Part shown: positions 1 to 64,000 of the stretch, in pieces
Numbering within the stretch: the first letter of the stretch is position 1
Layout of the letters: each line of letters starts with the position of its first letter
IMG/VR virus record: IMGVR_UViG_3300041964_000148
Strand: one strand, 5' to 3'
From: a virus
Lineage: Duplodnaviria; Caudoviricetes
Length of the DNA: 64,000 nucleotides
Made by a program: the position numbers and the translations under genes
Notes under the pieces: generated by a model
Databases searched by the model: none
What the model saw: only the letters and a program-made list of their open reading frames with translations
Told to the model about the DNA's origin: nothing

Positions 1-1
1 A

Positions 2-316
2 CACAAACTCTTAGGATACTCAGCAGAAGAATTGGTCAACCACCTCGAATCGCAGTTTACCGAGGGCATGGCTTGGGAAAACATCGCGGTTGACCACCGC
101 ATCCCGGTAAAGGCATTCATTGACCACGACATTGTAGATATGTCGATCATCAATCACCTGAGCAACCTGCAACCACTGTTTCGAGTGGACAATCTGAGGA
201 AGGGCGATCGCTACCTCGAAGAAGATTTCCAAACCTACATGGCCCGGTTCTCCGACTTAATCACTGAAGCCTCAGCCTGTAAATACGAGCAACTTTCGTT
301 TCTCGACTTGCTGTAA
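2..316 (+). CDS. HNH-type endonuclease, C-terminal part (runs off the left edge)
   Basis: Frame open from base 2; motif W-x3-VDHRIPV...HLSNLQPL...DNLRK typical of phage HNH proteins. Confidence 0.6.
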   Translation, partial: HKLLGYSAEELVNHLESQFTEGMAWENIAVDHRIPVKAFIDHDIVDMSIINHLSNLQPLFRVDNLRKGDRYLEEDFQTYMARFSDLITEASACKYEQLSFLDLL

Positions 317-328
317 GCTACCAAAGAG

Positions 329-364
329 AAGCCCCCTAGATCTTGTTAGATCTAGGGGGCTTTT
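329..364. terminator. Bidirectional intrinsic terminator
   Basis: AAGCCCCCTAGATCT-tgtt-AGATCTAGGGGGCTT inverted repeat between convergent ORFs. Confidence 0.75.
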
Positions 365-366
365 CA

Positions 367-1161
367 TCACGAAGATACGTAATTTGCCCCAGACTGTTGA
401 ATTTTATCGGCTAGCCAATCATCGCCCTCGAACGTATTCCAGATAGGCTCCAAGTTCTCTCCTATCCCAGGAAGGAAAATACCGTCCTCCTTCTCTGGTC
501 GAACGTATTTAGTTAAAAAGTCAACAACCCAGTGGCGATCTTTACCTTTCTTCTTGTCTATTTTGTTGAAGCGTTCAACGCGCCAAATAGCGCCTTCAAC
601 AGGATCTATTGCGCCATGTCCTGAGGTAGAGATTGCCTCAATAGCCGACTCGACACTAAGAGGATCACCCATCTGGATTAGTCTTGGCATCACGAACAAT
701 CCGCCCACTCGCTTATCAAATTCTTCAAAATTGAGGCGAGTACAATTGCCTGACATAATGTCAAAAGCGACAAAAGGTTCGTGAGGCAATGCGTATCTCG
801 TGCTGTGGGCTTGGATCAGCCATTCCCCACACAGACGCTCACCTTCACCCAATACTTCAAGAAATCGCTCCTGATGAAAAAATACCCATTCAGCGAACAG
901 AGAGTGCTGTAGGTAGGGAGAGGTGGAGGCTAGGAAGCCTAATCGCTGAACGGGATGGATTTTGCCATCTAGCTTTAAAACACCTGTGTTACTACCATCG
1001 AGCTTCTCCTGGATCAGTATTCGGTCATACTCATCTCTCGCTTTCTCGGTAGCTATCCTTTGCATTCCATCATTGATCTTGCGATCGCCTGTTCCCATCC
1101 GGGAACCTTGGATGTGACCGATGGAACCGTAGTTCTTCCCTTCAAGTATTTTCGATTGCAT
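367..1161 (-). CDS. ATP-dependent RNA ligase (Rnl2-like nucleotidyltransferase)
   Basis: Motif I QEKLDGSN, III GEW, IIIa FVAFDI, IV VEGAIW, V TKYV. Confidence 0.8.
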   Translation of the reverse strand: MQSKILEGKNYGSIGHIQGSRMGTGDRKINDGMQRIATEKARDEYDRILIQEKLDGSNTGVLKLDGKIHPVQRLGFLASTSPYLQHSLFAEWVFFHQERFLEVLGEGERLCGEWLIQAHSTRYALPHEPFVAFDIMSGNCTRLNFEEFDKRVGGLFVMPRLIQMGDPLSVESAIEAISTSGHGAIDPVEGAIWRVERFNKIDKKKGKDRHWVVDFLTKYVRPEKEDGIFLPGIGENLEPIWNTFEGDDWLADKIQQSGANYVSS

Positions 1162-1218
1162 AATTTCTCCTTAATGTGCCTATAAGTTATTGAGACTGGT
1201 GGGCGAAAGAGAGCGATC

Positions 1219-1498
1219 GCACTACCTGAGCGTTACCTCCTTAATATCCTTATTCTCAAGGCGTACGCCAGCAGTTAATTTTCTAGCTCTTGCACTCATT
1301 TCTTGAGTATAAGGAACTAGTTTGGATTTATTGCCCAGGGCATCATTAACAAGAAAATCGAGAAACCGTCTCATTATTTGTGGCTCATACCAATCATCTC
1401 CTTGATGTTGGTCAACTAGAGGTCTTTGTTGTTTATCTTTCATGCTAATTACAACAGTTTTATTGCACTTACCTGAACGTTACCTCCTTAACATCCTT
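1219..1498. repeat. ~33-bp imperfect direct repeat at 1219-1251 and 1465-1498
   Basis: GCAC(T)TACCTGA(G/A)CGTTACCTCCTTAA(T/C)ATCCTT at the 3' ends of two adjacent genes (KEVTLR / KEVTFR). Confidence 0.85.
1222..1443 (-). CDS. Orphan PrlF/SohA-like antitoxin C-terminal domain protein
   Basis: FLDFLVNDALGN..LVPYTQEMS...L.AGV resembles the toxin-binding tail of PrlF-family antitoxins; no adjacent toxin. Confidence 0.5.
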   Translation of the reverse strand: MKDKQQRPLVDQHQGDDWYEPQIMRRFLDFLVNDALGNKSKLVPYTQEMSARARKLTAGVRLENKDIKEVTLR

Positions 1499-1882
1499 GA
1501 CACCATTGTTATCCTTCAGGAGTAAAACCTTGGTTCCAGCCTTGCGTTCATTCCAAAAAAAATATTCTGTAGCGATCGATCTTCTCAGGGTTTCATTTAG
1601 GTTAAGATGTCGTTCTGCTATGAGAATATTCAAGACTTTAATTAAATCCTGAGAGAAAGTAACCTCAAAATCCTGGGTTGCTGGCTGGGCATCTCCTTGG
1701 TACGCCCGTTCTAGCTGAAGGAAGGTAGTCGCAACATCTTCTGTGGATGCTAGCGGATACATATCCAAAGTCTGGGCAAACTTGAGTATTGCTTCCTTAA
1801 ACACTTCCGGTACCCGGATAGCTGTCGTGGGGAGGTTGTTCCACTTTGGGTTTTCTTGTCTTAGGTTGTCAATGTTGGGCAT
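1469..1882 (-). CDS. Putative ribbon-helix-helix/CopG-like DNA-binding protein
   Basis: PKWNNLPTTAIRVP and LNETLRRSI segments resemble small cyanobacterial RHH proteins. Confidence 0.45.
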   Translation of the reverse strand: MPNIDNLRQENPKWNNLPTTAIRVPEVFKEAILKFAQTLDMYPLASTEDVATTFLQLERAYQGDAQPATQDFEVTFSQDLIKVLNILIAERHLNLNETLRRSIATEYFFWNERKAGTKVLLLKDNNGVKDVKEVTFR

Positions 1883-1931
1883 GGTTCTTACCTATAGGGA
1901 CTCAATCCCCAGTGTACACTCGATCCCACTC

Positions 1932-2348
1932 TTATTGGTTTGACTGAAGTAGCGACTTGCCTGCACCAGCAGGTTTCTCGACTTGCATTGTTATCCCAGG
2001 TTCGGGGAGATCTTCTTTATCCAAGTCCTCGCAGAGGATGCTAACTGCATTTGCTGGTAGGTTTGAGAATGGAACCATAACTTTAAATATAGAACCACTT
2101 TCCGTGTGTTCAAAAGCACTTCTTACATCAATTCTTCCATCCAAAAACGACTGGAGTCTTTCTGGTGACACTGGGGCATACAAGAATGTATCCCCTTCCT
2201 CCAGTCTGTCCACCCAGACAGCGATGAACATCTGACCTTCTTGATTTTCGCAGGAAAACAAAGAAGGTTGATCGTAGTAAATGTAAGTTGATAGGAGTCT
2301 AAGATGCCCTAGTGTTGAATGCAGTGGTAGGCTCATGATTTTGCTCAA
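1932..2348 (-). CDS. Hypothetical protein (DUF6575-like)
   Basis: YYDQPSLFSC..FIAVWVD pattern; ATG-started ORF. Confidence 0.45.
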   Translation of the reverse strand: MSKIMSLPLHSTLGHLRLLSTYIYYDQPSLFSCENQEGQMFIAVWVDRLEEGDTFLYAPVSPERLQSFLDGRIDVRSAFEHTESGSIFKVMVPFSNLPANAVSILCEDLDKEDLPEPGITMQVEKPAGAGKSLLQSNQ

Positions 2349-2408
2349 TGACTATGCTGTCATGTTACTACATATGGCAGAGAGGACAGGAAGCGATCGC
2401 CTCCAACA

Positions 2409-2443
2409 AAAACCCCTAGATCCTATGGATCTAGGGGTTTTTC
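2409..2443 (-). terminator. Intrinsic terminator
   Basis: AAAACCCCTAGATCC-tat-GGATCTAGGGG-TTTT. Confidence 0.7.
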
Positions 2444-2473
2444 TGTATATCGCGGGATCTGTCAATCAGTCAT

Positions 2474-2887
2474 CTAGATAAGTCCATTAGCCTTACAATA
2501 CGCCCAATAGGGATGACTCTTCTCGGCTATTTTCTTTTCGATAATCGCTGCCCACTCGTGTTCATTCATCAATTTACACGCCTCATTGGTATTGCTCTTA
2601 TAAAGATCTGAGAATGGTATTTCTACATACCGATCTCGTTCATCGGGGTCTATCTCGCCTCCTTTGTACTTAAAGAGGTGCTTGTTTGGCTCAACAGAGA
2701 TTCCATAAAAGCTATAGCCCTTAACCAAGTCTTGCCATCGGTCAGGATAGCGAAGGAATAGGTAAGACACAAGATATTCCCATGTGTGGATACCTTCAAG
2801 TGACTCAAACGGGGGACATCGGTAGTCTTCTTGTGGAAATATGACCGCATCTTTTTCTTCGTTGACCTCAAACTCCACAAGAAGCAA
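2474..2887 (-). pseudogene. Probable 3' half of a phage gene interrupted by the integrated plasmid (5' half at 6250-6597)
   Basis: No convincing start (TAG 4 codons upstream); joins in frame to 6250-6597 at a 10/12-bp direct repeat. Confidence 0.55.
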
Positions 2888-3209
2888 GGCGGAGGGCTAG
2901 CGAAAAGCCCTGGTGACCCCAGAAATGCACGAGAGGGGATACCCCTCTCAGGACTCTCCCCGCGCCAGTTTTTCCGAACGGCTCTCCAGGTATTTAGGCA
3001 AGATTGGGAGGAATCATCGTCGAGCCGTTCCGATCGTTTCACTAAAACTGGCTTAACTACCGTGTAATACACGAGCAATCAACATAGTTCTGTTGTAGGC
3101 TACATTAAGTGCGACCGCGTTAAGCTGCAATAGCTAAAAACTCTTTAATACCTATTTTAAGAACACACTAGGGCTATTTATCAAGTTATGATAGAAGCAC
3201 AGAAAAACG

Positions 3210-3278
3210 TGGACGGTAGGAGAATTGAACTCCCCAGGGATAGCTGTCAAGACCTCCGCTGGTAACCATACACCGCCC
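3210..3278 (-). ncRNA. tRNA-like element (degenerate D and anticodon arms)
   Basis: 7-bp acceptor stem GGGCGGT/ACCGTCC plus discriminator A; T-arm GGGAG-TTCAATT-CTCCT; only 69 nt. Confidence 0.5.
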
Positions 3279-3283
3279 ATGTT

Positions 3284-3321
3284 TAACTAAGCGACAGCAA
3301 TCGATTGCTGTCGCTTAGTTA
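3284..3321. repeat. Perfect 38-bp palindrome
   Basis: TAACTAAGCGACAGCAATC|GATTGCTGTCGCTTAGTTA, no spacer. Confidence 0.9.
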
Positions 3322-3494
3322 TTAGATTTTTGGAATATTGAACAAACTGTGTAAACGACAAACTGAACCAGGGTCCAAGTTTATTTTCTCGCTTGTCTGA
3401 CAAATGTCTATTGCAATTTCCTTATCCCCAAATTAGCGCAACTTTTCCTAGATTGCAAGTAAAAATCCTTTTGTTACAATGCCAAAATTAATAA

Positions 3495-3830
3495 TTATCT
3501 AGGTATTTTTAAGTAATTCAATAAAGCTTCTAGCGCCCGCTTGACTGCACCTTTGTCTTTGCCTTTTCTAGTTATTTCTGAGTTATTTACAATCGATTCA
3601 GCGGCTGCAATTAACTGATTAAAATTAAGAGAATCAGTAGTCAATGCCTCTTGATCAAAAGCTCCATTTTGAGCCATTTGCTCAATTAAGTCTGCTTTTG
3701 TAATCTGCTGTATCTCTGCTGCATAGCCTATCTTTTCCCAAGTTTCATCTGTTAGACGAATACTTCTAACATGGCGATAATCCTGTGACTTAGGAGCAAA
3801 TTGTCCACTTTCTGTTCTATCTTGATTCAT
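3495..3830 (-). CDS. Ribbon-helix-helix (CopG-like) protein
   Basis: GQFAPKS..RHVRSIRLTDETWEKI...ITKADLIE; start overlaps the rep stop; paralog at 46641. Confidence 0.65.
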   Translation of the reverse strand: MNQDRTESGQFAPKSQDYRHVRSIRLTDETWEKIGYAAEIQQITKADLIEQMAQNGAFDQEALTTDSLNFNQLIAAAESIVNNSEITRKGKDKGAVKRALEALLNYLKIPR

Positions 3831-4876
3831 TAGTTTAGTGCCGTGTAATACACGGTTTGTAGTATTTCAAAGTAACTTTTTTTGTGGCGCTGCCATTCAA
3901 AGTAGAGATGCCCTTCATCAATAGAGTCTTCATCGCTGTTTTTTCCTACCAAGTCTTCTGGCTCTTGTTCTAAGGCTTTTAGGTAAGACCGTAAAACGCC
4001 GCCAACTGCTACAGTCTTGGTATTATGTAACTGCCGACTTAATTCTAAAAAGAACTCGCGGTTATATATCATGTCAGACTCTTTCACCTGATATTTTAAT
4101 ATCTCAGGGACAATCTTAATTGGATTGTGTTTCTTATGAATTGCTTTAACATGACACCTTGGATAATAATCCAACCGAGCGCATTGTTTCCAAAGCTCAA
4201 CCCACTTCTCTTGAGAAAGGTAGCTAGCCCCAAAGTAACTAGGAGGAACCATGAGTAGGCAATGGAAATGAGGATGTGCATTACCATCTTTGCCATGCGT
4301 CACTTCTACAGATTTAATCCAACCATCAGCAGGATAAATCTTAAGCTGGGTCAGACGCTGGAATGCTTGGTTCATTGACTTGAGAGTTTCCCTTAGTTCG
4401 GTAACAGGGCAATTCTTAATTGTTAGAGTTAAGAACAGCCAGCGGTGCTTAGGAAAGTCTTTTACTACCCTCGGAATGATTTTATAAGCTTTAGCCTTCC
4501 ACATCATTGAGCGCCGCCATTGGCAAACACAACAATGTCTGACTCTACAAAATCTAGCTGATGACAGTTTTAGTTTGAGAACTCCTTCTTCAAGATCTGG
4601 TGTTAATTTAAAATCTAACAACTCAGAGCAAAAGTGAATCCTCTTTGCATAATCGTCAAATTCAGTTCCTCTATAATGGGTTGCAATTTTATCGCTGTTA
4701 GCTCGATGTTCGTCCCATACTTTATCTCTTTCTGATAGATCAGATAAACGTGCTGCTTCTGTGGGCTGGACAGATTCGCCTGTTAGAGGTAAATTGAGGA
4801 TGTAGCTCTGGTCTGTTTCATGCCCAGACACAAAAAAGCCCCCCTGGTATCTAATTGGTTGTGTGGTAACTCCCAA
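3830..4876 (-). CDS. rep: Rolling-circle replication initiator, Rep_1 (pC194/pUB110) family
   Basis: CxxRxCxxCxWRRS Zn region, motif I FLTLT, HUH motif HPHFHCLL, motif III EILKYQVK; start codon uncertain. Confidence 0.9.
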   Translation of the reverse strand: MGVTTQPIRYQGGFFVSGHETDQSYILNLPLTGESVQPTEAARLSDLSERDKVWDEHRANSDKIATHYRGTEFDDYAKRIHFCSELLDFKLTPDLEEGVLKLKLSSARFCRVRHCCVCQWRRSMMWKAKAYKIIPRVVKDFPKHRWLFLTLTIKNCPVTELRETLKSMNQAFQRLTQLKIYPADGWIKSVEVTHGKDGNAHPHFHCLLMVPPSYFGASYLSQEKWVELWKQCARLDYYPRCHVKAIHKKHNPIKIVPEILKYQVKESDMIYNREFFLELSRQLHNTKTVAVGGVLRSYLKALEQEPEDLVGKNSDEDSIDEGHLYFEWQRHKKSYFEILQTVYYTALN

Positions 4877-4940
4877 TCTACCAGGGGGTTTTAATTTTTG
4901 TCAATTGACAAAGACGTTAAAACTATTAAATTTGAGCATT

Positions 4941-5273
4941 TCAGTCATTGTAATGAAATCTACATTGCAAAAGCTCAATTTTGCCCTTGTCAACTTTATA
5001 CACAAATCGATTAGCTTCATCAATTTTTCTTGACCATAAACCAGAACCTTCATGTCTTAAAGCTTCTGGCTTACCTATTCCTTCAAAAGGGTTTTTCAAT
5101 GTGCTTTCAATCAAGTCCAAAATTTTTTTTAAAGTTTTAGAGTCTTGACGTGACCAGTATTGGCACTGTTCTAAAAACTTTGGAGTTAAAACAAGCTCAA
5201 AAGTTGTTTTTTCTTTAGCTAGTTGAGTAGAGGTAGAAGCTTCTTTTTGAGATTCATTCTTCTTCTTCTTCAA
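4941..5273 (-). CDS. yoeB: Txe/YoeB family toxin
   Basis: YWS.QD.K..KKI..LI....NPFEGIGKPEAL...GLWSRKID..NR.VY...CRFHY; start may lie downstream. Confidence 0.85.
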   Translation of the reverse strand: MKKKKNESQKEASTSTQLAKEKTTFELVLTPKFLEQCQYWSRQDSKTLKKILDLIESTLKNPFEGIGKPEALRHEGSGLWSRKIDEANRFVYKVDKGKIELLQCRFHYND

Positions 5274-6597
5274 AGCCTAGCTCCTCACGCAATTCATCTA
5301 ATGTCATTGCCCGTCCTTTTCCTTCTTCTATTTCTTGCAATGCAGACTTTAAGATAATTGCATTCTTTTCTGAAAGATTAAAAAGATAATCTGTTTCATC
5401 AATGCCACCTATATCTTCTCTGTCTTTATCTCTTGCAGCAGCGCCGAACACAGAATAAGCAAACCGATGAGCCAATCTTACATAGTCGTTGTGTGATTTG
5501 ATTGTGTTTAATAGTAAGGTATTAAACGCATCCTCTTCAAAAGGCTCATTTAGTAAAAGTTCACTGTTCTTAATTTCTCCAGAAGCTAGCTCTGCCTCAA
5601 CTTTAAAAAGAACTCCATTTTTTTTCTCTTCTGGACTTAATTCAAGTTCGGCTTTTTGAAGCTTTTTTTCGATGATAGCTTGAGCCTTAAGAACAAACTC
5701 TTGACGCATTTTTATTGGGCAATAAGCCCAGTATTGTTCAACAACCTCCAAAAGCAATTCATAACCTCGTACAGTTAATGAATAAGCTTTTGCAATCTCA
5801 TCTATAAAGCGTATAGCGTCAGAAGCAGTGGGATTTGTAAATTGTAAAACTTTATTACTGCTTTGATTAATTTGATTACCTAATTGCTTGAACAAATAAG
5901 AAGCAATTTTTACTTTGCTATCCAAAATTAAGAGGATGGCATCTACCTCTAGCTTGCTTCTGCCTTTTGCTGCTGCTAGTTCAGCTTTAAAATCATGCTG
6001 TGCTCCTTCTGAACATTCAAAAATGAGGCAGCTTTCCAAATCAACAAATACAACGTCTTCAATGCCTTTCACACGTTGTTCCTCTATAAACAGACAGTAA
6101 ATTGGTAGCTTAGTATGCGCTCTTGCCCGATATGCACTTCTATATCCTTGCACAGCCTTCTCTAATGCGATCGAAAGCCACCCGATCGCCACACCACCAA
6201 CTGCCCCAACAACCAGCAACTGCAACCAGTCTGGAGCCAAAAGCAGCAGCTCCAGTCCTGCCAGCGAGAACATCTTTGTTTCGCTAGGTTTTGCAGTTCT
6301 TTTATATTCATTTTCGTCTGTATCCCATACAGTGAGCGAGTTGCACTGATGCTGACGCATCAGAGAACTCCCTAAGTATTCGAGGTCATCATCACTTACT
6401 AACTGTTCTGCAATGGTCTTCAGAAACAACCAAAACCATTTTGGTTCCTCATCCTCGGCGTAATGGTAAGGGGACAGGGAACGGAAGAAGTCAAGTGCAA
6501 CCTGCAATCCTTCTTCGTCGCCTGACCAGAATGATTTGATATGGTTTTCATCAATCTGAACAGACTTGATCAACTTAACGGCGATGGATTTTGTCAT
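5254..6597 (-). CDS. Chimeric ORF: phage gene N-terminus fused to a plasmid protein with a TM segment and YefM-like antitoxin tail
   Basis: C-terminal ETDYLFNLSEKNAIILKSALQEIEEG directly upstream of yoeB; ATG 6597 follows the AAAGCAAAATC leader; hydrophobic stretch after the junction. Confidence 0.55.
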   Translation of the reverse strand: MTKSIAVKLIKSVQIDENHIKSFWSGDEEGLQVALDFFRSLSPYHYAEDEEPKWFWLFLKTIAEQLVSDDDLEYLGSSLMRQHQCNSLTVWDTDENEYKRTAKPSETKMFSLAGLELLLLAPDWLQLLVVGAVGGVAIGWLSIALEKAVQGYRSAYRARAHTKLPIYCLFIEEQRVKGIEDVVFVDLESCLIFECSEGAQHDFKAELAAAKGRSKLEVDAILLILDSKVKIASYLFKQLGNQINQSSNKVLQFTNPTASDAIRFIDEIAKAYSLTVRGYELLLEVVEQYWAYCPIKMRQEFVLKAQAIIEKKLQKAELELSPEEKKNGVLFKVEAELASGEIKNSELLLNEPFEEDAFNTLLLNTIKSHNDYVRLAHRFAYSVFGAAARDKDREDIGGIDETDYLFNLSEKNAIILKSALQEIEEGKGRAMTLDELREELGFEEEEE

Positions 6598-6725
6598 GAT
6601 TTTGCTTTGCGTGTACATATTACTATGTTATCACATTCAATCCACCGAGATTAATGGTGAAAGATAGCGATCGCGTTCTTTATAACAAAGGTAAAATAAC
6701 ATCAGTAAATACAATCTTAATTTTC

Positions 6726-7247
6726 ATGGCTAAAGGCAAAGGTTTCTGGGGAAGAAAGGATAAAGATCAAAATAAAATAAGCGTAGAATCAATAGTTCGG
6801 GGGGACAGCCTTGAGCCTATTGTCGTGATCAAATGGGGCAAGGAAGGAGGCTACCTCGCGCCTGAAGAGGCAAGATCCCTTGCTTTGACTATCCTGGGTG
6901 CGTCCTGTGCTGCTAAATCTGATAGCGCAGTGGTCAAATTTTTCTCGTCTATTGATGGATTCGGGGTGGGGGGAGCTGCCCTTTTCCGCAAGATGCTCCG
7001 AGAATTTAGGGTACAGAATCGGGATCAAAATCTTTCAGGAATTCGGATGGTTATCGACCCTGATGAAGAGCCAATTCCGATACAAGAAGTCACGGGGCAG
7101 GCGCTCTATATGCTGGAAATGGCAGTGATGTCCGAAGTGGAGGCTTTTCTGGTTGAGTACCTCAAGCAAGAAGTGAACATGGATGAATACATGATTAATC
7201 GGGTCATTGGCGAGTTGCGTGACATCATGTATCCCAAAGAAGGATAG
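6726..7247 (+). CDS. Hypothetical phage protein
   Basis: ORF; ATG 6726 preferred; internal duplicated motif. Confidence 0.6.
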   Translation: MAKGKGFWGRKDKDQNKISVESIVRGDSLEPIVVIKWGKEGGYLAPEEARSLALTILGASCAAKSDSAVVKFFSSIDGFGVGGAALFRKMLREFRVQNRDQNLSGIRMVIDPDEEPIPIQEVTGQALYMLEMAVMSEVEAFLVEYLKQEVNMDEYMINRVIGELRDIMYPKEG

Positions 7248-7249
7248 GT

Positions 7250-7651
7250 ATGCAGTTTAGCAAAGCAGAGCCAAACGAAGATTTTCTATTGGGACGTTGG
7301 GTATCTGAAAACAATATCTGGGAGATTGGCTTCTGCCCCGTCGCCTATGGTGTTCGGGTTAGGCTCGGAAGAGTTGGCAATTATTGGGTGAATCTCGACT
7401 ATTGCGCCGGCGCCGATACAGGGTTTGCGTATGTCCTCTTGGCAACTGTAGTTTTGATCTTGTCTTATGTTCCGGAGAACATAACCGAGATAGAAGTGGA
7501 GCGGATGTTCCCTTGGTTTGAGATCAAGCCAATTAACCGAGACCCAACTTGCTGGAAGAGACTTCAAGAAATGGCAGACGAACTTATTAAAAAAGGAAAT
7601 TCAGATGACGAGCAAGCCAGGGCGCTACAACCTCAAAATCTACATGATTGA
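7250..7651 (+). CDS. Hypothetical protein
   Basis: AAGGA SD, abuts previous gene. Confidence 0.6.
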   Translation: MQFSKAEPNEDFLLGRWVSENNIWEIGFCPVAYGVRVRLGRVGNYWVNLDYCAGADTGFAYVLLATVVLILSYVPENITEIEVERMFPWFEIKPINRDPTCWKRLQEMADELIKKGNSDDEQARALQPQNLHD

Positions 7652-7865
7652 GGGACGAGGGTGGCATCGACCAGTGAAGATGATTTGGTGGATTGCGATC
7701 GCTCTCGTGACGTTGCCGTTAAGATTTATCCCGCTGTTCAAACCGCATAAGATGGTGCGGCAGAGATACAAGGTCTTGACGTTTCGTAGCTTAAAAGAAT
7801 GTAGGCTTTTGAATGGTAAAGAGATCTCGTTGGTATCGAAGATTCGGAACAGACGAAAACCCTAG
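7605..7865 (+). CDS. Hypothetical small membrane protein
   Basis: AAGGA SD before ATG 7605; WWIAIALVTLPL hydrophobic stretch. Confidence 0.45.
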   Translation: MTSKPGRYNLKIYMIEGRGWHRPVKMIWWIAIALVTLPLRFIPLFKPHKMVRQRYKVLTFRSLKECRLLNGKEISLVSKIRNRRKP

Positions 7866-7880
7866 ATTGAGAGCGATCGC

Positions 7881-8357
7881 ATGAACACGAGCAGAGAAGA
7901 AGGTTTTTACTGGGTCAAGAATTCCGCAGGAATTTACCAGATAGCATTTTGGGTCAACTCTAATTGGTTATCTGTTGGGAAGGAGAATGGACGACCAGAA
8001 GGTGATTTTGAGGTAGTGAGCGATCTCCTAGAACCATCCCCATCTAAAGTCGAGAACGACAAACCACCCTCCATCAAAAAAACAAACCTGGAAAGATATC
8101 CAGGATCTATCAAATACAAGACCAATCTCGACTACCCAAAAGAATTCTTCTTGGCTGACTTGCCGCCAAGACGCAACAATCCGAACCCGCTTCCATTGCA
8201 ACCTTTGGAGGTAGACGATTACATCCTATTACCATTCCATCCTTCAGCCGAAATATTCGCGGGGAAACACCTAACTTACAAAGTTATCCATGTGGAAGGG
8301 GATCAGGTTTCTTTAGAAGCGATAGGTTTCCGGGTAACGTTTCTGGAGAATGAATAG
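7881..8357 (+). CDS. Hypothetical phage protein
   Basis: REEGFYWVK N-terminus; in operon. Confidence 0.55.
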   Translation: MNTSREEGFYWVKNSAGIYQIAFWVNSNWLSVGKENGRPEGDFEVVSDLLEPSPSKVENDKPPSIKKTNLERYPGSIKYKTNLDYPKEFFLADLPPRRNNPNPLPLQPLEVDDYILLPFHPSAEIFAGKHLTYKVIHVEGDQVSLEAIGFRVTFLENE

Positions 8358-8603
8358 ATGGATTTTCTAATTTGGGAATGGCGGAACAGCGAACAACCAA
8401 TTGACTACTGTAGGGTCTCTTTTTTGGTTCCACTGATTGGAATCCGAAGAGGTAGAGAGAGGATTAGTGATCAAAAATGGGTTTGGGTTGGATTCATGGG
8501 AAAAACGGAATTCTCTTATGAAGCAGAAAGTGAAGTTGACTGGAGATTTAGTATTCGTGTCTTAGGGTTTGGTTTTTCTATTCACCGCCAGTGGGGCTTC
8601 TAA
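8358..8603 (+). CDS. Hypothetical protein
   Basis: Abuts previous stop. Confidence 0.5.
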   Translation: MDFLIWEWRNSEQPIDYCRVSFLVPLIGIRRGRERISDQKWVWVGFMGKTEFSYEAESEVDWRFSIRVLGFGFSIHRQWGF

Positions 8604-8650
8604 GGCGATCGCTTTATCTAAATATGTCAAGGATTTCAAGAGTTTAATCA

Positions 8651-9124
8651 ATGTCAAAACTTGCCGCTGCAACCGTTCATGAGTTTTCATATTTCTACTT
8701 TGAAGGCGACACGCTAAAAGCTGTAGACAAATGCTCTCAACTGTCAGACGACGAAAATTTGAAATTTTGCAAGCTAAGTGATGCAGTTGGATATGTTCAA
8801 AAACTAGGATGCTGTGGAATGAAACAGCATTCAATACGGAGCGAGTATCATCGCTTGTGTATTGAAGTGCTGCGTTGGGCGGTAAAAAATACGGGTCAAG
8901 TTTTCCCCGTAATTTTTAGGGGCGTTCGCTCTAATCGACCTGAATCAGAACACATGATTCTGTTTGGAACGCGAGACAAGGCGGTTGCTGCTTTCTATGG
9001 TTCAACCATTAAAGAGTATTGCAACGTTAGAGGAATTCTGGTTAAAACATCCCATGTAAAATCAGTCAAGTCTGACGATTGGAGCGAGGCAGACGATGAA
9101 GTTATATTTTTCCCAGATCTATGA
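8651..9124 (+). CDS. Hypothetical protein
   Basis: 157-aa ATG ORF. Confidence 0.55.
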   Translation: MSKLAAATVHEFSYFYFEGDTLKAVDKCSQLSDDENLKFCKLSDAVGYVQKLGCCGMKQHSIRSEYHRLCIEVLRWAVKNTGQVFPVIFRGVRSNRPESEHMILFGTRDKAVAAFYGSTIKEYCNVRGILVKTSHVKSVKSDDWSEADDEVIFFPDL

Positions 9125-9150
9125 AGCGTACAGCCTCTATCCCCGTTAAT

Positions 9151-9378
9151 TTACCACCCCATGAGAGGTTGCTCCCCCTCATGGGTGGGGCGGTTGACCT
9201 CCTTAAAGTCACCTGGGACAGCATCAGTGATATGAAGACCCGATTCAAGGGTGTGTAAGGCATCTTCCAGGGGTTTTCGACTATCGGCATCGGGGCATTG
9301 TTGAATCGCGGCTGTGAGAGCAAGAATAATCGCCCCTAAGTCCTTATCTGACAGTAACCACCATTTTTGTAATGACAT
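9151..9378 (-). CDS. Hypothetical protein
   Basis: AAGG before ATG. Confidence 0.45.
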   Translation of the reverse strand: MSLQKWWLLSDKDLGAIILALTAAIQQCPDADSRKPLEDALHTLESGLHITDAVPGDFKEVNRPTHEGEQPLMGW

Positions 9379-9436
9379 AGCGATCGCCTACCTTCTAACG
9401 TAAAATCCCCTGGGTTTAGATCCAGGGGATTCCGTA

Positions 9437-9988
9437 TTATAGGGCTTTTGGACGGGGGAACTTTGAACCCAAGAAACTCCTCATCATTGCTTGATTGCGT
9501 TTATCCCTGCTTTTGACCGATTCAGGTTCAGAAGGTGTGTCCGCCTCAAGCGCTTCCTCCATCACGGAGAACCGTGATGGAGGAATACTTAAGACAAAAG
9601 GGAAAGGGAGAGGTGACCTAGGAGGACTTAGCCTAAAAGAATGATTAGTATCGGCAATTTTGTTAATTGATCCCCCCTGCTCGGCTAAGGCAGTCAGCGC
9701 CCGCATTATGTTTCCCTGCGCGGCTATGCCAGCCATAGCCCGCCTTAGGGTTCCCTGTTCGACTATTTCAACCAACATTGCCCTTACAAACGATTGTGAT
9801 TCCCCAAGCGCCAAGGAGATTGAGGAAACTGTTTTGTTGAAATCGTAGCTGATTGAAACGGGTTCTGGAACAAACCTGCTAGGTGCGATCGCCCACCAAA
9901 CTCCATTGATCTTCTGCGGTGTATCCCAACCGTTGTTCACACACCAATCAAGGACTAACCTATCTAGTGCGTTTAGTTCTGATTCCAT
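9437..9988 (-). CDS. Hypothetical protein
   Basis: 183-aa ORF followed by a hairpin at 9404-9432. Confidence 0.55.
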   Translation of the reverse strand: MESELNALDRLVLDWCVNNGWDTPQKINGVWWAIAPSRFVPEPVSISYDFNKTVSSISLALGESQSFVRAMLVEIVEQGTLRRAMAGIAAQGNIMRALTALAEQGGSINKIADTNHSFRLSPPRSPLPFPFVLSIPPSRFSVMEEALEADTPSEPESVKSRDKRNQAMMRSFLGSKFPRPKAL

Positions 9989-10080
9989 GTCTGTTTATAA
10001 GCTATCTTCGTTTTCCCTAGAATACTTCAAATTAAGCAAAAGAATAGCCGCTTACACGGAAGCGGCTTTTTACTAGGAAT

Positions 10081-10124
10081 CCGCCAGAAAGCCCCGTACC
10101 CTTGTGGTCGGGGATGAATGGCGG
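10081..10124 (+). mobile_element. Orphan IS200/IS605-like left-end hairpin
   Basis: CCGCCAGAAAGCCCCG-tacccttgtggt-CGGGGATGAATGGCGG resembles the left ends at 32830-32880 and 53813-53858. Confidence 0.45.
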
Positions 10125-10321
10125 GAAAAAGAGATCGCACTTTTGCTCCGGAATATTCCGGAGCAAAAAAAATAACCGCCCACCAGAGGACGGTAAATGT
10201 ACTATGAGATGATCCCTATGTCGTGCTTGTAAACACTGTTGAAGTGTAGTGCATAACAAAAGGCGACAACCGTATTATACCTATTGATTGGAGTTTGACT
10301 TCTCTAGGTTGAACGCCAACA

Positions 10322-10591
10322 CTACTTCTTCTTGGGTCTACCACGGAGAACCGTGACGGACGAATCCAGCTTCTTTTTCTCAGGGAGCTGCTGAATATCA
10401 AAAATAAGCGATCGCTCTTTTAATTTCTCATTGCCCTTAAATATTTGGTTTAACAGCACTTTATTAACCTCCCAGCCAACCCCATAGTGCATCCCATCAC
10501 GAATAACGTGTTTAAGATCCTCCCATCCCAATGAGTGCATTCGATCTATTTCGGCTTTGCCTGAAACAGGGATAATGACAATATATTTCAT
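10322..10591 (-). CDS. Hypothetical protein with C-terminal RGRPKK (AT-hook-like)
   Basis: ATG ORF divergent from the terminase-like gene. Confidence 0.45.
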   Translation of the reverse strand: MKYIVIIPVSGKAEIDRMHSLGWEDLKHVIRDGMHYGVGWEVNKVLLNQIFKGNEKLKERSLIFDIQQLPEKKKLDSSVTVLRGRPKKK

Positions 10592-10627
10592 TGAACTAAC
10601 GGCTGAGGGGCAACTGGATAACGAACG

Positions 10628-11257
10628 ATGGCAAAGAAAAGGAAACGAACTAGCGGAGCGTCTGTTCCACCTCAGCCAGTTGGTAGACCGACGACACTAA
10701 CCAAGGAGCTGCAAGACAAGATAGTCGCTGCTGTAGCAGAAGGCGACTATCTTAGTGTCGCCTGTGAGCTAGTCGGAGTGCCAGGAGCAACAGGAAGAAG
10801 CTGGAAACACCAAGGATCTGGGAAGAGGCACGATCGCCCTGCCAATGAAGAGTTTGCAGCTTTCGCAACGGCTGTAGAGAAAGCTAAGGCTGAAGCTGCA
10901 CACGCAAGGGTTCAGCGAATAACAGAAGCGGCGCAAGGTCGGCGCATTATCCGCCAGAAGACTGTGACAAAAATTTCTCGTGACGCTGAAGGAAACGAGG
11001 AAACGGAGACTATAACAGAAATTGTTGAAACGACCAATTACGACTGGAGAGCTGATGCGTGGATGCTGGAACACCAATACCCTGATCTATGGGGTTCACA
11101 GCGAATGTCAGAGCTTGAGGCATGGAAAGTGCTTATTGAAGCTGGACAAGTGCCAGATGAGGTTATCGACGCCATCTTAGTTGGAGAGGAGGAACGGCGA
11201 TCGCGCATCCAAGCAGCTCTAAAGGAACCACAAGAATCGGGTTCTGAAGGTATGTGA
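10628..11257 (+). CDS. Putative terminase small subunit / HTH protein
   Basis: GRPTTLT.E..DKIV..V.EG....AC..VGV HTH and DWRADAWMLE..YP..WG motif. Confidence 0.6.
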   Translation: MAKKRKRTSGASVPPQPVGRPTTLTKELQDKIVAAVAEGDYLSVACELVGVPGATGRSWKHQGSGKRHDRPANEEFAAFATAVEKAKAEAAHARVQRITEAAQGRRIIRQKTVTKISRDAEGNEETETITEIVETTNYDWRADAWMLEHQYPDLWGSQRMSELEAWKVLIEAGQVPDEVIDAILVGEEERRSRIQAALKEPQESGSEGM

Positions 11258-11460
11258 TAAAATTGTGCAACTTTCTAATATACCAATAGTTGTAGAGCGC
11301 GAATGTATTGGAAAATATAAGCTATGTCTAAAGAGTGAGGAATGCGTAACAATTGGTGTGGATTCACTTACACTTTACGTAGAAATACGGATGGCTCAAG
11401 GTGTCTACAGGAGTAGCGTTTATATAAGTACGTGATCTACTGAAGTCTAAAAGCTAATCA

Positions 11461-11886
11461 ATGTTTATCTATCCGAGTAGTTTGAATACCAGCCATTCAG
11501 AACACTGGCGGGTTCTGCGCCAGTTTATTCTAGGCGGCGAAGAAGTCTATCTCACAGAGATAGAAGGAGATAACACATCCGGATATAGGTTCCAATATAT
11601 TTCTAATAGTGCGAGTTATCTATCGCAGTATTACCCTACAAGAGAAGCGGCAGTTGAAGGGTTGAACATAGCTCTGCTGCGATCGCTCGTCCATCGATCG
11701 CCTCACTCCCTTTTTGTGATTGATGGCACGGGGATTATCCTGTATCAATCCGAGAAAAATATTGGGCGATTTGGCTTAAAGCAGGGGAAAGATACTTGGG
11801 AGATTATTAAAACTAAAAAAACCTCTTGGATTGTCCAAGAGGTCTCTTTCAACCATTTATCTGTTTATCGAGAGGTAGATGGCTGA
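11461..11886 (+). CDS. Hypothetical protein
   Basis: 141-aa ATG ORF. Confidence 0.5.
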   Translation: MFIYPSSLNTSHSEHWRVLRQFILGGEEVYLTEIEGDNTSGYRFQYISNSASYLSQYYPTREAAVEGLNIALLRSLVHRSPHSLFVIDGTGIILYQSEKNIGRFGLKQGKDTWEIIKTKKTSWIVQEVSFNHLSVYREVDG

Positions 11887-12812
11887 CTATTACGGCGCAA
11901 GTCGAGGAGAACACTCGTCCAGTCGCCCTTGTAAATAACGGGGTCTTTATTATCAAGGAATATTGGCTGGGAGTAATCTTCCCAGCCTTTTATTTTGATC
12001 AGGACGAATGATGAGGCAACATAGTCGTCTTTGGTTAAAGAGACGCCCCGGTCGCCTTCTAGAACAAGGTTTAAGTTTTCTCCAATCCGTCCTTGATATC
12101 CATTCTCCTGTGCTGCTGTCCGAGGCTGCGCTGGCCTGCCCAGTCGATTCAAGGACTGTTCTAACCAATTCTTAAATCGATAGAACTCATCAAAATTAAA
12201 ATCCCCTACTTCCACTTCTTCTTGCTCTTTTGTCCTGCTTAATACGACAGATGGCGATGACACCGCCAGTCTATCACCGATTTCTGCTACTGAAGATAAC
12301 AGTGCCGTTCGCCCCCCTGGAGAGAGATGGCTCAACCTTTCTTTGAGAAGCTCAATTTCTGCTAACTCAAGAAGGTTGCGTTGAGGTTGGTTGTAGTTTG
12401 TAAGGACTGGAGGGGCTGGGGGGAAGAGAGCTTCTTCAAGTTCCGAAGCCTTATAAGGGCGGTTTTTGGACTTGTTCCACCAAAATCCAATGCGTACCAA
12501 GGCTTTCATCATTTCCGGATCGAAGGTCCGGCGGGCGTAGGACTTGCCTGTTCCTATGTGGAAGAATCGGTTGAGTTGGTGGCGGCTGTATTGAATCTCT
12601 TCCTCTTCGAGGGCGGAATTGATCCAATCTGTTGCCTCAGAAATGTTGCAGCATAAATTTTCTAGAGAATCTTGTACGATCTCTTGGAATAATTCAGTGT
12701 TTAATGTCATCATTCTCCTTCCCTGCTCACGAGGGATATTCAATTTGTCGTTTACTTTCATTATACGCTCCAACGCAAGCGCCCAATTGTAGCATTTAAC
12801 CGTTATTGGCAT
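11865..12812 (-). CDS. Hypothetical protein (possible regulator); start may be ~12713
   Basis: Long ORF divergent from nrdJ; AAGGAG SD before MMTLNT. Confidence 0.55.
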   Translation of the reverse strand: MPITVKCYNWALALERIMKVNDKLNIPREQGRRMMTLNTELFQEIVQDSLENLCCNISEATDWINSALEEEEIQYSRHQLNRFFHIGTGKSYARRTFDPEMMKALVRIGFWWNKSKNRPYKASELEEALFPPAPPVLTNYNQPQRNLLELAEIELLKERLSHLSPGGRTALLSSVAEIGDRLAVSSPSVVLSRTKEQEEVEVGDFNFDEFYRFKNWLEQSLNRLGRPAQPRTAAQENGYQGRIGENLNLVLEGDRGVSLTKDDYVASSFVLIKIKGWEDYSQPIFLDNKDPVIYKGDWTSVLLDLRRNSQPSTSR

Positions 12813-12882
12813 TTGCAGCTTAATGCGACCGAATTCCGTAAATTATGTCCTACAATTCGGTTGAGTACTCTTCCGGAAAATT

Positions 12883-14124
12883 ATGACCACTACACGAAAG
12901 AAAGACGCTTTCCCCACAGGGACAGCTTTGCCTGTGTTTTATCGGACATATAGCCGTGGGGGAAAGGAGTCTTGGTGGGACGTTTGTATTCGTTGCGTGG
13001 AGGGACTTGTTACGCTATCGGCAGGACACCTAAAAAAAGAAGAGCGATCGCTTCTTCTTAATTACGCACGAGAAATCAAAGCCCTGCCTTCCGGTCGCTG
13101 GCTTTGGGTTGGCGGCAAGCCTTGGGTAGAAAACCCTAAGAATTTCTCTGGGGCATATAACTGCACGAGCATCAATGTTAAGGCTTATGAGGATCAGTCT
13201 CCTTGGGCAGCCTTTGGCTGGCTTATGGAATTAGGGATGATGGGATGCGGCACCGGTGCCGTACTAGAACCAAAATACATTGACACTCTCCCACCTATTT
13301 GTAATATCCTCCAGACTAATATCCTGGGAGAGCCGGGGGAAGTTCACCCAAATGAGCGGCTAGAGGATACGGAATTTACTGTAAACCGAAACACGCTTTA
13401 TATCCTGGTGGGGGATTCGCGGGAAGCGTGGGTGGCAGCATACCAAATTATGTTAGAAGCGGCTTCTAACCCTAACCTGGGGCGGGAGCTGTTTGTCAAC
13501 ATCTATTTGGGCAACGTGCGCCCCTATGGTGAACAGCTCCAAGGTTTTGGAGGGGTCGCTAATCCAGCCAAGTTGGGTTGGATGTTTGGCGCGATCGCCG
13601 ACGTTACTAATCAAGCGGTTGGGCGACAAATGAATTCTTTAGAATGCTGTATGGCGATCGATATTGCAGCAGAGAATACTGTTGCCGGAAATGTTCGACG
13701 TTCTGCTGGGATGCGGCAAGGGAAGTACGACGATCCTAATTTTGTTGATGCCAAACTGGGGTTATATCTCCAAGATGAGGCTGGGGATTGGTATTTACCT
13801 GATGCTAGAAAGTCGGTTTTGAGAATTGCTAATCACACCCGCGTCTTCCACCACAAACCTACCTTAGAAGAGATCCAGGAAGCTGTTGCCAAGCAGTATT
13901 TCTCTGGGGAAGGGGCAATTATGTGGGCGGGAGAGGCAGTATATCGGTGCAATCGCGACTTAATTAGTGAAGGCGATCGCTCGACATTCCTGTATCTCTA
14001 TAATTTGGGCATAGAACGCGCCGAGGAGTTTTTAGCTGTTGCTTATCTTCGCTACCACGGTGTACCGTGTTCCGACGAGGAGCTGGAGCATCGAATGGAA
14101 AGATATGGGACAAATCCGTGTGGT
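12883..14124 (+). CDS. nrdJ: Class II (AdoCbl-dependent) ribonucleoside-triphosphate reductase, exon 1
   Basis: VFYRTYSR, PSGRWLWVGG, GAYNCTS, AGNVRRSA, ANHTRVF; ends NPCG. Confidence 0.92.
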
Positions 14125-15189
14125 AAATGATTTTGCCTCACGTTAAAAACCTGGCAAAATCGGTGAAGACTGAGATGTTAACGCCGAGGTAATCAGAGGA
14201 ATTAAAGAGCTTCTGACACCGTAGAGAGTAGAGATTGAACCTAATCCCATCAAGGATAAGACTAGAAAATCTCCACGAGTGCCGGGGCATAGAGCATGGG
14301 TCTATGCAAAACGTACTCCGAACTACATTTTTTGTGGTAGCCCTGATATGATTTTAATGCAAAATCTTGAGGAGCTAATCAATGAAAAATGCGCCATACA
14401 TGGATAAAGAACACCTCAGTTCATTGATAGCTTTAGGTATGACTGCTTCCGAGATAGGTAAACAATATGGTGTTCATAGAGGGACAATCGACTACTGGTG
14501 TAGTAAATTCTCTTTGACTATTTATAAGCAACATGGTCAAAAAAGGATTTATACGTTCGATGAAACTTTTTTCACTTGTATTGACTCAGAAGAAAAAGCA
14601 TACATCTTGGGCTTCATTATGGCTGATGGATTTATTGAAAGCAGTGGCAGAGCGCTCACTATTACCCTAAACAAACGAGACGCTGATTTACTTGAGAAGA
14701 TTAAACAGTGTCTTAAGGCAAATATACCGTTAGCTATCAAAGGAAAGGAAAAGCAGTTCAGGGCTTTAACATTCTGCTCCAAAAGAATTGTGGCAGATCT
14801 TGCACACTTTTCAATTGCAAGAAATAAAACAAAAACCTTGAAGTTCCCTGACTTAGCTAGCCGTCTATATTCCCATTTCTTGCGTGGCTATTTTGATGGA
14901 GATGGACATATAGGCTACCGACAATGTGCCTTAACTGTAGGAAGCGCGAGTTTTCTAGAGGGTTTGTTGAACTTTCTTTGGGAATCGCACGGTTTTAGAC
15001 CGTGGATAGGGAATAGAACAACGTACTATCATTTACAATTCAATAAAAAACAGTCTCCATTTATCAACTGGCTGTACGCCGACGCTAGGATTTACTTGGC
15101 TCGAAAGTATGAGAGGTTTGATACATATTGGCGCAGCGAACATGAAGCTGTAGAACTAGAGGATAAAGAGCCTTTAGGGTAACAAAATG
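14125..15189 (+). ncRNA. Group I self-splicing intron (1065 nt)
   Basis: 5' exon ends in U (GGT) pairing with GCC of P1; IGS AATGATTT complementary to 3' exon AAATCATT (P10); P7 GAGTA/TACTC; terminal G; splicing restores NPCG|EIIG. Confidence 0.9.
14382..15182 (+). CDS. Intron-encoded LAGLIDADG homing endonuclease with N-terminal HTH
   Basis: Two motifs AYILGFIMADG and HFLRGYFDGDG; GAGGAG SD. Confidence 0.88.
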   Translation: MKNAPYMDKEHLSSLIALGMTASEIGKQYGVHRGTIDYWCSKFSLTIYKQHGQKRIYTFDETFFTCIDSEEKAYILGFIMADGFIESSGRALTITLNKRDADLLEKIKQCLKANIPLAIKGKEKQFRALTFCSKRIVADLAHFSIARNKTKTLKFPDLASRLYSHFLRGYFDGDGHIGYRQCALTVGSASFLEGLLNFLWESHGFRPWIGNRTTYYHLQFNKKQSPFINWLYADARIYLARKYERFDTYWRSEHEAVELEDKEPLG

Positions 15190-16323
15190 GAAATCATTGG
15201 CTCCAATTTTCACTGCAACTTATCGGAGGTTCATCTCAATCAAATTGACCCGCACAACTTAAAAGAGCAGGAGGAGGCGTTTACGGTAGGGGCATTAAGC
15301 GTGGCGATACTTCTGCAACACAAGTTCCCAAGTCCTGTCTACCAGCGATCGCGTGAATTAGATCCTATCGTTGGCGTTTCCTGTACCGGGATGTTCGACT
15401 TTTTCGTTAAGCGTTTTGGGTATCGCTGGCTGGAGTGGTGGGAAGCTGGGCGACCAAGACAGTGGGGCAATGAAGTTATGTCACCGTCTCCTGGAGAAAA
15501 TTTCAGTCAATCAACAGTCAATGAATTTGAACATGAATCTGAGTACTTTATTGCTTATGAATCTTGGTATCTAAATTGGTGGCGAGGGATTGTTGAAACT
15601 AAGGTGTGGGAGTATTGCGATCGCAGTAATCTTAAGCGCCCAAATCGCTGCACAACTCTCCAACCTAGTGGGACAAAATCTCTTCTAACCGGGGCATCTC
15701 CCGGCTGGCATCCACCTAAGGGGCAGAGGTTCATTCGTCGGATAACGTGCGATCGGAATGACCCTGTTGCTCTAGCTTGTTTGGACTATGGCTATAAGGT
15801 GGTGCCGGCTCAAGGGGATAAGGATGAAAACGGCTATCTTCTTAACGACCCATTTGACCCCCGCTGTACAGAGTGGTTGGTAGAGATCCCCTGCGAGGTT
15901 TCTTGGGCAAATATGCCTGGGGTTGAAGATATTGATGTTAGTCGATTTAGCGCCCTAGCCCAAATTGATTTCTATATGCAGGTGCAAACGCATTATGTTC
16001 GACATAACACCAGCGCGACTATTGAGCTACGTGAGGAGGAAATTGAGTCTGTAGCCCAGCGAATTTATCAAGCAATCCAAAATGACGAGGGGTATATTTC
16101 CGCCTGCCTCTCAGCCCGATTTGACGCTCACGAGGCATTCCCCAGGTTGCCGTTTGAGCCTATCGACAAGGCGACGTATGAGCAGATGGTGAGGGACGTG
16201 GAAGAGCGACGCATTGTAGAGGATTTCCATGAGGCGTTGGCGAAGCGCCAGGAGGAATCGGCTTATATTCGTAGTTCATCGGGTCCGGCTGGGTGTGATA
16301 GCGACAAGTGCTTGATGTCGTAG
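15190..16323 (+). CDS. nrdJ: Class II RNR, exon 2
   Basis: FHCNLSEVHL, CTTLQPSGTKSLLTGASPGWHP, HNTSATIE, C-terminal GCDSDKC. Confidence 0.92.
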   Translation, partial: EIIGSNFHCNLSEVHLNQIDPHNLKEQEEAFTVGALSVAILLQHKFPSPVYQRSRELDPIVGVSCTGMFDFFVKRFGYRWLEWWEAGRPRQWGNEVMSPSPGENFSQSTVNEFEHESEYFIAYESWYLNWWRGIVETKVWEYCDRSNLKRPNRCTTLQPSGTKSLLTGASPGWHPPKGQRFIRRITCDRNDPVALACLDYGYKVVPAQGDKDENGYLLNDPFDPRCTEWLVEIPCEVSWANMPGVEDIDVSRFSALAQIDFYMQVQTHYVRHNTSATIELREEEIESVAQRIYQAIQNDEGYISACLSARFDAHEAFPRLPFEPIDKATYEQMVRDVEERRIVEDFHEALAKRQEESAYIRSSSGPAGCDSDKCLMS

Positions 16324-16395
16324 CACAGAGGTTGGTGTTACCATTTATTCATGAGTTTAAGTTTGTGTAGCGTCGTAGCTATAACTTCTGCGAAT

Positions 16396-16424
16396 AAGCG
16401 CCTATCGGACAGTAGGCGCTTTTT
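16396..16424 (+). terminator. Intrinsic terminator
   Basis: AAGCGCCTA-8nt-TAGGCGCTT plus T run. Confidence 0.7.
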
Positions 16425-16502
16425 GTTGCCCTGTGCTACTATTTACGCAATGTCATAATGTTTAAGACTTAAGTTGCCACTATTCAAGCGTGAACAAGAG
16501 TC

Positions 16503-16532
16503 AAAGCGCCTAATGCCCGTTAGGCGCTTTTT
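16503..16532 (+). terminator. Intrinsic terminator (sister of 16396)
   Basis: AAAGCGCCTAA-6nt-TTAGGCGCTTT plus T run. Confidence 0.7.
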
Positions 16533-16618
16533 CATGCCTCTATTTGACTTAATCTAATACGTTAGAATGTATATAGGTATACAAAATATACCTGTTAAAT
16601 ACAAAGCAAAACCAGATT

Positions 16619-16951
16619 ATGATCCTAACCAATACAGACTACATAAGCTTGGGTTCAGCCCCAAGTTCGGAAACTTGTGCCGCCCTTTGTGCTCCCAATT
16701 ACGAAGAACAGGTAGCCAAAGAATGTAAAGTTTACATTAGCTATCTTAAGCGTCTTTTCCCAATCCCAGAAAGTTTGAATGGGGAAGTAGGATTTAAAAA
16801 GAAGTCGTTTAGTCACGACTTCGGCACTTACTACGAAGTATGCGTAGTCTATTCCGTAGACAACCCAAAAGCGCAAAAATATGCCAACAAGGTTGAAGGG
16901 AATATGCCAGAAGACTGGGACGAACAAGCAAAGGAGGAACTAGCAGCATAA
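16619..16951 (+). CDS. Hypothetical phage protein
   Basis: HDFGTYYEV motif; AAAGCAAAA leader; terminator at 16980-17020. Confidence 0.65.
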   Translation: MILTNTDYISLGSAPSSETCAALCAPNYEEQVAKECKVYISYLKRLFPIPESLNGEVGFKKKSFSHDFGTYYEVCVVYSVDNPKAQKYANKVEGNMPEDWDEQAKEELAA

Positions 16952-17059
16952 TAGCTGCTCTGCCTATTAATATTTAGCAAAACACCCCACTGATCACGAT
17001 GATCGGTGGGGTGTTTTTTGTTTGTAACGGGCTTGGTCTGAGGTAGGATTGATTTAACT

Positions 17060-17761
17060 TTGAGGGAACGATTGCACACCAAACCCAAACTCAAAATATC
17101 TATGAAAGGTTTTGGACAACCATTGCACACAAAAGACTACAAAAACGTTTATCAGCAAATAGACTTTTTAGTTCGCAGCGTAAAAAGCGGAAGTACTCGT
17201 GAACATATACCAATGTTTATGACCTCGTTGAAGCGAAAAACCGTCCTTTCTCAGGTCATAAACGAAATCGCTCAACGCTACCCCGAATACTATCTACAAG
17301 CAATGATGATTGAGCAAACGCCGTGTGCGATTGTCACTCCTCTTGTAAAAAATGACAAGTTCTCTTCATACACATGGACTGAGTTGTCATCACGAACAGG
17401 CAAGTGGCTAGTAATGGCTTCTCCACCAGGGGCATGGGATTGTCGTTGCTTAACAGTGTGGAAAGAGGAAGATAAGGCTAATGAAATTTGCGAGTCAATA
17501 TTTGACCGTATATCTAGGATGCCGTTATTCGACTGGCAAAAAGGACGCGGGGAATACATGAGGTTACTTAGGTCGCTACCGATGGATGACGATTCCATTA
17601 TTGGATTAATTGACACGAAAACGGGTAAAACCATCAATTTTGATAGCCAAATACAAGAGCGACTTCTTCCCATTTGGAACCAATCACTAATTGGAGATAG
17701 CGACGCTGGGAACCAACTAAAGGCGGCGCTCAATCAGTTAAGGCACGAAACCTTGGATTGA
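17060..17761 (+). CDS. Hypothetical protein (start probably ATG 17102)
   Basis: Long ORF; MKGFGQ start. Confidence 0.55.
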   Translation: MRERLHTKPKLKISMKGFGQPLHTKDYKNVYQQIDFLVRSVKSGSTREHIPMFMTSLKRKTVLSQVINEIAQRYPEYYLQAMMIEQTPCAIVTPLVKNDKFSSYTWTELSSRTGKWLVMASPPGAWDCRCLTVWKEEDKANEICESIFDRISRMPLFDWQKGRGEYMRLLRSLPMDDDSIIGLIDTKTGKTINFDSQIQERLLPIWNQSLIGDSDAGNQLKAALNQLRHETLD

Positions 17762-17836
17762 ACTGAGTTGATCTTGATGATTAGCACGGTGTTTTTGTGG
17801 CGCTTAAAATTAACTTAACTTTGAGGGAGCGATCGC

Positions 17837-18337
17837 GTGTTCACCCAACAAGAAAAAGAGACATTGCTAGAGGGCATCCAGCTTCTGGATGCCTTCATTT
17901 CCTCACCAGAGGAACAGAAAAGGCTAACTGAGTTAAGTACCAAGGTAACTGTGGCAGCCAGTCCCCAACCCCCTGCCCTTAGCCAAATAGAGCAATTTGA
18001 AAGGGCGTGTATCGATAACGGGTTTGGTTATCGCAATAAGGAAAATGCGATCGCCAAATTCAGGGAAGAATTCGAGGAACTCCTTGTTGCTATTGAGTCC
18101 GAATCCAAAGAAAGACAGGAAGAAGAACTAGGCGATCTGCTGTACGTAATTGCCAGTGTCTGCCGTCTGTATGAGTTGAGTACAGGCGCAGCGGGGCAGA
18201 AGATCATTACCAAGTTACAGAAAAGAATCAGGTTGATGGGAATGCTTTCCCCTGTCCCTTTGGGCGAACTCTCGGATAAGGCTCAAACAAATTTGTTGAG
18301 GATCGTCAAGTCGTCACAGGAGGTACAAAATGACTGA
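17837..18337 (+). CDS. mazG: MazG-like nucleotide pyrophosphohydrolase
   Basis: KFREEFEEL...EEELGDLLY...KL.KR all-alpha NTP-PPase motif. Confidence 0.75.
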   Translation: MFTQQEKETLLEGIQLLDAFISSPEEQKRLTELSTKVTVAASPQPPALSQIEQFERACIDNGFGYRNKENAIAKFREEFEELLVAIESESKERQEEELGDLLYVIASVCRLYELSTGAAGQKIITKLQKRIRLMGMLSPVPLGELSDKAQTNLLRIVKSSQEVQND

Positions 18338-18842
18338 AGAATATACTCAATTGTCGTTAATTCCAGGGACTGCGCCTCAGAATTTTATTGCCCCACTTGC
18401 CCCTGAGCAGAATGAACCAAAACCTGTAAAATCTAAGTCCAAAAAGAGACAGCTTCGACAAGGGGATTGTGTGGAGACACCATCTGGGGCAAGAGGGATT
18501 GTAATGCTAGTAAGTCCACTAGGAGATTGCTATGTAGAGGTGGGAGGGAATCCCTTTATCTACCTGCAATCCGACCTAACCCGATTGCCTATATCAGTTA
18601 TTTCCCTGGAGCTGACCCTGCACCAAATAGGTATCGAACTGTATGCCTATCGCAAGGCACTTTCCTCGACAGTTGACGAGGAAATTAGGGCATCTCTAGA
18701 AAAGGCATTGGCAGTGAGAGAAAAGTTCTTTCAGGTTGCCAAAAGGGAGTATCAACTACAGTGCGATCGCATCAGCATTTATGACGGTAGACGCTCTAGA
18801 GGCTTTGTTATCCCTTGGATTAGCTCAAGTCATGCCTACTAG
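18330..18842 (+). CDS. Hypothetical protein
   Basis: AGGAGG SD; overlaps mazG stop. Confidence 0.6.
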   Translation: MTEEYTQLSLIPGTAPQNFIAPLAPEQNEPKPVKSKSKKRQLRQGDCVETPSGARGIVMLVSPLGDCYVEVGGNPFIYLQSDLTRLPISVISLELTLHQIGIELYAYRKALSSTVDEEIRASLEKALAVREKFFQVAKREYQLQCDRISIYDGRRSRGFVIPWISSSHAY

Positions 18843-19254
18843 GTAGGGTGTCTCTTGATCTAGCTAGGCTTCGGTTCACCTAGCGGAAACAGGAAGCCAC
18901 TAGCACTTGCCGTATCTGACATGACAATCGTTTTCAGGGCATTCTGCCCACGATCACATCTAAAAGTCAGCCTATCACGAAAAAGCCGAGTCCGTTCTTC
19001 TTTGTCCAGAACCCGTTTGCCATAATCTAAACTCAGTTTAATACCTTTTACTGGAACAGCTTCTGCTGCTCGGTTTGCAGCTCTGAAACTTTCTTGTTGG
19101 CGAGAACCCAGGTTATTTGACTTCCCGCATTGACTGCGGGAAGTTTCATCTTTGTTATACCTTGTTTCAATGTTGCCCTGCGCTAATTCCAGACAAAAAA
19201 AGCCCAGACTCTTAAGAGCCTGGGCTTATGTTTGTTCAACCACCAAGAAGGTTG

Positions 19255-19644
19255 TTAGACGCTTAATACGCGACTAATCGTTTCGGCGGTAAATTTATAC
19301 TCCTGACCTGTCTCCAGGTTTTTGGCGAGTATGGGGTACTTGCTGGAACGAATTTTTGCTCCCACAATTTTATATAGTTTGCCTTCTAGGCTGAACTCTT
19401 GTCCCAAGTGTTCGGGCTTCAACCCCCAGATTTCGGCATAGTCCTGGAAATCTTTAGCCTCTTTCCGGAGGACTTCTCCAGTCTTATCAACCACAGCACC
19501 TTCTATTTTTGCGGTGAAGTGTTGACCTGAGAAAGAACAGTTTCCTAGTTTTAGTCCTATTTTGTGCCTGTGAGCGATCTCAGCAAGAGCTTTGTTTATC
19601 TCGACTGATAAGGTTTGGAGATTTGATTTTGTAAATTGGTCCAT
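19255..19644 (-). CDS. Hypothetical phage protein
   Basis: ATG ORF; terminator at 19196-19228. Confidence 0.6.
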   Translation of the reverse strand: MDQFTKSNLQTLSVEINKALAEIAHRHKIGLKLGNCSFSGQHFTAKIEGAVVDKTGEVLRKEAKDFQDYAEIWGLKPEHLGQEFSLEGKLYKIVGAKIRSSKYPILAKNLETGQEYKFTAETISRVLSV

Positions 19645-19767
19645 GTTACGTATCTATGTGTGGATACTACAATTGTAACATTTCAGTAATACACAAAAAC
19701 GTATCACGGTTCTCCGTGACGAGCGATATTTCAACATCCCCCCCTCAAGGGGGGATGTTAAGTGGAG

Positions 19768-20094
19768 TTAGTTATCAGTTTTTTTGATCATATCTGCGAC
19801 CTCACTCCAAACAACACCAATAGCTTCTGCTGTGCAGCCCCTCTCCTGTAGTCCCTTCCATGTTCCGGAAGAGTACCTGCGATTAGTAATCTTTGGCAAA
19901 AACTCATCCATCACCTTCACAGGTAATTTGAACTTATTACACAGTTCTCCTAAGTGCCTTGGAGCAAACTTTCCATCGCGTTCAACAATCTCGTTGAATG
20001 CGGCAAGGATAGCCTCGCGATCGCTTTCCAGTATTTCTTTGCGCCGAGAAAAGTAGTCCTTGCCGCGCAGTCCATACAGCCTGTGTTGTGTCAT
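19768..20094 (-). CDS. Hypothetical protein
   Basis: ATGA-coupled to 20091-20354. Confidence 0.6.
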   Translation of the reverse strand: MTQHRLYGLRGKDYFSRRKEILESDREAILAAFNEIVERDGKFAPRHLGELCNKFKLPVKVMDEFLPKITNRRYSSGTWKGLQERGCTAEAIGVVWSEVADMIKKTDN

Positions 20095-20354
20095 TTGCGA
20101 TCGCCTATTAATTCTGAATACGGAATTTCACTGGGTCTTCTTCCTGTTCTCCATGTTCTATTAAGCCAACTTTCAAGGCTTTTGATTGATTGTTCTCTAT
20201 CCTCAGCAGTGCCTCGAATAAATTCCATCAAAAGCTCAGACTCTACCCTTTTGTTTCCATTCTGAAAAAACTGAAGTTCTCCCTCTAGTTTTAAGAAGCG
20301 CATGAGTTGGTCTTTGCTTATTGTTCCATCTGTCATTATTGTTCCATCTGTCAT
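20091..20354 (-). CDS. Hypothetical protein
   Basis: ATGA-coupled on both sides. Confidence 0.55.
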   Translation of the reverse strand: MTDGTIMTDGTISKDQLMRFLKLEGELQFFQNGNKRVESELLMEFIRGTAEDREQSIKSLESWLNRTWRTGRRPSEIPYSELIGDRK

Positions 20355-20587
20355 TCGTGATCGTCCTCCTCGGTCAATTCCTGTGACTGCCCTGCATCGA
20401 CAAAAGCCTCATTTGGCGCTGGCGTCCCCACCTTGATCAGCAACCAGCCAATCCGAATGGTGTACCCGTGCCTAGTTTCTTGCTGCCATCTCCAGTAAGA
20501 AAAGAACCCGAACACTCCAATGGCAGGGAACTTACTCCAGTCGAAAGCAAGGCTTGGCTTTAATTCTGATTTCGGCTTAATGTTCAT
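20351..20587 (-). CDS. Hypothetical protein
   Basis: Operon member. Confidence 0.5.
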   Translation of the reverse strand: MNIKPKSELKPSLAFDWSKFPAIGVFGFFSYWRWQQETRHGYTIRIGWLLIKVGTPAPNEAFVDAGQSQELTEEDDHE

Positions 20588-20634
20588 TTGCGATCGCGTT
20601 GCGCTGTTTGTAGCAGCGCAACGCTTTATTTTTA

Positions 20635-21492
20635 CTAGTTTGGGTCTTTAAGGAACAAAGATCCGGGTAGATAATTAAACAACTCTGTGAGAGTTTCTTT
20701 CAAGATTTGTCGGCGCGATTTACGAAGTCTGGTTAAATCCAGATGAGGATCATCATGGAACCTCACCACACCCTTTTCCTGAAGGGTTTTGCCGACTGTA
20801 TTCTTAACAAAACCACCCTCTTTTGCTGCCGTCTGCTCAACAAATTCCAGTGGAAACCCTACTGCGTCAGATTTCAGGTACACAATTACTCCCGTCTTGG
20901 GGACAAAGAATAGAGCGATCGCATAGTCAACATATTCACCATCAATCAGTTCAATCCCATTTTCAATGGCAAAGTAGGCTTCGCCTCGTGGATCTATTTG
21001 CCATGCAGACAGCGCTCTATTGACAGCTCCCCGCAGTATTTCTACCTCACCTACTGGTTGCTCGTTAACTCCCGACTCGGCTCCCTTGATTCCTATAACA
21101 GCCGCATTAAGCTGGGATTCGTTTACAGCGTCCTGTAAAGCACCAACTTTGACCTTACTTTGACTACCCAAGAAGAAACTAATTGGACTATTTCTGACTT
21201 TAAGAGATGGTCGGGGTTTTTCTGCTTTTAGTCTTGCTGCTTTTAGTTTTTCGGAAACACGATCTTGAAGACTTCTCGGAGGATTTTCTAAATCTGTTTT
21301 AACGCCACATTCAGGACAATCAAAAGTGACAAAGTAATCTGTCTCGTCACGAACAGTTGAGCTTGTTTGATACAAATCTTCCTCGTCTACTAATAATTCT
21401 GCTCCACAACCTCCACCTCCGTTCCCTTGCCCAGTGCATATAGCCTTTGTACTCCAGCCTTTTTGTCCTGAACCTTGTTTTAGTACTTTCAT
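20635..21492 (-). CDS. Zn-ribbon domain fused to YjjX-like (DUF84) ITP/XTPase
   Basis: GS.SKVK..A, ESGVNEQPVG..E...GA.NRA, AIENGI, R..IL; N-terminal C..GGCG / CPEC. Confidence 0.7.
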   Translation of the reverse strand: MKVLKQGSGQKGWSTKAICTGQGNGGGGCGAELLVDEEDLYQTSSTVRDETDYFVTFDCPECGVKTDLENPPRSLQDRVSEKLKAARLKAEKPRPSLKVRNSPISFFLGSQSKVKVGALQDAVNESQLNAAVIGIKGAESGVNEQPVGEVEILRGAVNRALSAWQIDPRGEAYFAIENGIELIDGEYVDYAIALFFVPKTGVIVYLKSDAVGFPLEFVEQTAAKEGGFVKNTVGKTLQEKGVVRFHDDPHLDLTRLRKSRRQILKETLTELFNYLPGSLFLKDPN

Positions 21493-21544
21493 GGTTTCAC
21501 CTAATTACTACTAAGTTCTTGGTTTCTTGTTAACTATCTAGAAT

Positions 21545-21811
21545 CTATAGTCCTCCTAGTAAATGCTCACTTTGTCTGTAGTCAGAGTGTGCTTCGTCTA
21601 CATCGAACTCGATGCCAAGAGAGTTAGGATGCCCCATTGAACCAAGATAAAGCTTTACTTCTATTTGGTCGTCTTTGAGTCCAGGGAAATCAGACTTAGC
21701 AATAGCTGCCAATACCTTTACATCCTCAAATGTTTTTACGTGCGAAGCCGTTATCTGGCAACGATGCTGTTTTTGCCACTTCAATAATATGCGGTCAGAT
21801 TTTTGTGTCAT
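21545..21811 (-). CDS. Hypothetical protein
   Basis: GAGGTG SD. Confidence 0.5.
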   Translation of the reverse strand: MTQKSDRILLKWQKQHRCQITASHVKTFEDVKVLAAIAKSDFPGLKDDQIEVKLYLGSMGHPNSLGIEFDVDEAHSDYRQSEHLLGGL

Positions 21812-21856
21812 TTCTTCACCTCGTAAATGTTTTCACAATCAATTGCGATCGCCTCA

Positions 21857-22090
21857 CTAAAGACTGGCTAAATAGTCTCTAACTGCATTCTTAATCTCTA
21901 ATTCGTCCTCAGTAGCTCTCCAGTCAGTCCACATATGCAGTCTCTTTGCCTTGGGGCTTTTGTTGTTTCTGTAATAAAACACATCGAGCGTCTGAGTTCT
22001 GATTGTTTCGGTAACTTTCGCCTGGTTAATGAGGGGATAGCGAATGTGGACTATTCTTATTTCTGCCTTAGTTATTTCTGCCTTAGTCAT
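21857..22090 (-). CDS. Hypothetical protein
   Basis: Operon member. Confidence 0.45.
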   Translation of the reverse strand: MTKAEITKAEIRIVHIRYPLINQAKVTETIRTQTLDVFYYRNNKSPKAKRLHMWTDWRATEDELEIKNAVRDYLASL

Positions 22091-22106
22091 TTCTTGCCTT
22101 CAGTAA

Positions 22107-22502
22107 TTAGGATTCAGCCAGTTTACTTAAAAGGGAAAACGCCCTCAGACTAGCGATTTTGATCAGTTCGGACTTAGCTTCGTCGCCTAAAGACTGAAGC
22201 TTGCCGATGATTCTGCGCTTGTCTTCCTCTTCCAGTAACTCTTCTAGTACCGGAATCATGTTGGATGGCTCTAGCTTCACTCGACTGCGCGAAGACGCAA
22301 TCATCAAGGCGTCTATGTCTCTTTCGATTAAGTGAGATTCCTGAAGTTGTCTTTCAACTTCAGGATTAGTTGATGGGGCAAAAGATGCTCGGAAATCGTT
22401 AATTAATTGTTGCTCTTCTGGTGTCATAAATTTGTTGAATGGTATGTGGGCAAGAACGATAGTGGGCGATCGCAGCATTGGGCAAATCCGAGCCGTAGTC
22501 AC
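22107..22502 (-). CDS. Hypothetical protein (start probably ~22427)
   Basis: Operon member. Confidence 0.45.
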   Translation of the reverse strand: MTTARICPMLRSPTIVLAHIPFNKFMTPEEQQLINDFRASFAPSTNPEVERQLQESHLIERDIDALMIASSRSRVKLEPSNMIPVLEELLEEEDKRRIIGKLQSLGDEAKSELIKIASLRAFSLLSKLAES

Positions 22503-22543
22503 TATGGCTCGGATTAATACTCACAGCTTGCGAATGTTTTGGT

Positions 22544-22840
22544 TCATGATTTTGGTCTGTGAAAAAAGAACATTAAGTCACCCGAATAGAAAATATCATC
22601 ATCGTCTTGTTCGACTGGCTTAACAATTGGAAGAAACTGAGTTGAATGAAGTCTCCACCCATCTTTTGCATACTCGTTCATAAATTCAGTTACGAGCGTT
22701 GAGGCTGTTTCTTCGTTATGGCATAGTTTAACGGCAAGGTACTCTTCTTTGACTGGACTACGAGTTTTCTCTGCGTCAGCCTTCTCTTCTTCTTCTTTAA
22801 CGAGGCGATTGAATTTCTCTTCATGTGATTCAACTGACAT
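22544..22840 (-). CDS. Hypothetical protein (DUF4177-like)
   Basis: MNEYAKDGWRL motif; GGAGG SD. Confidence 0.5.
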   Translation of the reverse strand: MSVESHEEKFNRLVKEEEEKADAEKTRSPVKEEYLAVKLCHNEETASTLVTEFMNEYAKDGWRLHSTQFLPIVKPVEQDDDDIFYSGDLMFFFHRPKS

Positions 22841-22870
22841 TGTATTCCTCCGCTACTTTTTGATGGGATA

Positions 22871-23182
22871 CTATATGTCAAGAAAAGTACTTTTTGGAAT
22901 AGCTAGCCACCCATCGGCAGGTAAAATTCCCCCCCTATCTTTGGGAATGGAAAGAGCCGCACCTTTTTCGTCGGTAAAATGCAACTGACAACTAGCACAC
23001 CCCTCAAATTTCCAAGTTCCGTAGTTCGCGTATCTCATTCCAGTGCCGACACTATCGGCAGCCGCAAGCTCGTAATATTCGCCTATTTTTAGTGAAACTG
23101 GGATTGCTACGGGTGTTAGTTTTTCGGGCGGCAGTTCATCCGGTAATGCATCATCGTCGATATTGTATCCTTTGTAGGTCAT
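22871..23182 (-). CDS. Hypothetical protein
   Basis: AAGGAAG SD before ATG 23182. Confidence 0.5.
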   Translation of the reverse strand: MTYKGYNIDDDALPDELPPEKLTPVAIPVSLKIGEYYELAAADSVGTGMRYANYGTWKFEGCASCQLHFTDEKGAALSIPKDRGGILPADGWLAIPKSTFLDI

Positions 23183-23301
23183 AGCTTCCTTAGTAACGCA
23201 GTAAAATGATTGTAACAAATACGGTATCATCTATGAGCCAACCAAAATTACAGCCTGATTGGGCGGCGATCGCAAACTGATCAATAGTAATGGCCCCGTA
23301 G

Positions 23302-23347
23302 CCACATCCTCTTAGAATCCCTCGTCTTTTAAGCGAGGGAGATGTCA
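23302..23347 (+). mobile_element. Orphan IS200/IS605-like right end
   Basis: ACATCCTCTTAGAATCCCTCG-tcttttaag-CGAGGGAGATGTCA closely matches the right end at 52395-52440. Confidence 0.55.
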
Positions 23348-23380
23348 TACTAAGGCTTAATTCGCCAAGTTTTAAAGCAG

Positions 23381-23650
23381 ATGTTGGATCTTGAAGAGTT
23401 CGGTGTCACATGGAGAGAATTGTCCGAGATCTCTTATAGCGCGACAAGTATATTAGAAGAAAACGCCCCCAGGTGGGACGAACTAACTTATCAGCAACAA
23501 TTACTTATTGAAATAGGCTTGCGCCAAGTACAAGCTGCCGCTAATAGACAAATCAAGTCAGCAGAGTATTGGCGCGATTTTGTCAAAAATCGATTGGAAA
23601 CGAGGTTAATGGTTTCAGGGGCAAGCAATCAGAGGGATAGATTGAGATAA
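23381..23650 (+). CDS. Hypothetical protein
   Basis: TAATG-coupled to the endolysin. Confidence 0.55.
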   Translation: MLDLEEFGVTWRELSEISYSATSILEENAPRWDELTYQQQLLIEIGLRQVQAAANRQIKSAEYWRDFVKNRLETRLMVSGASNQRDRLR

Positions 23651-25146
23651 TGTCGCCAATTTCGCTCTCTGCCCTAAAACCCGAATACCAGAAACTCTGG
23701 GACACCTGCACTATCAACCCAGAATCTAAGAAAGAAGCGGAAGGAATAGTAGCCCGAATACTCGCTCAGAAATCTCGCTATCAATCTATCGCATCCTCAA
23801 TCGGCTGCCCCTGGGAATTTGTTGCCGTAATTCACAACATGGAGGCAAGCTTAAACTTTAACTGCCACCTGCACAACGGTGATCCGCTTAGTGGGTATAC
23901 CTACAACGAACCCCCCAATCGTCCAGCTCATGGTAAGCCACCTTTCACTTGGGAAGAAAGTGCCGAGGATGCGCTGAAGTTAATGCAAATAGATCAAGTC
24001 AAGGATTGGTCAGTTACCGGGAGACTGTTTCAAGGAGAGCAATATAACGGTTGGGGATACCGCCTATACCATCCAGAAGTTCTAACCCCTTATTTGTGGA
24101 GTGGAACTAGCCATTACGTCCGAGGCAAATATGCCTCGGATGGCTACTTTGATCGAAATCTAAAAAGTGAACAAATAGGCATCGTGCCATTGCTCAAGCT
24201 CTTGTCAAGCAACGCGAACACCCAACAGCAACCTATTGCAAAAATGACGACAGAATTATTAAAGGGCGGCGCTTGCAAGTTGCGGATAGAGAAAGATGCA
24301 TACCTTACTCAAGCGCCTATTCCAGCACTAGAGTTAAAGACAAGCGATCGCATACTTCGTGTTCGGGCAGGGACTATATTGCCCGTACTAGCTTGGCGAC
24401 AAGTAGGGGCAGGATTCCTGGTCGTGACCTTTGGCAAAACCCTTCGAGGGTACAACACCTGGCACGTCAGAGAAGAGGATGTAAGAATGTCGCCCCTCGT
24501 GCCCAAACTCCCGGTTCAAATTGCGGCGAAGCCAGTTGTTCCAGGTGATTTATCCAGTTTGCCGGGGGACAAAATCATCCGATTCCTGCATAGCCGCGAC
24601 TTCCGGGTCCGGGCGCTCAACATCGTGTACCTCGTTGGCGCTTCGGCAGAGGACTGGTCACCGATACCCAACTTAGTAGATGGCTGGAACGACGTTCGTT
24701 GCGTGGTTCGCGACAATGGCGAGGTACTTGGGAGCTGGCAAGCAACGACAGATCCGGGGGAACATTACCTAGAGAATCCCATGAACCCACTGGGATGCGC
24801 CATTGTCGCATTAGGGCAGCACAAAGATGCTTGGGAGATTGGGGAACACAAAGCTGGACATTGGGGATTAGTTCAGTGTGGAGATCTAGTAATTTATCGC
24901 GACCAGCTCGCAACCGGAGTGCGATCGGGTCACACTGTTCGGGCAGGGGCTGAGTGTGGACTGAACCACCACGGGACTGGCGAACGAGATGGAGACCCAA
25001 ACTCAATCGGGTTTTGGAGCGCTGGTTGCTGCGTTGGGCTGTATCGAAAATCTCACGATAAATTTATGGATTTGTGCAGACATTCGGGCAACTCAACTTT
25101 TGACGCTACCCTGATTGATGGAGCAACACTATACAACTTTCGTTAA
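23650..25146 (+). CDS. Modular endolysin (lysozyme-family N-terminal domain plus further domains)
   Basis: IHNME..LNF..HLHNGDPL, E.YNG.GY, PYLWSGT..Y..GKY..DG motifs. Confidence 0.75.
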   Translation: MSPISLSALKPEYQKLWDTCTINPESKKEAEGIVARILAQKSRYQSIASSIGCPWEFVAVIHNMEASLNFNCHLHNGDPLSGYTYNEPPNRPAHGKPPFTWEESAEDALKLMQIDQVKDWSVTGRLFQGEQYNGWGYRLYHPEVLTPYLWSGTSHYVRGKYASDGYFDRNLKSEQIGIVPLLKLLSSNANTQQQPIAKMTTELLKGGACKLRIEKDAYLTQAPIPALELKTSDRILRVRAGTILPVLAWRQVGAGFLVVTFGKTLRGYNTWHVREEDVRMSPLVPKLPVQIAAKPVVPGDLSSLPGDKIIRFLHSRDFRVRALNIVYLVGASAEDWSPIPNLVDGWNDVRCVVRDNGEVLGSWQATTDPGEHYLENPMNPLGCAIVALGQHKDAWEIGEHKAGHWGLVQCGDLVIYRDQLATGVRSGHTVRAGAECGLNHHGTGERDGDPNSIGFWSAGCCVGLYRKSHDKFMDLCRHSGNSTFDATLIDGATLYNFR

Positions 25147-25158
25147 AAATTAGAATTT

Positions 25159-25617
25159 ATGCCTACTCAGCAACTATCTCCTTCTCAATGGGTCGTTGAT
25201 ATTTCTGCCCTTTCCAACGCGGCAGGAAATTTCCTCTCCTTGGCTGGAGGCACCATAACTACAGTTGTTTCTGTTGCAGCAGTCGCTGCTGTAGTGGGAA
25301 TTTGCGTTATTAACAACAAAGATTTACCCCCTTGGGCGCAGGTAGCCTTGGGGACAGGTACTGTAGCTGGGGTTGTTTACGATCCCAAGAAAGATCAGAC
25401 AAGAATTCATCAAGAATTCCAGCAGCCAGTGGACAATGCCTCAATTGCCACAGCACCCAATTCCTCCACAAATACAGAGCTGCGAACTGCTCCTGATATC
25501 AGCGTAATGCGATCGCAACCTTCCCCACCTCCCGATCCTGAATGGTTACAGGATAGTAACGAGTTGGACGACAGTGGGGAATGGTTGACACCTAAGGAAC
25601 TTGCAATGATGGGTTAA
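25159..25617 (+). CDS. Putative holin/membrane protein
   Basis: Hydrophobic segments; directly after the endolysin. Confidence 0.45.
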   Translation: MPTQQLSPSQWVVDISALSNAAGNFLSLAGGTITTVVSVAAVAAVVGICVINNKDLPPWAQVALGTGTVAGVVYDPKKDQTRIHQEFQQPVDNASIATAPNSSTNTELRTAPDISVMRSQPSPPPDPEWLQDSNELDDSGEWLTPKELAMMG

Positions 25618-25832
25618 GGTGTTAAATAGTAACAGTAGTAACGTATCCACGCTGTCCTGACGGGCATCGTGGTTTTTAATGCGTGTTTCGTAGTAAATTT
25701 GAAAACGATCGCATCCTTTGAGACAAAACGCCGGATGCGATCGCTATCCACACACATAAGGAATAAAAACTCATGTCATAACAATTATATCGGCGTATTA
25801 TTTTTCGGCAAACTCCTCACCACACACACACT

Positions 25833-27902
25833 ATGCAACAAACACTAGAAAAACCTTGGCTAATTGGATTTCGACTCTACCAACTAGACCTTCGGAGAGA
25901 AATTATAAAAGCCTGGAGAGAAGGCGCACAGAGGATACTGGTTCAACTTTGTACTGGTGGTGGCAAAAGCATGATTATTCGTTCATTCCAGCTAGAGCTG
26001 TGGCTGAAGGGCAAGAAAGTTCTGCTGGTTTGTCAAGATACTGGGATACTGACTCAGTTGTTAAGCCATGCGATTGAGTCTGGTATTCCTCAAGATCAGG
26101 TAGGGGTTCTAAAAGCCTGGAAAAGTGGCGAATATCCCCTTGAATTGCACAAGCCTATGCAGATTGCAATGGTTCAAAGCCTGACTAACAATTGGGAAGA
26201 ATTAACGTCGGGGACACATCCCCTTGCCCCCGATTTAATCCTAATTGATGAGTGCCATCATTGCGACAGCCAAAATAATTACTTCCAGCTTTGGGAGCAA
26301 TTTCCAGAGGCGAAAATACTAGGTTTGTCGGCTACTCCTGCCCGTCCCAACGGTCACGGCTTCTACTATCCAGAGGAAGAAGGGCAAGATAGAAAGTATT
26401 TATTTGATCGGCTCATTCTAGGAGTGCCAAAGCGATCGCTCATTGACCAAGGGTTTCTGCCAGAGTGCGGAACTTACTTTGCTCTAACCCCCAGTCTCAG
26501 AGGCGTGGCAAAGAAAAGAGGGGAATTCAGGGTAACAGGTGCTAATGGACTAGAGTCCCGATACAACAATGCCACTATTCGGGGTGATGTCATTCGTGCT
26601 TGGCGGGAGTTCGTTTACGACAGATTCGGTGCTGCTCCTACTATGTGCTATGGGGTGAGTGTTGCTCACATCAAAGACATCGCTGCTGATTTTAGAGCAA
26701 ACAATATCCCCGCTGTGGCTTTGCACGGGAAAATGGGCAGGGGTGAGCAGGCTAAAGTCCTGAAGTCATTTATCGCAAGAGAAGCGGTTATTTTGTGCCT
26801 GTGCGGCATGGGTCAAGAAGGCTTTGATCTGGCTACCCTAGCTAAGTCAATGGGGCTAGAAGCCGAAAACGTATTTTGCGTGATCAAGGCATTGGCAACA
26901 ACAAGCCTTGTTAAAAACTCACAGCTAGATGGACGAATACGAGGCATAGACTTAATGCGATGGAATTGGCGGCAATTGCCCGAAAAGGTTGAGGTTATTG
27001 AGACAGATCAACCAATAAATCAACCACAAGCAACAGACGCAGTTCTAGGAGGTTCTCGCTCACCGATTCATGGGGCAATGGTGCTAGGTGGAATGGCAGG
27101 GGTTGAATCGCTGCTCAAATCGAAGGATATAGGCGGAAGGGTAGCGGGAATTAAGAAGGTTCTGGCAATGTCCAGGCTTGACTTGTTGGAGCCTTTCTTA
27201 GTGCCAGGGAACGAAGACCCCTCCCCACAGGTTCAGGCGTTAGTTGAAACCATCCTAGATCATAAGGGGTTAGCTTCTGTGGGCAAGCTGCTTTACGGCG
27301 TGATAATCGACTGCGGCAACAATTTTGTCCGCCACGAAGTATACGACGCCGAACATGAATGGAGTTTGGAGGGGGTCACAGTTAGACCTCTTAATAGCAA
27401 GCAGTGTCCGGAGTGCAGCCTGGTTGGCTTGAAAGCCAACCTAAGCAAATGCCCAAATTGTGGTCACGTTTTCTCTAAAGAAAAAGTCGAAGAAAACAGC
27501 CAAACCCCAGCAGGCGAAGGGGCGACTATTAGCCAAGATAAAGAATGCCAAATGGCGCTATTAGACAAGGAGGCTTGGCGCTCTTGGAAAGAGTTAATGA
27601 AGGAAAAACGTAGCAACTATGTCGCGCTGACAGAATTTATTATGTCGGGCGCACCGATACCAGAAATAGCAAGAGCTGGAAGGCAATGTAAAACACAGAA
27701 AGGTATACCTTATAAGAAATATGCCATTTACAGTCTTTGGCTTGGTTGCCAGCGCAAAATTCATGGGCAACTTTGGCTCCCCACTTTAGAAGCATTAGAA
27801 GAGTGGTGCAATGCTTTCGGCTACAGAAGGGGAATAGCTAGGGACTGGATGGCTGAATGTGAAGAATATGTTACAAAAAGAAAAACCCCTTTGCTCTTCT
27901 AA
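25833..27902 (+). CDS. SF2 DEAD/DEAH helicase with C-terminal Zn ribbon
   Basis: TGGGKS, DECHH, SATP, QLDGR, CPEC...CPNC. Confidence 0.85.
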   Translation: MQQTLEKPWLIGFRLYQLDLRREIIKAWREGAQRILVQLCTGGGKSMIIRSFQLELWLKGKKVLLVCQDTGILTQLLSHAIESGIPQDQVGVLKAWKSGEYPLELHKPMQIAMVQSLTNNWEELTSGTHPLAPDLILIDECHHCDSQNNYFQLWEQFPEAKILGLSATPARPNGHGFYYPEEEGQDRKYLFDRLILGVPKRSLIDQGFLPECGTYFALTPSLRGVAKKRGEFRVTGANGLESRYNNATIRGDVIRAWREFVYDRFGAAPTMCYGVSVAHIKDIAADFRANNIPAVALHGKMGRGEQAKVLKSFIAREAVILCLCGMGQEGFDLATLAKSMGLEAENVFCVIKALATTSLVKNSQLDGRIRGIDLMRWNWRQLPEKVEVIETDQPINQPQATDAVLGGSRSPIHGAMVLGGMAGVESLLKSKDIGGRVAGIKKVLAMSRLDLLEPFLVPGNEDPSPQVQALVETILDHKGLASVGKLLYGVIIDCGNNFVRHEVYDAEHEWSLEGVTVRPLNSKQCPECSLVGLKANLSKCPNCGHVFSKEKVEENSQTPAGEGATISQDKECQMALLDKEAWRSWKELMKEKRSNYVALTEFIMSGAPIPEIARAGRQCKTQKGIPYKKYAIYSLWLGCQRKIHGQLWLPTLEALEEWCNAFGYRRGIARDWMAECEEYVTKRKTPLLF

Positions 27903-28001
27903 ATCGTAATATGAAGGCGATCGCAAAGCGCAGGTCGCCTTCCCTCGGATGTTCGCTTTTCAGTGAAATTAGATAGCTCAAAAAAGTAGTGGAAGACCCC
28001 A

Positions 28002-28634
28002 ATGAAAATTAACAGTTTGACGTTTCAAACAACCCCTTGTAGCGACGGGCGCATGGCTTTTATGTGTCCTGAACTTGGGATCTGTGAACTTCTGCCCGAT
28101 GATCCTGATGAGGATGAGGGTATTGTCTACAGAGTTGCAGACCTAGCGACAGTATGTGAGGAAGCCCTAGTTTTCCTCTGGGACGCTAAAGCACTAGAGG
28201 AGACCCCAGCCCTAGTTGAACTACTTAAAAGCATTGATTTAGATGACGCCAGGGAGGGCATTAACTCCTCCCGCGAGGAATGGGCAATCGAGAGCAATTA
28301 TCCAGCTCTAAAAACCCACTGGAACAGGAGAGTGGCAATCCCTTATATAAGGTGGGAGATGCCACAAGAAGATCGGTACGTTTCAAAAGCAGACTTTGCG
28401 ATCGCTATCGCAAATTGGGAACAAGAAAAGGAAGCAGAGAAAGAAGCATGGGAGATACTGCTCTGCAAAGGTAAAGATGATCAAAGGTGGATCGACTGGA
28501 TTCACTGGGTAACAAAAAAATTACTTCCAACTTATCAAAAGAAGTACCGGAAGAAGGTTTGGGAGGAGTGGGAAAAGGTTGGTTTACCAGTTTTGCCGTT
28601 TGAAGAGACTTTGAAGAGAAAAAAACCACTATAA
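28002..28634 (+). CDS. Hypothetical protein
   Basis: 210-aa ORF followed by terminator 28641-28676. Confidence 0.6.
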   Translation: MKINSLTFQTTPCSDGRMAFMCPELGICELLPDDPDEDEGIVYRVADLATVCEEALVFLWDAKALEETPALVELLKSIDLDDAREGINSSREEWAIESNYPALKTHWNRRVAIPYIRWEMPQEDRYVSKADFAIAIANWEQEKEAEKEAWEILLCKGKDDQRWIDWIHWVTKKLLPTYQKKYRKKVWEEWEKVGLPVLPFEETLKRKKPL

Positions 28635-28640
28635 CCAAAT

Positions 28641-28676
28641 AAAAACCCCCTTGATCGTGTTGATCAAGGGGGTTTT
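28641..28676. terminator. Bidirectional terminator
   Basis: AAAACCCCCTTGATC-gtgtt-GATCAAGGGGGTTTT between convergent genes. Confidence 0.75.
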
Positions 28677-28697
28677 CAGAATTAAAGAGACTTGCAT

Positions 28698-30530
28698 TTA
28701 ACCAGCGATCGCTCTCATCTGCCGAGCCTCTTCCAGCTCCTGTTTTAATTGCTCAATTTCCCGTTCCTTTTGAGCTAACTGCGCCTCAATTGCCTGTGCC
28801 TGCTCAGAAAGAAACTGTTCATTCAGGATTTTATTCTCGTTCTCCTTCCTGAGTTCTTCATTTTCTGCCTGTAACTCACTCACCTGTAATCGCAGAAGAG
28901 TATTTAGATTTTGTACATTTTCTACCTCCTCCCTGGAAATTTTTTCTGGCTTCTCCCCTGTCTGCTTTCTAGGCTTTGGGTTGAAACGGAACTTGTATTT
29001 GTCCTCCCAGTTCTCCTCGGTGGAAACTGATTTGATCGTTTCAGAGATCGCCTTTTTGGTCAGCTCTGGCGCAGATTCAATAACGAGTTTCTTCGCCTCC
29101 AAAATTTCCTCTTCCTCAGCGTCTCTGAAGGTATCCATCCTTCTCAACTCCAAGGCTGCCGCATCGGACATCCCCTTGACCTTCACCTGAATATCCTGAT
29201 CTACTAGGGGTAGTAACTCACGCCGCTCTTGTTCGGCATTAGCCTTTTCCCTCGCACTGTTGGGACGATAAGGGAATCCTTCCTCGTCGTGAAGGCGCCG
29301 ACACATTTGCTCAAAAGTGCCGTATTCTTGGGACTTCCGGCGATTATCATTCTGGAAAACAACAAACTTGAGTTCCCACAGGTAGTCTGTCACCGCTTCG
29401 GAAAAAGGCTGGCTTATTTCGATCAACTTAACGGCGATCGCCCGACACTTCCTCTCATGTTCTGAGGTAAGGAAAGTCCAGTCCTCGCCCTCTTCCCCTT
29501 CTTCCTCTGTTACCTCTGCAATAGAGTCATCCAACTTCTTACAGTCACTATAAGAAGTTCCATCACTTTCCTCTTCCTCTGTTTCAGGATCTGTCTCAGG
29601 AGCGGCTTCCTCAACTGCTGCCGGTTGTGCAACTACTTCTGTTACTTGTAATTTGCTCACCACAGGGGAGCGTGGCGTAAATTGAAGTAAGTTACTTTTC
29701 GTTGGTTCTGGAGGCGTAAAGATCACTTCAATGGGGGCAAAATCATCTTCCTCTTGATCTTCTTCTCGATCCTCTTCCGGATCATCTAAGAAATCTTCTA
29801 AAAACCGTCCTTCTAGCCCTAACTCTCCCTCTATTTCCGGATATTCTAAGAAGTCTTCTTCGAGTTCTTCTAGGGGTTCTTCTGGGAGCAACTCTTCAAC
29901 AAAATCAGTAATTTCTGAGATTAGTTCCGGCATCGACACTTCGTTTGTCGCCTCAGCCTCTTCAAGAGGCTCAGCCCCAGCCCCCTGAAAAGGGGCAATT
30001 TCATCTTCTACTTCTAGCAATTTATCCAAAAGGGCTTGAGCCTCAGCCTGATCTTTTACAAACTTCGTTGATTGAATAGGATCTTGCCCTTTAATGTCAA
30101 AGCGCATTCCACTGGCAGTTACCGAGGCGATCGCCTTTACTCCCCTAGCCTCTACTGTTTGTTTTTTGGTGGGACGTAGGAACCGATCCTCAACCCACTT
30201 CTTATTCCAATTCCCACTAGGAGAAATAACGTTGCAGTAAGCTTTACCTTTATAAAAATCATCTACAGGATCATGCTGAATCACTTCAGCAAAAAAACCT
30301 GTGTGGTCGCCCCGATCATCGAAAATACTAAGGATTTCCCCAATTTTAAGTTTCTCAACTTCCTTTAAGGAAACTGAAGGTACCCAGTCTACTGTTCGCA
30401 GATCTTTACTGTAATTAGTGAGTTCACAACGAATTTGGTCTTTTTTCCCTTTTTCGATTACACGAGCATAATAGCCCTTATATTGCCCCTTAAGAACGCG
30501 ATTTATAGGACTTGCTGTAGTTGTAGACAT
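28698..30530 (-). CDS. Large acidic protein with C-terminal coiled coil
   Basis: 610-aa ORF; E/D-rich centre. Confidence 0.7.
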   Translation of the reverse strand: MSTTTASPINRVLKGQYKGYYARVIEKGKKDQIRCELTNYSKDLRTVDWVPSVSLKEVEKLKIGEILSIFDDRGDHTGFFAEVIQHDPVDDFYKGKAYCNVISPSGNWNKKWVEDRFLRPTKKQTVEARGVKAIASVTASGMRFDIKGQDPIQSTKFVKDQAEAQALLDKLLEVEDEIAPFQGAGAEPLEEAEATNEVSMPELISEITDFVEELLPEEPLEELEEDFLEYPEIEGELGLEGRFLEDFLDDPEEDREEDQEEDDFAPIEVIFTPPEPTKSNLLQFTPRSPVVSKLQVTEVVAQPAAVEEAAPETDPETEEEESDGTSYSDCKKLDDSIAEVTEEEGEEGEDWTFLTSEHERKCRAIAVKLIEISQPFSEAVTDYLWELKFVVFQNDNRRKSQEYGTFEQMCRRLHDEEGFPYRPNSAREKANAEQERRELLPLVDQDIQVKVKGMSDAAALELRRMDTFRDAEEEEILEAKKLVIESAPELTKKAISETIKSVSTEENWEDKYKFRFNPKPRKQTGEKPEKISREEVENVQNLNTLLRLQVSELQAENEELRKENENKILNEQFLSEQAQAIEAQLAQKEREIEQLKQELEEARQMRAIAG

Positions 30531-31213
30531 AGTTGGCTCTCTGTTGTTTGTATTTGGTTATCAACTTGCACTGGTATATCTAGACCGAGAAACTTGTTGT
30601 GCCCGCGAACGACCGCTCTGTTGTTCCGGTGATGTAATGCTGATGCTCCATCTAGGGCGATCGCTTCTTCATGTACCCCAGGTTCGCCCTTCCTGGGAGA
30701 AGTGGTGTAACCCTTGTGCTGGGCTAAACCGTACATGGAAAACTGAGGCCAGGACGCAAGGCGAGTGATTAGTTCGTCGCGCCATTCTTTGGCAATAATC
30801 GACGCAGCAGCGATCGCACAAATTTTGGTATCCCCTTTTATCACTGCCGATTGCCGACGCTTACCTATTCCTGGGATGAGGTTGCGTCCATCAACAAAGA
30901 TTTGATCAGCATTGATATTAAGCCCTTCAACCGCCCGCTTCATTGCCAAGAGGGATGCTCGGCAAATATCGCCTTCGTTAATTTCCCTGACTGAGCCTAC
31001 GCCAATCTTGTAACGCCCTATCTCCTTGAGTAAGGGGACAAGAACAGAGCGTTGTTTTGGGGAACGTTGTTTTGAGTCCCTCCCCTCGTACTTGCCCCAT
31101 TCCAGTACCTTTTCCAACTCCTGAAGATGTTCGGGAAGCGGACTATAGGCACAAGCTACGACAGGACCAAAGGCGGGCCCTAAGCCGACTTCATCTACGC
31201 CAATTAAAATCAT
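30503..31213 (-). CDS. rnhB: Ribonuclease HII
   Basis: GVDEVGLG, DSK, VDG, KGD, IAAASIIAK, HKGY. Confidence 0.88.
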   Translation of the reverse strand: MILIGVDEVGLGPAFGPVVACAYSPLPEHLQELEKVLEWGKYEGRDSKQRSPKQRSVLVPLLKEIGRYKIGVGSVREINEGDICRASLLAMKRAVEGLNINADQIFVDGRNLIPGIGKRRQSAVIKGDTKICAIAAASIIAKEWRDELITRLASWPQFSMYGLAQHKGYTTSPRKGEPGVHEEAIALDGASALHHRNNRAVVRGHNKFLGLDIPVQVDNQIQTTESQLCLQLQQVL

Positions 31214-31400
31214 CAGAACACCTCCGATGCGGGAAACTCAGTGTCCTTAGATCTGAGAGGAACGCACGGTAGCGGTTTTAACCGCCTACAGTCTTTAGAA
31301 TCCATATCCATAACCATCCTTTTGGTGAATTTGCTGACAATATTTATATTTTCTCCGTCACGGTTCTCCGTGATGAATGTAATGAACTGCTGCCAGTGCC

Positions 31401-32654
31401 TTACGGCTCAGGCAGTTTCTGACGCTTCTTTTCCCACGCTTGCTGAAAGCCTCCACAATGTTTAGTTGTGGGTTTTTCAGTAGAGGCTTGAGATCCACGT
31501 TTGTCGAGCGTCGTTCCAACGCCCGTTGCCCATATTAGGCAAACTTTAGCTGAGGCTACATCTCTGTCTTCGACACAGCCGCAAGGACATTGATGTAGTC
31601 GTTCAGCCAGTGTTTTAGGTTTGACTTGCCAGCAGTCAGGACATCGTTGAGAAGGCTTGAGTGTCTTAGTTGGAGCTTTCAGAAATACCCCATCAGCTTC
31701 ACCTAATTTGTACTCCAGCATTCCCCCCAAAATTCCCCAACCTACATCCAAAATGGAGCGGTTTAGCCCAGACTTCTGTCGCTTCCGCTTTCCCTTCTTG
31801 GCTTTTTTAGTCATCCCCTTGATGTTGAGTTTCTCTGTCACGACCATGCTGTTACTGCTTACTATCTGTGTCGTGACCTGATGCGCCCAGTCTTGACGTT
31901 GATTAGTCGCTTTGCGCTGCAACTTATTGACTTTAGACTGAGCTTTTTTCCAGCGTTTTGATCCCTTAATCTTTTTCTTGAAATTGGGGCTACGTTTCCG
32001 ACGCTTCTGTTTAGATGCCGCTCTGATTTTCTCTTGAGTTGCACCCAAGAAGCGAGGATTTTCTATTTTGGTTCCATCGCTACAAGCGACGGCTGTTAGA
32101 GTGCCAAAATCAATGCCAATTGCACCCGTTCCGGTTTCTCGGACTGGCTCACATTTGACGGTGATTGAGGCATACCATTTGCCTTGTCGGTACACGATGG
32201 TGCAAGTTGTTGGGATTCCCCAAGTTCTTGCCTTTCCTCTCATCTGAATTTGCCCTAAGTTAGACAGTTCCAGATAGCCGTTGTCACCCGTGGTGTGTGC
32301 TTTCCAACCAGGTGCCGCTGGGTAAGTCCATCCACTATAACGACGAATTGACTTGAATCGGGGGTATCCTCCCAAGCCTTTGAAGAACCGCTCGTAAGCC
32401 ATGTCAACCCGTTTAAGGGTAGCCTGTAGGGCTTGGCTTCCTAGCTCTTTGTACTCTGTCCAGACCGTCTTGAACTCAGGTAATGAGTTTTGTTGGTCGT
32501 AGTAGGTAACTGATTTCCCAAAACGTTGATATTGCGTCTTCTTGTTGTACAGCGCTGCATTATAAAGGTCTTTATGTAAACGCCTCCAATAGCTCAACTT
32601 TTGGGCTTGAGCAATGGAAGGATAAAGACGAAAGGTGCAACGACGGGTTATCAT
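31401..32654 (-). CDS. tnpB: RNA-guided endonuclease TnpB
   Basis: FRLYP HTH, RuvC D (GIDFG), E (VTEKL), D (DRDVAS), CPDC..CPCG. Confidence 0.92.
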   Translation of the reverse strand: MITRRCTFRLYPSIAQAQKLSYWRRLHKDLYNAALYNKKTQYQRFGKSVTYYDQQNSLPEFKTVWTEYKELGSQALQATLKRVDMAYERFFKGLGGYPRFKSIRRYSGWTYPAAPGWKAHTTGDNGYLELSNLGQIQMRGKARTWGIPTTCTIVYRQGKWYASITVKCEPVRETGTGAIGIDFGTLTAVACSDGTKIENPRFLGATQEKIRAASKQKRRKRSPNFKKKIKGSKRWKKAQSKVNKLQRKATNQRQDWAHQVTTQIVSSNSMVVTEKLNIKGMTKKAKKGKRKRQKSGLNRSILDVGWGILGGMLEYKLGEADGVFLKAPTKTLKPSQRCPDCWQVKPKTLAERLHQCPCGCVEDRDVASAKVCLIWATGVGTTLDKRGSQASTEKPTTKHCGGFQQAWEKKRQKLPEP

Positions 32655-32682
32655 GATGCCAGTATAACGTCAGAGTAAGGTC

Positions 32683-32826
32683 ATGAAGAAGCTAACTGTT
32701 CGATTTTCTGATAGCGAGTACAAGAGCCTGACTCAACAGAGTATTGATGTTGAGCGTTCTCTGAACGAGATTGTCCGAGAAGCCGTTAGAGAATATATAA
32801 AGAATCAGACTTCCCCACAGCATTGA
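32683..32826 (+). CDS. 47-aa ribbon-helix-helix protein inside the IS
   Basis: MKKLTVRFSDSEY..L......ERSLNEIVREAVREY; below the ORF-track cutoff. Confidence 0.65.
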   Translation: MKKLTVRFSDSEYKSLTQQSIDVERSLNEIVREAVREYIKNQTSPQH

Positions 32827-32854
32827 TTCGCTTTCATCCCCCAGTGCCTTCGGC

Positions 32855-33982
32855 TCAGGGGGATTTCCCGCTCACACTTGTTAAGCGTTCTTTGAGTACA
32901 GCAAATGCGATCGCTCCCACCTGAGGGACAATGGCATTTCCCAATACAGATACCTGGCTGTTCATGAGACCTCGTGCCTCCATATACTCTTTTAGAGTTT
33001 GGTCAAACTCTTGCTTGAGTTCTTGATATTCGCTTGCGCCCTCTCCTTCAAGGCACTCAGCTTGTCGATCAAATTTTTTGTGGTAGGCTCGCTTGAGTTG
33101 ATCATACTCTCTTCGATCTGCTGGTGATAGGGCTTTAATTTCTCTTGGAGAAAGTTCAACCGAGCCACGAGGCTCCCTTGTAAAACTGGGCATTGTGGAT
33201 GCGGTGAGCCACCCATCAAGGTCTGGGTGTCGCAAGAGATATCCGCCCAAGTTGGCGGGTAGCCCATCATCGCTGCCACAAAGTAAGGGTTGAGGGTAGT
33301 GTCCTTTGTCGTTAAATTCAGTAGGGAGTACTTTCTCCTGTTTTTTGCCTCCGCCACTGAGCCGCCCCGTGAGAGACCGGCTGTTGGCGTAGGCAATAAT
33401 CCATATTCGCGCTCGAAGGTGGGTTCCTCCCACTCCAATGCGGAATCTTTTTTCTTTACCTCGGCTAGAGCCTGTTTCCAAATGGGCGCATGGTACAGTT
33501 CCCCATTCGACATCGAACCCCAGCTCGTCCAGGTCTCGCAAAATTCCCTTGAAAAATTCTCCAGATTCGGAAGATAGCAATCCAGGGACGTTTTCCAGCA
33601 CCGCCCATCTGGGCTGAACTTCGCGAAGGATTCGCCGAATCTCAGGCCATAAGTCCCGCTCGTCTTCCGAAGCCTTTTTCTTGCCGAGGACTGCGTGGGG
33701 TTGGCAAGGGAAGCCGCCGGAGATTCCGTCGATCCTAGGGACTCCCAATTGTCGAAGAGATTCAACTGTAACATCGCATACATTTTTAATTAAAGGAATG
33801 CCAGGGAACCTAAGTGACAACAATTCTTGGCAGTAATCATCATTATCACATACAGCAACTGTCTCAAGTCGAAGATCATTGTCATCCCCTTCTCTACTAA
33901 TGGATTCTGCCAGGAGGAATCCTCCTCCTCCAGAACACAAATCCAACACGTAGTGGGTGTTCTCGTCCTGTAATAGCTTCAT
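32855..33982 (-). CDS. C5-cytosine DNA methyltransferase, alpha chain (motifs I-VIII, X)
   Basis: DLCSGGGG, GGFPCQ, ENV, R.RIWI, GNAIVP; no motif IX in this frame. Confidence 0.85.
   Translation of the reverse strand: MKLLQDENTHYVLDLCSGGGGFLLAESISREGDDNDLRLETVAVCDNDDYCQELLSLRFPGIPLIKNVCDVTVESLRQLGVPRIDGISGGFPCQPHAVLGKKKASEDERDLWPEIRRILREVQPRWAVLENVPGLLSSESGEFFKGILRDLDELGFDVEWGTVPCAHLETGSSRGKEKRFRIGVGGTHLRARIWIIAYANSRSLTGRLSGGGKKQEKVLPTEFNDKGHYPQPLLCGSDDGLPANLGGYLLRHPDLDGWLTASTMPSFTREPRGSVELSPREIKALSPADRREYDQLKRAYHKKFDRQAECLEGEGASEYQELKQEFDQTLKEYMEARGLMNSQVSVLGNAIVPQVGAIAFAVLKERLTSVSGKSP
32992..33774 (-). CDS. Nested alternate-frame beta chain (TRD plus motif IX)
   Basis: LLPTPTA...LNPYFVAAMMGYPPTW; conserved with 34083-35003. 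Confidence 0.72.
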   Translation of the reverse strand: MLQLNLFDNWESLGSTESPAASLANPTQSSARKRLRKTSGTYGLRFGESFAKFSPDGRCWKTSLDCYLPNLENFSREFCETWTSWGSMSNGELYHAPIWKQALAEVKKKDSALEWEEPTFEREYGLLPTPTAGLSRGGSVAEAKNRRKYSLLNLTTKDTTLNPYFVAAMMGYPPTWADISCDTQTLMGGSPHPQCPVLQGSLVARLNFLQEKLKPYHQQIEESMINSSEPTTKNLIDKLSALKERAQANIKNSSKSLTKL

Positions 33983-35208
33983 TTTTCCTCCTTAAGTGCT
34001 GACAAACGTTCCTTAAGTACAGCAAATGCGATCGCTCCGACATGAGGGACAATCGCGTTCCCGAATATCGATAGCTGGGTATTTATTGCCTTTTTAAGTT
34101 CTTTGTACTCGTTAAGCTTGAGCAAGAATTGCTCCTGGAATTGGCAATATTGGTTTGCGCTCTCTCCTTCAAGGCACTCAGCTTGTCGATCAAATTCCTT
34201 ATCGAAGGCTCGTTTGAGTTTCTGATATTCGCTTCGATCTTCTGGTGAAAGGGATCTAATTTCTCCTGGAGTGAGTTCAATTGAACAACGCACCTGCCGA
34301 AAGAAGCAGGGGATTGTGGATGCGGTGAGCCACCCATCAAGGTCTGGGTGTCGCAAGAGATATCCGCCCAGGTTGGGGGGTAGCCCATCATCACCGCCGA
34401 AAGGTAAGGATTGAGGCATCTGCTCTCTTGATGTGGGGTCATCAGCCGGACAAAGCGACTCAACCCCACTGACCCATTTACTCCTTGGTTGCTGATCTTC
34501 CTTGGTGTTCCATTTCTTGTGAAATAGATCTTCGTATTCTCGTTGAAGACCGCCGCCATTGTGGCATCGGATGCCGTTGGGGTAGGGATCAGGGTTTTGA
34601 TGATTTGTCGCAGCCCCTTCCCCTTGAAGGTGGCGGTAAGCGACAATCCAGACTCGCTCTCGGAGATGAACTCCTCCAGCTCCAATAAACTCGTTAGGGC
34701 TTGCTTCCATATAGGCGCAGGAAATAACTCCCCACTCAACATCAAACCCCAGTTGGGCAAGATCTCCAAATATTCCTCGTAGGAACCGTCCAGCGTCCGT
34801 TCTAAATAGCCCTGGGACATTTTCAAAAACCGCCCAGATGGGCTGAACTTCGCGAAGGATTCGCCGAATCTCCGGCCACAAGTCCCGTTCGTCTTTAGAG
34901 CCTTTTTTCTTGCCGGCGACGCTATGGGGCTGGCAGGGGAATCCGCCGCAAATTCCGTCGATTTTGGGGATTCCCAATTGTCGAAGAGATTTAGTTGTGA
35001 CATCGGATATATCTGGGATGACAGGGATGTGGGGAAATCTTAGCCTTAATACATCCTGACAATTTTCGTTGTTATCGCACACAACTACCGTCTCCAGCCG
35101 CAGGGCGTTTTTAGCCTGCTGGGAGATGGCTTCCGCTAGGATAAATCCTCCTCCTCCAGAGCATAAATCCATTACGTAGTGGATGTTTTCGTCATGTGAC
35201 AGGCTCAC
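33979..35208 (-). CDS. C5-cytosine DNA methyltransferase, alpha chain (paralog)
   Basis: DLCSGGGG, GGFPCQ, ENV, RERVWI, GNAIVP. Confidence 0.85.
   Translation of the reverse strand: MSLSHDENIHYVMDLCSGGGGFILAEAISQQAKNALRLETVVVCDNNENCQDVLRLRFPHIPVIPDISDVTTKSLRQLGIPKIDGICGGFPCQPHSVAGKKKGSKDERDLWPEIRRILREVQPIWAVFENVPGLFRTDAGRFLRGIFGDLAQLGFDVEWGVISCAYMEASPNEFIGAGGVHLRERVWIVAYRHLQGEGAATNHQNPDPYPNGIRCHNGGGLQREYEDLFHKKWNTKEDQQPRSKWVSGVESLCPADDPTSREQMPQSLPFGGDDGLPPNLGGYLLRHPDLDGWLTASTIPCFFRQVRCSIELTPGEIRSLSPEDRSEYQKLKRAFDKEFDRQAECLEGESANQYCQFQEQFLLKLNEYKELKKAINTQLSIFGNAIVPHVGAIAFAVLKERLSALKEEK
34083..35003 (-). CDS. Nested alternate-frame beta chain (TRD plus motif IX)
   Basis: 306-aa open frame wholly inside alpha; PTPTASD...LNPYLSAVMMGYPPTW. 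Confidence 0.75.
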   Translation of the reverse strand: MSQLNLFDNWESPKSTEFAADSPASPIASPARKKALKTNGTCGRRFGESFAKFSPSGRFLKMSQGYLERTLDGSYEEYLEILPNWGLMLSGELFPAPIWKQALTSLLELEEFISESESGLSLTATFKGKGLRQIIKTLIPTPTASDATMAAVFNENTKIYFTRNGTPRKISNQGVNGSVGLSRFVRLMTPHQESRCLNPYLSAVMMGYPPTWADISCDTQTLMGGSPHPQSPASFGRCVVQLNSLQEKLDPFHQKIEANIRNSNEPSIRNLIDKLSALKERAQTNIANSRSNSCSSLTSTKNLKRQ

Positions 35209-35848
35209 TTTTTACCTCCACGACAGAGGAACATGGGAGACTTTTTTGTCCCGGAATCGTGCCTATAAAGCTGTTCCAAGCGTCCAAATCGGTTTTGATG
35301 ACATCCAGTTGCTTTGGATCTTTAGCCTCCCAGCGCACTGCCTTAACCCCTCCAGGAAAATGAAATTCAACGACCAAGGGGTTCAACTCATACCCACCCC
35401 AGCATCTTGTAAAACTGATCCCAGGAAATAGTTCTAGTAAGTATTTTTGCGCCTTGTCTTTTTCTTCTTGAATCCTCTTGGACTTAGCATTGAAGTCTGC
35501 TTGGCAGTCTCGACTACAAAACGCGACCTTTCTATTGAACTTCGGTTCTAGAGGTTCCCAACGCTCATCCTCCTCTTCATTGTTTTTGGACACGTTACAA
35601 AAGCAATGAGGACACTCAAAAGTCCAACCATCGTTGTACAGGATCTCCGCTGGGACATACCCCAGTGCCGCGTAGTGATCGTATTCAGGTAGCCGCTCAA
35701 CCTTGAGGATTTCCGGTTCACTCCACAATTTACAGGCTCCTGCCACCGCCGCTTGCGCTTTTTCTAGGGCAAAAACAATATCCGCCCCCTCTTCCTCATC
35801 TTCCACATACCAAGCTACTGAAGCTGTCGGATTCACTAAATCATTCAT
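35192..35848 (-). CDS. Hypothetical phage protein with Cys motifs
   Basis: GWTFECPHC...FCS..C. Confidence 0.6.
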   Translation of the reverse strand: MNDLVNPTASVAWYVEDEEEGADIVFALEKAQAAVAGACKLWSEPEILKVERLPEYDHYAALGYVPAEILYNDGWTFECPHCFCNVSKNNEEEDERWEPLEPKFNRKVAFCSRDCQADFNAKSKRIQEEKDKAQKYLLELFPGISFTRCWGGYELNPLVVEFHFPGGVKAVRWEAKDPKQLDVIKTDLDAWNSFIGTIPGQKSLPCSSVVEVKSEPVT

Positions 35849-36719
35849 AATTTGTCTCCGTCACGGTTCTCCGTGATGAACTATCTAACTGGTATTTTTT
35901 GATCAATAAATCCAACTTGTCGGCGATAAAGTTGGGATAGCACATCTCCTGTGCGCCATCAAAGACCGTCCATAACTGCCACCAAGCCGTTAGATCCATC
36001 TCTCCTTCGCGCTCTAGAAAAATATCGGCTTCCTCTTCCACCCCATAGGCATTAAGGCTGTAGAACAAAGGGGCAGAACAGCGATCGCAAACTCTCCGAC
36101 CATCGGCTATTTCCAGGCTGAACCTGTGAGGCTTGATTGTGTAGTAGGAACTACTCCACCAATACCCCCACTGGCAAAGTCTCCACAGAGTATCTGCAAG
36201 CTTATAATGCTGCCGGGATAGCAACATACAGGCGTAAATCAAGCTACTCCGAGTTCGGGTTATGAAACTACTTGCACAATCCCAGCAGTATTCTTCCCCA
36301 GTATCTTTGAGGAACCGCTGGTCGAGGTAATAAGGGTCTGAGATATTCACCCCCCTGGATAGCTCCTGAAGTCGCTCAAAAGCTTCCTCAAGTCTAGACA
36401 CTCGCTCTGGTGATGCATTTCTCTTGGGATAAACATCATGCTGCAACCAAACTTTGGCTGCCCTAATATCTACGATCAGGTCTTTGACTAGGTAAAGGAA
36501 CCTGTCCCCCGCAGGGATTCTTGGAGGGGTGATTTGTTCACGCAGTAGTTGCGATCGCGTTGCGAGGTTTGCTAAATCAAACCCACTCAAATCCAACCAA
36601 GGGTATAGGGGTTCATAGGTGCGAACCTTCCGCCGGGATTCTTCCTGCTCAACTATTTCAATTTCGGAACTTATTCGGTTTAATTGCCGGATTAACGTGT
36701 CTAAGACTGGTGATCTCAT
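35841..36719 (-). CDS. Hypothetical protein with CxxC pairs
   Basis: CWDC, CDRC; operon member. Confidence 0.6.
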   Translation of the reverse strand: MRSPVLDTLIRQLNRISSEIEIVEQEESRRKVRTYEPLYPWLDLSGFDLANLATRSQLLREQITPPRIPAGDRFLYLVKDLIVDIRAAKVWLQHDVYPKRNASPERVSRLEEAFERLQELSRGVNISDPYYLDQRFLKDTGEEYCWDCASSFITRTRSSLIYACMLLSRQHYKLADTLWRLCQWGYWWSSSYYTIKPHRFSLEIADGRRVCDRCSAPLFYSLNAYGVEEEADIFLEREGEMDLTAWWQLWTVFDGAQEMCYPNFIADKLDLLIKKYQLDSSSRRTVTETNYE

Positions 36720-36753
36720 TTTTACTTTGTCATGAACCTCTGTTGTGTAGCTT

Positions 36754-38352
36754 TTAGAACTCGTAGATTGCTATTATTCTTCCCTGCTCGTCATAGTCGG
36801 CACAGTACTCCTCGTTTTCCTCAATAAACTTCTGAGCTTGGGTTTGGACAGATATATCAACTCGAAACACCGAGTCTTCCAGCGCTGCTTTTAATCGGTC
36901 GAGAACTGCCTCAGGTGAAGATGGTGGCGGAGCCTTGGGCAAAGTTCGCTTCCGAGCTAGCTCTGCTATCTGCTGGAATATTAGCTTTGAACCCGCAGCG
37001 GCGTGTTGTTGATCTTCCTCTGTTATTTGCTTTGGTTTCCACTCGTTATGATTTTCTACGCCTTGTGGCAGGACAGGGGTTTTTGTAATGTCTCGTCCTG
37101 ACAGTGTTTCGGATTTGGATACCCCTGTTTGAGGCATTGGTGATCGCACAGCTTCTAGATTGGTCTCTAGATACTCCTTCTCATCGTCAGGTACAACTCC
37201 ACCACTGGCTATACGCTGTGCAGCACTTTCATAGTGGTGGTTGAAGGTTAGAGAGTAGGTTCTCCACCTCAAAGAAATTTTGTCTGGTTCATTAAAGAAA
37301 TTACTAATGACAGCTTCTTCGGCATCATAAACGGACGAGTATGTCCACTTCTTCATCCACTCCTGAGCTTTCCATCTGACAAACTCACCCTTAAACTCGT
37401 TATTTCGATTTAGCCAGGGTGTCTCACCTTCACAGTACACAAGGTTAGGATGCACCTCGCGCCTTCGATCCTGCCTCCACTTTGTAGATTCAGAGACTTT
37501 TTTATCTGTTATCACAGCAGCGGCGGAATTTTTATCTTCACCAGGAGTTTCTATTGCTTGCAAAGGAATGACCTCAATTTGTGGATCTTTTGACAGGGTG
37601 TTGCTTGGAGTTTCTTCTTCCGGTTCCGGAATCTCAAATCCAAATTGCTTTTCTTTCGCAGCCCTAGGGTTATTGCCGATAGATCTTGGATTGGTTCCAA
37701 CAGCCCTAGGGTTATTACCGATAGCTCTTAAATTAGTTCCATCTTCTCTTTTTCCTGATTTACTTCCCCCTTCTTTTTTTTCCCCGCTTGCGGGGTTAGG
37801 GGGGTTGATCTGATGAATAGATCTAATTTCTGATCTATTCATAGATGATGGTCCACCCAGCGGATGCTCCATCATCTCCTGGGTGGATGGTCGATCATCC
37901 TCTGAGTGGATACTCTCATTTTCAGGATCATCCATTTTTGGCACTATCTGATTTCTCGACGTTACAGCCGTTTTAGAGGCATTCATGATTAACTCACCGA
38001 TTGTCTCTGGATTGGGTCTGTAAAACTTAGTTTGATTCCATTGACCCGATAAAAACTGACCCGATATCAAGTAACCCTTATCTTCAATATTTAAAAGTAG
38101 CCGTTGAAGTTTGCGGGGGTTCCCCAAGCACGGATACATCTCACTCCACTCTTGGTAAGTGGCAGCAGTCCACCACTCGTCATCGTGGTAGTACTTTTCC
38201 CTGCCAGTGATCGCATTGTTTTGACACCAATCTTCTATGATTTCAAGTAGCAAAGCCTCAAGTACTCCAATTTGGTTCGCCATTCCCCACACCAGCTTGG
38301 TAAAAGGAAGACGATGGAGGGACTTGTAGGCAGCTACAGCAGCCGTAGTCAT
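36754..38352 (-). CDS. Putative phage replication initiator
   Basis: N-terminal wHTH-like region (W...TY.EW....P.....R.L..L...GYL...TKFYR) followed by a low-complexity, repeat-bearing linker. Confidence 0.55.
   Translation of the reverse strand: MTTAAVAAYKSLHRLPFTKLVWGMANQIGVLEALLLEIIEDWCQNNAITGREKYYHDDEWWTAATYQEWSEMYPCLGNPRKLQRLLLNIEDKGYLISGQFLSGQWNQTKFYRPNPETIGELIMNASKTAVTSRNQIVPKMDDPENESIHSEDDRPSTQEMMEHPLGGPSSMNRSEIRSIHQINPPNPASGEKKEGGSKSGKREDGTNLRAIGNNPRAVGTNPRSIGNNPRAAKEKQFGFEIPEPEEETPSNTLSKDPQIEVIPLQAIETPGEDKNSAAAVITDKKVSESTKWRQDRRREVHPNLVYCEGETPWLNRNNEFKGEFVRWKAQEWMKKWTYSSVYDAEEAVISNFFNEPDKISLRWRTYSLTFNHHYESAAQRIASGGVVPDDEKEYLETNLEAVRSPMPQTGVSKSETLSGRDITKTPVLPQGVENHNEWKPKQITEEDQQHAAAGSKLIFQQIAELARKRTLPKAPPPSSPEAVLDRLKAALEDSVFRVDISVQTQAQKFIEENEEYCADYDEQGRIIAIYEF
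37659..37742. repeat. Tandem 21-bp units (ABAB, 2 x 42 bp) encoding G(T/N)N(P/L)R repeats
   Basis: CAGCCCTAGGGTTATT(G/A)CCGA / TAG(A/C)TCTT..ATT.GTTCCA. Confidence 0.8.
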
Positions 38353-38405
38353 GAATTCTCCTTGTTATATCGTCTGGTTTTGTAGGTACTTTGATGAATG
38401 ATGTA

Positions 38406-39044
38406 TTACAACAATTCCTTTTGCATGACAAGTAAAACAAATGCCTCTATTAGCCCAAGGACGTAATAGTAAATTTCCTCAAATACGGCTTCCTCAAAAC
38501 CGTAAAGATAAAAAGAGGATTTAACTCTTTCTGGTACCACGCTTGTAAGAAAAGGATACGCTTGCTCTAGCTGCCCCCTTTCTGTCACTACACCATAAGC
38601 CCTTGAGATTAGGTCGTGGAACCCAGAAAGGTGGGCTTCGGTAAATTTGTGATCAATTGGATCTCCTGCGTGATCTGTCAGTAGGTTTTTAAGGAATTCC
38701 TTGAACCAGCCTTCGATAACTGCCATATTGACCACTGATCCAACGCAAAATGCGGCGAGATTGGCTTTCCTCTCTTCTTCATTAAATTCAAACCAATCGC
38801 CACGAACCCGATATTCTTTTAAAAGCCTATGCCAGTATGTCTCGTCAGATGGGGCGTCCACTGTCCAAAACGAATCGATAATTTTCAGTGGATAGGGCGA
38901 TTGATTTTGTAAAGTCTGGTGTCTCGCTATAGGTTTAACGCTGCGCCCAATCTTGTAGCGATTGGTTCCAACTGCGTGAATCAAATAAACCCAGCCTTCA
39001 CGTCCTACTGAAATATCCTCTAGTCTTATTATTTTGCCCATCAC
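38406..39044 (-). CDS. GIY-YIG / T5orf172 (MUG113-like) domain protein
   Basis: GWVYLI...YKIGRS..P..R...LQ..SP...E...H......RGDWF. Confidence 0.75.
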   Translation of the reverse strand: MMGKIIRLEDISVGREGWVYLIHAVGTNRYKIGRSVKPIARHQTLQNQSPYPLKIIDSFWTVDAPSDETYWHRLLKEYRVRGDWFEFNEEERKANLAAFCVGSVVNMAVIEGWFKEFLKNLLTDHAGDPIDHKFTEAHLSGFHDLISRAYGVVTERGQLEQAYPFLTSVVPERVKSSFYLYGFEEAVFEEIYYYVLGLIEAFVLLVMQKELL

Positions 39045-39096
39045 AAAACCTCTTTGGCGATCGCCAGTGTAATTGCATCAATAGGATCGTCAATAT

Positions 39097-39291
39097 TCAT
39101 CCTTTACCTCCTGACACGTCTTCTGCCTGCACATTGATCGCCGTGCAGTGTTTATGGGACTTGCTAAACTCCTTGCTCATAGCTAACCAGAGTTCTAGAG
39201 GCACTGGAGTGTTGGGCTGATAATGCCCGCCACATCGCTTGCACCTAAAGTCTAAATTTGGGGTTGTGACAACCCAATCTTGTTTACTCAT
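39097..39291 (-). CDS. Small Cys/His protein
   Basis: CKRCG...HKHC; ATGA-coupled. Confidence 0.5.
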   Translation of the reverse strand: MSKQDWVVTTPNLDFRCKRCGGHYQPNTPVPLELWLAMSKEFSKSHKHCTAINVQAEDVSGGKG

Positions 39292-39596
39292 CCTTCTCCC
39301 TCTGCATCCACTGCATTTAATCGAGCATCCAACTCTTCCTGGCTCTTGATGTCCCCAAGCAACTCTGTGCTGTTAACATCAATGCCTATTCTGGTGAGAT
39401 GCTCTGTGAACAGTTGTTGCACTTCCGGCTCACAGTGCGCCATCGCATCTACCCATGTTGGGCTTCGCTTGTTAGCGTTGGCAAATGTGAATCGGTAGTA
39501 GAATGAGGTCGCATCGTGCGGGGACTCAGGAGAATGCTCGACCGCACAAATTCTGCATTTATTTGGGGCAGGAGGTACTACTTGCCAGTCGGTCAT
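39288..39596 (-). CDS. Hypothetical phage protein
   Basis: C..CA..H....PH...S.YY...PTW.DA.AHC; AGGAGG SD. Confidence 0.6.
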   Translation of the reverse strand: MTDWQVVPPAPNKCRICAVEHSPESPHDATSFYYRFTFANANKRSPTWVDAMAHCEPEVQQLFTEHLTRIGIDVNSTELLGDIKSQEELDARLNAVDAEGEG

Positions 39597-40391
39597 GCCA
39601 AACCTCCTACAGCGATTTGCTGCAAGTAGATATCTTGGATCATTTTGCTATTCCTTTTAGTGCAAACTTTTTTCCGCATACTGGGGCGGAAGTAGAGTTC
39701 TAAAATTAAGAACTTCATTGGAACAAATCTGAATACTTGTCGGCAAGGCAAAAAATGCCCTATAATACTTTCCATAGCGCTCCGCTTATCGCAATTAAGT
39801 GGACTTAACTCGCTTCCTGAAAGGCCTCTTTAGATGGTCAGATCTAAAGCCCCGCCTGGGAGCGAATCTTTTCAAAAATGATAGCACATTCTTTGTGTGT
39901 GGATTTATGCAAGCAAGAAGGCTTCGCTCTTGCATACCTGCCCAAAAAACTGTACTATTAAATACTGAAGGCACTAATGCGCCTCGAAGAAAAAGCATAT
40001 ATTAATCCTTAGATGCAGACACCCCTCGGTGTCTTTTTTTTGTTTATATAGGAATTTTAGGCTTACCTCGGAAAATGGGCAACCCTTTTTTAACTATGCC
40101 CACGCGATCGCTTGGGGTTACAGTACCGCGTTACAATCTTCGTCTAACATTTCATTCGATATGGGGGTGATAGGTAGAATTATGTGTTTGCAGAAACTTG
40201 GTTAAGTACAGTTCTGGCGATTGTCACTAAAGGCAAAAAAACTCTGAAGACGTTACAGGATTAGGGTTTTGGCGGCTGGCAGTTTGAGGTAAAAGTAATT
40301 GACCACCCAACTCTCGCCTTTATTTATGCGATCGCACTTCACCTGGGTTGATGTTACAATCCGGGAAGTCTTGTGAAAAATTTATCGCATT

Positions 40392-41237
40392 ATGCAAACC
40401 AAAAAGAATTCCTCAGCGGCAGACCGCAAGGATGTTGCCTTGCTCTTTACGTCGGATTTAATCGAAGCCCTTCTCAAAGGAACGAAAACCCAGACCCGCA
40501 GAATAATCAATCCTCAGCCTGTCCTAGAAGACGGGATTTGGATGTGGAAGCGAAAAGGTGAAACCCCCATTCCGTTAGTGAATCAATCCTTGTCCATGCT
40601 GGCAGAAAGTCGGTATCAGGTAGGTGATCGCCTCTACGCTAAGGAGTCGATGTATCTCGACAAGGACGATCTCGGCGAGGGCGACTGTTGGTATTACGAT
40701 TTAGATAAGAAGAAAGTTATGGTTTCGCGGGAAGACGAAGGAGCCATGCTTGCCTGGGCGCACCATAAGCAGACGACTACTCAAAGCGCTCTATTCATGC
40801 CGCGATGGGCAGCCCGAACTTGGAGGGAGATTGCAGAAGTTAGCGTTCAGCGTATAGGTGATATCAGCGAGGAAGATGCGATCGCCGAAGGGATTGTCCC
40901 ACTGATATACAGGGCTTCAGCCGAAGGACACTATGTTCGCTACTATCATTACGAGTATCAGACGTACCATACAACCTACGACGGGGACGGGGCGCGGCAA
41001 AGCTTCCGAACACTCTGGAACCAAATCAACGGAAAATGGACAGCCATTCGGAAGAACATGGACGGCGGCGAAACCAAAAAAAAGGAGTTGTCGCATTATA
41101 TTTCGTACCCTTGGAATGAGGAGGATATTAAGGACAAACCCGATGTTCGTAACAAAAATATCCCTTTTCTCGCTTGCCCGAACCCTTGGGTCTGGGCGAT
41201 AAAATTCACCACGGTTCTCCGTGACGAAGGAAAATAA
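40392..41237 (+). CDS. ASCH/PUA-like phage protein
   Basis: L.G.KTQTRR, GDRLY.KE, FMPRWAAR, DA.AEG, NPWVW. Confidence 0.7.
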   Translation: MQTKKNSSAADRKDVALLFTSDLIEALLKGTKTQTRRIINPQPVLEDGIWMWKRKGETPIPLVNQSLSMLAESRYQVGDRLYAKESMYLDKDDLGEGDCWYYDLDKKKVMVSREDEGAMLAWAHHKQTTTQSALFMPRWAARTWREIAEVSVQRIGDISEEDAIAEGIVPLIYRASAEGHYVRYYHYEYQTYHTTYDGDGARQSFRTLWNQINGKWTAIRKNMDGGETKKKELSHYISYPWNEEDIKDKPDVRNKNIPFLACPNPWVWAIKFTTVLRDEGK

Positions 41238-42622
41238 TGATTTTCGCATCTCTTTTCTCTGGGTTTGGATTGGCAGATATCGGAGCCAAATTGGCAGGTT
41301 GCGAATTGGCTTGGGGGATCGAATTGGATGAGGCGATCGCAGAAATTTCTCGCCAACTAGGACACCGAGTCCTGTGCCAGTCCGTAACCGAAACTGATTT
41401 TAGTAAGCTGGAAAAGCCCGACATTCTTTGGGTTTCCCCACCGTGCCCAAATTTTTCTGTGGCAAAGCAGGGCGCTAAAGAAACTGCCCTCGACATTGAG
41501 CTAGCTAATGCTGTAGTTAATGCGATTTCAATCCTAGAGCCGAAATATTTCATCTTGGAAAATGTCGAGGCGTACAAGCGAAGCAAATCCTTGAGAATCA
41601 TTGAGGACAAGCTTTACAGCCTTGGCTACTGGATTGATCGGCAGGTATTTAATTCTGCTGATTTTGGGGTTCCTCAAACTCGCAGACGTTTAATTGTCCG
41701 TGCGGTTAGGCATGGCTTCGTTCCGCAAATGCCCCAAGCGCAAAGCTGGTTAGGCTGGTATCAAGCTATAGAAGACCTTTTGCCAGATCTCCCAGAAACA
41801 ACGCTTGCAAAATGGCAAAGGGATAGGCTGGGGGCTGCTTTTGAAAAAGGACAGGATATTGATGGGGACTTGTGGATCGGTGGCTCAAACTGCTCGGAAA
41901 GTTTCTTGCAGTTTGCCATAGATAATCGCCCAACTATCCCTGGGATAAGGAAAAGGGGGCAGCCGTTGCCTACAATTCCTGCCGATGTCGCCACCAATAG
42001 TAAGGCTAGAGCAATTCTAGTTCCTGGAGGAAATGCAAGTAGTTTTCCTATCCGTGCAGACCACCAACCGGCTGCAACCGTCGGAGATACACATCGGACG
42101 GGGAATAGACCAAAAGCTGTCCTTGTCTGTGGTATTGGAAACAGAGGAGAATCTTTGTCAACCCGACAAGACGAGGAGCCAGCTCTCACTGTTACAGGTG
42201 GGCATCAAGCTCTAAGAGCTATGCTCATCCAATCCAAAAACCCCAATCAGGAGTATGGGAACGGAATAAGGGAAGGTGGAGAACCTGCCCAGACTGTAAT
42301 CACAGATGGCAAACCTAGTCACCAATTAAAGGCGGTACTGATCGATGTCAGCAATATAATTCGTGATTGTACTGTCCGACAGATGGATGAGCCATCGTTT
42401 ACCATTACAGCCGAAAAGATGCGTCGCCCAATTTCAACCCCAAAGGCGATTCTGGAATCGGCAAGAATTGTGCAAATGAGTTCTCGCTGTCTGGCACGGT
42501 TTCAAACCTTGCCGGATTGGTACGAACTTCCCGTTAAAAATGCTTTAGCTTGCAAGGGGATTGGGAATGGAGTCCCTTGTAATATGTCCGAACAAATCGT
42601 GCGATCGCTAATAGGAAGTTAA
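41237..42622 (+). CDS. C5-cytosine DNA methyltransferase with repeated TRD-like units
   Basis: SLFSGFG, SPPCPNFS, ENV, QTRRR, ARFQTLPD, IGNGVP. Confidence 0.88.
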   Translation: MIFASLFSGFGLADIGAKLAGCELAWGIELDEAIAEISRQLGHRVLCQSVTETDFSKLEKPDILWVSPPCPNFSVAKQGAKETALDIELANAVVNAISILEPKYFILENVEAYKRSKSLRIIEDKLYSLGYWIDRQVFNSADFGVPQTRRRLIVRAVRHGFVPQMPQAQSWLGWYQAIEDLLPDLPETTLAKWQRDRLGAAFEKGQDIDGDLWIGGSNCSESFLQFAIDNRPTIPGIRKRGQPLPTIPADVATNSKARAILVPGGNASSFPIRADHQPAATVGDTHRTGNRPKAVLVCGIGNRGESLSTRQDEEPALTVTGGHQALRAMLIQSKNPNQEYGNGIREGGEPAQTVITDGKPSHQLKAVLIDVSNIIRDCTVRQMDEPSFTITAEKMRRPISTPKAILESARIVQMSSRCLARFQTLPDWYELPVKNALACKGIGNGVPCNMSEQIVRSLIGS

Positions 42623-42624
42623 AA

Positions 42625-43587
42625 ATGAGCAAAACCTCGATTCAATGGACTGGTAGATCTTGGGGTTATCAGCAGGGCTGCTCTCCAAAGAGTCCCGGTT
42701 GCCCCAACTGCTACGCCGAAAAGATTGCCAAGCGATTGGCGAAGAATCCCAATGTCCCCCAGTATACGGATGAAATTGCCCTTTGGAACGGTGTCATGAA
42801 TCTCCATATCCCCGGACTTGTGGAGCCGCTGCTACAGAGAAAAGGGACGACATGGTTTCCGAGTATGACTGATCCTTTCCACCCAAACGTACACAACGAA
42901 TGGATTGGACTGGCAATTTTAGTAGCAGCACTTTGCCCACAACATCGATTTTTGATGTTAACTAAGCGCCCAGAGGGAATCTTGGAGTGGCTTAATTCAT
43001 CTGTTTGTGACGAATTCAGCCAATCTGGAGGAGCCTTTGCTGCATTGGCGCTGCACTGGATGTCTCAATGTGGGCTAGAAGATTGGTGGGATTTACTTGA
43101 GGATGCAATCTCTCGGTATCCGCGTACAGACACCTATGAGAACTTCCCCATCCCCAATACCTGGCTCGGTGCATCAGTTGAAGACCAAAAAAGAGCTGAC
43201 GAGCGGATGCCACTGATGCACGAACTTAAGAAAAAGGGCTGGCACACGTTTATTTCGGCGGAACCCCTCTTGGAGAAGGTGGATTTGCACCTCGACAAGT
43301 ACCCAGTTGACTGGGTAATCATTGGCGGCGAATCTGGCAACAAATCGCGAACTTTTAATCTTAACTGGGGGCGATCGCTTATTCAACAATGCCAGGATAA
43401 TGGAATTGATGTGTTTTTCAAGCAGATGGGGGGCAATGCCACCGATTCTGTTCCCTACATACCAGGAACTTTAGCAGAGTCAGTGAGCTGGCAAGTAGAA
43501 TTTAAAGATAAAAAGGGAGGGACACTGGAGGAATGGCCGAGAGAGTTTCAGATTCGGGAAGTTCCGAAGATTCTACAGATAGCGTAG
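42625..43587 (+). CDS. DUF5131 / Gp37Gp68 radical-SAM-like protein
   Basis: IQWT, GC...SPGC.NCYA, LTKRP, SAEPLL, WVIIGGESG, FFKQ. Confidence 0.85.
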   Translation: MSKTSIQWTGRSWGYQQGCSPKSPGCPNCYAEKIAKRLAKNPNVPQYTDEIALWNGVMNLHIPGLVEPLLQRKGTTWFPSMTDPFHPNVHNEWIGLAILVAALCPQHRFLMLTKRPEGILEWLNSSVCDEFSQSGGAFAALALHWMSQCGLEDWWDLLEDAISRYPRTDTYENFPIPNTWLGASVEDQKRADERMPLMHELKKKGWHTFISAEPLLEKVDLHLDKYPVDWVIIGGESGNKSRTFNLNWGRSLIQQCQDNGIDVFFKQMGGNATDSVPYIPGTLAESVSWQVEFKDKKGGTLEEWPREFQIREVPKILQIA

Positions 43588-43844
43588 TGCATCGCTGCCA
43601 CGCCAAAGGTTGTAAGCGTCCGATCGCGGCAAGGTTCCTAATGTGTTACAAACACTGGGGCATGGTTCCTTTGGCTTTGCAATGTCAGATTTATGCTGCT
43701 TATAGACCGGGACAAGAGGTTGACAAGCAGCCATCTAAAAAATACTTAGGCGCGATAAAAAAGGCGATCACTGAAGTTGCTCGACGAGAAAATCCCAGAT
43801 CTTATTTCCCCAAGCAATCAAAGGCAAAGGTGGTAGATGGCTGA
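43587..43844 (+). CDS. Small Cys/His phage protein
   Basis: H.CHA.GC...MC..HW; GTG overlaps the previous stop. Confidence 0.55.
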   Translation: MHRCHAKGCKRPIAARFLMCYKHWGMVPLALQCQIYAAYRPGQEVDKQPSKKYLGAIKKAITEVARRENPRSYFPKQSKAKVVDG

Positions 43845-44127
43845 TTATTTCGATTCGTTCGGGACACTTGCCCGCCGCATCTATTCATCCCCTGTTGTAA
43901 CCTATGGCGCTCCGATAGATCAGGGAAAAGTTGTCGCTAAGGCAATTTACGATGGCACCCTGCTTCCCAGCTTCATCCACGAAAACGGCGGTGATTATAA
44001 ACAGTATCCTCAATTTCTGGTTGATAATCGCATTGGCTCTGTGTTCGACGATTTAGAGGAAGGGCAGCAGGTTGTGGTGGGGCAAGGCAAGAGTAGCGAT
44101 CAGTTCTCTCAGCATTCGGAAGCCTGA
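43837..44127 (+). CDS. Hypothetical protein
   Basis: Overlaps previous stop; terminator 44148-44189. Confidence 0.5.
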   Translation: MADYFDSFGTLARRIYSSPVVTYGAPIDQGKVVAKAIYDGTLLPSFIHENGGDYKQYPQFLVDNRIGSVFDDLEEGQQVVVGQGKSSDQFSQHSEA

Positions 44128-44186
44128 GTTTTAAAGGGCTGTGGCACAAAAAAGAAGGGTCTGCGAAAAATGCAGACCCTTCTTTT

Positions 44187-44666
44187 TTATTTGGTGGGTT
44201 CAGGTACAGAGTCAATATCGGCATCAATAGTTTCATCTGTCTCGATCAATCGATACTGGTAATAAAGAGTTACTTTTGTTCGGTGGGGTTCAACATGGAT
44301 CAATTCGACCTGGTAGAAACGCCCGTTTACCCAAAAGAAGGAGTTTTCGTCTACATCCTTGGGGGAAAAGTTGATTGGAAATATGTAGGCACTTTCCTCA
44401 GAATCCTTAATGCTACCGGTGCCTTGATTGATGGCGATCGCACTCAACTTAGTAGTAATTGTCCATCCTTCAAGCTTGCGGCACGTCCATCCGTATACGG
44501 CTGCTGCCCCATATTCTGGTTGAGCTTTCTCGATTATCCCTTTTTTGCATATTCGGATATCGTCGCCCTTTTCGTTCTTGCAATCTATTAGGGCTTGGAG
44601 ATCAAACCAGGATTGTGATTGTTGGGCAAGCCAATTGTTCATAATAAGATCGGGAGTCCTACACAT
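44187..44666 (-). CDS. Hypothetical protein (possible head-tail connector)
   Basis: Beta-rich C-terminus; adjacent to tail-completion-like gene. Confidence 0.45.
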   Translation of the reverse strand: MCRTPDLIMNNWLAQQSQSWFDLQALIDCKNEKGDDIRICKKGIIEKAQPEYGAAAVYGWTCRKLEGWTITTKLSAIAINQGTGSIKDSEESAYIFPINFSPKDVDENSFFWVNGRFYQVELIHVEPHRTKVTLYYQYRLIETDETIDADIDSVPEPTK

Positions 44667-44675
44667 TAGTCGCTT

Positions 44676-45212
44676 GTGCCTAAAATTAGTCTAACCGTCC
44701 AACGCAATAACTACCCCCTACTTCGCACCCACATCACAGAAATTGAGAAAGAAGTGCCACGGCTGGGGCAGAGGTGGGCAAGGGAATCGGCACAGTTTTT
44801 TGACGACACCTATCGCGATCGCTTGGCAAGTCAAGGTAGAGGTGGGCAGCCTCCGCCTTTGAGTTCGGTCACACGACATCTCTACCGACGGCTGGGAGAA
44901 CCCAATGGTAGTGGCATCCGCAACCATATAGAACTGACTTACAATCAGCAGGAGAATACTTTTACAGCTACGTTGGGCATCCCCCAGGGGCGTCCTACTA
45001 TCGTCGCCAAAGTCCAAGATCAAGGAGCCACAATCCGCGTCACGCCACGGATGCGTGGTTTTTTAGCTGTTCATGGAGTTTTCCTGAAGGCGACGACGAC
45101 CCATATCCAAATCCCAGCGCGGCATTCTTGGGAGTATTCCTTGCGGGATGCCAAGGAAGAAGCTAAACGTAAGCTTAAAAACTTTTGGATTGACCTACAA
45201 CGCCAGGTGTAG
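44676..45212 (+). CDS. Putative virion morphogenesis / tail completion protein
   Basis: PPLS..T, Q..GATI.VTP.MR.FL...G..L...T..I.IPAR. Confidence 0.6.
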   Translation: MPKISLTVQRNNYPLLRTHITEIEKEVPRLGQRWARESAQFFDDTYRDRLASQGRGGQPPPLSSVTRHLYRRLGEPNGSGIRNHIELTYNQQENTFTATLGIPQGRPTIVAKVQDQGATIRVTPRMRGFLAVHGVFLKATTTHIQIPARHSWEYSLRDAKEEAKRKLKNFWIDLQRQV

Positions 45213-45219
45213 GCACAAA

Positions 45220-45251
45220 AAAACTCATCACGGTTCTCCGTGATGAGTTTT
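45220..45251. terminator. Bidirectional terminator built on the dispersed palindrome
   Basis: AAAACTCATCACGG-TTCT-CCGTGATGAGTTTT between convergent genes. Confidence 0.7.
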
Positions 45252-45285
45252 ATTCAGAAAGCTGTTGGCATCAAATTACAGGATT

Positions 45286-45630
45286 CTATTCTTCCCAGAT
45301 TGGCTTCCAATGTCCTGGGCATGGATTTTCCCCTGGTTCTATGTAGCCACAGAATAGAGCTGGATCTTCATCCTGATGATCCTCATCCCCAACGAATTCA
45401 ACCTCTGCTGCGGGCGTAGGGATATGACAGCCCGAAGTTAAAACAAGCCCAATAATGGCATTGCTTCTTTCCTGTTTCATCCAATCTTCTGCATCCCAGT
45501 CCCGCACTAGCGCCCAAGCAACTAGTGGAACTTTAAATAAGGTCTTATCTTCTTGGTGTTGAAACACGGCGCACCATCCGTTGGCGGATGTAATAGAAAG
45601 AATATCCTGAGAATTCAGTGATGGAGGCAT
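45286..45630 (-). CDS. Hypothetical protein
   Basis: TAAAGCAAGATC leader; PLVAWALV motif. Confidence 0.6.
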   Translation of the reverse strand: MPPSLNSQDILSITSANGWCAVFQHQEDKTLFKVPLVAWALVRDWDAEDWMKQERSNAIIGLVLTSGCHIPTPAAEVEFVGDEDHQDEDPALFCGYIEPGENPCPGHWKPIWEE

Positions 45631-45727
45631 GATCTTGCTTTAAATGAATTACTCCTATTTTAACGTAATTTAACATACAATAAAGCCCTCAACACGTAGC
45701 TGTGTTGAGGGCTTTATTGTGGGAAGG

Positions 45728-46525
45728 TTACTCTATAATTACTTCGTATCCAACGGCATCAGCGAGTTGCTGTGCCAAAGATGATTCATTTTGTGAGCTG
45801 ATCGTAGGCGTATATTCCCTTCGTAGTACGCTCTTCTGCTCGTCATTAATGTCGTGGCGGAAGTATGTCATACTGGCTTCTCCACGAAGCAGGATGTCTT
45901 CATAGAGACATCGGTAGACATAATCGTCATAGCTCCAGCCATACGCCCAGAAGCTGCCTTCATCCGTATTTTCGTCAGGATAAAAGACTCCATCTTCGGT
46001 CAATTGTTCGTAACAGTCAGTGTCAATCTCCCAGCCGTTCCCGACCAGATCTTCAAACAATTCGTAGGATGCATCAACTGGTAGCTTCTTAAAAAGGTCA
46101 TTGAGTTCCTCCAAAGCCGCTGGGGTTGGGTATATGGTGAGAGAGCGATCACATTCTAATACGATCGAAATATAGTGCCCCATCGCAATAGTTATTCTCT
46201 GTGGAATTGGAGTTGGCTCCAAAAATACATCAGGATCATCTGACCCAGTAAAATGCTGGAAGAGTAAGTACGCAGACATACTCATGGATGGTGGCAACTG
46301 TGATCTCTGCCATTCCTTTGCCGTAGTATCGCCTTCTCCTTTGCACCCTGATGGGAATGCAAGGATAGGGGTCTCTTCGGCTCTCCAACCAAACCCAAGA
46401 GGGTTGTACTGAGCAGTTAAGTACCCTTTTTCATTAATTGAAAGAGGGTTTTTCCAGAGATTGCTTTCCATGTTCCGCCAGCGGTAAAATCGACGGCGCA
46501 ACATTTGATCCAATTTATTTGGCAT
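45728..46525 (-). CDS. Hypothetical acidic protein
   Basis: TATAAT upstream, TAAAGCAAAATC leader, terminator 45680-45719. Confidence 0.65.
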   Translation of the reverse strand: MPNKLDQMLRRRFYRWRNMESNLWKNPLSINEKGYLTAQYNPLGFGWRAEETPILAFPSGCKGEGDTTAKEWQRSQLPPSMSMSAYLLFQHFTGSDDPDVFLEPTPIPQRITIAMGHYISIVLECDRSLTIYPTPAALEELNDLFKKLPVDASYELFEDLVGNGWEIDTDCYEQLTEDGVFYPDENTDEGSFWAYGWSYDDYVYRCLYEDILLRGEASMTYFRHDINDEQKSVLRREYTPTISSQNESSLAQQLADAVGYEVIIE

Positions 46526-46640
46526 GATTTTGCTTTAAAAGTGACTACTTTCATTATAACGTAATATGACGTACAAGCGGAAAGCCTCTACAGAGTTTTC
46601 TGTTGTGCAATAATAGTTTTACCCGCGTGTTACTGGGGTT

Positions 46641-46964
46641 ATGGTAAAACAAAATCGGTTGGACAATGGTACTTTTGCTCCTAAGTCATCTGAACGTAGA
46701 GAAGTTAGAACCTTGCGGGTGACTGATAAAACTTGGCAAGTTTTAGGTGGGATAGCCCAGTCAATGGATATCACTCGTGCTGACCTCTTTGAGGAACTAG
46801 TTGCTAGTGGGGCAATTGAACAATGGGGAAGTGTCAAAAATGAAATAGAACATCTTAAAAAGGAGCTTCAAGAACTAGCTGTTGAGAAGGAAAGCCTAAC
46901 TCGACAGATTACTACATTGCGAAATAAAAAAGTTGAGTATTTTCAGCCTAGATTGTTTGATTAA
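46641..46964 (+). CDS. RHH protein with coiled coil
   Basis: GTFAPKS..R.VRTLRVTD.TW; paralog of 3495-3830. Confidence 0.6.
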   Translation: MVKQNRLDNGTFAPKSSERREVRTLRVTDKTWQVLGGIAQSMDITRADLFEELVASGAIEQWGSVKNEIEHLKKELQELAVEKESLTRQITTLRNKKVEYFQPRLFD

Positions 46965-47029
46965 ATACACGAATAAGCGGGTGCAAAGAAAAAAACCAGT
47001 TGTATTGCAAGCTATGATCTACAAAAAAT

Positions 47030-47893
47030 ATGACCTTTTTTATCGGCGTTCACGACGTGACCGATGCCATCCTTTTTGGCAATTGTATGATTTCTGTGAA
47101 CCGCCTCAAGGCAACTAAGGGAAGATCTAACTGGTATTGTTGGCTCAAATGGTATTGGGGCAGCGATCGCACTAAACCCTTCAAGTCAAGGCAATCAACA
47201 AGGAAGCGAACCGCGAGGAAAGCTCCTTTCCCTGTGAAGAACTGGATTCTCGATTCTGGGGCATTTACGTGCCTCGAAACGATGGGAACACAAATGTGTA
47301 TTGCAGAATATGTATCCCTGATTGAATACTGGCATCAGCATGGCAATTTATTAGCCATTGTTACTCAAGATTATATGTGTGGGCAGTTCATGCTGGAGAA
47401 GACGCGCCAAACCGTGGAGGTTCACCAGCGCTTGACTGTCTACCGTTACGATGCAATTCAAAAATTACTGAATGCTCGTGGGATAAACGTATATCAAATG
47501 CCCGTTCTCCAAGGATATCAACCAGAAGAATATGTAGAACATATCCGACTATATGGCGATCGCCTGAAGTCGGGGATGTGGGTTGGGGTTGGCAGTGTTC
47601 GCGACCGAAATGACAAGCCTAAAGAATTAGAGGCAGTATTTCTCGCTATTCGTAGGGAGCTTAAGGCGCAGGGGCTAGAAGATATCAAGCTCCACGGGTT
47701 TGGATTAAAGGAGAAGGCTCTTAAACATCCTCTTGTTGACGCTTTGGTCGATACTACCGACTCAATGAGTTGGGAATACGATGCGGGGAGAAAGAATGTG
47801 AGGGGTGATAAACGTCGGGCATTGGGAGTTCAATACGAACAAAAAATGAATGGGCGATCGCGCCAATTAGTACTCACTGATTTGTTTGTATAA
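47030..47893 (+). CDS. tRNA-guanine transglycosylase-fold protein (DpdA-like candidate)
   Basis: WILDSGAFT, QDYMC, PVLQG, GVGSV, LHGFG, DSMSW. Confidence 0.7.
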   Translation: MTFFIGVHDVTDAILFGNCMISVNRLKATKGRSNWYCWLKWYWGSDRTKPFKSRQSTRKRTARKAPFPVKNWILDSGAFTCLETMGTQMCIAEYVSLIEYWHQHGNLLAIVTQDYMCGQFMLEKTRQTVEVHQRLTVYRYDAIQKLLNARGINVYQMPVLQGYQPEEYVEHIRLYGDRLKSGMWVGVGSVRDRNDKPKELEAVFLAIRRELKAQGLEDIKLHGFGLKEKALKHPLVDALVDTTDSMSWEYDAGRKNVRGDKRRALGVQYEQKMNGRSRQLVLTDLFV

Positions 47894-47951
47894 CTTTTGT
47901 TACAATTAGGGAAACACAGTACTCTGTGATCTAATTTTTTAAGGCAAAACC

Positions 47952-48644
47952 ATGCAAGAGAAAGTCGAAGTTAAATTACTGCTCGACCAGTACCAAATCG
48001 AATTAATTCGAGACTGGGTTAAGGGAGCGCAGGACAACCTGCACGACCAAAACAATGGCTGGGAGTGGGGCATCAATGCCCCAGCGAATTACAACGAGGA
48101 GCATTTAATGCGTTATGGCACAACCTCGCACGAGGAGGCTCAAGGTCTACTTGAGGACATCACACATCAATTGCCGCCAACACAAGATCAGGAATTGGTT
48201 GCTACTGAAAAAGAGAAAAATATGCACTGCATGGAATGCAACTATATATGGAACGCCCATGAAGAGTGGAAGCCAGAGCTAACTTGTCCTCAGTGTGACA
48301 GTGGGGACATTGCAAGCACGACTCCCAGCCAGCTCTCAGACCAATTATTGGATGAAGTAGAGCCATTAATAGTAGGCTGGGTCAAGTATTGCGAAGGCAA
48401 ACTACTGCAAATTGACGGCACTGTGTGCAGCACAAGCGATATTGAAGTTTTACTAAAAGATACAATTCCGACAAAAGACGGCTCAGAAATTGTTGCCTGC
48501 TCTCTAGAGATTCCAGGTGTACCTAACCCTTGGTCAGCAACCGATGATTGTTTTGGCTATGAGTACGATCAAAAGAAAGACAGGACAACGTATCATTTCT
48601 ACGGGAAAACTGCCGAGCTACTAAGGAAATTGTTCTCGGTGTAG
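47952..48644 (+). CDS. Hypothetical protein with Zn ribbon
   Basis: CMEC...CPQC; GGCAAAACC leader. Confidence 0.6.
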   Translation: MQEKVEVKLLLDQYQIELIRDWVKGAQDNLHDQNNGWEWGINAPANYNEEHLMRYGTTSHEEAQGLLEDITHQLPPTQDQELVATEKEKNMHCMECNYIWNAHEEWKPELTCPQCDSGDIASTTPSQLSDQLLDEVEPLIVGWVKYCEGKLLQIDGTVCSTSDIEVLLKDTIPTKDGSEIVACSLEIPGVPNPWSATDDCFGYEYDQKKDRTTYHFYGKTAELLRKLFSV

Positions 48645-48771
48645 ATCTTGGAAACCTTTGATCGCGTAAAATAACAACAACTTACAAAACCCGCTGGGTG
48701 ATTTATTCACCCAGCGGGTTTTGCTTTTTCTCATCACGGAGAACCGTGACGAACACCATATTCTTATAAAA

Positions 48772-50997
48772 ATGCCTAATCCTCTACCTCTCAAGTCGCA
48801 TACCCTCCAGATCAAGCCCATCCCCCCAGCTTCACCAACAAAACCCGCAGTCCCCCTGGCTGAAGAGTTTGACCTCAATTCCCGCGCCACAATCCGAATG
48901 TTTCAACTGGCGCGGAAACAGGGGTGGAAAACACTGCCCAAAGTGGAGGTCGTTTCAGGGAAATTGAAAATCAATGGGGAGGCGATCGCGCGCGCTTACC
49001 CATCTGAATCAATCCCGATTAACGCCACCATCTCTATCCCCCCTTTGGATAATCCAACTGCGATTATTAAGCGGGATGACTATTTGTCCCTTGTTGTGGT
49101 CGGCACAGAAGTTGGCGTGGCGCAGGATGCCAGCATTGGCAAAAGTTTCAGATATCGTGACCCACAAACCAAACAGATGGCAATCGCGCCTCCAGGGACT
49201 GAGAATTCCAGGGAGTATCGTTCCTTTTGGCTGCTGGCTTTAAGTGGGCAACCCCTTACACCGGAAGATATTCTGGGTTCAACGAGCTTGGAAGCGAGTG
49301 GCGATCGTCGGGTTGCGATCGTTAACAATTTCGACTCAGGTTTCTTAGTTGCGCCTGGGCTGCGATATTGGGCAGCAGACCCCAACTGGACAAGTGGGCT
49401 GGCGTATACACTCTTGCCGGAGTGTATTGAAGTTCTGCCAATTTGTACAATTAAGAGAATCCAAAACTTCGTTGAAGATGGTTCAACCCAAGGGTTTGGG
49501 GGAGAAGCGCCTCTTACTAATGATCTTATTTCACCCCTAGCGTCCCTCGAACTAGGCGACCTGAAAACAGAGGTTGAGCGGCGGGTTTTAGAAATTTGTG
49601 CTGGAATACCGGGACGGGGCAAGACCAATAAGCGGATTATTCTTAATTTAAGTGCAGGGCAAGCCGGGGGAAATCCTGGTCGTGCTGGGGTAGCTGCTTC
49701 GTCGCCCAACGGAAGTTATTGCATGGGCAATGATCAGCGGGTTAGCTTTACTAATGAGCAGATTACCCAGACGCTGGGGGTTCAGATAGTTGTCGCGAGT
49801 AACGATGGGTCTGGGAAGGCACGATTAGCTGTTGGCTTGAACACGAATGCCCCTCTAGGCTCTATTTTTAGCCCCGACCGGACTCAACACCGCATCTACT
49901 CGACAGATGGGGTTGAGCAATCATCATTGGGTTCTTTCAGTAACCTGGGTGGCAACGGTTCATTACAGTGGGTGGCGGGGGAAAACTCCTCAATCCGTCC
50001 TGGCAGTACCGTTTTCTTCGTGCCGGCAATCATTTATCCCAGTGGCAGCGGTTTCTCTGTTCCTCTTTCCGTCGCCGAACGTGCTTGGTACGGGCAAGGG
50101 GCGGTGACGGCGGCGTTGTCGCCGGAGAATGTGCGGTTTGGTCTGCACAACGACTTGGATGCCTTTGAGTCGCCGGCGAAAGGGGAGCCGTACATCGTAA
50201 TTTATGGCAGTGAGCGAATGGCGCTGCACTATATCTATAAGTTGGTCACTGTGACGGCTGACCCTAATGGGGTAGTTTCTATCCCCTTGGCAGAACGCGG
50301 CTGTTTTGCCTTTATCCAGGGGACTCAAGGGCGAATTGATGCCCCAGCCTACAAAGGAGTTCCATCCGGAAAGACTGTACAGGCACTCGTATACTACCCA
50401 CCGAGAAGCCAGGAAACATGGCAGTTGCAGTTGAAGTACCCTGAGTATCAGGGAATTGGTGCGTCTGACCCAGCATTCCTCAATGGGGCAACTATTGCCA
50501 GTCCTGTTCAGCAGTTTATCCACACGCAAGGGGGTGGATTGTCTGTTCATGCTGTTAACGCAGTTCTCCGCGAAAGTTGTGTAGCCTCCCATCTACCTCG
50601 TGTAGAATCGGCTGTGGCTGCACACGAATTCAACGCCCCAATTCAGATATCGGGTGAAGCGTACAACGGACCCATCACGTTCCGGGGCGATATCCCTCTA
50701 CTCCCAGCCCGGAACTTAGTATTTCCTAGCCCTGGACAAGTGCTGGAAGTGAAGACAGTGGCTGGAACGAGAGAGCGATCGCTTAACGTTGCCCTCTACT
50801 CCAATGGGTATCCTTTAGGCTTCCGCGCCTCGGTTCTGGCATCTCGTAGTCCCTTTCAAGTGTTCGTGGCATTTGCTGTGAAGAAAAGGGATGTGACGCG
50901 GTTGGTGATTATTACCCACAACTGCCGTGGCGCGGCTGGAGAGGATGTAATATTGGATGCAGGACAAGAAAGCGCAATTGATATTTTTGAATTATGA
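48772..50997 (+). CDS. Large hypothetical protein, probably virion/tail-associated
   Basis: 741-aa G/S/P-rich, beta-rich ORF; ATG 48772 lies after the hairpin. Confidence 0.6.
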   Translation: MPNPLPLKSHTLQIKPIPPASPTKPAVPLAEEFDLNSRATIRMFQLARKQGWKTLPKVEVVSGKLKINGEAIARAYPSESIPINATISIPPLDNPTAIIKRDDYLSLVVVGTEVGVAQDASIGKSFRYRDPQTKQMAIAPPGTENSREYRSFWLLALSGQPLTPEDILGSTSLEASGDRRVAIVNNFDSGFLVAPGLRYWAADPNWTSGLAYTLLPECIEVLPICTIKRIQNFVEDGSTQGFGGEAPLTNDLISPLASLELGDLKTEVERRVLEICAGIPGRGKTNKRIILNLSAGQAGGNPGRAGVAASSPNGSYCMGNDQRVSFTNEQITQTLGVQIVVASNDGSGKARLAVGLNTNAPLGSIFSPDRTQHRIYSTDGVEQSSLGSFSNLGGNGSLQWVAGENSSIRPGSTVFFVPAIIYPSGSGFSVPLSVAERAWYGQGAVTAALSPENVRFGLHNDLDAFESPAKGEPYIVIYGSERMALHYIYKLVTVTADPNGVVSIPLAERGCFAFIQGTQGRIDAPAYKGVPSGKTVQALVYYPPRSQETWQLQLKYPEYQGIGASDPAFLNGATIASPVQQFIHTQGGGLSVHAVNAVLRESCVASHLPRVESAVAAHEFNAPIQISGEAYNGPITFRGDIPLLPARNLVFPSPGQVLEVKTVAGTRERSLNVALYSNGYPLGFRASVLASRSPFQVFVAFAVKKRDVTRLVIITHNCRGAAGEDVILDAGQESAIDIFEL

Positions 50998-51248
50998 ACA
51001 ACAACGAAGAAACAATCGAAATCCCAAAGTCTATTGTCATGGAAGTAATGGAGAATCTTCAAAAAACATATGGGTTGCTAAAAAGCACGGAGAAGGTTGA
51101 GGAAAAGGTTCTACCACTTCGGGTAGGGCGTGCAACGGAACTAACTCAGGTGACTCTCAAGAATTTGTCGCAGGTTATCCCGGAATTGAAGGACAAGCCG
51201 GTAGAAAAGTTGCTCCAAGAAGGTATAGACCTAGCTGAAGAGCAATAA
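50994..51248 (+). CDS. Hypothetical protein
   Basis: ATGA-coupled. Confidence 0.5.
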   Translation: MNNNEETIEIPKSIVMEVMENLQKTYGLLKSTEKVEEKVLPLRVGRATELTQVTLKNLSQVIPELKDKPVEKLLQEGIDLAEEQ

Positions 51249-51257
51249 TCAAAATAA

Positions 51258-51491
51258 TCAAGCAACCTGAGATTGAGATTGCAGAACAGAGGCAGTCGGC
51301 ACTAACTTCCAGCCGGACTGCCTTAATTTTTGATAAGTTGCCCACCCTTTTGAGCCACGAGCAATGCGACAATCTGGTACAGCGTATTGTCTCAAGCTCG
51401 TATAGGGAACCCAATGACTCTCACTTGTAACTTTTAGATGGAGGATTTTCTCGGAATTTCCGCCTAGGGGAGCCAACCAACACATTTGCAT
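51258..51491 (-). CDS. Cyanobacterial-type hypothetical protein
   Basis: W.PY....VPD....SKGWATYQ.L...GW. Confidence 0.55.
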   Translation of the reverse strand: MQMCWLAPLGGNSEKILHLKVTSESHWVPYTSLRQYAVPDCRIARGSKGWATYQKLRQSGWKLVPTASVLQSQSQVA

Positions 51492-51616
51492 AAATTTCGT
51501 CCAAAATTTACATCAGATTAGCGTATTCTTGAGACTGAAGAAATAACATTTTGCGAAGATTCTGAGAGAAAAAATGAGTGGCAAGCCCTCGTGGCTTGCC
51601 ACTTGGCGAAACAAGA

Positions 51617-51895
51617 TTAACTATTGATTACATCAGGGTGGGGTATGCTCCAAACATCATCCAAAACCTCTAATTCATCGGTGTCGTCAATTGTTGTGTG
51701 ATCTCCATCACCCCAAAAACAAATTATTTGCCCTGATCGCCATTCTGAACTTAAACTTTCGCACAGCCGCATACAAACGCCTATATCACCTTGACATGGA
51801 TTAATCATTCGCACTCTGACACAAGGTTGAATGTAATCAACCCTCTCGTCAGAAGAACTCCAACTCATAAATTCTTTGAACTCTGCACCTGTCAT
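51617..51895 (-). CDS. Hypothetical protein
   Basis: ATG ORF followed by a hairpin. Confidence 0.45.
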   Translation of the reverse strand: MTGAEFKEFMSWSSSDERVDYIQPCVRVRMINPCQGDIGVCMRLCESLSSEWRSGQIICFWGDGDHTTIDDTDELEVLDDVWSIPHPDVINS

Positions 51896-51990
51896 GTGTC
51901 TTTTCCCTAAACATCAATTGGTTATGCTCTCGCTTATCGGCAACCCTAGTGGGATTTGTCTCTTAGCGCAAACAAATTGTTACAATTGTA

Positions 51991-52398
51991 TTGAAGTTAT
52001 GGACAAAAAGACATGGTAGCATTTTGGGAAATGGCTTGTTAGTGGTCTACCACTTACAGGAAGAAGTCTTTGTGTATTTTGACTTCTGTTGTTTCAATCC
52101 CACTGATTTTGGTTCTTTTAGGGGATTTTATTCTGATCTGGCAATTGGATATGAACAGTTGCCAACTCCGTCAACAATTAAAGATTTTCGGCTTAAATTA
52201 CAGGCGATCGCTAATGGTCAAACATTCACAGGATGGAAAGGAGGCAGCTACAATATGGACGGAGACTCAAGGATATGGGTCGCAAATTCAGGAGAGGCAA
52301 CTGAAACAGTATTGATTGACGCTATATATATCCCCGACAACGAACGGTTAGTACTAAAGACCGACTATTTTCCCTATTCGGAAGTCCACTGGGGTTGA
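51991..52398 (+). CDS. Hypothetical phage protein (start uncertain)
   Basis: SFRGFYSDLA...F.GWKGG.Y.M. Confidence 0.55.
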   Translation: MKLWTKRHGSILGNGLLVVYHLQEEVFVYFDFCCFNPTDFGSFRGFYSDLAIGYEQLPTPSTIKDFRLKLQAIANGQTFTGWKGGSYNMDGDSRIWVANSGEATETVLIDAIYIPDNERLVLKTDYFPYSEVHWG

Positions 52399-53858
52399 CG
52401 TACTCCCTCGGCTGAAGCACGAGGGATTCTCAAAGGATGTTACGAGGCAGGCTGAAGCCGTGCCTCTCCACCCTTTTTCCTGCTTCGCAGACTCTTAACT
52501 AGACCGTTGCCAGTCCCCGTCAGACCGTCTCCACAGGCAATTTCTTCCACGCTGCGTCCCAGCGCAGAGATCCCTCTATTGCGGATCACTTGTGCTGCTG
52601 CCACATCCCGATGGGTTGTGTAGCCGCATTCAGGACAAGCATGAAGCCTGTCGCTTAGTTCTTTCTTTCCGGTATGCGTATCGCATTGAGGACACACTTG
52701 CGAGGTGTAATCCTTATTCACCTTATCGAAGTAAACACCCCGTTTCCAGCACACCCATTGCAGAATTGAAACGAACTGTCCAAATCCAGCATCAAGGGTA
52801 TGTTTACCAAGCATCCCTTTTGCCCAAGTGCGGAAGTTGATATCCTCAACAAACAGCATTCCAGCTTCGTCACAAAGTTTGTGAGCCAACTTGAAATGCC
52901 AGTCTTTACGAGTGTCCGCAATGCGCTGGTGCAATCGTGCAATTTTCCGAGTGAGCCTGTGCCGATTATTTGAGCCTTTCTGCTTGTGCTTCAGCCTGCG
53001 TTGCAGCAATGTCAGCTTGCGTTGCAGTTCTTGAAGGAAACGAGGGCGTTCAATCAGCGCTCCATCAGACGTTGCAGCAAATTTGTCTAACCCTAAATCA
53101 ATCCCCCTCGGATGCCCACTAGGGACAGGATCAGGTATATTTACATCACATTCAAGCGTGAACATCAGGAAGTACCCCGAAGCCTTACGAACCACCCGAA
53201 CCTGCTTCACGATAAAGCCGTCCGGGATGTCGCGAGACTTGACGTATTCCACCCACCCCAACTGTGGCAATTTGATTTGACTCCCCTTCAAGAATTGAGA
53301 CTTACCCAACTGCGGATACACAAATGAGCGCATCCGATATCGGTTCTTGAATCGGGGAAACCCCAGACCTTTGCGCTTCATGTCGATAAAAGCGGTTTCC
53401 AGCTTTCTCAGAACTTGCTGCAACACCTGAGCATTCACAGTTTTAAGTTCTCTTAATTGCTCTTTTGCCAGTGTTAGAGACTTGGCTTGAGCGTTGTAGT
53501 TAGGGTAAGGTTCATCAGCCGAGATGATGTACTCAGAAATGATGGAGCAAGCATTTACCGGACATTTACGAGAATTAATCCAGTCTTTGCGTTCACGTAA
53601 AGCAAAGTTCCAGACTTTTCGACACACCATTAAAGTGTGTTCGATTAGCTGGACTTGCTCATCTGTCGGCATTGCTTTGTACTCGTAAGTTAGGGTTAAC
53701 ACTGCTTTCACCTCCTTCTACAAATCATACCCTAGCTTTGTAGAAGTTGAGACAAAGCGTAAATACTCTTACGATTAAACCCGGACAAACAGAGGGCTAA
53801 AGCCCTGAGTTAGCTTTCATCCCCCGGTTGAAACGCGGGGGTTCTCAGCATCTTTTCG
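52395..53858 (-). mobile_element. IS200/IS605-family (tnpB-only) element
   Basis: Left end after TTTAT (53859-53863) with hairpin 53821-53841; right-end hairpin 52404-52426 ending TCAA. Confidence 0.85.
52440..53711 (-). CDS. tnpB: RNA-guided endonuclease TnpB
   Basis: GIDLG, VEDI, TSQVCPQC...CPEC, HRDVAAA. Confidence 0.92.
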   Translation of the reverse strand: MKAVLTLTYEYKAMPTDEQVQLIEHTLMVCRKVWNFALRERKDWINSRKCPVNACSIISEYIISADEPYPNYNAQAKSLTLAKEQLRELKTVNAQVLQQVLRKLETAFIDMKRKGLGFPRFKNRYRMRSFVYPQLGKSQFLKGSQIKLPQLGWVEYVKSRDIPDGFIVKQVRVVRKASGYFLMFTLECDVNIPDPVPSGHPRGIDLGLDKFAATSDGALIERPRFLQELQRKLTLLQRRLKHKQKGSNNRHRLTRKIARLHQRIADTRKDWHFKLAHKLCDEAGMLFVEDINFRTWAKGMLGKHTLDAGFGQFVSILQWVCWKRGVYFDKVNKDYTSQVCPQCDTHTGKKELSDRLHACPECGYTTHRDVAAAQVIRNRGISALGRSVEEIACGDGLTGTGNGLVKSLRSRKKGGEARLQPAS

Positions 53859-54033
53859 ATAAAAAGTTGCCAATAAGCGATCGCACACCCTTCCTTCCAT
53901 CACAACCGACAAACCCACCGAAGCTGCATTCGGTGGGCTTTTGCTTTCATCACGGAGAACCGTGACGATGAAAAGTCACTTTTAAACTTTAGTACTTCGT
54001 TATAATACATATAGACGTTATTTAAAGCAAATC

Positions 54034-54564
54034 ATGAATTGGTCAATAAAGAACACTGTTGCTGAATCCCTTCGGCTACCAGTAGGAGAAAGGTTTTCCC
54101 CTGGAGGCTTCAGATGTGAGGATATGCCCGATATGACAGAAGAAGCGGCAGAATACCTAATTAAAAAGGATTGGGAAGGTGAAGTTAGAACACAATCAGA
54201 AATAATAGTTATTGCTCGATTATTAGGAGCATTTGAAGGATATATCGATTTCTTGTTAGTCCCAAACCCTGAAACTATTACACCTCAACCAAAGAGTAGT
54301 AAAGATCCTCTTGGGAGCGTAATGGGAGAAAAAAGACAGTTACTGGCGCATCAAATTATTAAAAGATGGCAGCCTTTATTTGGCTCAGGATGCTTTCCAG
54401 ATGCCAGGTTTATGGCTGATCTAATTGACGAATATATTCGGATTGATGAACAGGGCTTACTAAGTGAGATTCTTACTGGTAGAGCCTTTGAAGATGTCCC
54501 GAATTGGTTGATTCTACACCACCTCTGCGAAGTGGCACGAGTTTACTACTCAAAACACAGGTAA
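54034..54564 (+). CDS. Hypothetical protein
   Basis: TATAAT at 54001, TAAAGCAAATC leader, terminator 54583-54622. Confidence 0.65.
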   Translation: MNWSIKNTVAESLRLPVGERFSPGGFRCEDMPDMTEEAAEYLIKKDWEGEVRTQSEIIVIARLLGAFEGYIDFLLVPNPETITPQPKSSKDPLGSVMGEKRQLLAHQIIKRWQPLFGSGCFPDARFMADLIDEYIRIDEQGLLSEILTGRAFEDVPNWLILHHLCEVARVYYSKHR

Positions 54565-54653
54565 TAACTTCGCGATCACTTGAAATAACCCCCCGAAAAT
54601 ATTTTTCGGGGGGTTATTTTTTTCGCCACGGTTCTCCGTGATGAACAACACAA

Positions 54654-54884
54654 CTACCAAAACTCATTGCCAACAGGTGACCCCCAATCCGTTGGTCTAT
54701 GGCAATTCTCTGGGGTCACTCCCTCTAATAACTCTTCCAACGTATAGCTCGGCACTTGAGATTTTTTAATCTCAACCAATGTTACCGATTCAACTTCTCG
54801 CAGCATTGCCGCGATTTGTGAGCTAATCTGTTGAGGAAACTCCGATTCAACACAGACCTTAATAATCAAAGTTGTTTCTGCCAT
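54654..54884 (-). CDS. Orphan protein with MazE/PemI-like antitoxin tail
   Basis: YTLEELLEGVTPENCH...DWG.PVG.E.W; no AbrB fold apparent; no mazF nearby. Confidence 0.65.
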   Translation of the reverse strand: MAETTLIIKVCVESEFPQQISSQIAAMLREVESVTLVEIKKSQVPSYTLEELLEGVTPENCHRPTDWGSPVGNEFW

Positions 54885-54935
54885 GAGGCGACTTCCCTCT
54901 TAACAATAAAGCAATTGTAGCAATCAATTAATGCG

Positions 54936-57806
54936 ATGCCCTATTCTCGTCGAGTCTATGACCTGCTCCCCATTTTTGCGAGAATGGTGGATGAAGAACG
55001 CGGACTATTGCGCCATATTTGCGACTGGGGCATCCAGCCGGAACTGGATGAACTCTATTCCAAAATCCAGCTTCAAGAGTACTTCTACAATCCAGACCAC
55101 CCTGCGAGTTGGGGACATCTAGACTGGCTTGGGCAATTTGTCGGGCTTGGCATCCTAGACGGGCATTGGCTCGGAGTCGGACTTAAGCCCAGTTGGTCGA
55201 TCGCCACAAAAGTCGATGTTATTAAGCGGGCATGGAATTACTGGCAGATTAAGGGAAGTGAGGCAGGTATTCGGGAGGCGATCACAATGTGGCTGCGCTT
55301 CCAGGATAAAAGTCGCCTCATCCTCCACCTTCCCTTTGGCACGATTCCGACGGATGAACCACCCAACTGGCACGGATGGAATACTCCTTATGATATTTCC
55401 CTCAACCAAACTTTTCCTGAGAAGCAGCGGATGGGTTGGGGGAATTATTGGGGCAATCATCACCAGCCGGACTACTATACCCTGCAAGCCGATTGGGAGT
55501 GGGAGTGGGGACAGTTAGTTGATTCCGGTGGGGGCGACTACGCGGGGGAACCCTGGCAAGACAGGGCAAATGAGGATGGAGAAATTGTCCGCGAACTCGA
55601 CTATGTAGCGCCGCCTGATATTTACATGGAACGCTCACGCCTGGGCGATCGCGAACTATGGATGCATTTTTATCTCAAGGAGTCTGAGTGGAACCGCATC
55701 TTCCCTGATATCTTTGAGCTAAATCTTGAAACTATCCCCATAACCACAACTGCTTCTGTATTTGGTTGGCTCCAAGGAATCCGGCAACCTGCCATTCAAC
55801 CATTAATCCAAGCTCCTCAGTCGATTGAGGACATGACGGTAACGGAGATTGAGTTTGATGGGATGCAGTGGGGGCAGCTACTGGCAACCGAGGGTTGGGT
55901 ACTGCCGGGGGGCGCCTGGGCTTATGCCGGAACTTTATGGCCTTTTGATGTTGCCGACCCCTACACGACGATAGAAACAGTAGAGTCCAAAATTGAGTGG
56001 GGCGTGTGGGAACCGGAACTGTGGGATGGGCAGCCGTGGGGAGCGGTGATTGGAGAAGCTGTAAATCATGAATCTCTCTCAATTTTCTTAGATGATTTAC
56101 AGCCGATGCCGACCCTGAAAGGTGAGACGTTGAGCATTGAGACGAGGGACTTGCCTTATTACTCAGAGGCTGCCCCTAATTACTGGTACGCTCCCTGGGA
56201 AGAGCGAATAATAACTGAAACGGTTACGGTGCAGCATCCTGGGACTGGGTGCTTGGAGGGCATTCCAATTAAGTTTGATTCCACTCCCGACATCCTGACT
56301 ATATCTTTAGGGCGATCGCTCTCCCAAGTGACGAACCAGCTATTTGTCCCCTATGAGGAACCGGGGGAACCCAGGGTCGTTCCAAACGACTCAGTAGAAA
56401 CACTGAGTATCAGCATTCCTCGCCCTGATTCTGGAGGATTCACTAATGCCTCCGCGCAGGTTCAGACGGTGGAGAGTGGGATCTGGATGGATGCCTTATT
56501 TTTTGATATGGGAGGAACTGTTGAGCCACCATTTGCTCCTGCCTACGTAGAACGAAGTATGCCGATTGATGGCTTTGACTTGGGAAATGTCGAGGGATTC
56601 CAGCCGGGAAGAACCCAAGGAAATTACCCTATCCCACCTGGATTTGAGGAAGCGGTGATTATTGAAAATGACTTTTTCTCGCACTCCTCCCTTGAGGGAG
56701 AAACCTTAAGTGCAGGGGATCTGACCGACTTGATAATCCCGACAACACGCACACAGATGGAGATGGTAGAGCCAGTTGGTATTGCAACCTATGGCGGTGA
56801 GTACGAGGAGTATTCGTACTACTACGATTCTGGCTTTACTGGGGATATCAGTGAGGTAGCTATCCCAATGCAGACACTGAGCATCAACACCTCTCAATGG
56901 GCGGCTGTCGAGACACTCTCCGCTACACCGGAGGTTGACGGGTATCTGTGCAATGTTTTTGCCGGATGGAGCACCCTAACCCCGACGAGCATTAATCAGT
57001 ACAAGGTGGAACCGGAAGGGGAGGATAGCTCAATATTTGAAGCCTATCCCCTACTTGCCCAAGCCATTGATGGGGAAAGCTGGAAGTTGCTGGTAGAGAC
57101 AGAAGAAGAATTCTATATCCTTCAACCTGTAACGATGTTCTGGAAGGAACGGGGGCGGCAAATTCCGATTGGGAAGGAAGTAAGGCGATCGCAAATCTTC
57201 TCGTTTGAGGAAGGGATGACGGACTTGTATTTGGAGTTTGTCTTCCAGCCAAAAGTTGACACCTACATTCACTCTGCCTCGCTGTCGTTGGCGGGTAAGC
57301 TGATCCAGCATCAAAACTACTACTACAAACTCAACGCGCCCGACGAGGCGTATATTGGGTTCGTTTTTGATGTGCCGTTCCGGTTGCCGAGTGGCGCCGG
57401 TTCACCGCAAGAGGAAGTACTACTCGAAGAAATTCTGCCCAACTTAACCCAGGAGCTATTACAGCTTGCTGGATTACCTACTAACTCTGGGTTAGTACCT
57501 ACGCCTGTGATTACTACCTTGCCGACTGAGCCTGTTGTTTCCCCCGAAAGTTTGACAGATATCTTGCGATCGCTTCGTGATTTGATCCGTGAAAAAGGTG
57601 GAGATAAGCACTTCCCGTTCACAATTGAATTGCCAAGTACAGATGTGGAAATTGTCCATAATTTGGGCAAGTATCCGTCTGTGACGTTCATAGATACTGT
57701 TGATGGCGAAGGTAATAAGTCTTACGGAGATGTTAGATACATTGACCGAAATACGATTGTTATTTCGTTCTCTGATCCAACTATTGGGCGAGTGTTCTGC
57801 AATTAA
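54936..57806 (+). CDS. Putative tail/baseplate wedge protein (P2 gpI-like N-terminus)
   Basis: LLP.F...D....L...LDWLGQFVG...KGSE.GI..AI; C-terminal HNLGKYPSV domain. Confidence 0.6.
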   Translation: MPYSRRVYDLLPIFARMVDEERGLLRHICDWGIQPELDELYSKIQLQEYFYNPDHPASWGHLDWLGQFVGLGILDGHWLGVGLKPSWSIATKVDVIKRAWNYWQIKGSEAGIREAITMWLRFQDKSRLILHLPFGTIPTDEPPNWHGWNTPYDISLNQTFPEKQRMGWGNYWGNHHQPDYYTLQADWEWEWGQLVDSGGGDYAGEPWQDRANEDGEIVRELDYVAPPDIYMERSRLGDRELWMHFYLKESEWNRIFPDIFELNLETIPITTTASVFGWLQGIRQPAIQPLIQAPQSIEDMTVTEIEFDGMQWGQLLATEGWVLPGGAWAYAGTLWPFDVADPYTTIETVESKIEWGVWEPELWDGQPWGAVIGEAVNHESLSIFLDDLQPMPTLKGETLSIETRDLPYYSEAAPNYWYAPWEERIITETVTVQHPGTGCLEGIPIKFDSTPDILTISLGRSLSQVTNQLFVPYEEPGEPRVVPNDSVETLSISIPRPDSGGFTNASAQVQTVESGIWMDALFFDMGGTVEPPFAPAYVERSMPIDGFDLGNVEGFQPGRTQGNYPIPPGFEEAVIIENDFFSHSSLEGETLSAGDLTDLIIPTTRTQMEMVEPVGIATYGGEYEEYSYYYDSGFTGDISEVAIPMQTLSINTSQWAAVETLSATPEVDGYLCNVFAGWSTLTPTSINQYKVEPEGEDSSIFEAYPLLAQAIDGESWKLLVETEEEFYILQPVTMFWKERGRQIPIGKEVRRSQIFSFEEGMTDLYLEFVFQPKVDTYIHSASLSLAGKLIQHQNYYYKLNAPDEAYIGFVFDVPFRLPSGAGSPQEEVLLEEILPNLTQELLQLAGLPTNSGLVPTPVITTLPTEPVVSPESLTDILRSLRDLIREKGGDKHFPFTIELPSTDVEIVHNLGKYPSVTFIDTVDGEGNKSYGDVRYIDRNTIVISFSDPTIGRVFCN

Positions 57807-57875
57807 AACTAAGGTTGCAAAATGTTACGATAATAGTACGCCCCTATCGGGCAACATTCTATTCAAAGCAAAACT

Positions 57876-58856
57876 ATGAACACAAGAAAAAGATTTGATG
57901 CGGTTATTCAATACGAAGATCGTGTTGAATACCGAGATGAGTACTGGTTAGTAATTGACGGGAAAATTGCAAGCCGTAGATTTTATGAAGGAGTCTGTGA
58001 AAGCGGTCTTACACCCTTAGAAGTAACGACTGCAATAAACGCAGCCCTTGCATCTGTGGGTTCCAAAGCCCTGACTTTTGAAACCTTAGATTGGACAGAA
58101 AAGATAAACGATGCCGCCCAATACTTTGGGTGTGATGAGCGAACTGCGCTTGAAAAATTGCTGGAAGAACGCAATGCGGCAACAATCAATGAAGTCGAGA
58201 AGGTAACTCCAGAAAAAGTATCAGAAATGGAACTTGCTGTGAAGATCGTCTTCACAGATCCAATCCAGGATACGGAAAAAGTAATGCAGAACGTCTGCGA
58301 CGCTTTAAAGTATCAAGTAGAGTATGGATTGGGGTTAGTTGCTGAGGACGAAGAAGAAGGTTGCACCCAAACTGTTGTTGCGGCATTCCAAGGTAAGGAA
58401 TATCTTGCCCTAAACTATCGACCAACGCCAAAATTGTTGACTGACGAAGAGTATCTGAGGCTCTCTCGTCTCTTTTTCGGTACAACTAAGCCAACAGCAA
58501 GACTGTTCCGATTCCACCCTGGAACAGCCGAGCTAATGAAAAGAGCGGATCGTTACAGGGATGCATTGCAATCTTTAGAATACGAAGAGTTCTGCCGAAC
58601 TCTGTCGGAGCTAACTAGCACCCCGCAGCCTTTCACTGTAGACGGGCTGACGGCAAACTGGAATGTTGTTTACCACTATGTAAACAATCCCCAACAATCG
58701 TCTCTTCTTCTTGTAGAGATATTAGAAGCCGCTAACGCAATCGTTGATCTTCCGATTACACCTGAAGTAATTGACTCACTGGATATCAGTGAACAAGCGA
58801 AGGTTGAATTGGTTGGTAAAGGGTTGGCAATTATTTGGTTTAAAACCCAGATTTGA
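57876..58856 (+). CDS. Hypothetical protein with FTDP domain
   Basis: AAAGCAAAACT leader; domain shared with the next two genes. Confidence 0.65.
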   Translation: MNTRKRFDAVIQYEDRVEYRDEYWLVIDGKIASRRFYEGVCESGLTPLEVTTAINAALASVGSKALTFETLDWTEKINDAAQYFGCDERTALEKLLEERNAATINEVEKVTPEKVSEMELAVKIVFTDPIQDTEKVMQNVCDALKYQVEYGLGLVAEDEEEGCTQTVVAAFQGKEYLALNYRPTPKLLTDEEYLRLSRLFFGTTKPTARLFRFHPGTAELMKRADRYRDALQSLEYEEFCRTLSELTSTPQPFTVDGLTANWNVVYHYVNNPQQSSLLLVEILEAANAIVDLPITPEVIDSLDISEQAKVELVGKGLAIIWFKTQI

Positions 58857-58920
58857 GGCTAACAAAAGGTAAGGAATATCTTGTCGCCAACTATCGACCA
58901 ATCCAACAAGAGGACAAAAC

Positions 58921-59148
58921 ATGGATAACCCAAGAGTATCAAAAGTAAAAATCGAGCTGCAAATTGACTTTACAGATCCTGTTGAAGGCGCGGAACAAGT
59001 GATGGAAGGCACTTGTGAAGCACTCCGAAAGCTATTGCAAGAGCGTGGGCTAATTCTTGATGAAATAGAAATCGGTACAATGGATTTTCGCGAATCGGGG
59101 AAACATACCTCGATATGGCAGTTAAACACTAAGCCCTCCGAAAATTAA
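58921..59148 (+). CDS. Hypothetical protein with FTDP domain
   Basis: GAGGA SD; I.FTDP...E.V. Confidence 0.55.
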   Translation: MDNPRVSKVKIELQIDFTDPVEGAEQVMEGTCEALRKLLQERGLILDEIEIGTMDFRESGKHTSIWQLNTKPSEN

Positions 59149-59271
59149 GCCGATCACGCTTAAAAACAAACCCGCCTAAGTAATCATTTGGGCGGGTTTT
59201 GTATTTGCATAAATGTTAAAATCAAAGTATGGCTACAAGCCTAATTAGTGCAGCCTTTTTAAAGCAAAACT

Positions 59272-59868
59272 ATGAGCGAACCAAAAGTATCGGAAGCGGA
59301 AATTGTAGGAATGGAAGTTGTTGTGAAGATCGTCTTCACAGATCCAATTCAGGCTCATAATACGGGTGAAGTCTTGGAGCATATTACTCAAGCTCTCCAA
59401 CGTGAGATAGCTAATTGCGGACTTACTCCTGATGACGAAGAATCCTCTGTCGAGAGTGTTTCCTTGGAATACTCAGGAAGTAAAACCCTTGTGTGGAGTT
59501 GTTCTAGTTCTACTGAAAATATCGAAGATGCCAACGAAAAAAGTTTTAGCATCCCAGCCGAAGCGTACTCGGATGATTGTCTTGTAAAGATAAAATTTGA
59601 CGCAGTGGACTACATCAAAAATGCTGATGTAGAAGCATTACAAGCCTTAATAAATTGTGGTTGGGGTGGTGACTACCCAGGCGATTATGTCGCTAAATAT
59701 TACGAAGATGGGGTACTCAAACCCCTATTCGACTACCTTGACTCCATTAAGGACATCCACTCTAAAAAAGATCAGCGTGGCTTTGAGTGCTACGTAGATG
59801 GGTACCAAGCACAGAAGTGGCTAGCAGCTAATCGCCTCGAAGTATTCAATAAATTGAGTCCCTTCTAA
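59272..59868 (+). CDS. Hypothetical protein with FTDP domain
   Basis: AAAGCAAAACT leader. Confidence 0.65.
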   Translation: MSEPKVSEAEIVGMEVVVKIVFTDPIQAHNTGEVLEHITQALQREIANCGLTPDDEESSVESVSLEYSGSKTLVWSCSSSTENIEDANEKSFSIPAEAYSDDCLVKIKFDAVDYIKNADVEALQALINCGWGGDYPGDYVAKYYEDGVLKPLFDYLDSIKDIHSKKDQRGFECYVDGYQAQKWLAANRLEVFNKLSPF

Positions 59869-60020
59869 ATTGAAGTGGAGCAAATATTCGAGGACTGAAG
59901 ATTTATTTAGCGATCGCGTTGCCTCTACTTAGGGTAGAATGACCCTGAGAAAACCAACAAAGCCCGTCGGGTGATTTATTCACTCGACGGGCTTTGTCGT
60001 ATTACAGAGGTTTTTACGCT

Positions 60021-60464
60021 GTGCCTCGTTATTCCAATACACTCGAAGTCCGCTTTAATGTAGTCGAGGAGCATCGCTGGGAAGTTTACCAGGAGATGCC
60101 CAGCGTTGCTCAGTTGGGTGCCAGTGAGGCTCTCAAGCGCGACGGCTGGGTCTTTTTTGTCCGAGACAGCGATCGCATCGTTCCGTATTATTTCGATGCC
60201 AGTAGCCTAACTATTTACCCATTTACAGGCAATGTTGTCGTTGCCCCTCGGAAACTTAGGACACGCATCGGCAATGGGACAGATCGAGAATTTATCGTTA
60301 ACCACGGGTTCAACTCTTTGGATGTTGATGCGTCGGCATGGGAGTTTGTCGCAACTCGTAGGTACAGAATTGAATGTAATATCTTTAAGGTAGATGAAAA
60401 TAGTATAGGTTTTGAGTTTTCCGAGCCGCCGACACAGGATGCTATCGAAGTTTTGATCGGTTAG
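60021..60464 (+). CDS. Putative tail-fibre-associated protein
   Basis: IG.G....F.V.H.....DV...F..PP domain; GTG 60021. Confidence 0.5.
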   Translation: MPRYSNTLEVRFNVVEEHRWEVYQEMPSVAQLGASEALKRDGWVFFVRDSDRIVPYYFDASSLTIYPFTGNVVVAPRKLRTRIGNGTDREFIVNHGFNSLDVDASAWEFVATRRYRIECNIFKVDENSIGFEFSEPPTQDAIEVLIG

Positions 60465-60478
60465 ATTAAGGCACAAAA

Positions 60479-60513
60479 AAAGCCCCCACCAGGATTTCCT
60501 GGTGGGGCTTTTT
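60479..60513. terminator. Bidirectional terminator
   Basis: AAAGCCCCCACCAGG-attt-CCTGGTGGGGCTTTT. Confidence 0.75.
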
Positions 60514-60548
60514 AATATTTAGTGCCTGTTATTTGGCTTCAAAAAAGT

Positions 60549-61532
60549 TTAAGCACTGGCTACAGTTTTCTTAATTACTGTAAGAACTTCTTCGGGGGAG
60601 AGTAGAGATGCATATCCCTGTTCACTTCCTCCTACTTCAGAGTTCCCACCCCAACGCTTCTCAACCTCTTCCTCTCCCCGCTTTTGGGATTCAAGGAAAT
60701 TGAGTTCGTCAAAGACAGCTTGAGAATTCCAAGTCGCCTCTGGCGAATAGCGGCCAATAGTGTACTTGAGATGTGGCTCAAATTTGCCATTCGCCGTAAA
60801 TTCGGGGTTGTATGCGATCGCATACTTGCCGAAGCGGTAGGCATAACCTGTCGCCCCAATATGCGCTGATTCTACGACAGCGATGTCGCCATCAACGGCA
60901 ATGAGTTTGGATGCCTTGAATGCATCCATTTTTGTTTTGATGCCCTTTTCGCGGCTACCCTCTGGTTCAACACCAGCGATAAGCCACTTCAGGACATTTA
61001 CAACCTTTTGCTTAACTCCGACAGAATCGACTGCTCGTTCACGCACATAGGAGTGCATGGCAATTAGCGGATCTTTCTGGAGTTTTTCTGCATACTCCTC
61101 TGAAGACATTTCTGTCTGTGATTCTCGTACCCAGCCCCCCTTGTCGGATTTGTCCACAAGGGCAATTCGTTGAACGAAATCTCCATCAGGCTGGACACCC
61201 AGCTCATCAAAGCTTAACTGTCCATGCTTTTTAAGGAGGACTGCGGCGGCGCAGTACGCATCCAGATCTTCTTTGCCGATAAATACGGCACTGTCATGAG
61301 GTACTCGCCAGAAATGTCCGTCTGTGAACATTTCGATGGCAAAGGCCGCCGCGCTATATGGCTTATTACTTCCATCATGCTGAGGATCGATATTGAAATC
61401 CAAGGCATCAACTGCCCAAGGATAGGCTTCGGCTCCAAAGCATAAGCAGTCATATTCCTTCTTGATGCGCTCAATGAGAGCGACATCTTCGGCTTGATTG
61501 CGGGGGTTTAGGACGTAGAATGTAATGCTCAT
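60549..61532 (-). CDS. Hypothetical protein, possibly DHH/DHHA1-like phosphoesterase
   Basis: ATG 61532 after the AAGCAAAACCC leader; DLD and WGG...GGS motifs; function weakly supported. Confidence 0.55.
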   Translation of the reverse strand: MSITFYVLNPRNQAEDVALIERIKKEYDCLCFGAEAYPWAVDALDFNIDPQHDGSNKPYSAAAFAIEMFTDGHFWRVPHDSAVFIGKEDLDAYCAAAVLLKKHGQLSFDELGVQPDGDFVQRIALVDKSDKGGWVRESQTEMSSEEYAEKLQKDPLIAMHSYVRERAVDSVGVKQKVVNVLKWLIAGVEPEGSREKGIKTKMDAFKASKLIAVDGDIAVVESAHIGATGYAYRFGKYAIAYNPEFTANGKFEPHLKYTIGRYSPEATWNSQAVFDELNFLESQKRGEEEVEKRWGGNSEVGGSEQGYASLLSPEEVLTVIKKTVASA

Positions 61533-61572
61533 GGGTTTTGCTTGATCACGGAGAACCGTGACGATAGTTTTT

Positions 61573-61625
61573 GCTCCCTCACTATTTTTCACCCAGGCTT
61601 GGGACTGGCGTCGGCTAGTTTAAGC
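61573..61625 (-). ncRNA. Twister ribozyme (type P1)
   Basis: GCU-UAA-ACUA-GC-CGACG-CCAG-UCCCAAGC-CUGG-GUGAAAAA-UAGU-GAGGG-AGC: P1, P2, P4 and both pseudoknots. Confidence 0.85.
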
Positions 61626-61665
61626 GGCTCCCCCAAGGGGAGCCTAACTTTCATTAAACTGAGAT

Positions 61666-62154
61666 TTACTTTGATAACTTATTTACCCATTGAAGCTGTG
61701 GGTTTTGCTCTCTAAAGGCAGAATCCCATTTATATCGCCCCATTTCTGGATGGTATGGAAAGTCATTTTCCCACCACACAGAGATACATTTTTTTAGCGA
61801 TTCTAAGGTTATCATTCCTTCTACTGATGGAACACTATACCCAGAAGCCGCAGATGACTGTATTTGGGAACAAGGTATTGCTTTGAAATTAATTCCCCGC
61901 TCTAAACATCGCGAGATAATTTCCCCTAAAGCAAATATGGAATCTCTTCCAAAATCTAAAGATAGGCAATTTTGAGATTCTTGATATCGAACCTGAGAAG
62001 TGTAACTAAGAAGACTGCTATCTGGTAACTGTGTCGCAGTTCCATGATAATCGTCGTCTTCGTCTATTTTGGGAGCAAACGAGGGAAATACCTGAAATAC
62101 TGCTTCTTTCGCTAGCTCTGAATTTTCTAAGAATAAAAATCTGGCTGAAAACAT
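61666..62154 (-). CDS. Hypothetical protein
   Basis: GCAAAACC leader; flanked by twisters. Confidence 0.65.
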   Translation of the reverse strand: MFSARFLFLENSELAKEAVFQVFPSFAPKIDEDDDYHGTATQLPDSSLLSYTSQVRYQESQNCLSLDFGRDSIFALGEIISRCLERGINFKAIPCSQIQSSAASGYSVPSVEGMITLESLKKCISVWWENDFPYHPEMGRYKWDSAFREQNPQLQWVNKLSK

Positions 62155-62174
62155 GGTTTTGCATTATAAATTTT

Positions 62175-62226
62175 GCTCCCTCTGCATTTTTATCCAGGCT
62201 GGGGACTGGCATTGGCTGCATTAAGC
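62175..62226 (-). ncRNA. Twister ribozyme (type P1)
   Basis: GCU-UAA-UGCA-GC-CAAUG-CCAG-UCCCCAGC-CUGG-AUAAAAA-UGCA-GAGGG-AGC; P2 covaries with the other copies. Confidence 0.82.
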
Positions 62227-62251
62227 GGCTCCCAAGGGAGAGCCTTTACAT

Positions 62252-63277
62252 TTATATGAGCGCTTCGTGGGCGATCGCATTAATGTAAGCGATCGCATCC
62301 TCGTAGGTTGGGCGAGATGGGTACTCGTGAACCCCTATTTTTAGCTCAAACAGGGAAACTGGTTCCCCGAACGGGTCATTTGGGTTCTGCACCCTCGGAC
62401 TTTTGCTTGTCGAGTGGCAGTATCGATCAAATAGGATGTATTTTTCTAACGTCCCTCCTTGGAGGAAGCGCTCAACGTCTTCCTCAAATGTTCGGTCTTT
62501 TGGAATAGAGTATTCTACTCCTTGAGTCCAAAAAGACTTGGACTGAACAAGGGGCATTGCTAACTTTACATGGCGTTTGCCAAGTTCAGTTGCCGCTAAA
62601 TCCCAGAAAACTGCCAAGGCTTGTAGTAACTCTTCCGAGAGATCTTCTCGGTCTAGATTTAAACTGGACAACGGATGCCCAATAACTTCATGATTGCCGT
62701 ATCCTGTCCAGCGACAGTAATCCAACAAAAATTCCTCAGGGTTTTCGGGGACAACCCATCCCCATTTAATCGCTAGAAGAAGACCTTCTGCGATCGCCCA
62801 TCCTACCGAATTGTTGGGGCAGTGAAGCAATCGCTGCGTCAGTCGCCCCTCTTGGGCGGCTTCAAGACTGTCATTGTTCTGGTAGCTTGTCCAGCACCAG
62901 GCCCAAGCTACAAGAGAACTTCGTAAATGTGCATGGGCGAAGTTGGGTGTATAGTTTAGGGCAATTACATCGAATATTGTTGTCCAGTAGCCCCACTCTG
63001 CTATTTCCGCCAACTTCCCCCATCCCATTTGGTTATGGGGATCGGGCAGATCGTATATCGGCTTCTCGAATATCGCGTATTCGCTTATTCCAGTTGCAAT
63101 TCGTGCAATTTCTCGCACCTTTTCCGGATGTTCGTCGTCGCAGCAGGCAAGCAGATATCTTGCCGCGAATGACAAGTCACTTCCGTCTTCCAACGCTGCT
63201 ATCTTCTCGATCTCTTCAATATGGCGATTGTTGATAATTGAGGCGATCATTCGTTCGATTTTTTCTTCAGATTGCAT
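62252..63277 (-). CDS. Hypothetical protein
   Basis: AAGCAAAACC leader; flanked by twisters. Confidence 0.7.
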   Translation of the reverse strand: MQSEEKIERMIASIINNRHIEEIEKIAALEDGSDLSFAARYLLACCDDEHPEKVREIARIATGISEYAIFEKPIYDLPDPHNQMGWGKLAEIAEWGYWTTIFDVIALNYTPNFAHAHLRSSLVAWAWCWTSYQNNDSLEAAQEGRLTQRLLHCPNNSVGWAIAEGLLLAIKWGWVVPENPEEFLLDYCRWTGYGNHEVIGHPLSSLNLDREDLSEELLQALAVFWDLAATELGKRHVKLAMPLVQSKSFWTQGVEYSIPKDRTFEEDVERFLQGGTLEKYILFDRYCHSTSKSPRVQNPNDPFGEPVSLFELKIGVHEYPSRPTYEDAIAYINAIAHEALI

Positions 63278-63376
63278 GGTTTTGCTTGATCACGGAGAAC
63301 CGTGACGATAGTTTTTGCTCCCTCACTATTTTTCACCCAGGCTTGGGACTGGCGTCGGCTAGTTTAAGCGGCTCCC
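63278..63376. repeat. 99-bp identical direct repeat of 61534-61632
   Basis: Covers leader, palindrome, twister and one hairpin arm. Confidence 0.9.
63317..63369 (-). ncRNA. Twister ribozyme (type P1)
   Basis: Identical to 61573-61625. Confidence 0.85.
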
Positions 63377-63394
63377 AAGAGGGAGCCTATGTTG

Positions 63395-63976
63395 TTAGTT
63401 GTAAATAGAAGAGATATCCAAAATCTCATCTATCTTTTCCTGGTCTAATCCGATAATTTCGCGTTGTTTATAATAGCGGAAATTATCATTTTCAGACATG
63501 AATTGGATGCGTTCAGCAATAGGGAGGCGAATGATTCGCTCATACGTTACTGGTAGTAGTATGTAGAAATCGTCTGAACTGAACTCAGGGTCATACCCTA
63601 AATCATCTTCGTCTGAAGAGATCCAACACGCTAGCCCAGCTTCCATTTGAAGTTTTTTTTCTACCTCGAAAACTACTTCAGATATTCCAGCCTTTCCAGA
63701 TGAAAAACAATGCCAGTCATAAGGCGCGTTATCTGATTTGTATAGGTTCGCGAACCTGTTGTCTGGAATGTCTTCGTTGCAGTGAAAAGATGCTGCTATG
63801 CCTTGGCTTCCCATCATTCCATTCCAGTGGAGCTGAATGTTTTGAACCACAATTTTTCGATTGAACAAATCCAGCATGAGCTGAATTTCTTGGTCGGTTA
63901 CGAAATGGCGCTTTATTTGACGCATTTGGTGATGTGCTTCGTATTTGTACTCGTACATTAGAATTTTCCCTTTCAT
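63395..63976 (-). CDS. Hypothetical protein
   Basis: AGCAAAACC leader; followed by hairpin plus twister. Confidence 0.65.
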   Translation of the reverse strand: MKGKILMYEYKYEAHHQMRQIKRHFVTDQEIQLMLDLFNRKIVVQNIQLHWNGMMGSQGIAASFHCNEDIPDNRFANLYKSDNAPYDWHCFSSGKAGISEVVFEVEKKLQMEAGLACWISSDEDDLGYDPEFSSDDFYILLPVTYERIIRLPIAERIQFMSENDNFRYYKQREIIGLDQEKIDEILDISSIYN

Positions 63977-64000
63977 GGTTTTGCTGATTTTCTCAATTGG

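Follow-up and report, generated by a model that had tools for sequence, protein, structure and literature searches.

Ribozyme-punctuated gene arrays have been known since 2011, when arrays of hammerhead ribozymes flanking prophage genes were found to cleave both in vitro and in E. coli (PMC3088659). A processing role has also been proposed for twister ribozymes (PMC6765202). The purpose of the twister, hammerhead and HDV-like ribozymes of bacteria and phages is a standing question (PMC6765202), and the operon described here is a clean, testable example. It was found in a 64-kb stretch of DNA (the window), for which a sequence-only reading had proposed that ribozymes process a polycistronic transcript. 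The comparison of related loci presented here supports that idea, but the claim was overstated, as the same model was published in 2011 for hammerheads and has been proposed for twisters (PMC3088659, PMC6765202). Judging from the sequences of these loci, one long operon transcript is likely chopped into single-gene messages by eight ribozymes.

Extent and gene content of the operon

Four genes in the window form the end of an operon with ten genes and a length of approximately 6.85 kb (Table 1). The same DNA is present on a 237-kb metagenome contig, where ten genes with eight ribozymes at their junctions lie between one putative promoter and one putative terminator, and the operon locus L007 is 100% identical to the window across 11,749 nt. 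The operon is located on a mobile-element-like stretch of a cyanobacterial replicon. Its ribozymes comprise five type-P1 twisters, three of which lie inside the window, and three P4-less HDV-like ribozymes, all past the window edge. All eight are on the sense strand, at the junctions of ten co-oriented genes. The sequence-only reading had guessed that the array continues beyond 64 kb, and five more junction ribozymes, three of them HDV-like, are indeed found upstream. In phage and plasmid collections, no deposited record with DNA similarity to the window was identified.

A scan of the operon at the level of consensus matches found nothing of comparable strength between the putative promoter and the terminator. 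At that level the locus resembles the arrays of Perreault et al. (2011), with several same-sense ribozymes flanking single genes in one predicted transcription unit.

Table 1. Features of the operon, in the order of transcription; positions refer to the window unless L007 is given
Feature	Position	Strand	Remarks
Promoter, outside the window	L007:5915-5944	plus	strong consensus match only
Minimal HDV-like ribozyme, last 10 nt (J4/2 and 3' strand of P2), truncated by the window edge	63991..64000	minus	whole element L007:9231-9287
g7, 193 aa, no known family	63395..63976	minus	ORF; leader AGCAAAACC
GC hairpin, 7 bp, UCUU loop	63370..63387	minus	-15.7 kcal/mol, z -4.97; 4-nt tail after predicted cleavage
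Type-P1 twister without P3	63317..63369	minus	RF03160, match 63316-63370, 44.1 bits, E 1e-7; predicted cut 63366/63365 (U|A)
Second small hairpin, UCACGG UUCU CCGUGA, between ribozyme and leader	63290..63305	minus	covaries in L015 and L018
Constant leader AGCAAAACC	63278..63286	minus	directly 5' of the ATG of g8
g8, 341 aa, core gene of the operon family	62252..63277	minus	ORF
GC hairpin, 3' end of upstream mRNA after predicted cut	62227..62244	minus	-11.4 kcal/mol
Type-P1 twister	62175..62226	minus	RF03160, match 62174-62227, 48.4 bits, E 5.9e-9; predicted cut 62223/62222
g9, 162 aa, only in this operon among the four compared	61666..62154	minus	ORF
GC hairpin, 3' end of upstream mRNA after predicted cut	61626..61644	minus	-17.7 kcal/mol
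Type-P1 twister	61573..61625	minus	RF03160, match 61572-61626, 44.1 bits; predicted cut 61622/61621
Second small hairpin before leader	61546..61561	minus	5' of g10
g10, 327 aa, last gene and core gene of the operon family	60549..61532	minus	ORF
Intrinsic terminator closing the operon, 10-bp GC stem and U tract	60475..60507 (L007 12771-12794)	minus in window	consensus match only

Searches of Pfam, PADLOC, PHROGs and NCBIfam gave no family for any operon protein. The start codon of g10 is the ATG after GCAAAACCC and not an upstream GTG. The g8 and g10 families are tiny, with five to six close homologues among 5.8 billion proteins, and the sole match in a genome-collection search was a 29%-identical fragment from a Gallionella MAG. 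The predicted structure of g8 is confident and all-alpha (pLDDT 86.6). Foldseek returned no PDB match for this model (best E 0.18), the Atlas gave none either (TM <=0.34), and VIA-align produced only helical-repeat rows (Z <=5.0). The AlphaFold model of g10 is poor (pLDDT 56), and its Atlas look-alikes are unnamed, mostly viral proteins. The distant relatives of g8 (L020-L023) have no Rfam ribozyme at E values up to 1; ribozyme punctuation is thus not deeply rooted in the g8 family. A literature search gave no support for a link between DUF932 and leading-region anti-defence arrays.

Twister and HDV-like ribozymes

The hairpins, motifs and leaders picked out by the sequence-only reading are all present on the minus strand. 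At each of the three junctions in the window a 52-53-nt motif lies directly 3' of the hairpin and is followed by GCAAAACC(C)ATG. Exactly three matches to the core pattern GCCNGTCCCNAGCCNGG are found in 64 kb (expected count 0.15 with two mismatches allowed), and no further copies of the motif were found elsewhere in the window. Rfam at its gathering thresholds gives no match in the window; under an E-value threshold only, the twister-P1 model RF03160 (gathering cut-off 67.2 bits) gives three, at 44.1-48.4 bits. These scores fall below the cut-off because the optional P3 is absent and P1 is only 3 bp long. The two further twisters upstream of the window score 55.9 and 33.8 bits with the same model.

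Both cmscan and the parse recover the type-P1 stem order P1, P2, P4, with a U-A cleavage dinucleotide in the P1-P2 junction, and all ten copies from four related loci can be parsed into P1, UAA, P2, P4, T1 and T2. The T1 pseudoknot, which joins CCC of L4 to GGG of GAGGG, occurs in four complementary versions (CCC/GGG, CCU/AGG, CUC/GAG and UCC/GGA). The T2 pseudoknot between GC after P2 and GC of L4 reads GC/GC or AC/GU, and a single sister copy has an A.C mismatch there. Across the eight distinct twister rows 97.7% of cells pair (P2 and P4 100%, P1 92%), and 10 of 17 pairs, both pseudoknots included, show compensatory change. None of 500 shuffles reaches the observed level, and slid controls give 27-46%. 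Two sister twisters are imperfect: L015:2416-2475 carries the A.C mismatch in T2 together with C.A in P1, and L015:5285-5336 has a C.A mismatch in P1. For twister activity P1 is dispensable and helix imperfections are tolerated (PMC5408937, PMC11662667). The alignment is based on the model and on a coordinate-based parse; MAFFT misaligned the 3' halves. Model R1, with filters off, misses the two most divergent twisters, L007:8940-8995 and L018:1554-1611, which are supported by Rfam matches (33.8 and 44.2 bits) and by the parse.

The covariance-model match, the presence of all conserved core nucleotides and the covariation of P1, P2, P4 and both pseudoknots support the identification of the three spacers as genuine type-P1 twister ribozymes, as the sequence-only reading had it. 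The compensatory change in P2 that it reported (ACUA/UAGU versus UGCA/UGCA) is real by parse and covariation, and in 3/3 copies the cut position that it predicted falls on the U|A step of the UAA loop. Twisters cut between U and A, leaving a 2',3'-cyclic phosphate and a 5'-hydroxyl.

The HDV-like elements consist of a nested double pseudoknot (P1/P1.1/P2/P3). In eight copies, all 124 cells of the 16 pairs are paired (100%), with seven compensatory pairs, a result reached by 0/500 shuffles. L3 reads UCCUCGC. A cytosine four nucleotides 5' of the 3' strand of P2 is invariant (8/8 copies) and occupies the position of the catalytic cytosine, which is defined as the first of J4/2 (PMC10879173). The element truncated by the window edge scores 79 bits with model R2. 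Rfam matches to the HDV-like copies are weak (drz-agam-1, 17.0 bits with a cut-off of 37; HDV-F-prausnitzii, 16.9 bits with a cut-off of 44), and the P4-less form has no model in Rfam.

The cuts of theta ribozymes lie within a few nucleotides of a tRNA 3' end, whereas the upstream element here is a hairpin after a stop codon. No tRNA was found in the window, nor adjoining the ribozymes in L082, L078 and L138; the array loci are without tRNA, except for one approximately 2.8 kb from the array in L078. Among viral matches to the same HDV-like core pattern, a tRNA adjoins only 5 of 90.

Junction layout and its conservation

All eight junctions have the same order: stop codon, GC hairpin, cut site after 2-4 nt, ribozyme, A-rich leader and ATG. 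Each of the eight predicted 3' ends carries a hairpin of -11 to -18 kcal/mol and a tail of 2-4 nt, with energies computed on the 35 nt ending at each predicted cut. As terminators the junction hairpins were rejected, since no U tract follows them. Plain nested folding, which is blind to pseudoknotted ribozymes, gives z-scores near 0 for the predicted downstream products.

The hairpin-ribozyme-ORF layout is common in viral contigs, and L082 alone has approximately 12 such junctions. In these contigs the predicted cut has a stable hairpin ending no more than 6 nt away at 58 of 85 non-tRNA HDV-like sites and, for twisters, at 16 of 18; random positions, the control for this count, give 12.3%. The protective 3' hairpin of the sequence-only reading thus gains comparative support. 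Enrichment of the hairpin before the cut, in both classes and in many viral contigs, suggests that the design includes protection of the 3' end set free by cleavage.

The leader AGCAAAACC-ATG is common to every junction and to the promoter-proximal gene. Such constancy would also be expected if the ribozymes acted mainly in translation rather than stability, giving every message a standard 5' end and leader and thereby making the translation of each gene independent of the upstream sequence. At several junctions the ribozyme is separated from the leader by a small hairpin (that at 63290..63305 covaries in L015 and L018), engineered twister-based polycistronic expression works in this way (PMC9872166), and ribozyme cleavage enables translation in some RNA viruses (PMC13725137). 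However, a role mainly in translation leaves the strongly enriched hairpin upstream of the cut unexplained, and it overlaps with processing into single-gene messages rather than excluding it. We consider it possible but somewhat doubtful as the main role.

We compared four operon loci, L007, L012, L015 and L018. The related operons share the core genes g0, g2, g8 and g10, and the genes between them differ. Between L007 and L015 the ribozymes are 93-98% identical, compared with 61-73% at the nucleotide level for the shared genes; this high identity could reflect recent exchange rather than purifying selection. The junction after g2 has an HDV-like ribozyme in L007 and L012 and a twister in L015 and L018, and the junction before g10 has a twister in three loci and an HDV-like ribozyme in L012. 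Twister and HDV-like ribozymes are swapped at orthologous junctions, and therefore cleavage itself appears to be the function under selection.

Within the window the first and third twisters are identical, and their spacers form a 106-nt direct repeat (D1, 97% identical) that brackets g8 and g9. This repeat, the variable genes between a shared core and the near-identical ribozymes that precede different genes in different loci would all fit junction modules acting mainly at the DNA level, as portable recombination points for the swap, duplication or loss of cassettes, with RNA cleavage secondary. We regard this as unlikely, as covariation keeps RNA pairing, pseudoknots included, that DNA recombination sites do not need. 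Equivalent junctions are moreover occupied by two unrelated ribozyme classes, always in sense orientation, and no integrase or recombinase was found in the operon. Exchange at the DNA level can in any case coexist with RNA processing, not replace it. Integron-type attC sites were rejected on the absence of an integrase and the covariation at the RNA level. Together these comparisons establish the identity and fold of the ribozymes, their layout and its conservation.

Proposed processing and comparison with described systems

Transcription from a single promoter would give one long RNA ending at the terminator at 60475-60507. Each cut should yield two defined products, because both ribozyme classes cut near their own 5' end. 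On the upstream message the 3' terminus would consist of the stable GC hairpin and 2-4 further nt with a 2',3'-cyclic phosphate. The downstream message would have a 5'-hydroxyl and, in this order, the folded ribozyme body, the constant, unstructured A-rich leader and the ATG. The expected products are single-gene mRNAs and one two-gene message for the overlapping g1/g2 pair. We infer cleavage in the cell, stabilization of the mRNAs and insulation: the ends would be attacked poorly by 3' exonucleases and by 5'-monophosphate-dependent RNases, and the translation start regions would be insulated from neighboring sequence. The argument for stabilization is based on general properties of bacterial RNases, not on data from this host.

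The ends left by both ribozyme classes are also substrates of RtcB-type ligases, and internal cistrons with a 5'-hydroxyl and a 2',3'-cyclic phosphate might be joined into circular mRNAs or other RNAs. The gene beside the upstream regulator (a match to WYL/WCX) encodes a HAD-IIIA, PNK3P-like phosphatase that is conserved there in two loci and hints at RNA-end chemistry. However, the phosphatase also matches histidinol-phosphatase and GmhB models and is not assignable to one subfamily, the locus contains no ligase gene, and the two ends of a released segment, which the terminal hairpin and folded ribozyme would keep apart, share no complementarity that could bring them together. Circular or spliced products were sought from hammerhead arrays and none were found (Perreault et al., PMC3088659). 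Ligation is thus very improbable.

The operon offers a natural test case in which eight ribozymes of two unrelated classes hold interchangeable positions, with a fixed hairpin upstream of each cut, a fixed leader downstream, single predicted promoter-like and terminator-like sites at the two ends, and sister operons for comparison. Processing predicts fragments of 680, 1143, 601 and approximately 1145 nt, stability of the upstream message that depends on the hairpin, and translation of the downstream message that depends on cleavage. Searches for further ribozyme classes could also use a hairpin before the cut as a criterion. Tentatively, hairpin, ribozyme and leader might form a general, class-independent mRNA punctuation used in arrays of accessory genes on phages, plasmids and other mobile elements. 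The ribozyme position would accept any small ribozyme with a cut close to its own 5' end. The upstream hairpin, capping the 3' end that cleavage releases, would be integral to the module and under selection, and modules would move together with genes as cassettes that can be exchanged. In the present cyanobacterial family the punctuation may also be tied to the WYL-type regulator and to the neighboring PNK3P-like 3'-phosphatase acting on cyclic-phosphate ends.

The window twisters share with the type-P1 twister RF03160 (Roth et al. 2014, as cited in PMC5408937 and PMC6765202) the order P1, U-A cut site, P2, P4, the L4 loop UCCC(A/C)AGC, the GAGGG strand and both pseudoknots. The resemblance is closest to forms lacking P3, for example the twister of Oryza sativa. 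The window copies differ in their 3-bp P1, the lack of P3 and a GC hairpin that always abuts P1 on the 5' side. For the HDV-like elements the known comparison class is the minimal P4-less ribozymes, including the theta ribozymes of gut phages (Riccitelli 2014; Kienbeck 2024, PMC10879173). Shared features are the nested double pseudoknot without P4, an HDV-like L3, the cytosine at the catalytic position in J4/2 and the occurrence in phage or mobile DNA. In contrast to theta ribozymes, those described here have on their 5' side the hairpin that ends a protein-coding gene and on their 3' side a further gene rather than a tRNA. Engineered insulators and pRAP (PMC9872166) likewise place twisters between cistrons to convert polycistronic RNA into separate mRNAs with defined 5' ends; however, they are man-made designs, whereas the operon here is natural and in addition supplies the upstream product with a hairpin at its 3' end. 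A further parallel is with the hammerheads of Perreault et al. (2011; PMC3088659). There too several same-sense ribozymes lie between the genes of one transcript in mobile DNA, and the same role is proposed, the conversion of a long RNA into gene-length mRNAs, which was demonstrated in vitro and in E. coli with three-ribozyme arrays. The present operon differs in that twister and HDV-like ribozymes are mixed in one operon and swapped at orthologous junctions, in having eight ribozymes in a row compared with up to three, and in its regular hairpin-ribozyme-leader arrangement at every junction.

Twister ribozymes in the window

We identified an RNA motif in each of the three spacers that separate four co-oriented ORFs on the minus strand at 60400-64000. 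The spacers share one layout, in the order stop codon, GC hairpin, 52-53-nt motif and GCAAAACC(C)ATG, and the hairpins lie exactly where the sequence-only reading had placed them. The 64-kb window contains the core pattern of the motif, GCCNGTCCCNAGCCNGG, exactly three times; the expected number is 0.15 when two mismatches are allowed. Neither ribozyme model finds further copies elsewhere in the window. Spacers 1 and 3 form a 106-nt direct repeat that is 97% identical.

At gathering thresholds Rfam reports nothing in the window. With an E-value threshold the three spacer motifs are the top matches, all to twister-P1 (RF03160), and each covers the full model. The type-P1 twister assignment of the sequence-only reading is therefore borne out by E-values of 5.9e-9 to 1e-7, but not at the curated cut-off of 67.2 bits, which all three scores miss because the optional P3 stem is missing and P1 is only 3 bp long. 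Twisters can cleave without P1, and natural examples tolerate imperfections in their helices, though not defects in the pseudoknots or catalytic residues (PMC5408937, PMC11662667). The cuts proposed earlier, at 63366/5, 62223/2 and 61622/1, fall, in every copy, on the U|A step of the UAA junction.

Ten twister copies from related loci parse into a single architecture. There are four complementary versions of the P2 stem and three of P4; the T1 pseudoknot also has four (CCC/GGG, CCU/AGG, CUC/GAG and UCC/GGA), and T2 is either GC/GC or AC/GU. All three imperfections among the ten fall in two copies from a sister operon, one (L015:2416-2475) mismatched both in T2 (A.C) and in P1 (C.A), the other (L015:5285-5336) in P1 only (C.A). 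Eight distinct rows, one of them taken from a viral contig, were aligned with a model; 97.7% of their cells are paired, and 10 of the 17 pairs show both-sided change. None of 500 shuffles equals this covariation, and slid partners give 27-46%.

In the upstream hairpin at 63370-63387, the 3' arm GGGAGCC repeats the GGGAGC found at the 3' end of the adjoining twister (63317-63325), which supplies T1 and P1 strands. The same repetition is present in the other two spacers, and the hairpin 5' arm could in principle pair alternatively with the ribozyme 3' end.

A second ribozyme class and the complete operon

The proteins of the window are also encoded on several metagenome contigs. One locus, L007, comes from a 237-kb contig and is identical to the window across 11,749 shared nucleotides (window position = 73278 minus L007 position). 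The sequence-only reading had raised the possibility that the array runs past 64 kb, and five more ribozymes are indeed found in L007 upstream of the window: two twisters and three copies of a second motif. Of the third copy, the final ten bases lie inside the window, at the very 5' end of its minus strand.

The second motif has only weak Rfam matches (drz-agam-1 and HDV-F-prausnitzii, 17 bits), which are below the curated thresholds. It consists of a P1 stem GCACCC/GGGUGY, whose first pair is G.U or G-C, a P2 stem CUCAA/UUGAG, and a P3 stem GCC/GGC closed by the L3 loop UCCUCGC. P1.1 is formed by GG, and an unpaired linker of ~8 nt replaces P4. An invariant C located 4 nt 5' of the P2 3' strand occupies the position of the catalytic J4/2 cytosine as defined in PMC10879173. 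The eight copies compared, drawn from four related loci, are paired at 124 of 124 cells and show both-sided change at 7 of 16 pairs; 0 of 500 shuffles equal this, and slid partners give 28-40%. Judged from its sequence, the motif is a minimal HDV-like ribozyme with a clear fold.

A strong promoter-like site and a strong bidirectional terminator enclose ten genes, two of which overlap by ATGA, and no comparable promoter or terminator lies between the two sites. Each of the eight junctions reads stop codon, hairpin, cut, ribozyme, leader, ATG, and each carries one of two bona fide ribozyme folds in sense orientation. At all eight predicted cuts, the 35 nt immediately before the cut form a hairpin (-11.4 to -17.7 kcal/mol) with a tail of 2-4 nt. 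The leader, AGCAAAACC, also stands before the promoter-proximal gene. A mini-ORF of six codons (ATG ACA AGG AAA AAC AAA TGA) that lies outside the window begins at a standard leader, and its stop codon overlaps the ATG of g5 (92 aa), which suggests translational coupling.

Features of the ribozyme operon and its surroundings, in window coordinates unless prefixed with L007
Feature	Position	Strand	Remarks
GC hairpin	63370-63387	minus	
GC hairpin	62227-62244	minus	
GC hairpin	61626-61644	minus	
Twister-P1 match	63316-63370	minus	44.1 bits, E 1e-7
Twister-P1 match	62174-62227	minus	48.4 bits, E 5.9e-9
Twister-P1 match	61572-61626	minus	44.1 bits, E 1e-7
Twister with P3 stem	L007:7583-7642		RF03160, 55.9 bits
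Divergent twister	L007:8940-8995		33.8 bits
Second motif	L007:6801-6855		
Second motif	L007:8524-8580		
Second motif	L007:9231-9287		third copy
Promoter-like site	L007:5915-5944	coding	TTGACG-18-TACAAT, extended TG; consensus match
Bidirectional terminator	L007:12771-12794 = 60484-60507		U tract to ~60475; consensus match
Mini-ORF	L007:~8596-8616		
PNK3P-like phosphatase gene	L007:4522-5049	minus	PF08645, E 8e-12
WYL/WCX regulator gene	L007:5130-5840		outside window
Inverted repeat	L007:~5865-5900		GGAAGTGGGGTCTTCCA
TnpB/IS605 OrfB gene	52440-53711	minus	near operon
Second transposase gene	31401-32654	minus	near operon
DNA methyltransferase gene	32855-35208		
DNA methyltransferase gene	41237-42622		
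Replication-initiator-like gene	36754-38352		

The octamer GCGATCGC, known in cyanobacteria as the HIP1 signature, is present 69 times in the window versus 0.55 expected, and this excess marks the replicon as cyanobacterial. Besides the transposases and several DNA methyltransferases, the window encodes a ResIII helicase and many proteins without a family. The region containing the transposases, methyltransferases and replication-initiator-like gene looks like a mosaic mobile element, and we saw no phage structural gene in the window. Our reading of the window is that it belongs to a plasmid or chromosome of a cyanobacterium and resembles a mobile element; it is not a demonstrated phage.

A gene for a WYL/WCX-domain regulator is located directly upstream of the operon. 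Next to it is a conserved inverted repeat, GGAAG-N5-6-CTTCC, which all four related operons have in their promoter regions (L012 has it twice) and which looks like the operator of this regulator. Divergent from the regulator is a gene for a HAD-IIIA, PNK3P-like phosphatase, conserved in two loci (L007 and L015/L017; L015:2-262, L017:29-334). Its substrates could include the 2',3'-cyclic or 3'-phosphate ends made by the ribozymes, but histidinol-phosphatase and GmhB models match the protein as well.

Sister operons and viral contigs

The g8 gene (window 62252-63277, minus) encodes a protein of 341 aa, with only six homologues among 5.8 billion clustered proteins and no more than about 16 relatives in a set of 1.8 billion representative proteins. 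AlphaFold gives it a confident all-alpha model (pLDDT 86.6, pTM 0.82), for which neither the PDB nor the ESM Atlas offers a convincing match. Metagenome contigs carrying homologues (L012, L015 and L018) contain related operons that share a core consisting of the regulator g0, g2 (a 123-aa coiled-coil protein), g8 and g10, while the intervening genes differ. The loci of more distant g8 relatives contain no detectable ribozymes.

The hairpin and leader layout is conserved in these sister operons, and their junctions use the same two ribozyme classes, which are swapped between operons. At the junction after g2, L007 and L012 have an HDV-like ribozyme, and L015 and L018 have a twister. At the junction before g10, the loci L007, L015 and L018 have a twister and L012 an HDV-like ribozyme. 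The exchange of classes at orthologous junctions argues for selection of cleavage at this position, and not of a property of one class. At the nucleotide level, the ribozymes of L007 and L015 are 93-98% identical and the common genes 61-73%.

The HDV-like core pattern was found in 93 IMG/VR contig stretches and more than 120 metagenome stretches. We counted hairpins and ORFs in 80 of the viral loci, which hold 90 pattern matches. All 90 have a perfect 6-bp P1, and five directly follow a tRNA. A stable hairpin ends within 6 nt of the cut in 58 of the 85 non-tRNA matches, compared with 246 of 2000 random positions (12.3%) in the same loci. An ATG-started ORF begins within 130 nt downstream in 72 of the 85, a figure that has no matched control and comes from phage sequence in which ORFs are dense. 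P3-less type-P1 twisters occur in 18 viral stretches, with an upstream hairpin in 16 and a downstream ORF in 17.

Two viral contigs carry arrays of such junctions. In IMGVR_UViG_3300043442_000931 (L082:1700-9600, minus), approximately eleven minimal HDV-like ribozymes and one twister occupy consecutive junctions of small genes, including those for ParB and a DUF932 protein, each junction with a hairpin, ribozyme and A/C-rich leader; this locus contains no tRNA. A 107-kb contig (L078:7700-9800, minus, also seen as L138:10350-12400, minus) has five successive minimal HDV-like ribozymes between small genes. The leaders there are of Shine-Dalgarno type (GGGAGG), which means that the layout is not confined to a single host group.

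Proposed processing and its precedents

Twisters cut at a U-A step and HDV-like ribozymes immediately 5' of P1, and the products of both classes carry a 2',3'-cyclic phosphate and a 5'-OH (PMC5408937, PMC8782182, PMC10879173). We propose that the transcript is cut, probably co-transcriptionally, into mRNAs of one gene each. Followed by only a very short tail, the 3' hairpin would hinder 3' exonucleases, the 5'-OH and folded ribozyme would hinder 5'-end-dependent decay, and the leader would provide a uniform translation start. We consider this processing model as a whole quite probable; on the specific stabilizing role, our judgment is evenly balanced.

We did not find described an operon family that mixes and swaps twisters and minimal HDV-like ribozymes, a regular hairpin just before the cut that is enriched across many viral contigs, or a cyanobacterial setting with a WYL-type regulator for such an operon. 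The ribozyme-processed operon itself is of a kind already known. The likeness is to prophage operons in which multiple hammerheads flank single genes and processing into gene-length mRNAs was proposed, with cleavage of three-ribozyme arrays shown in vitro and in E. coli (Perreault et al., PMC3088659). A 2019 review restates the processing proposal for twisters, calling the purpose undefined (PMC6765202), and the principle of placing a ribozyme between cistrons is used in engineered systems (PMC9872166).
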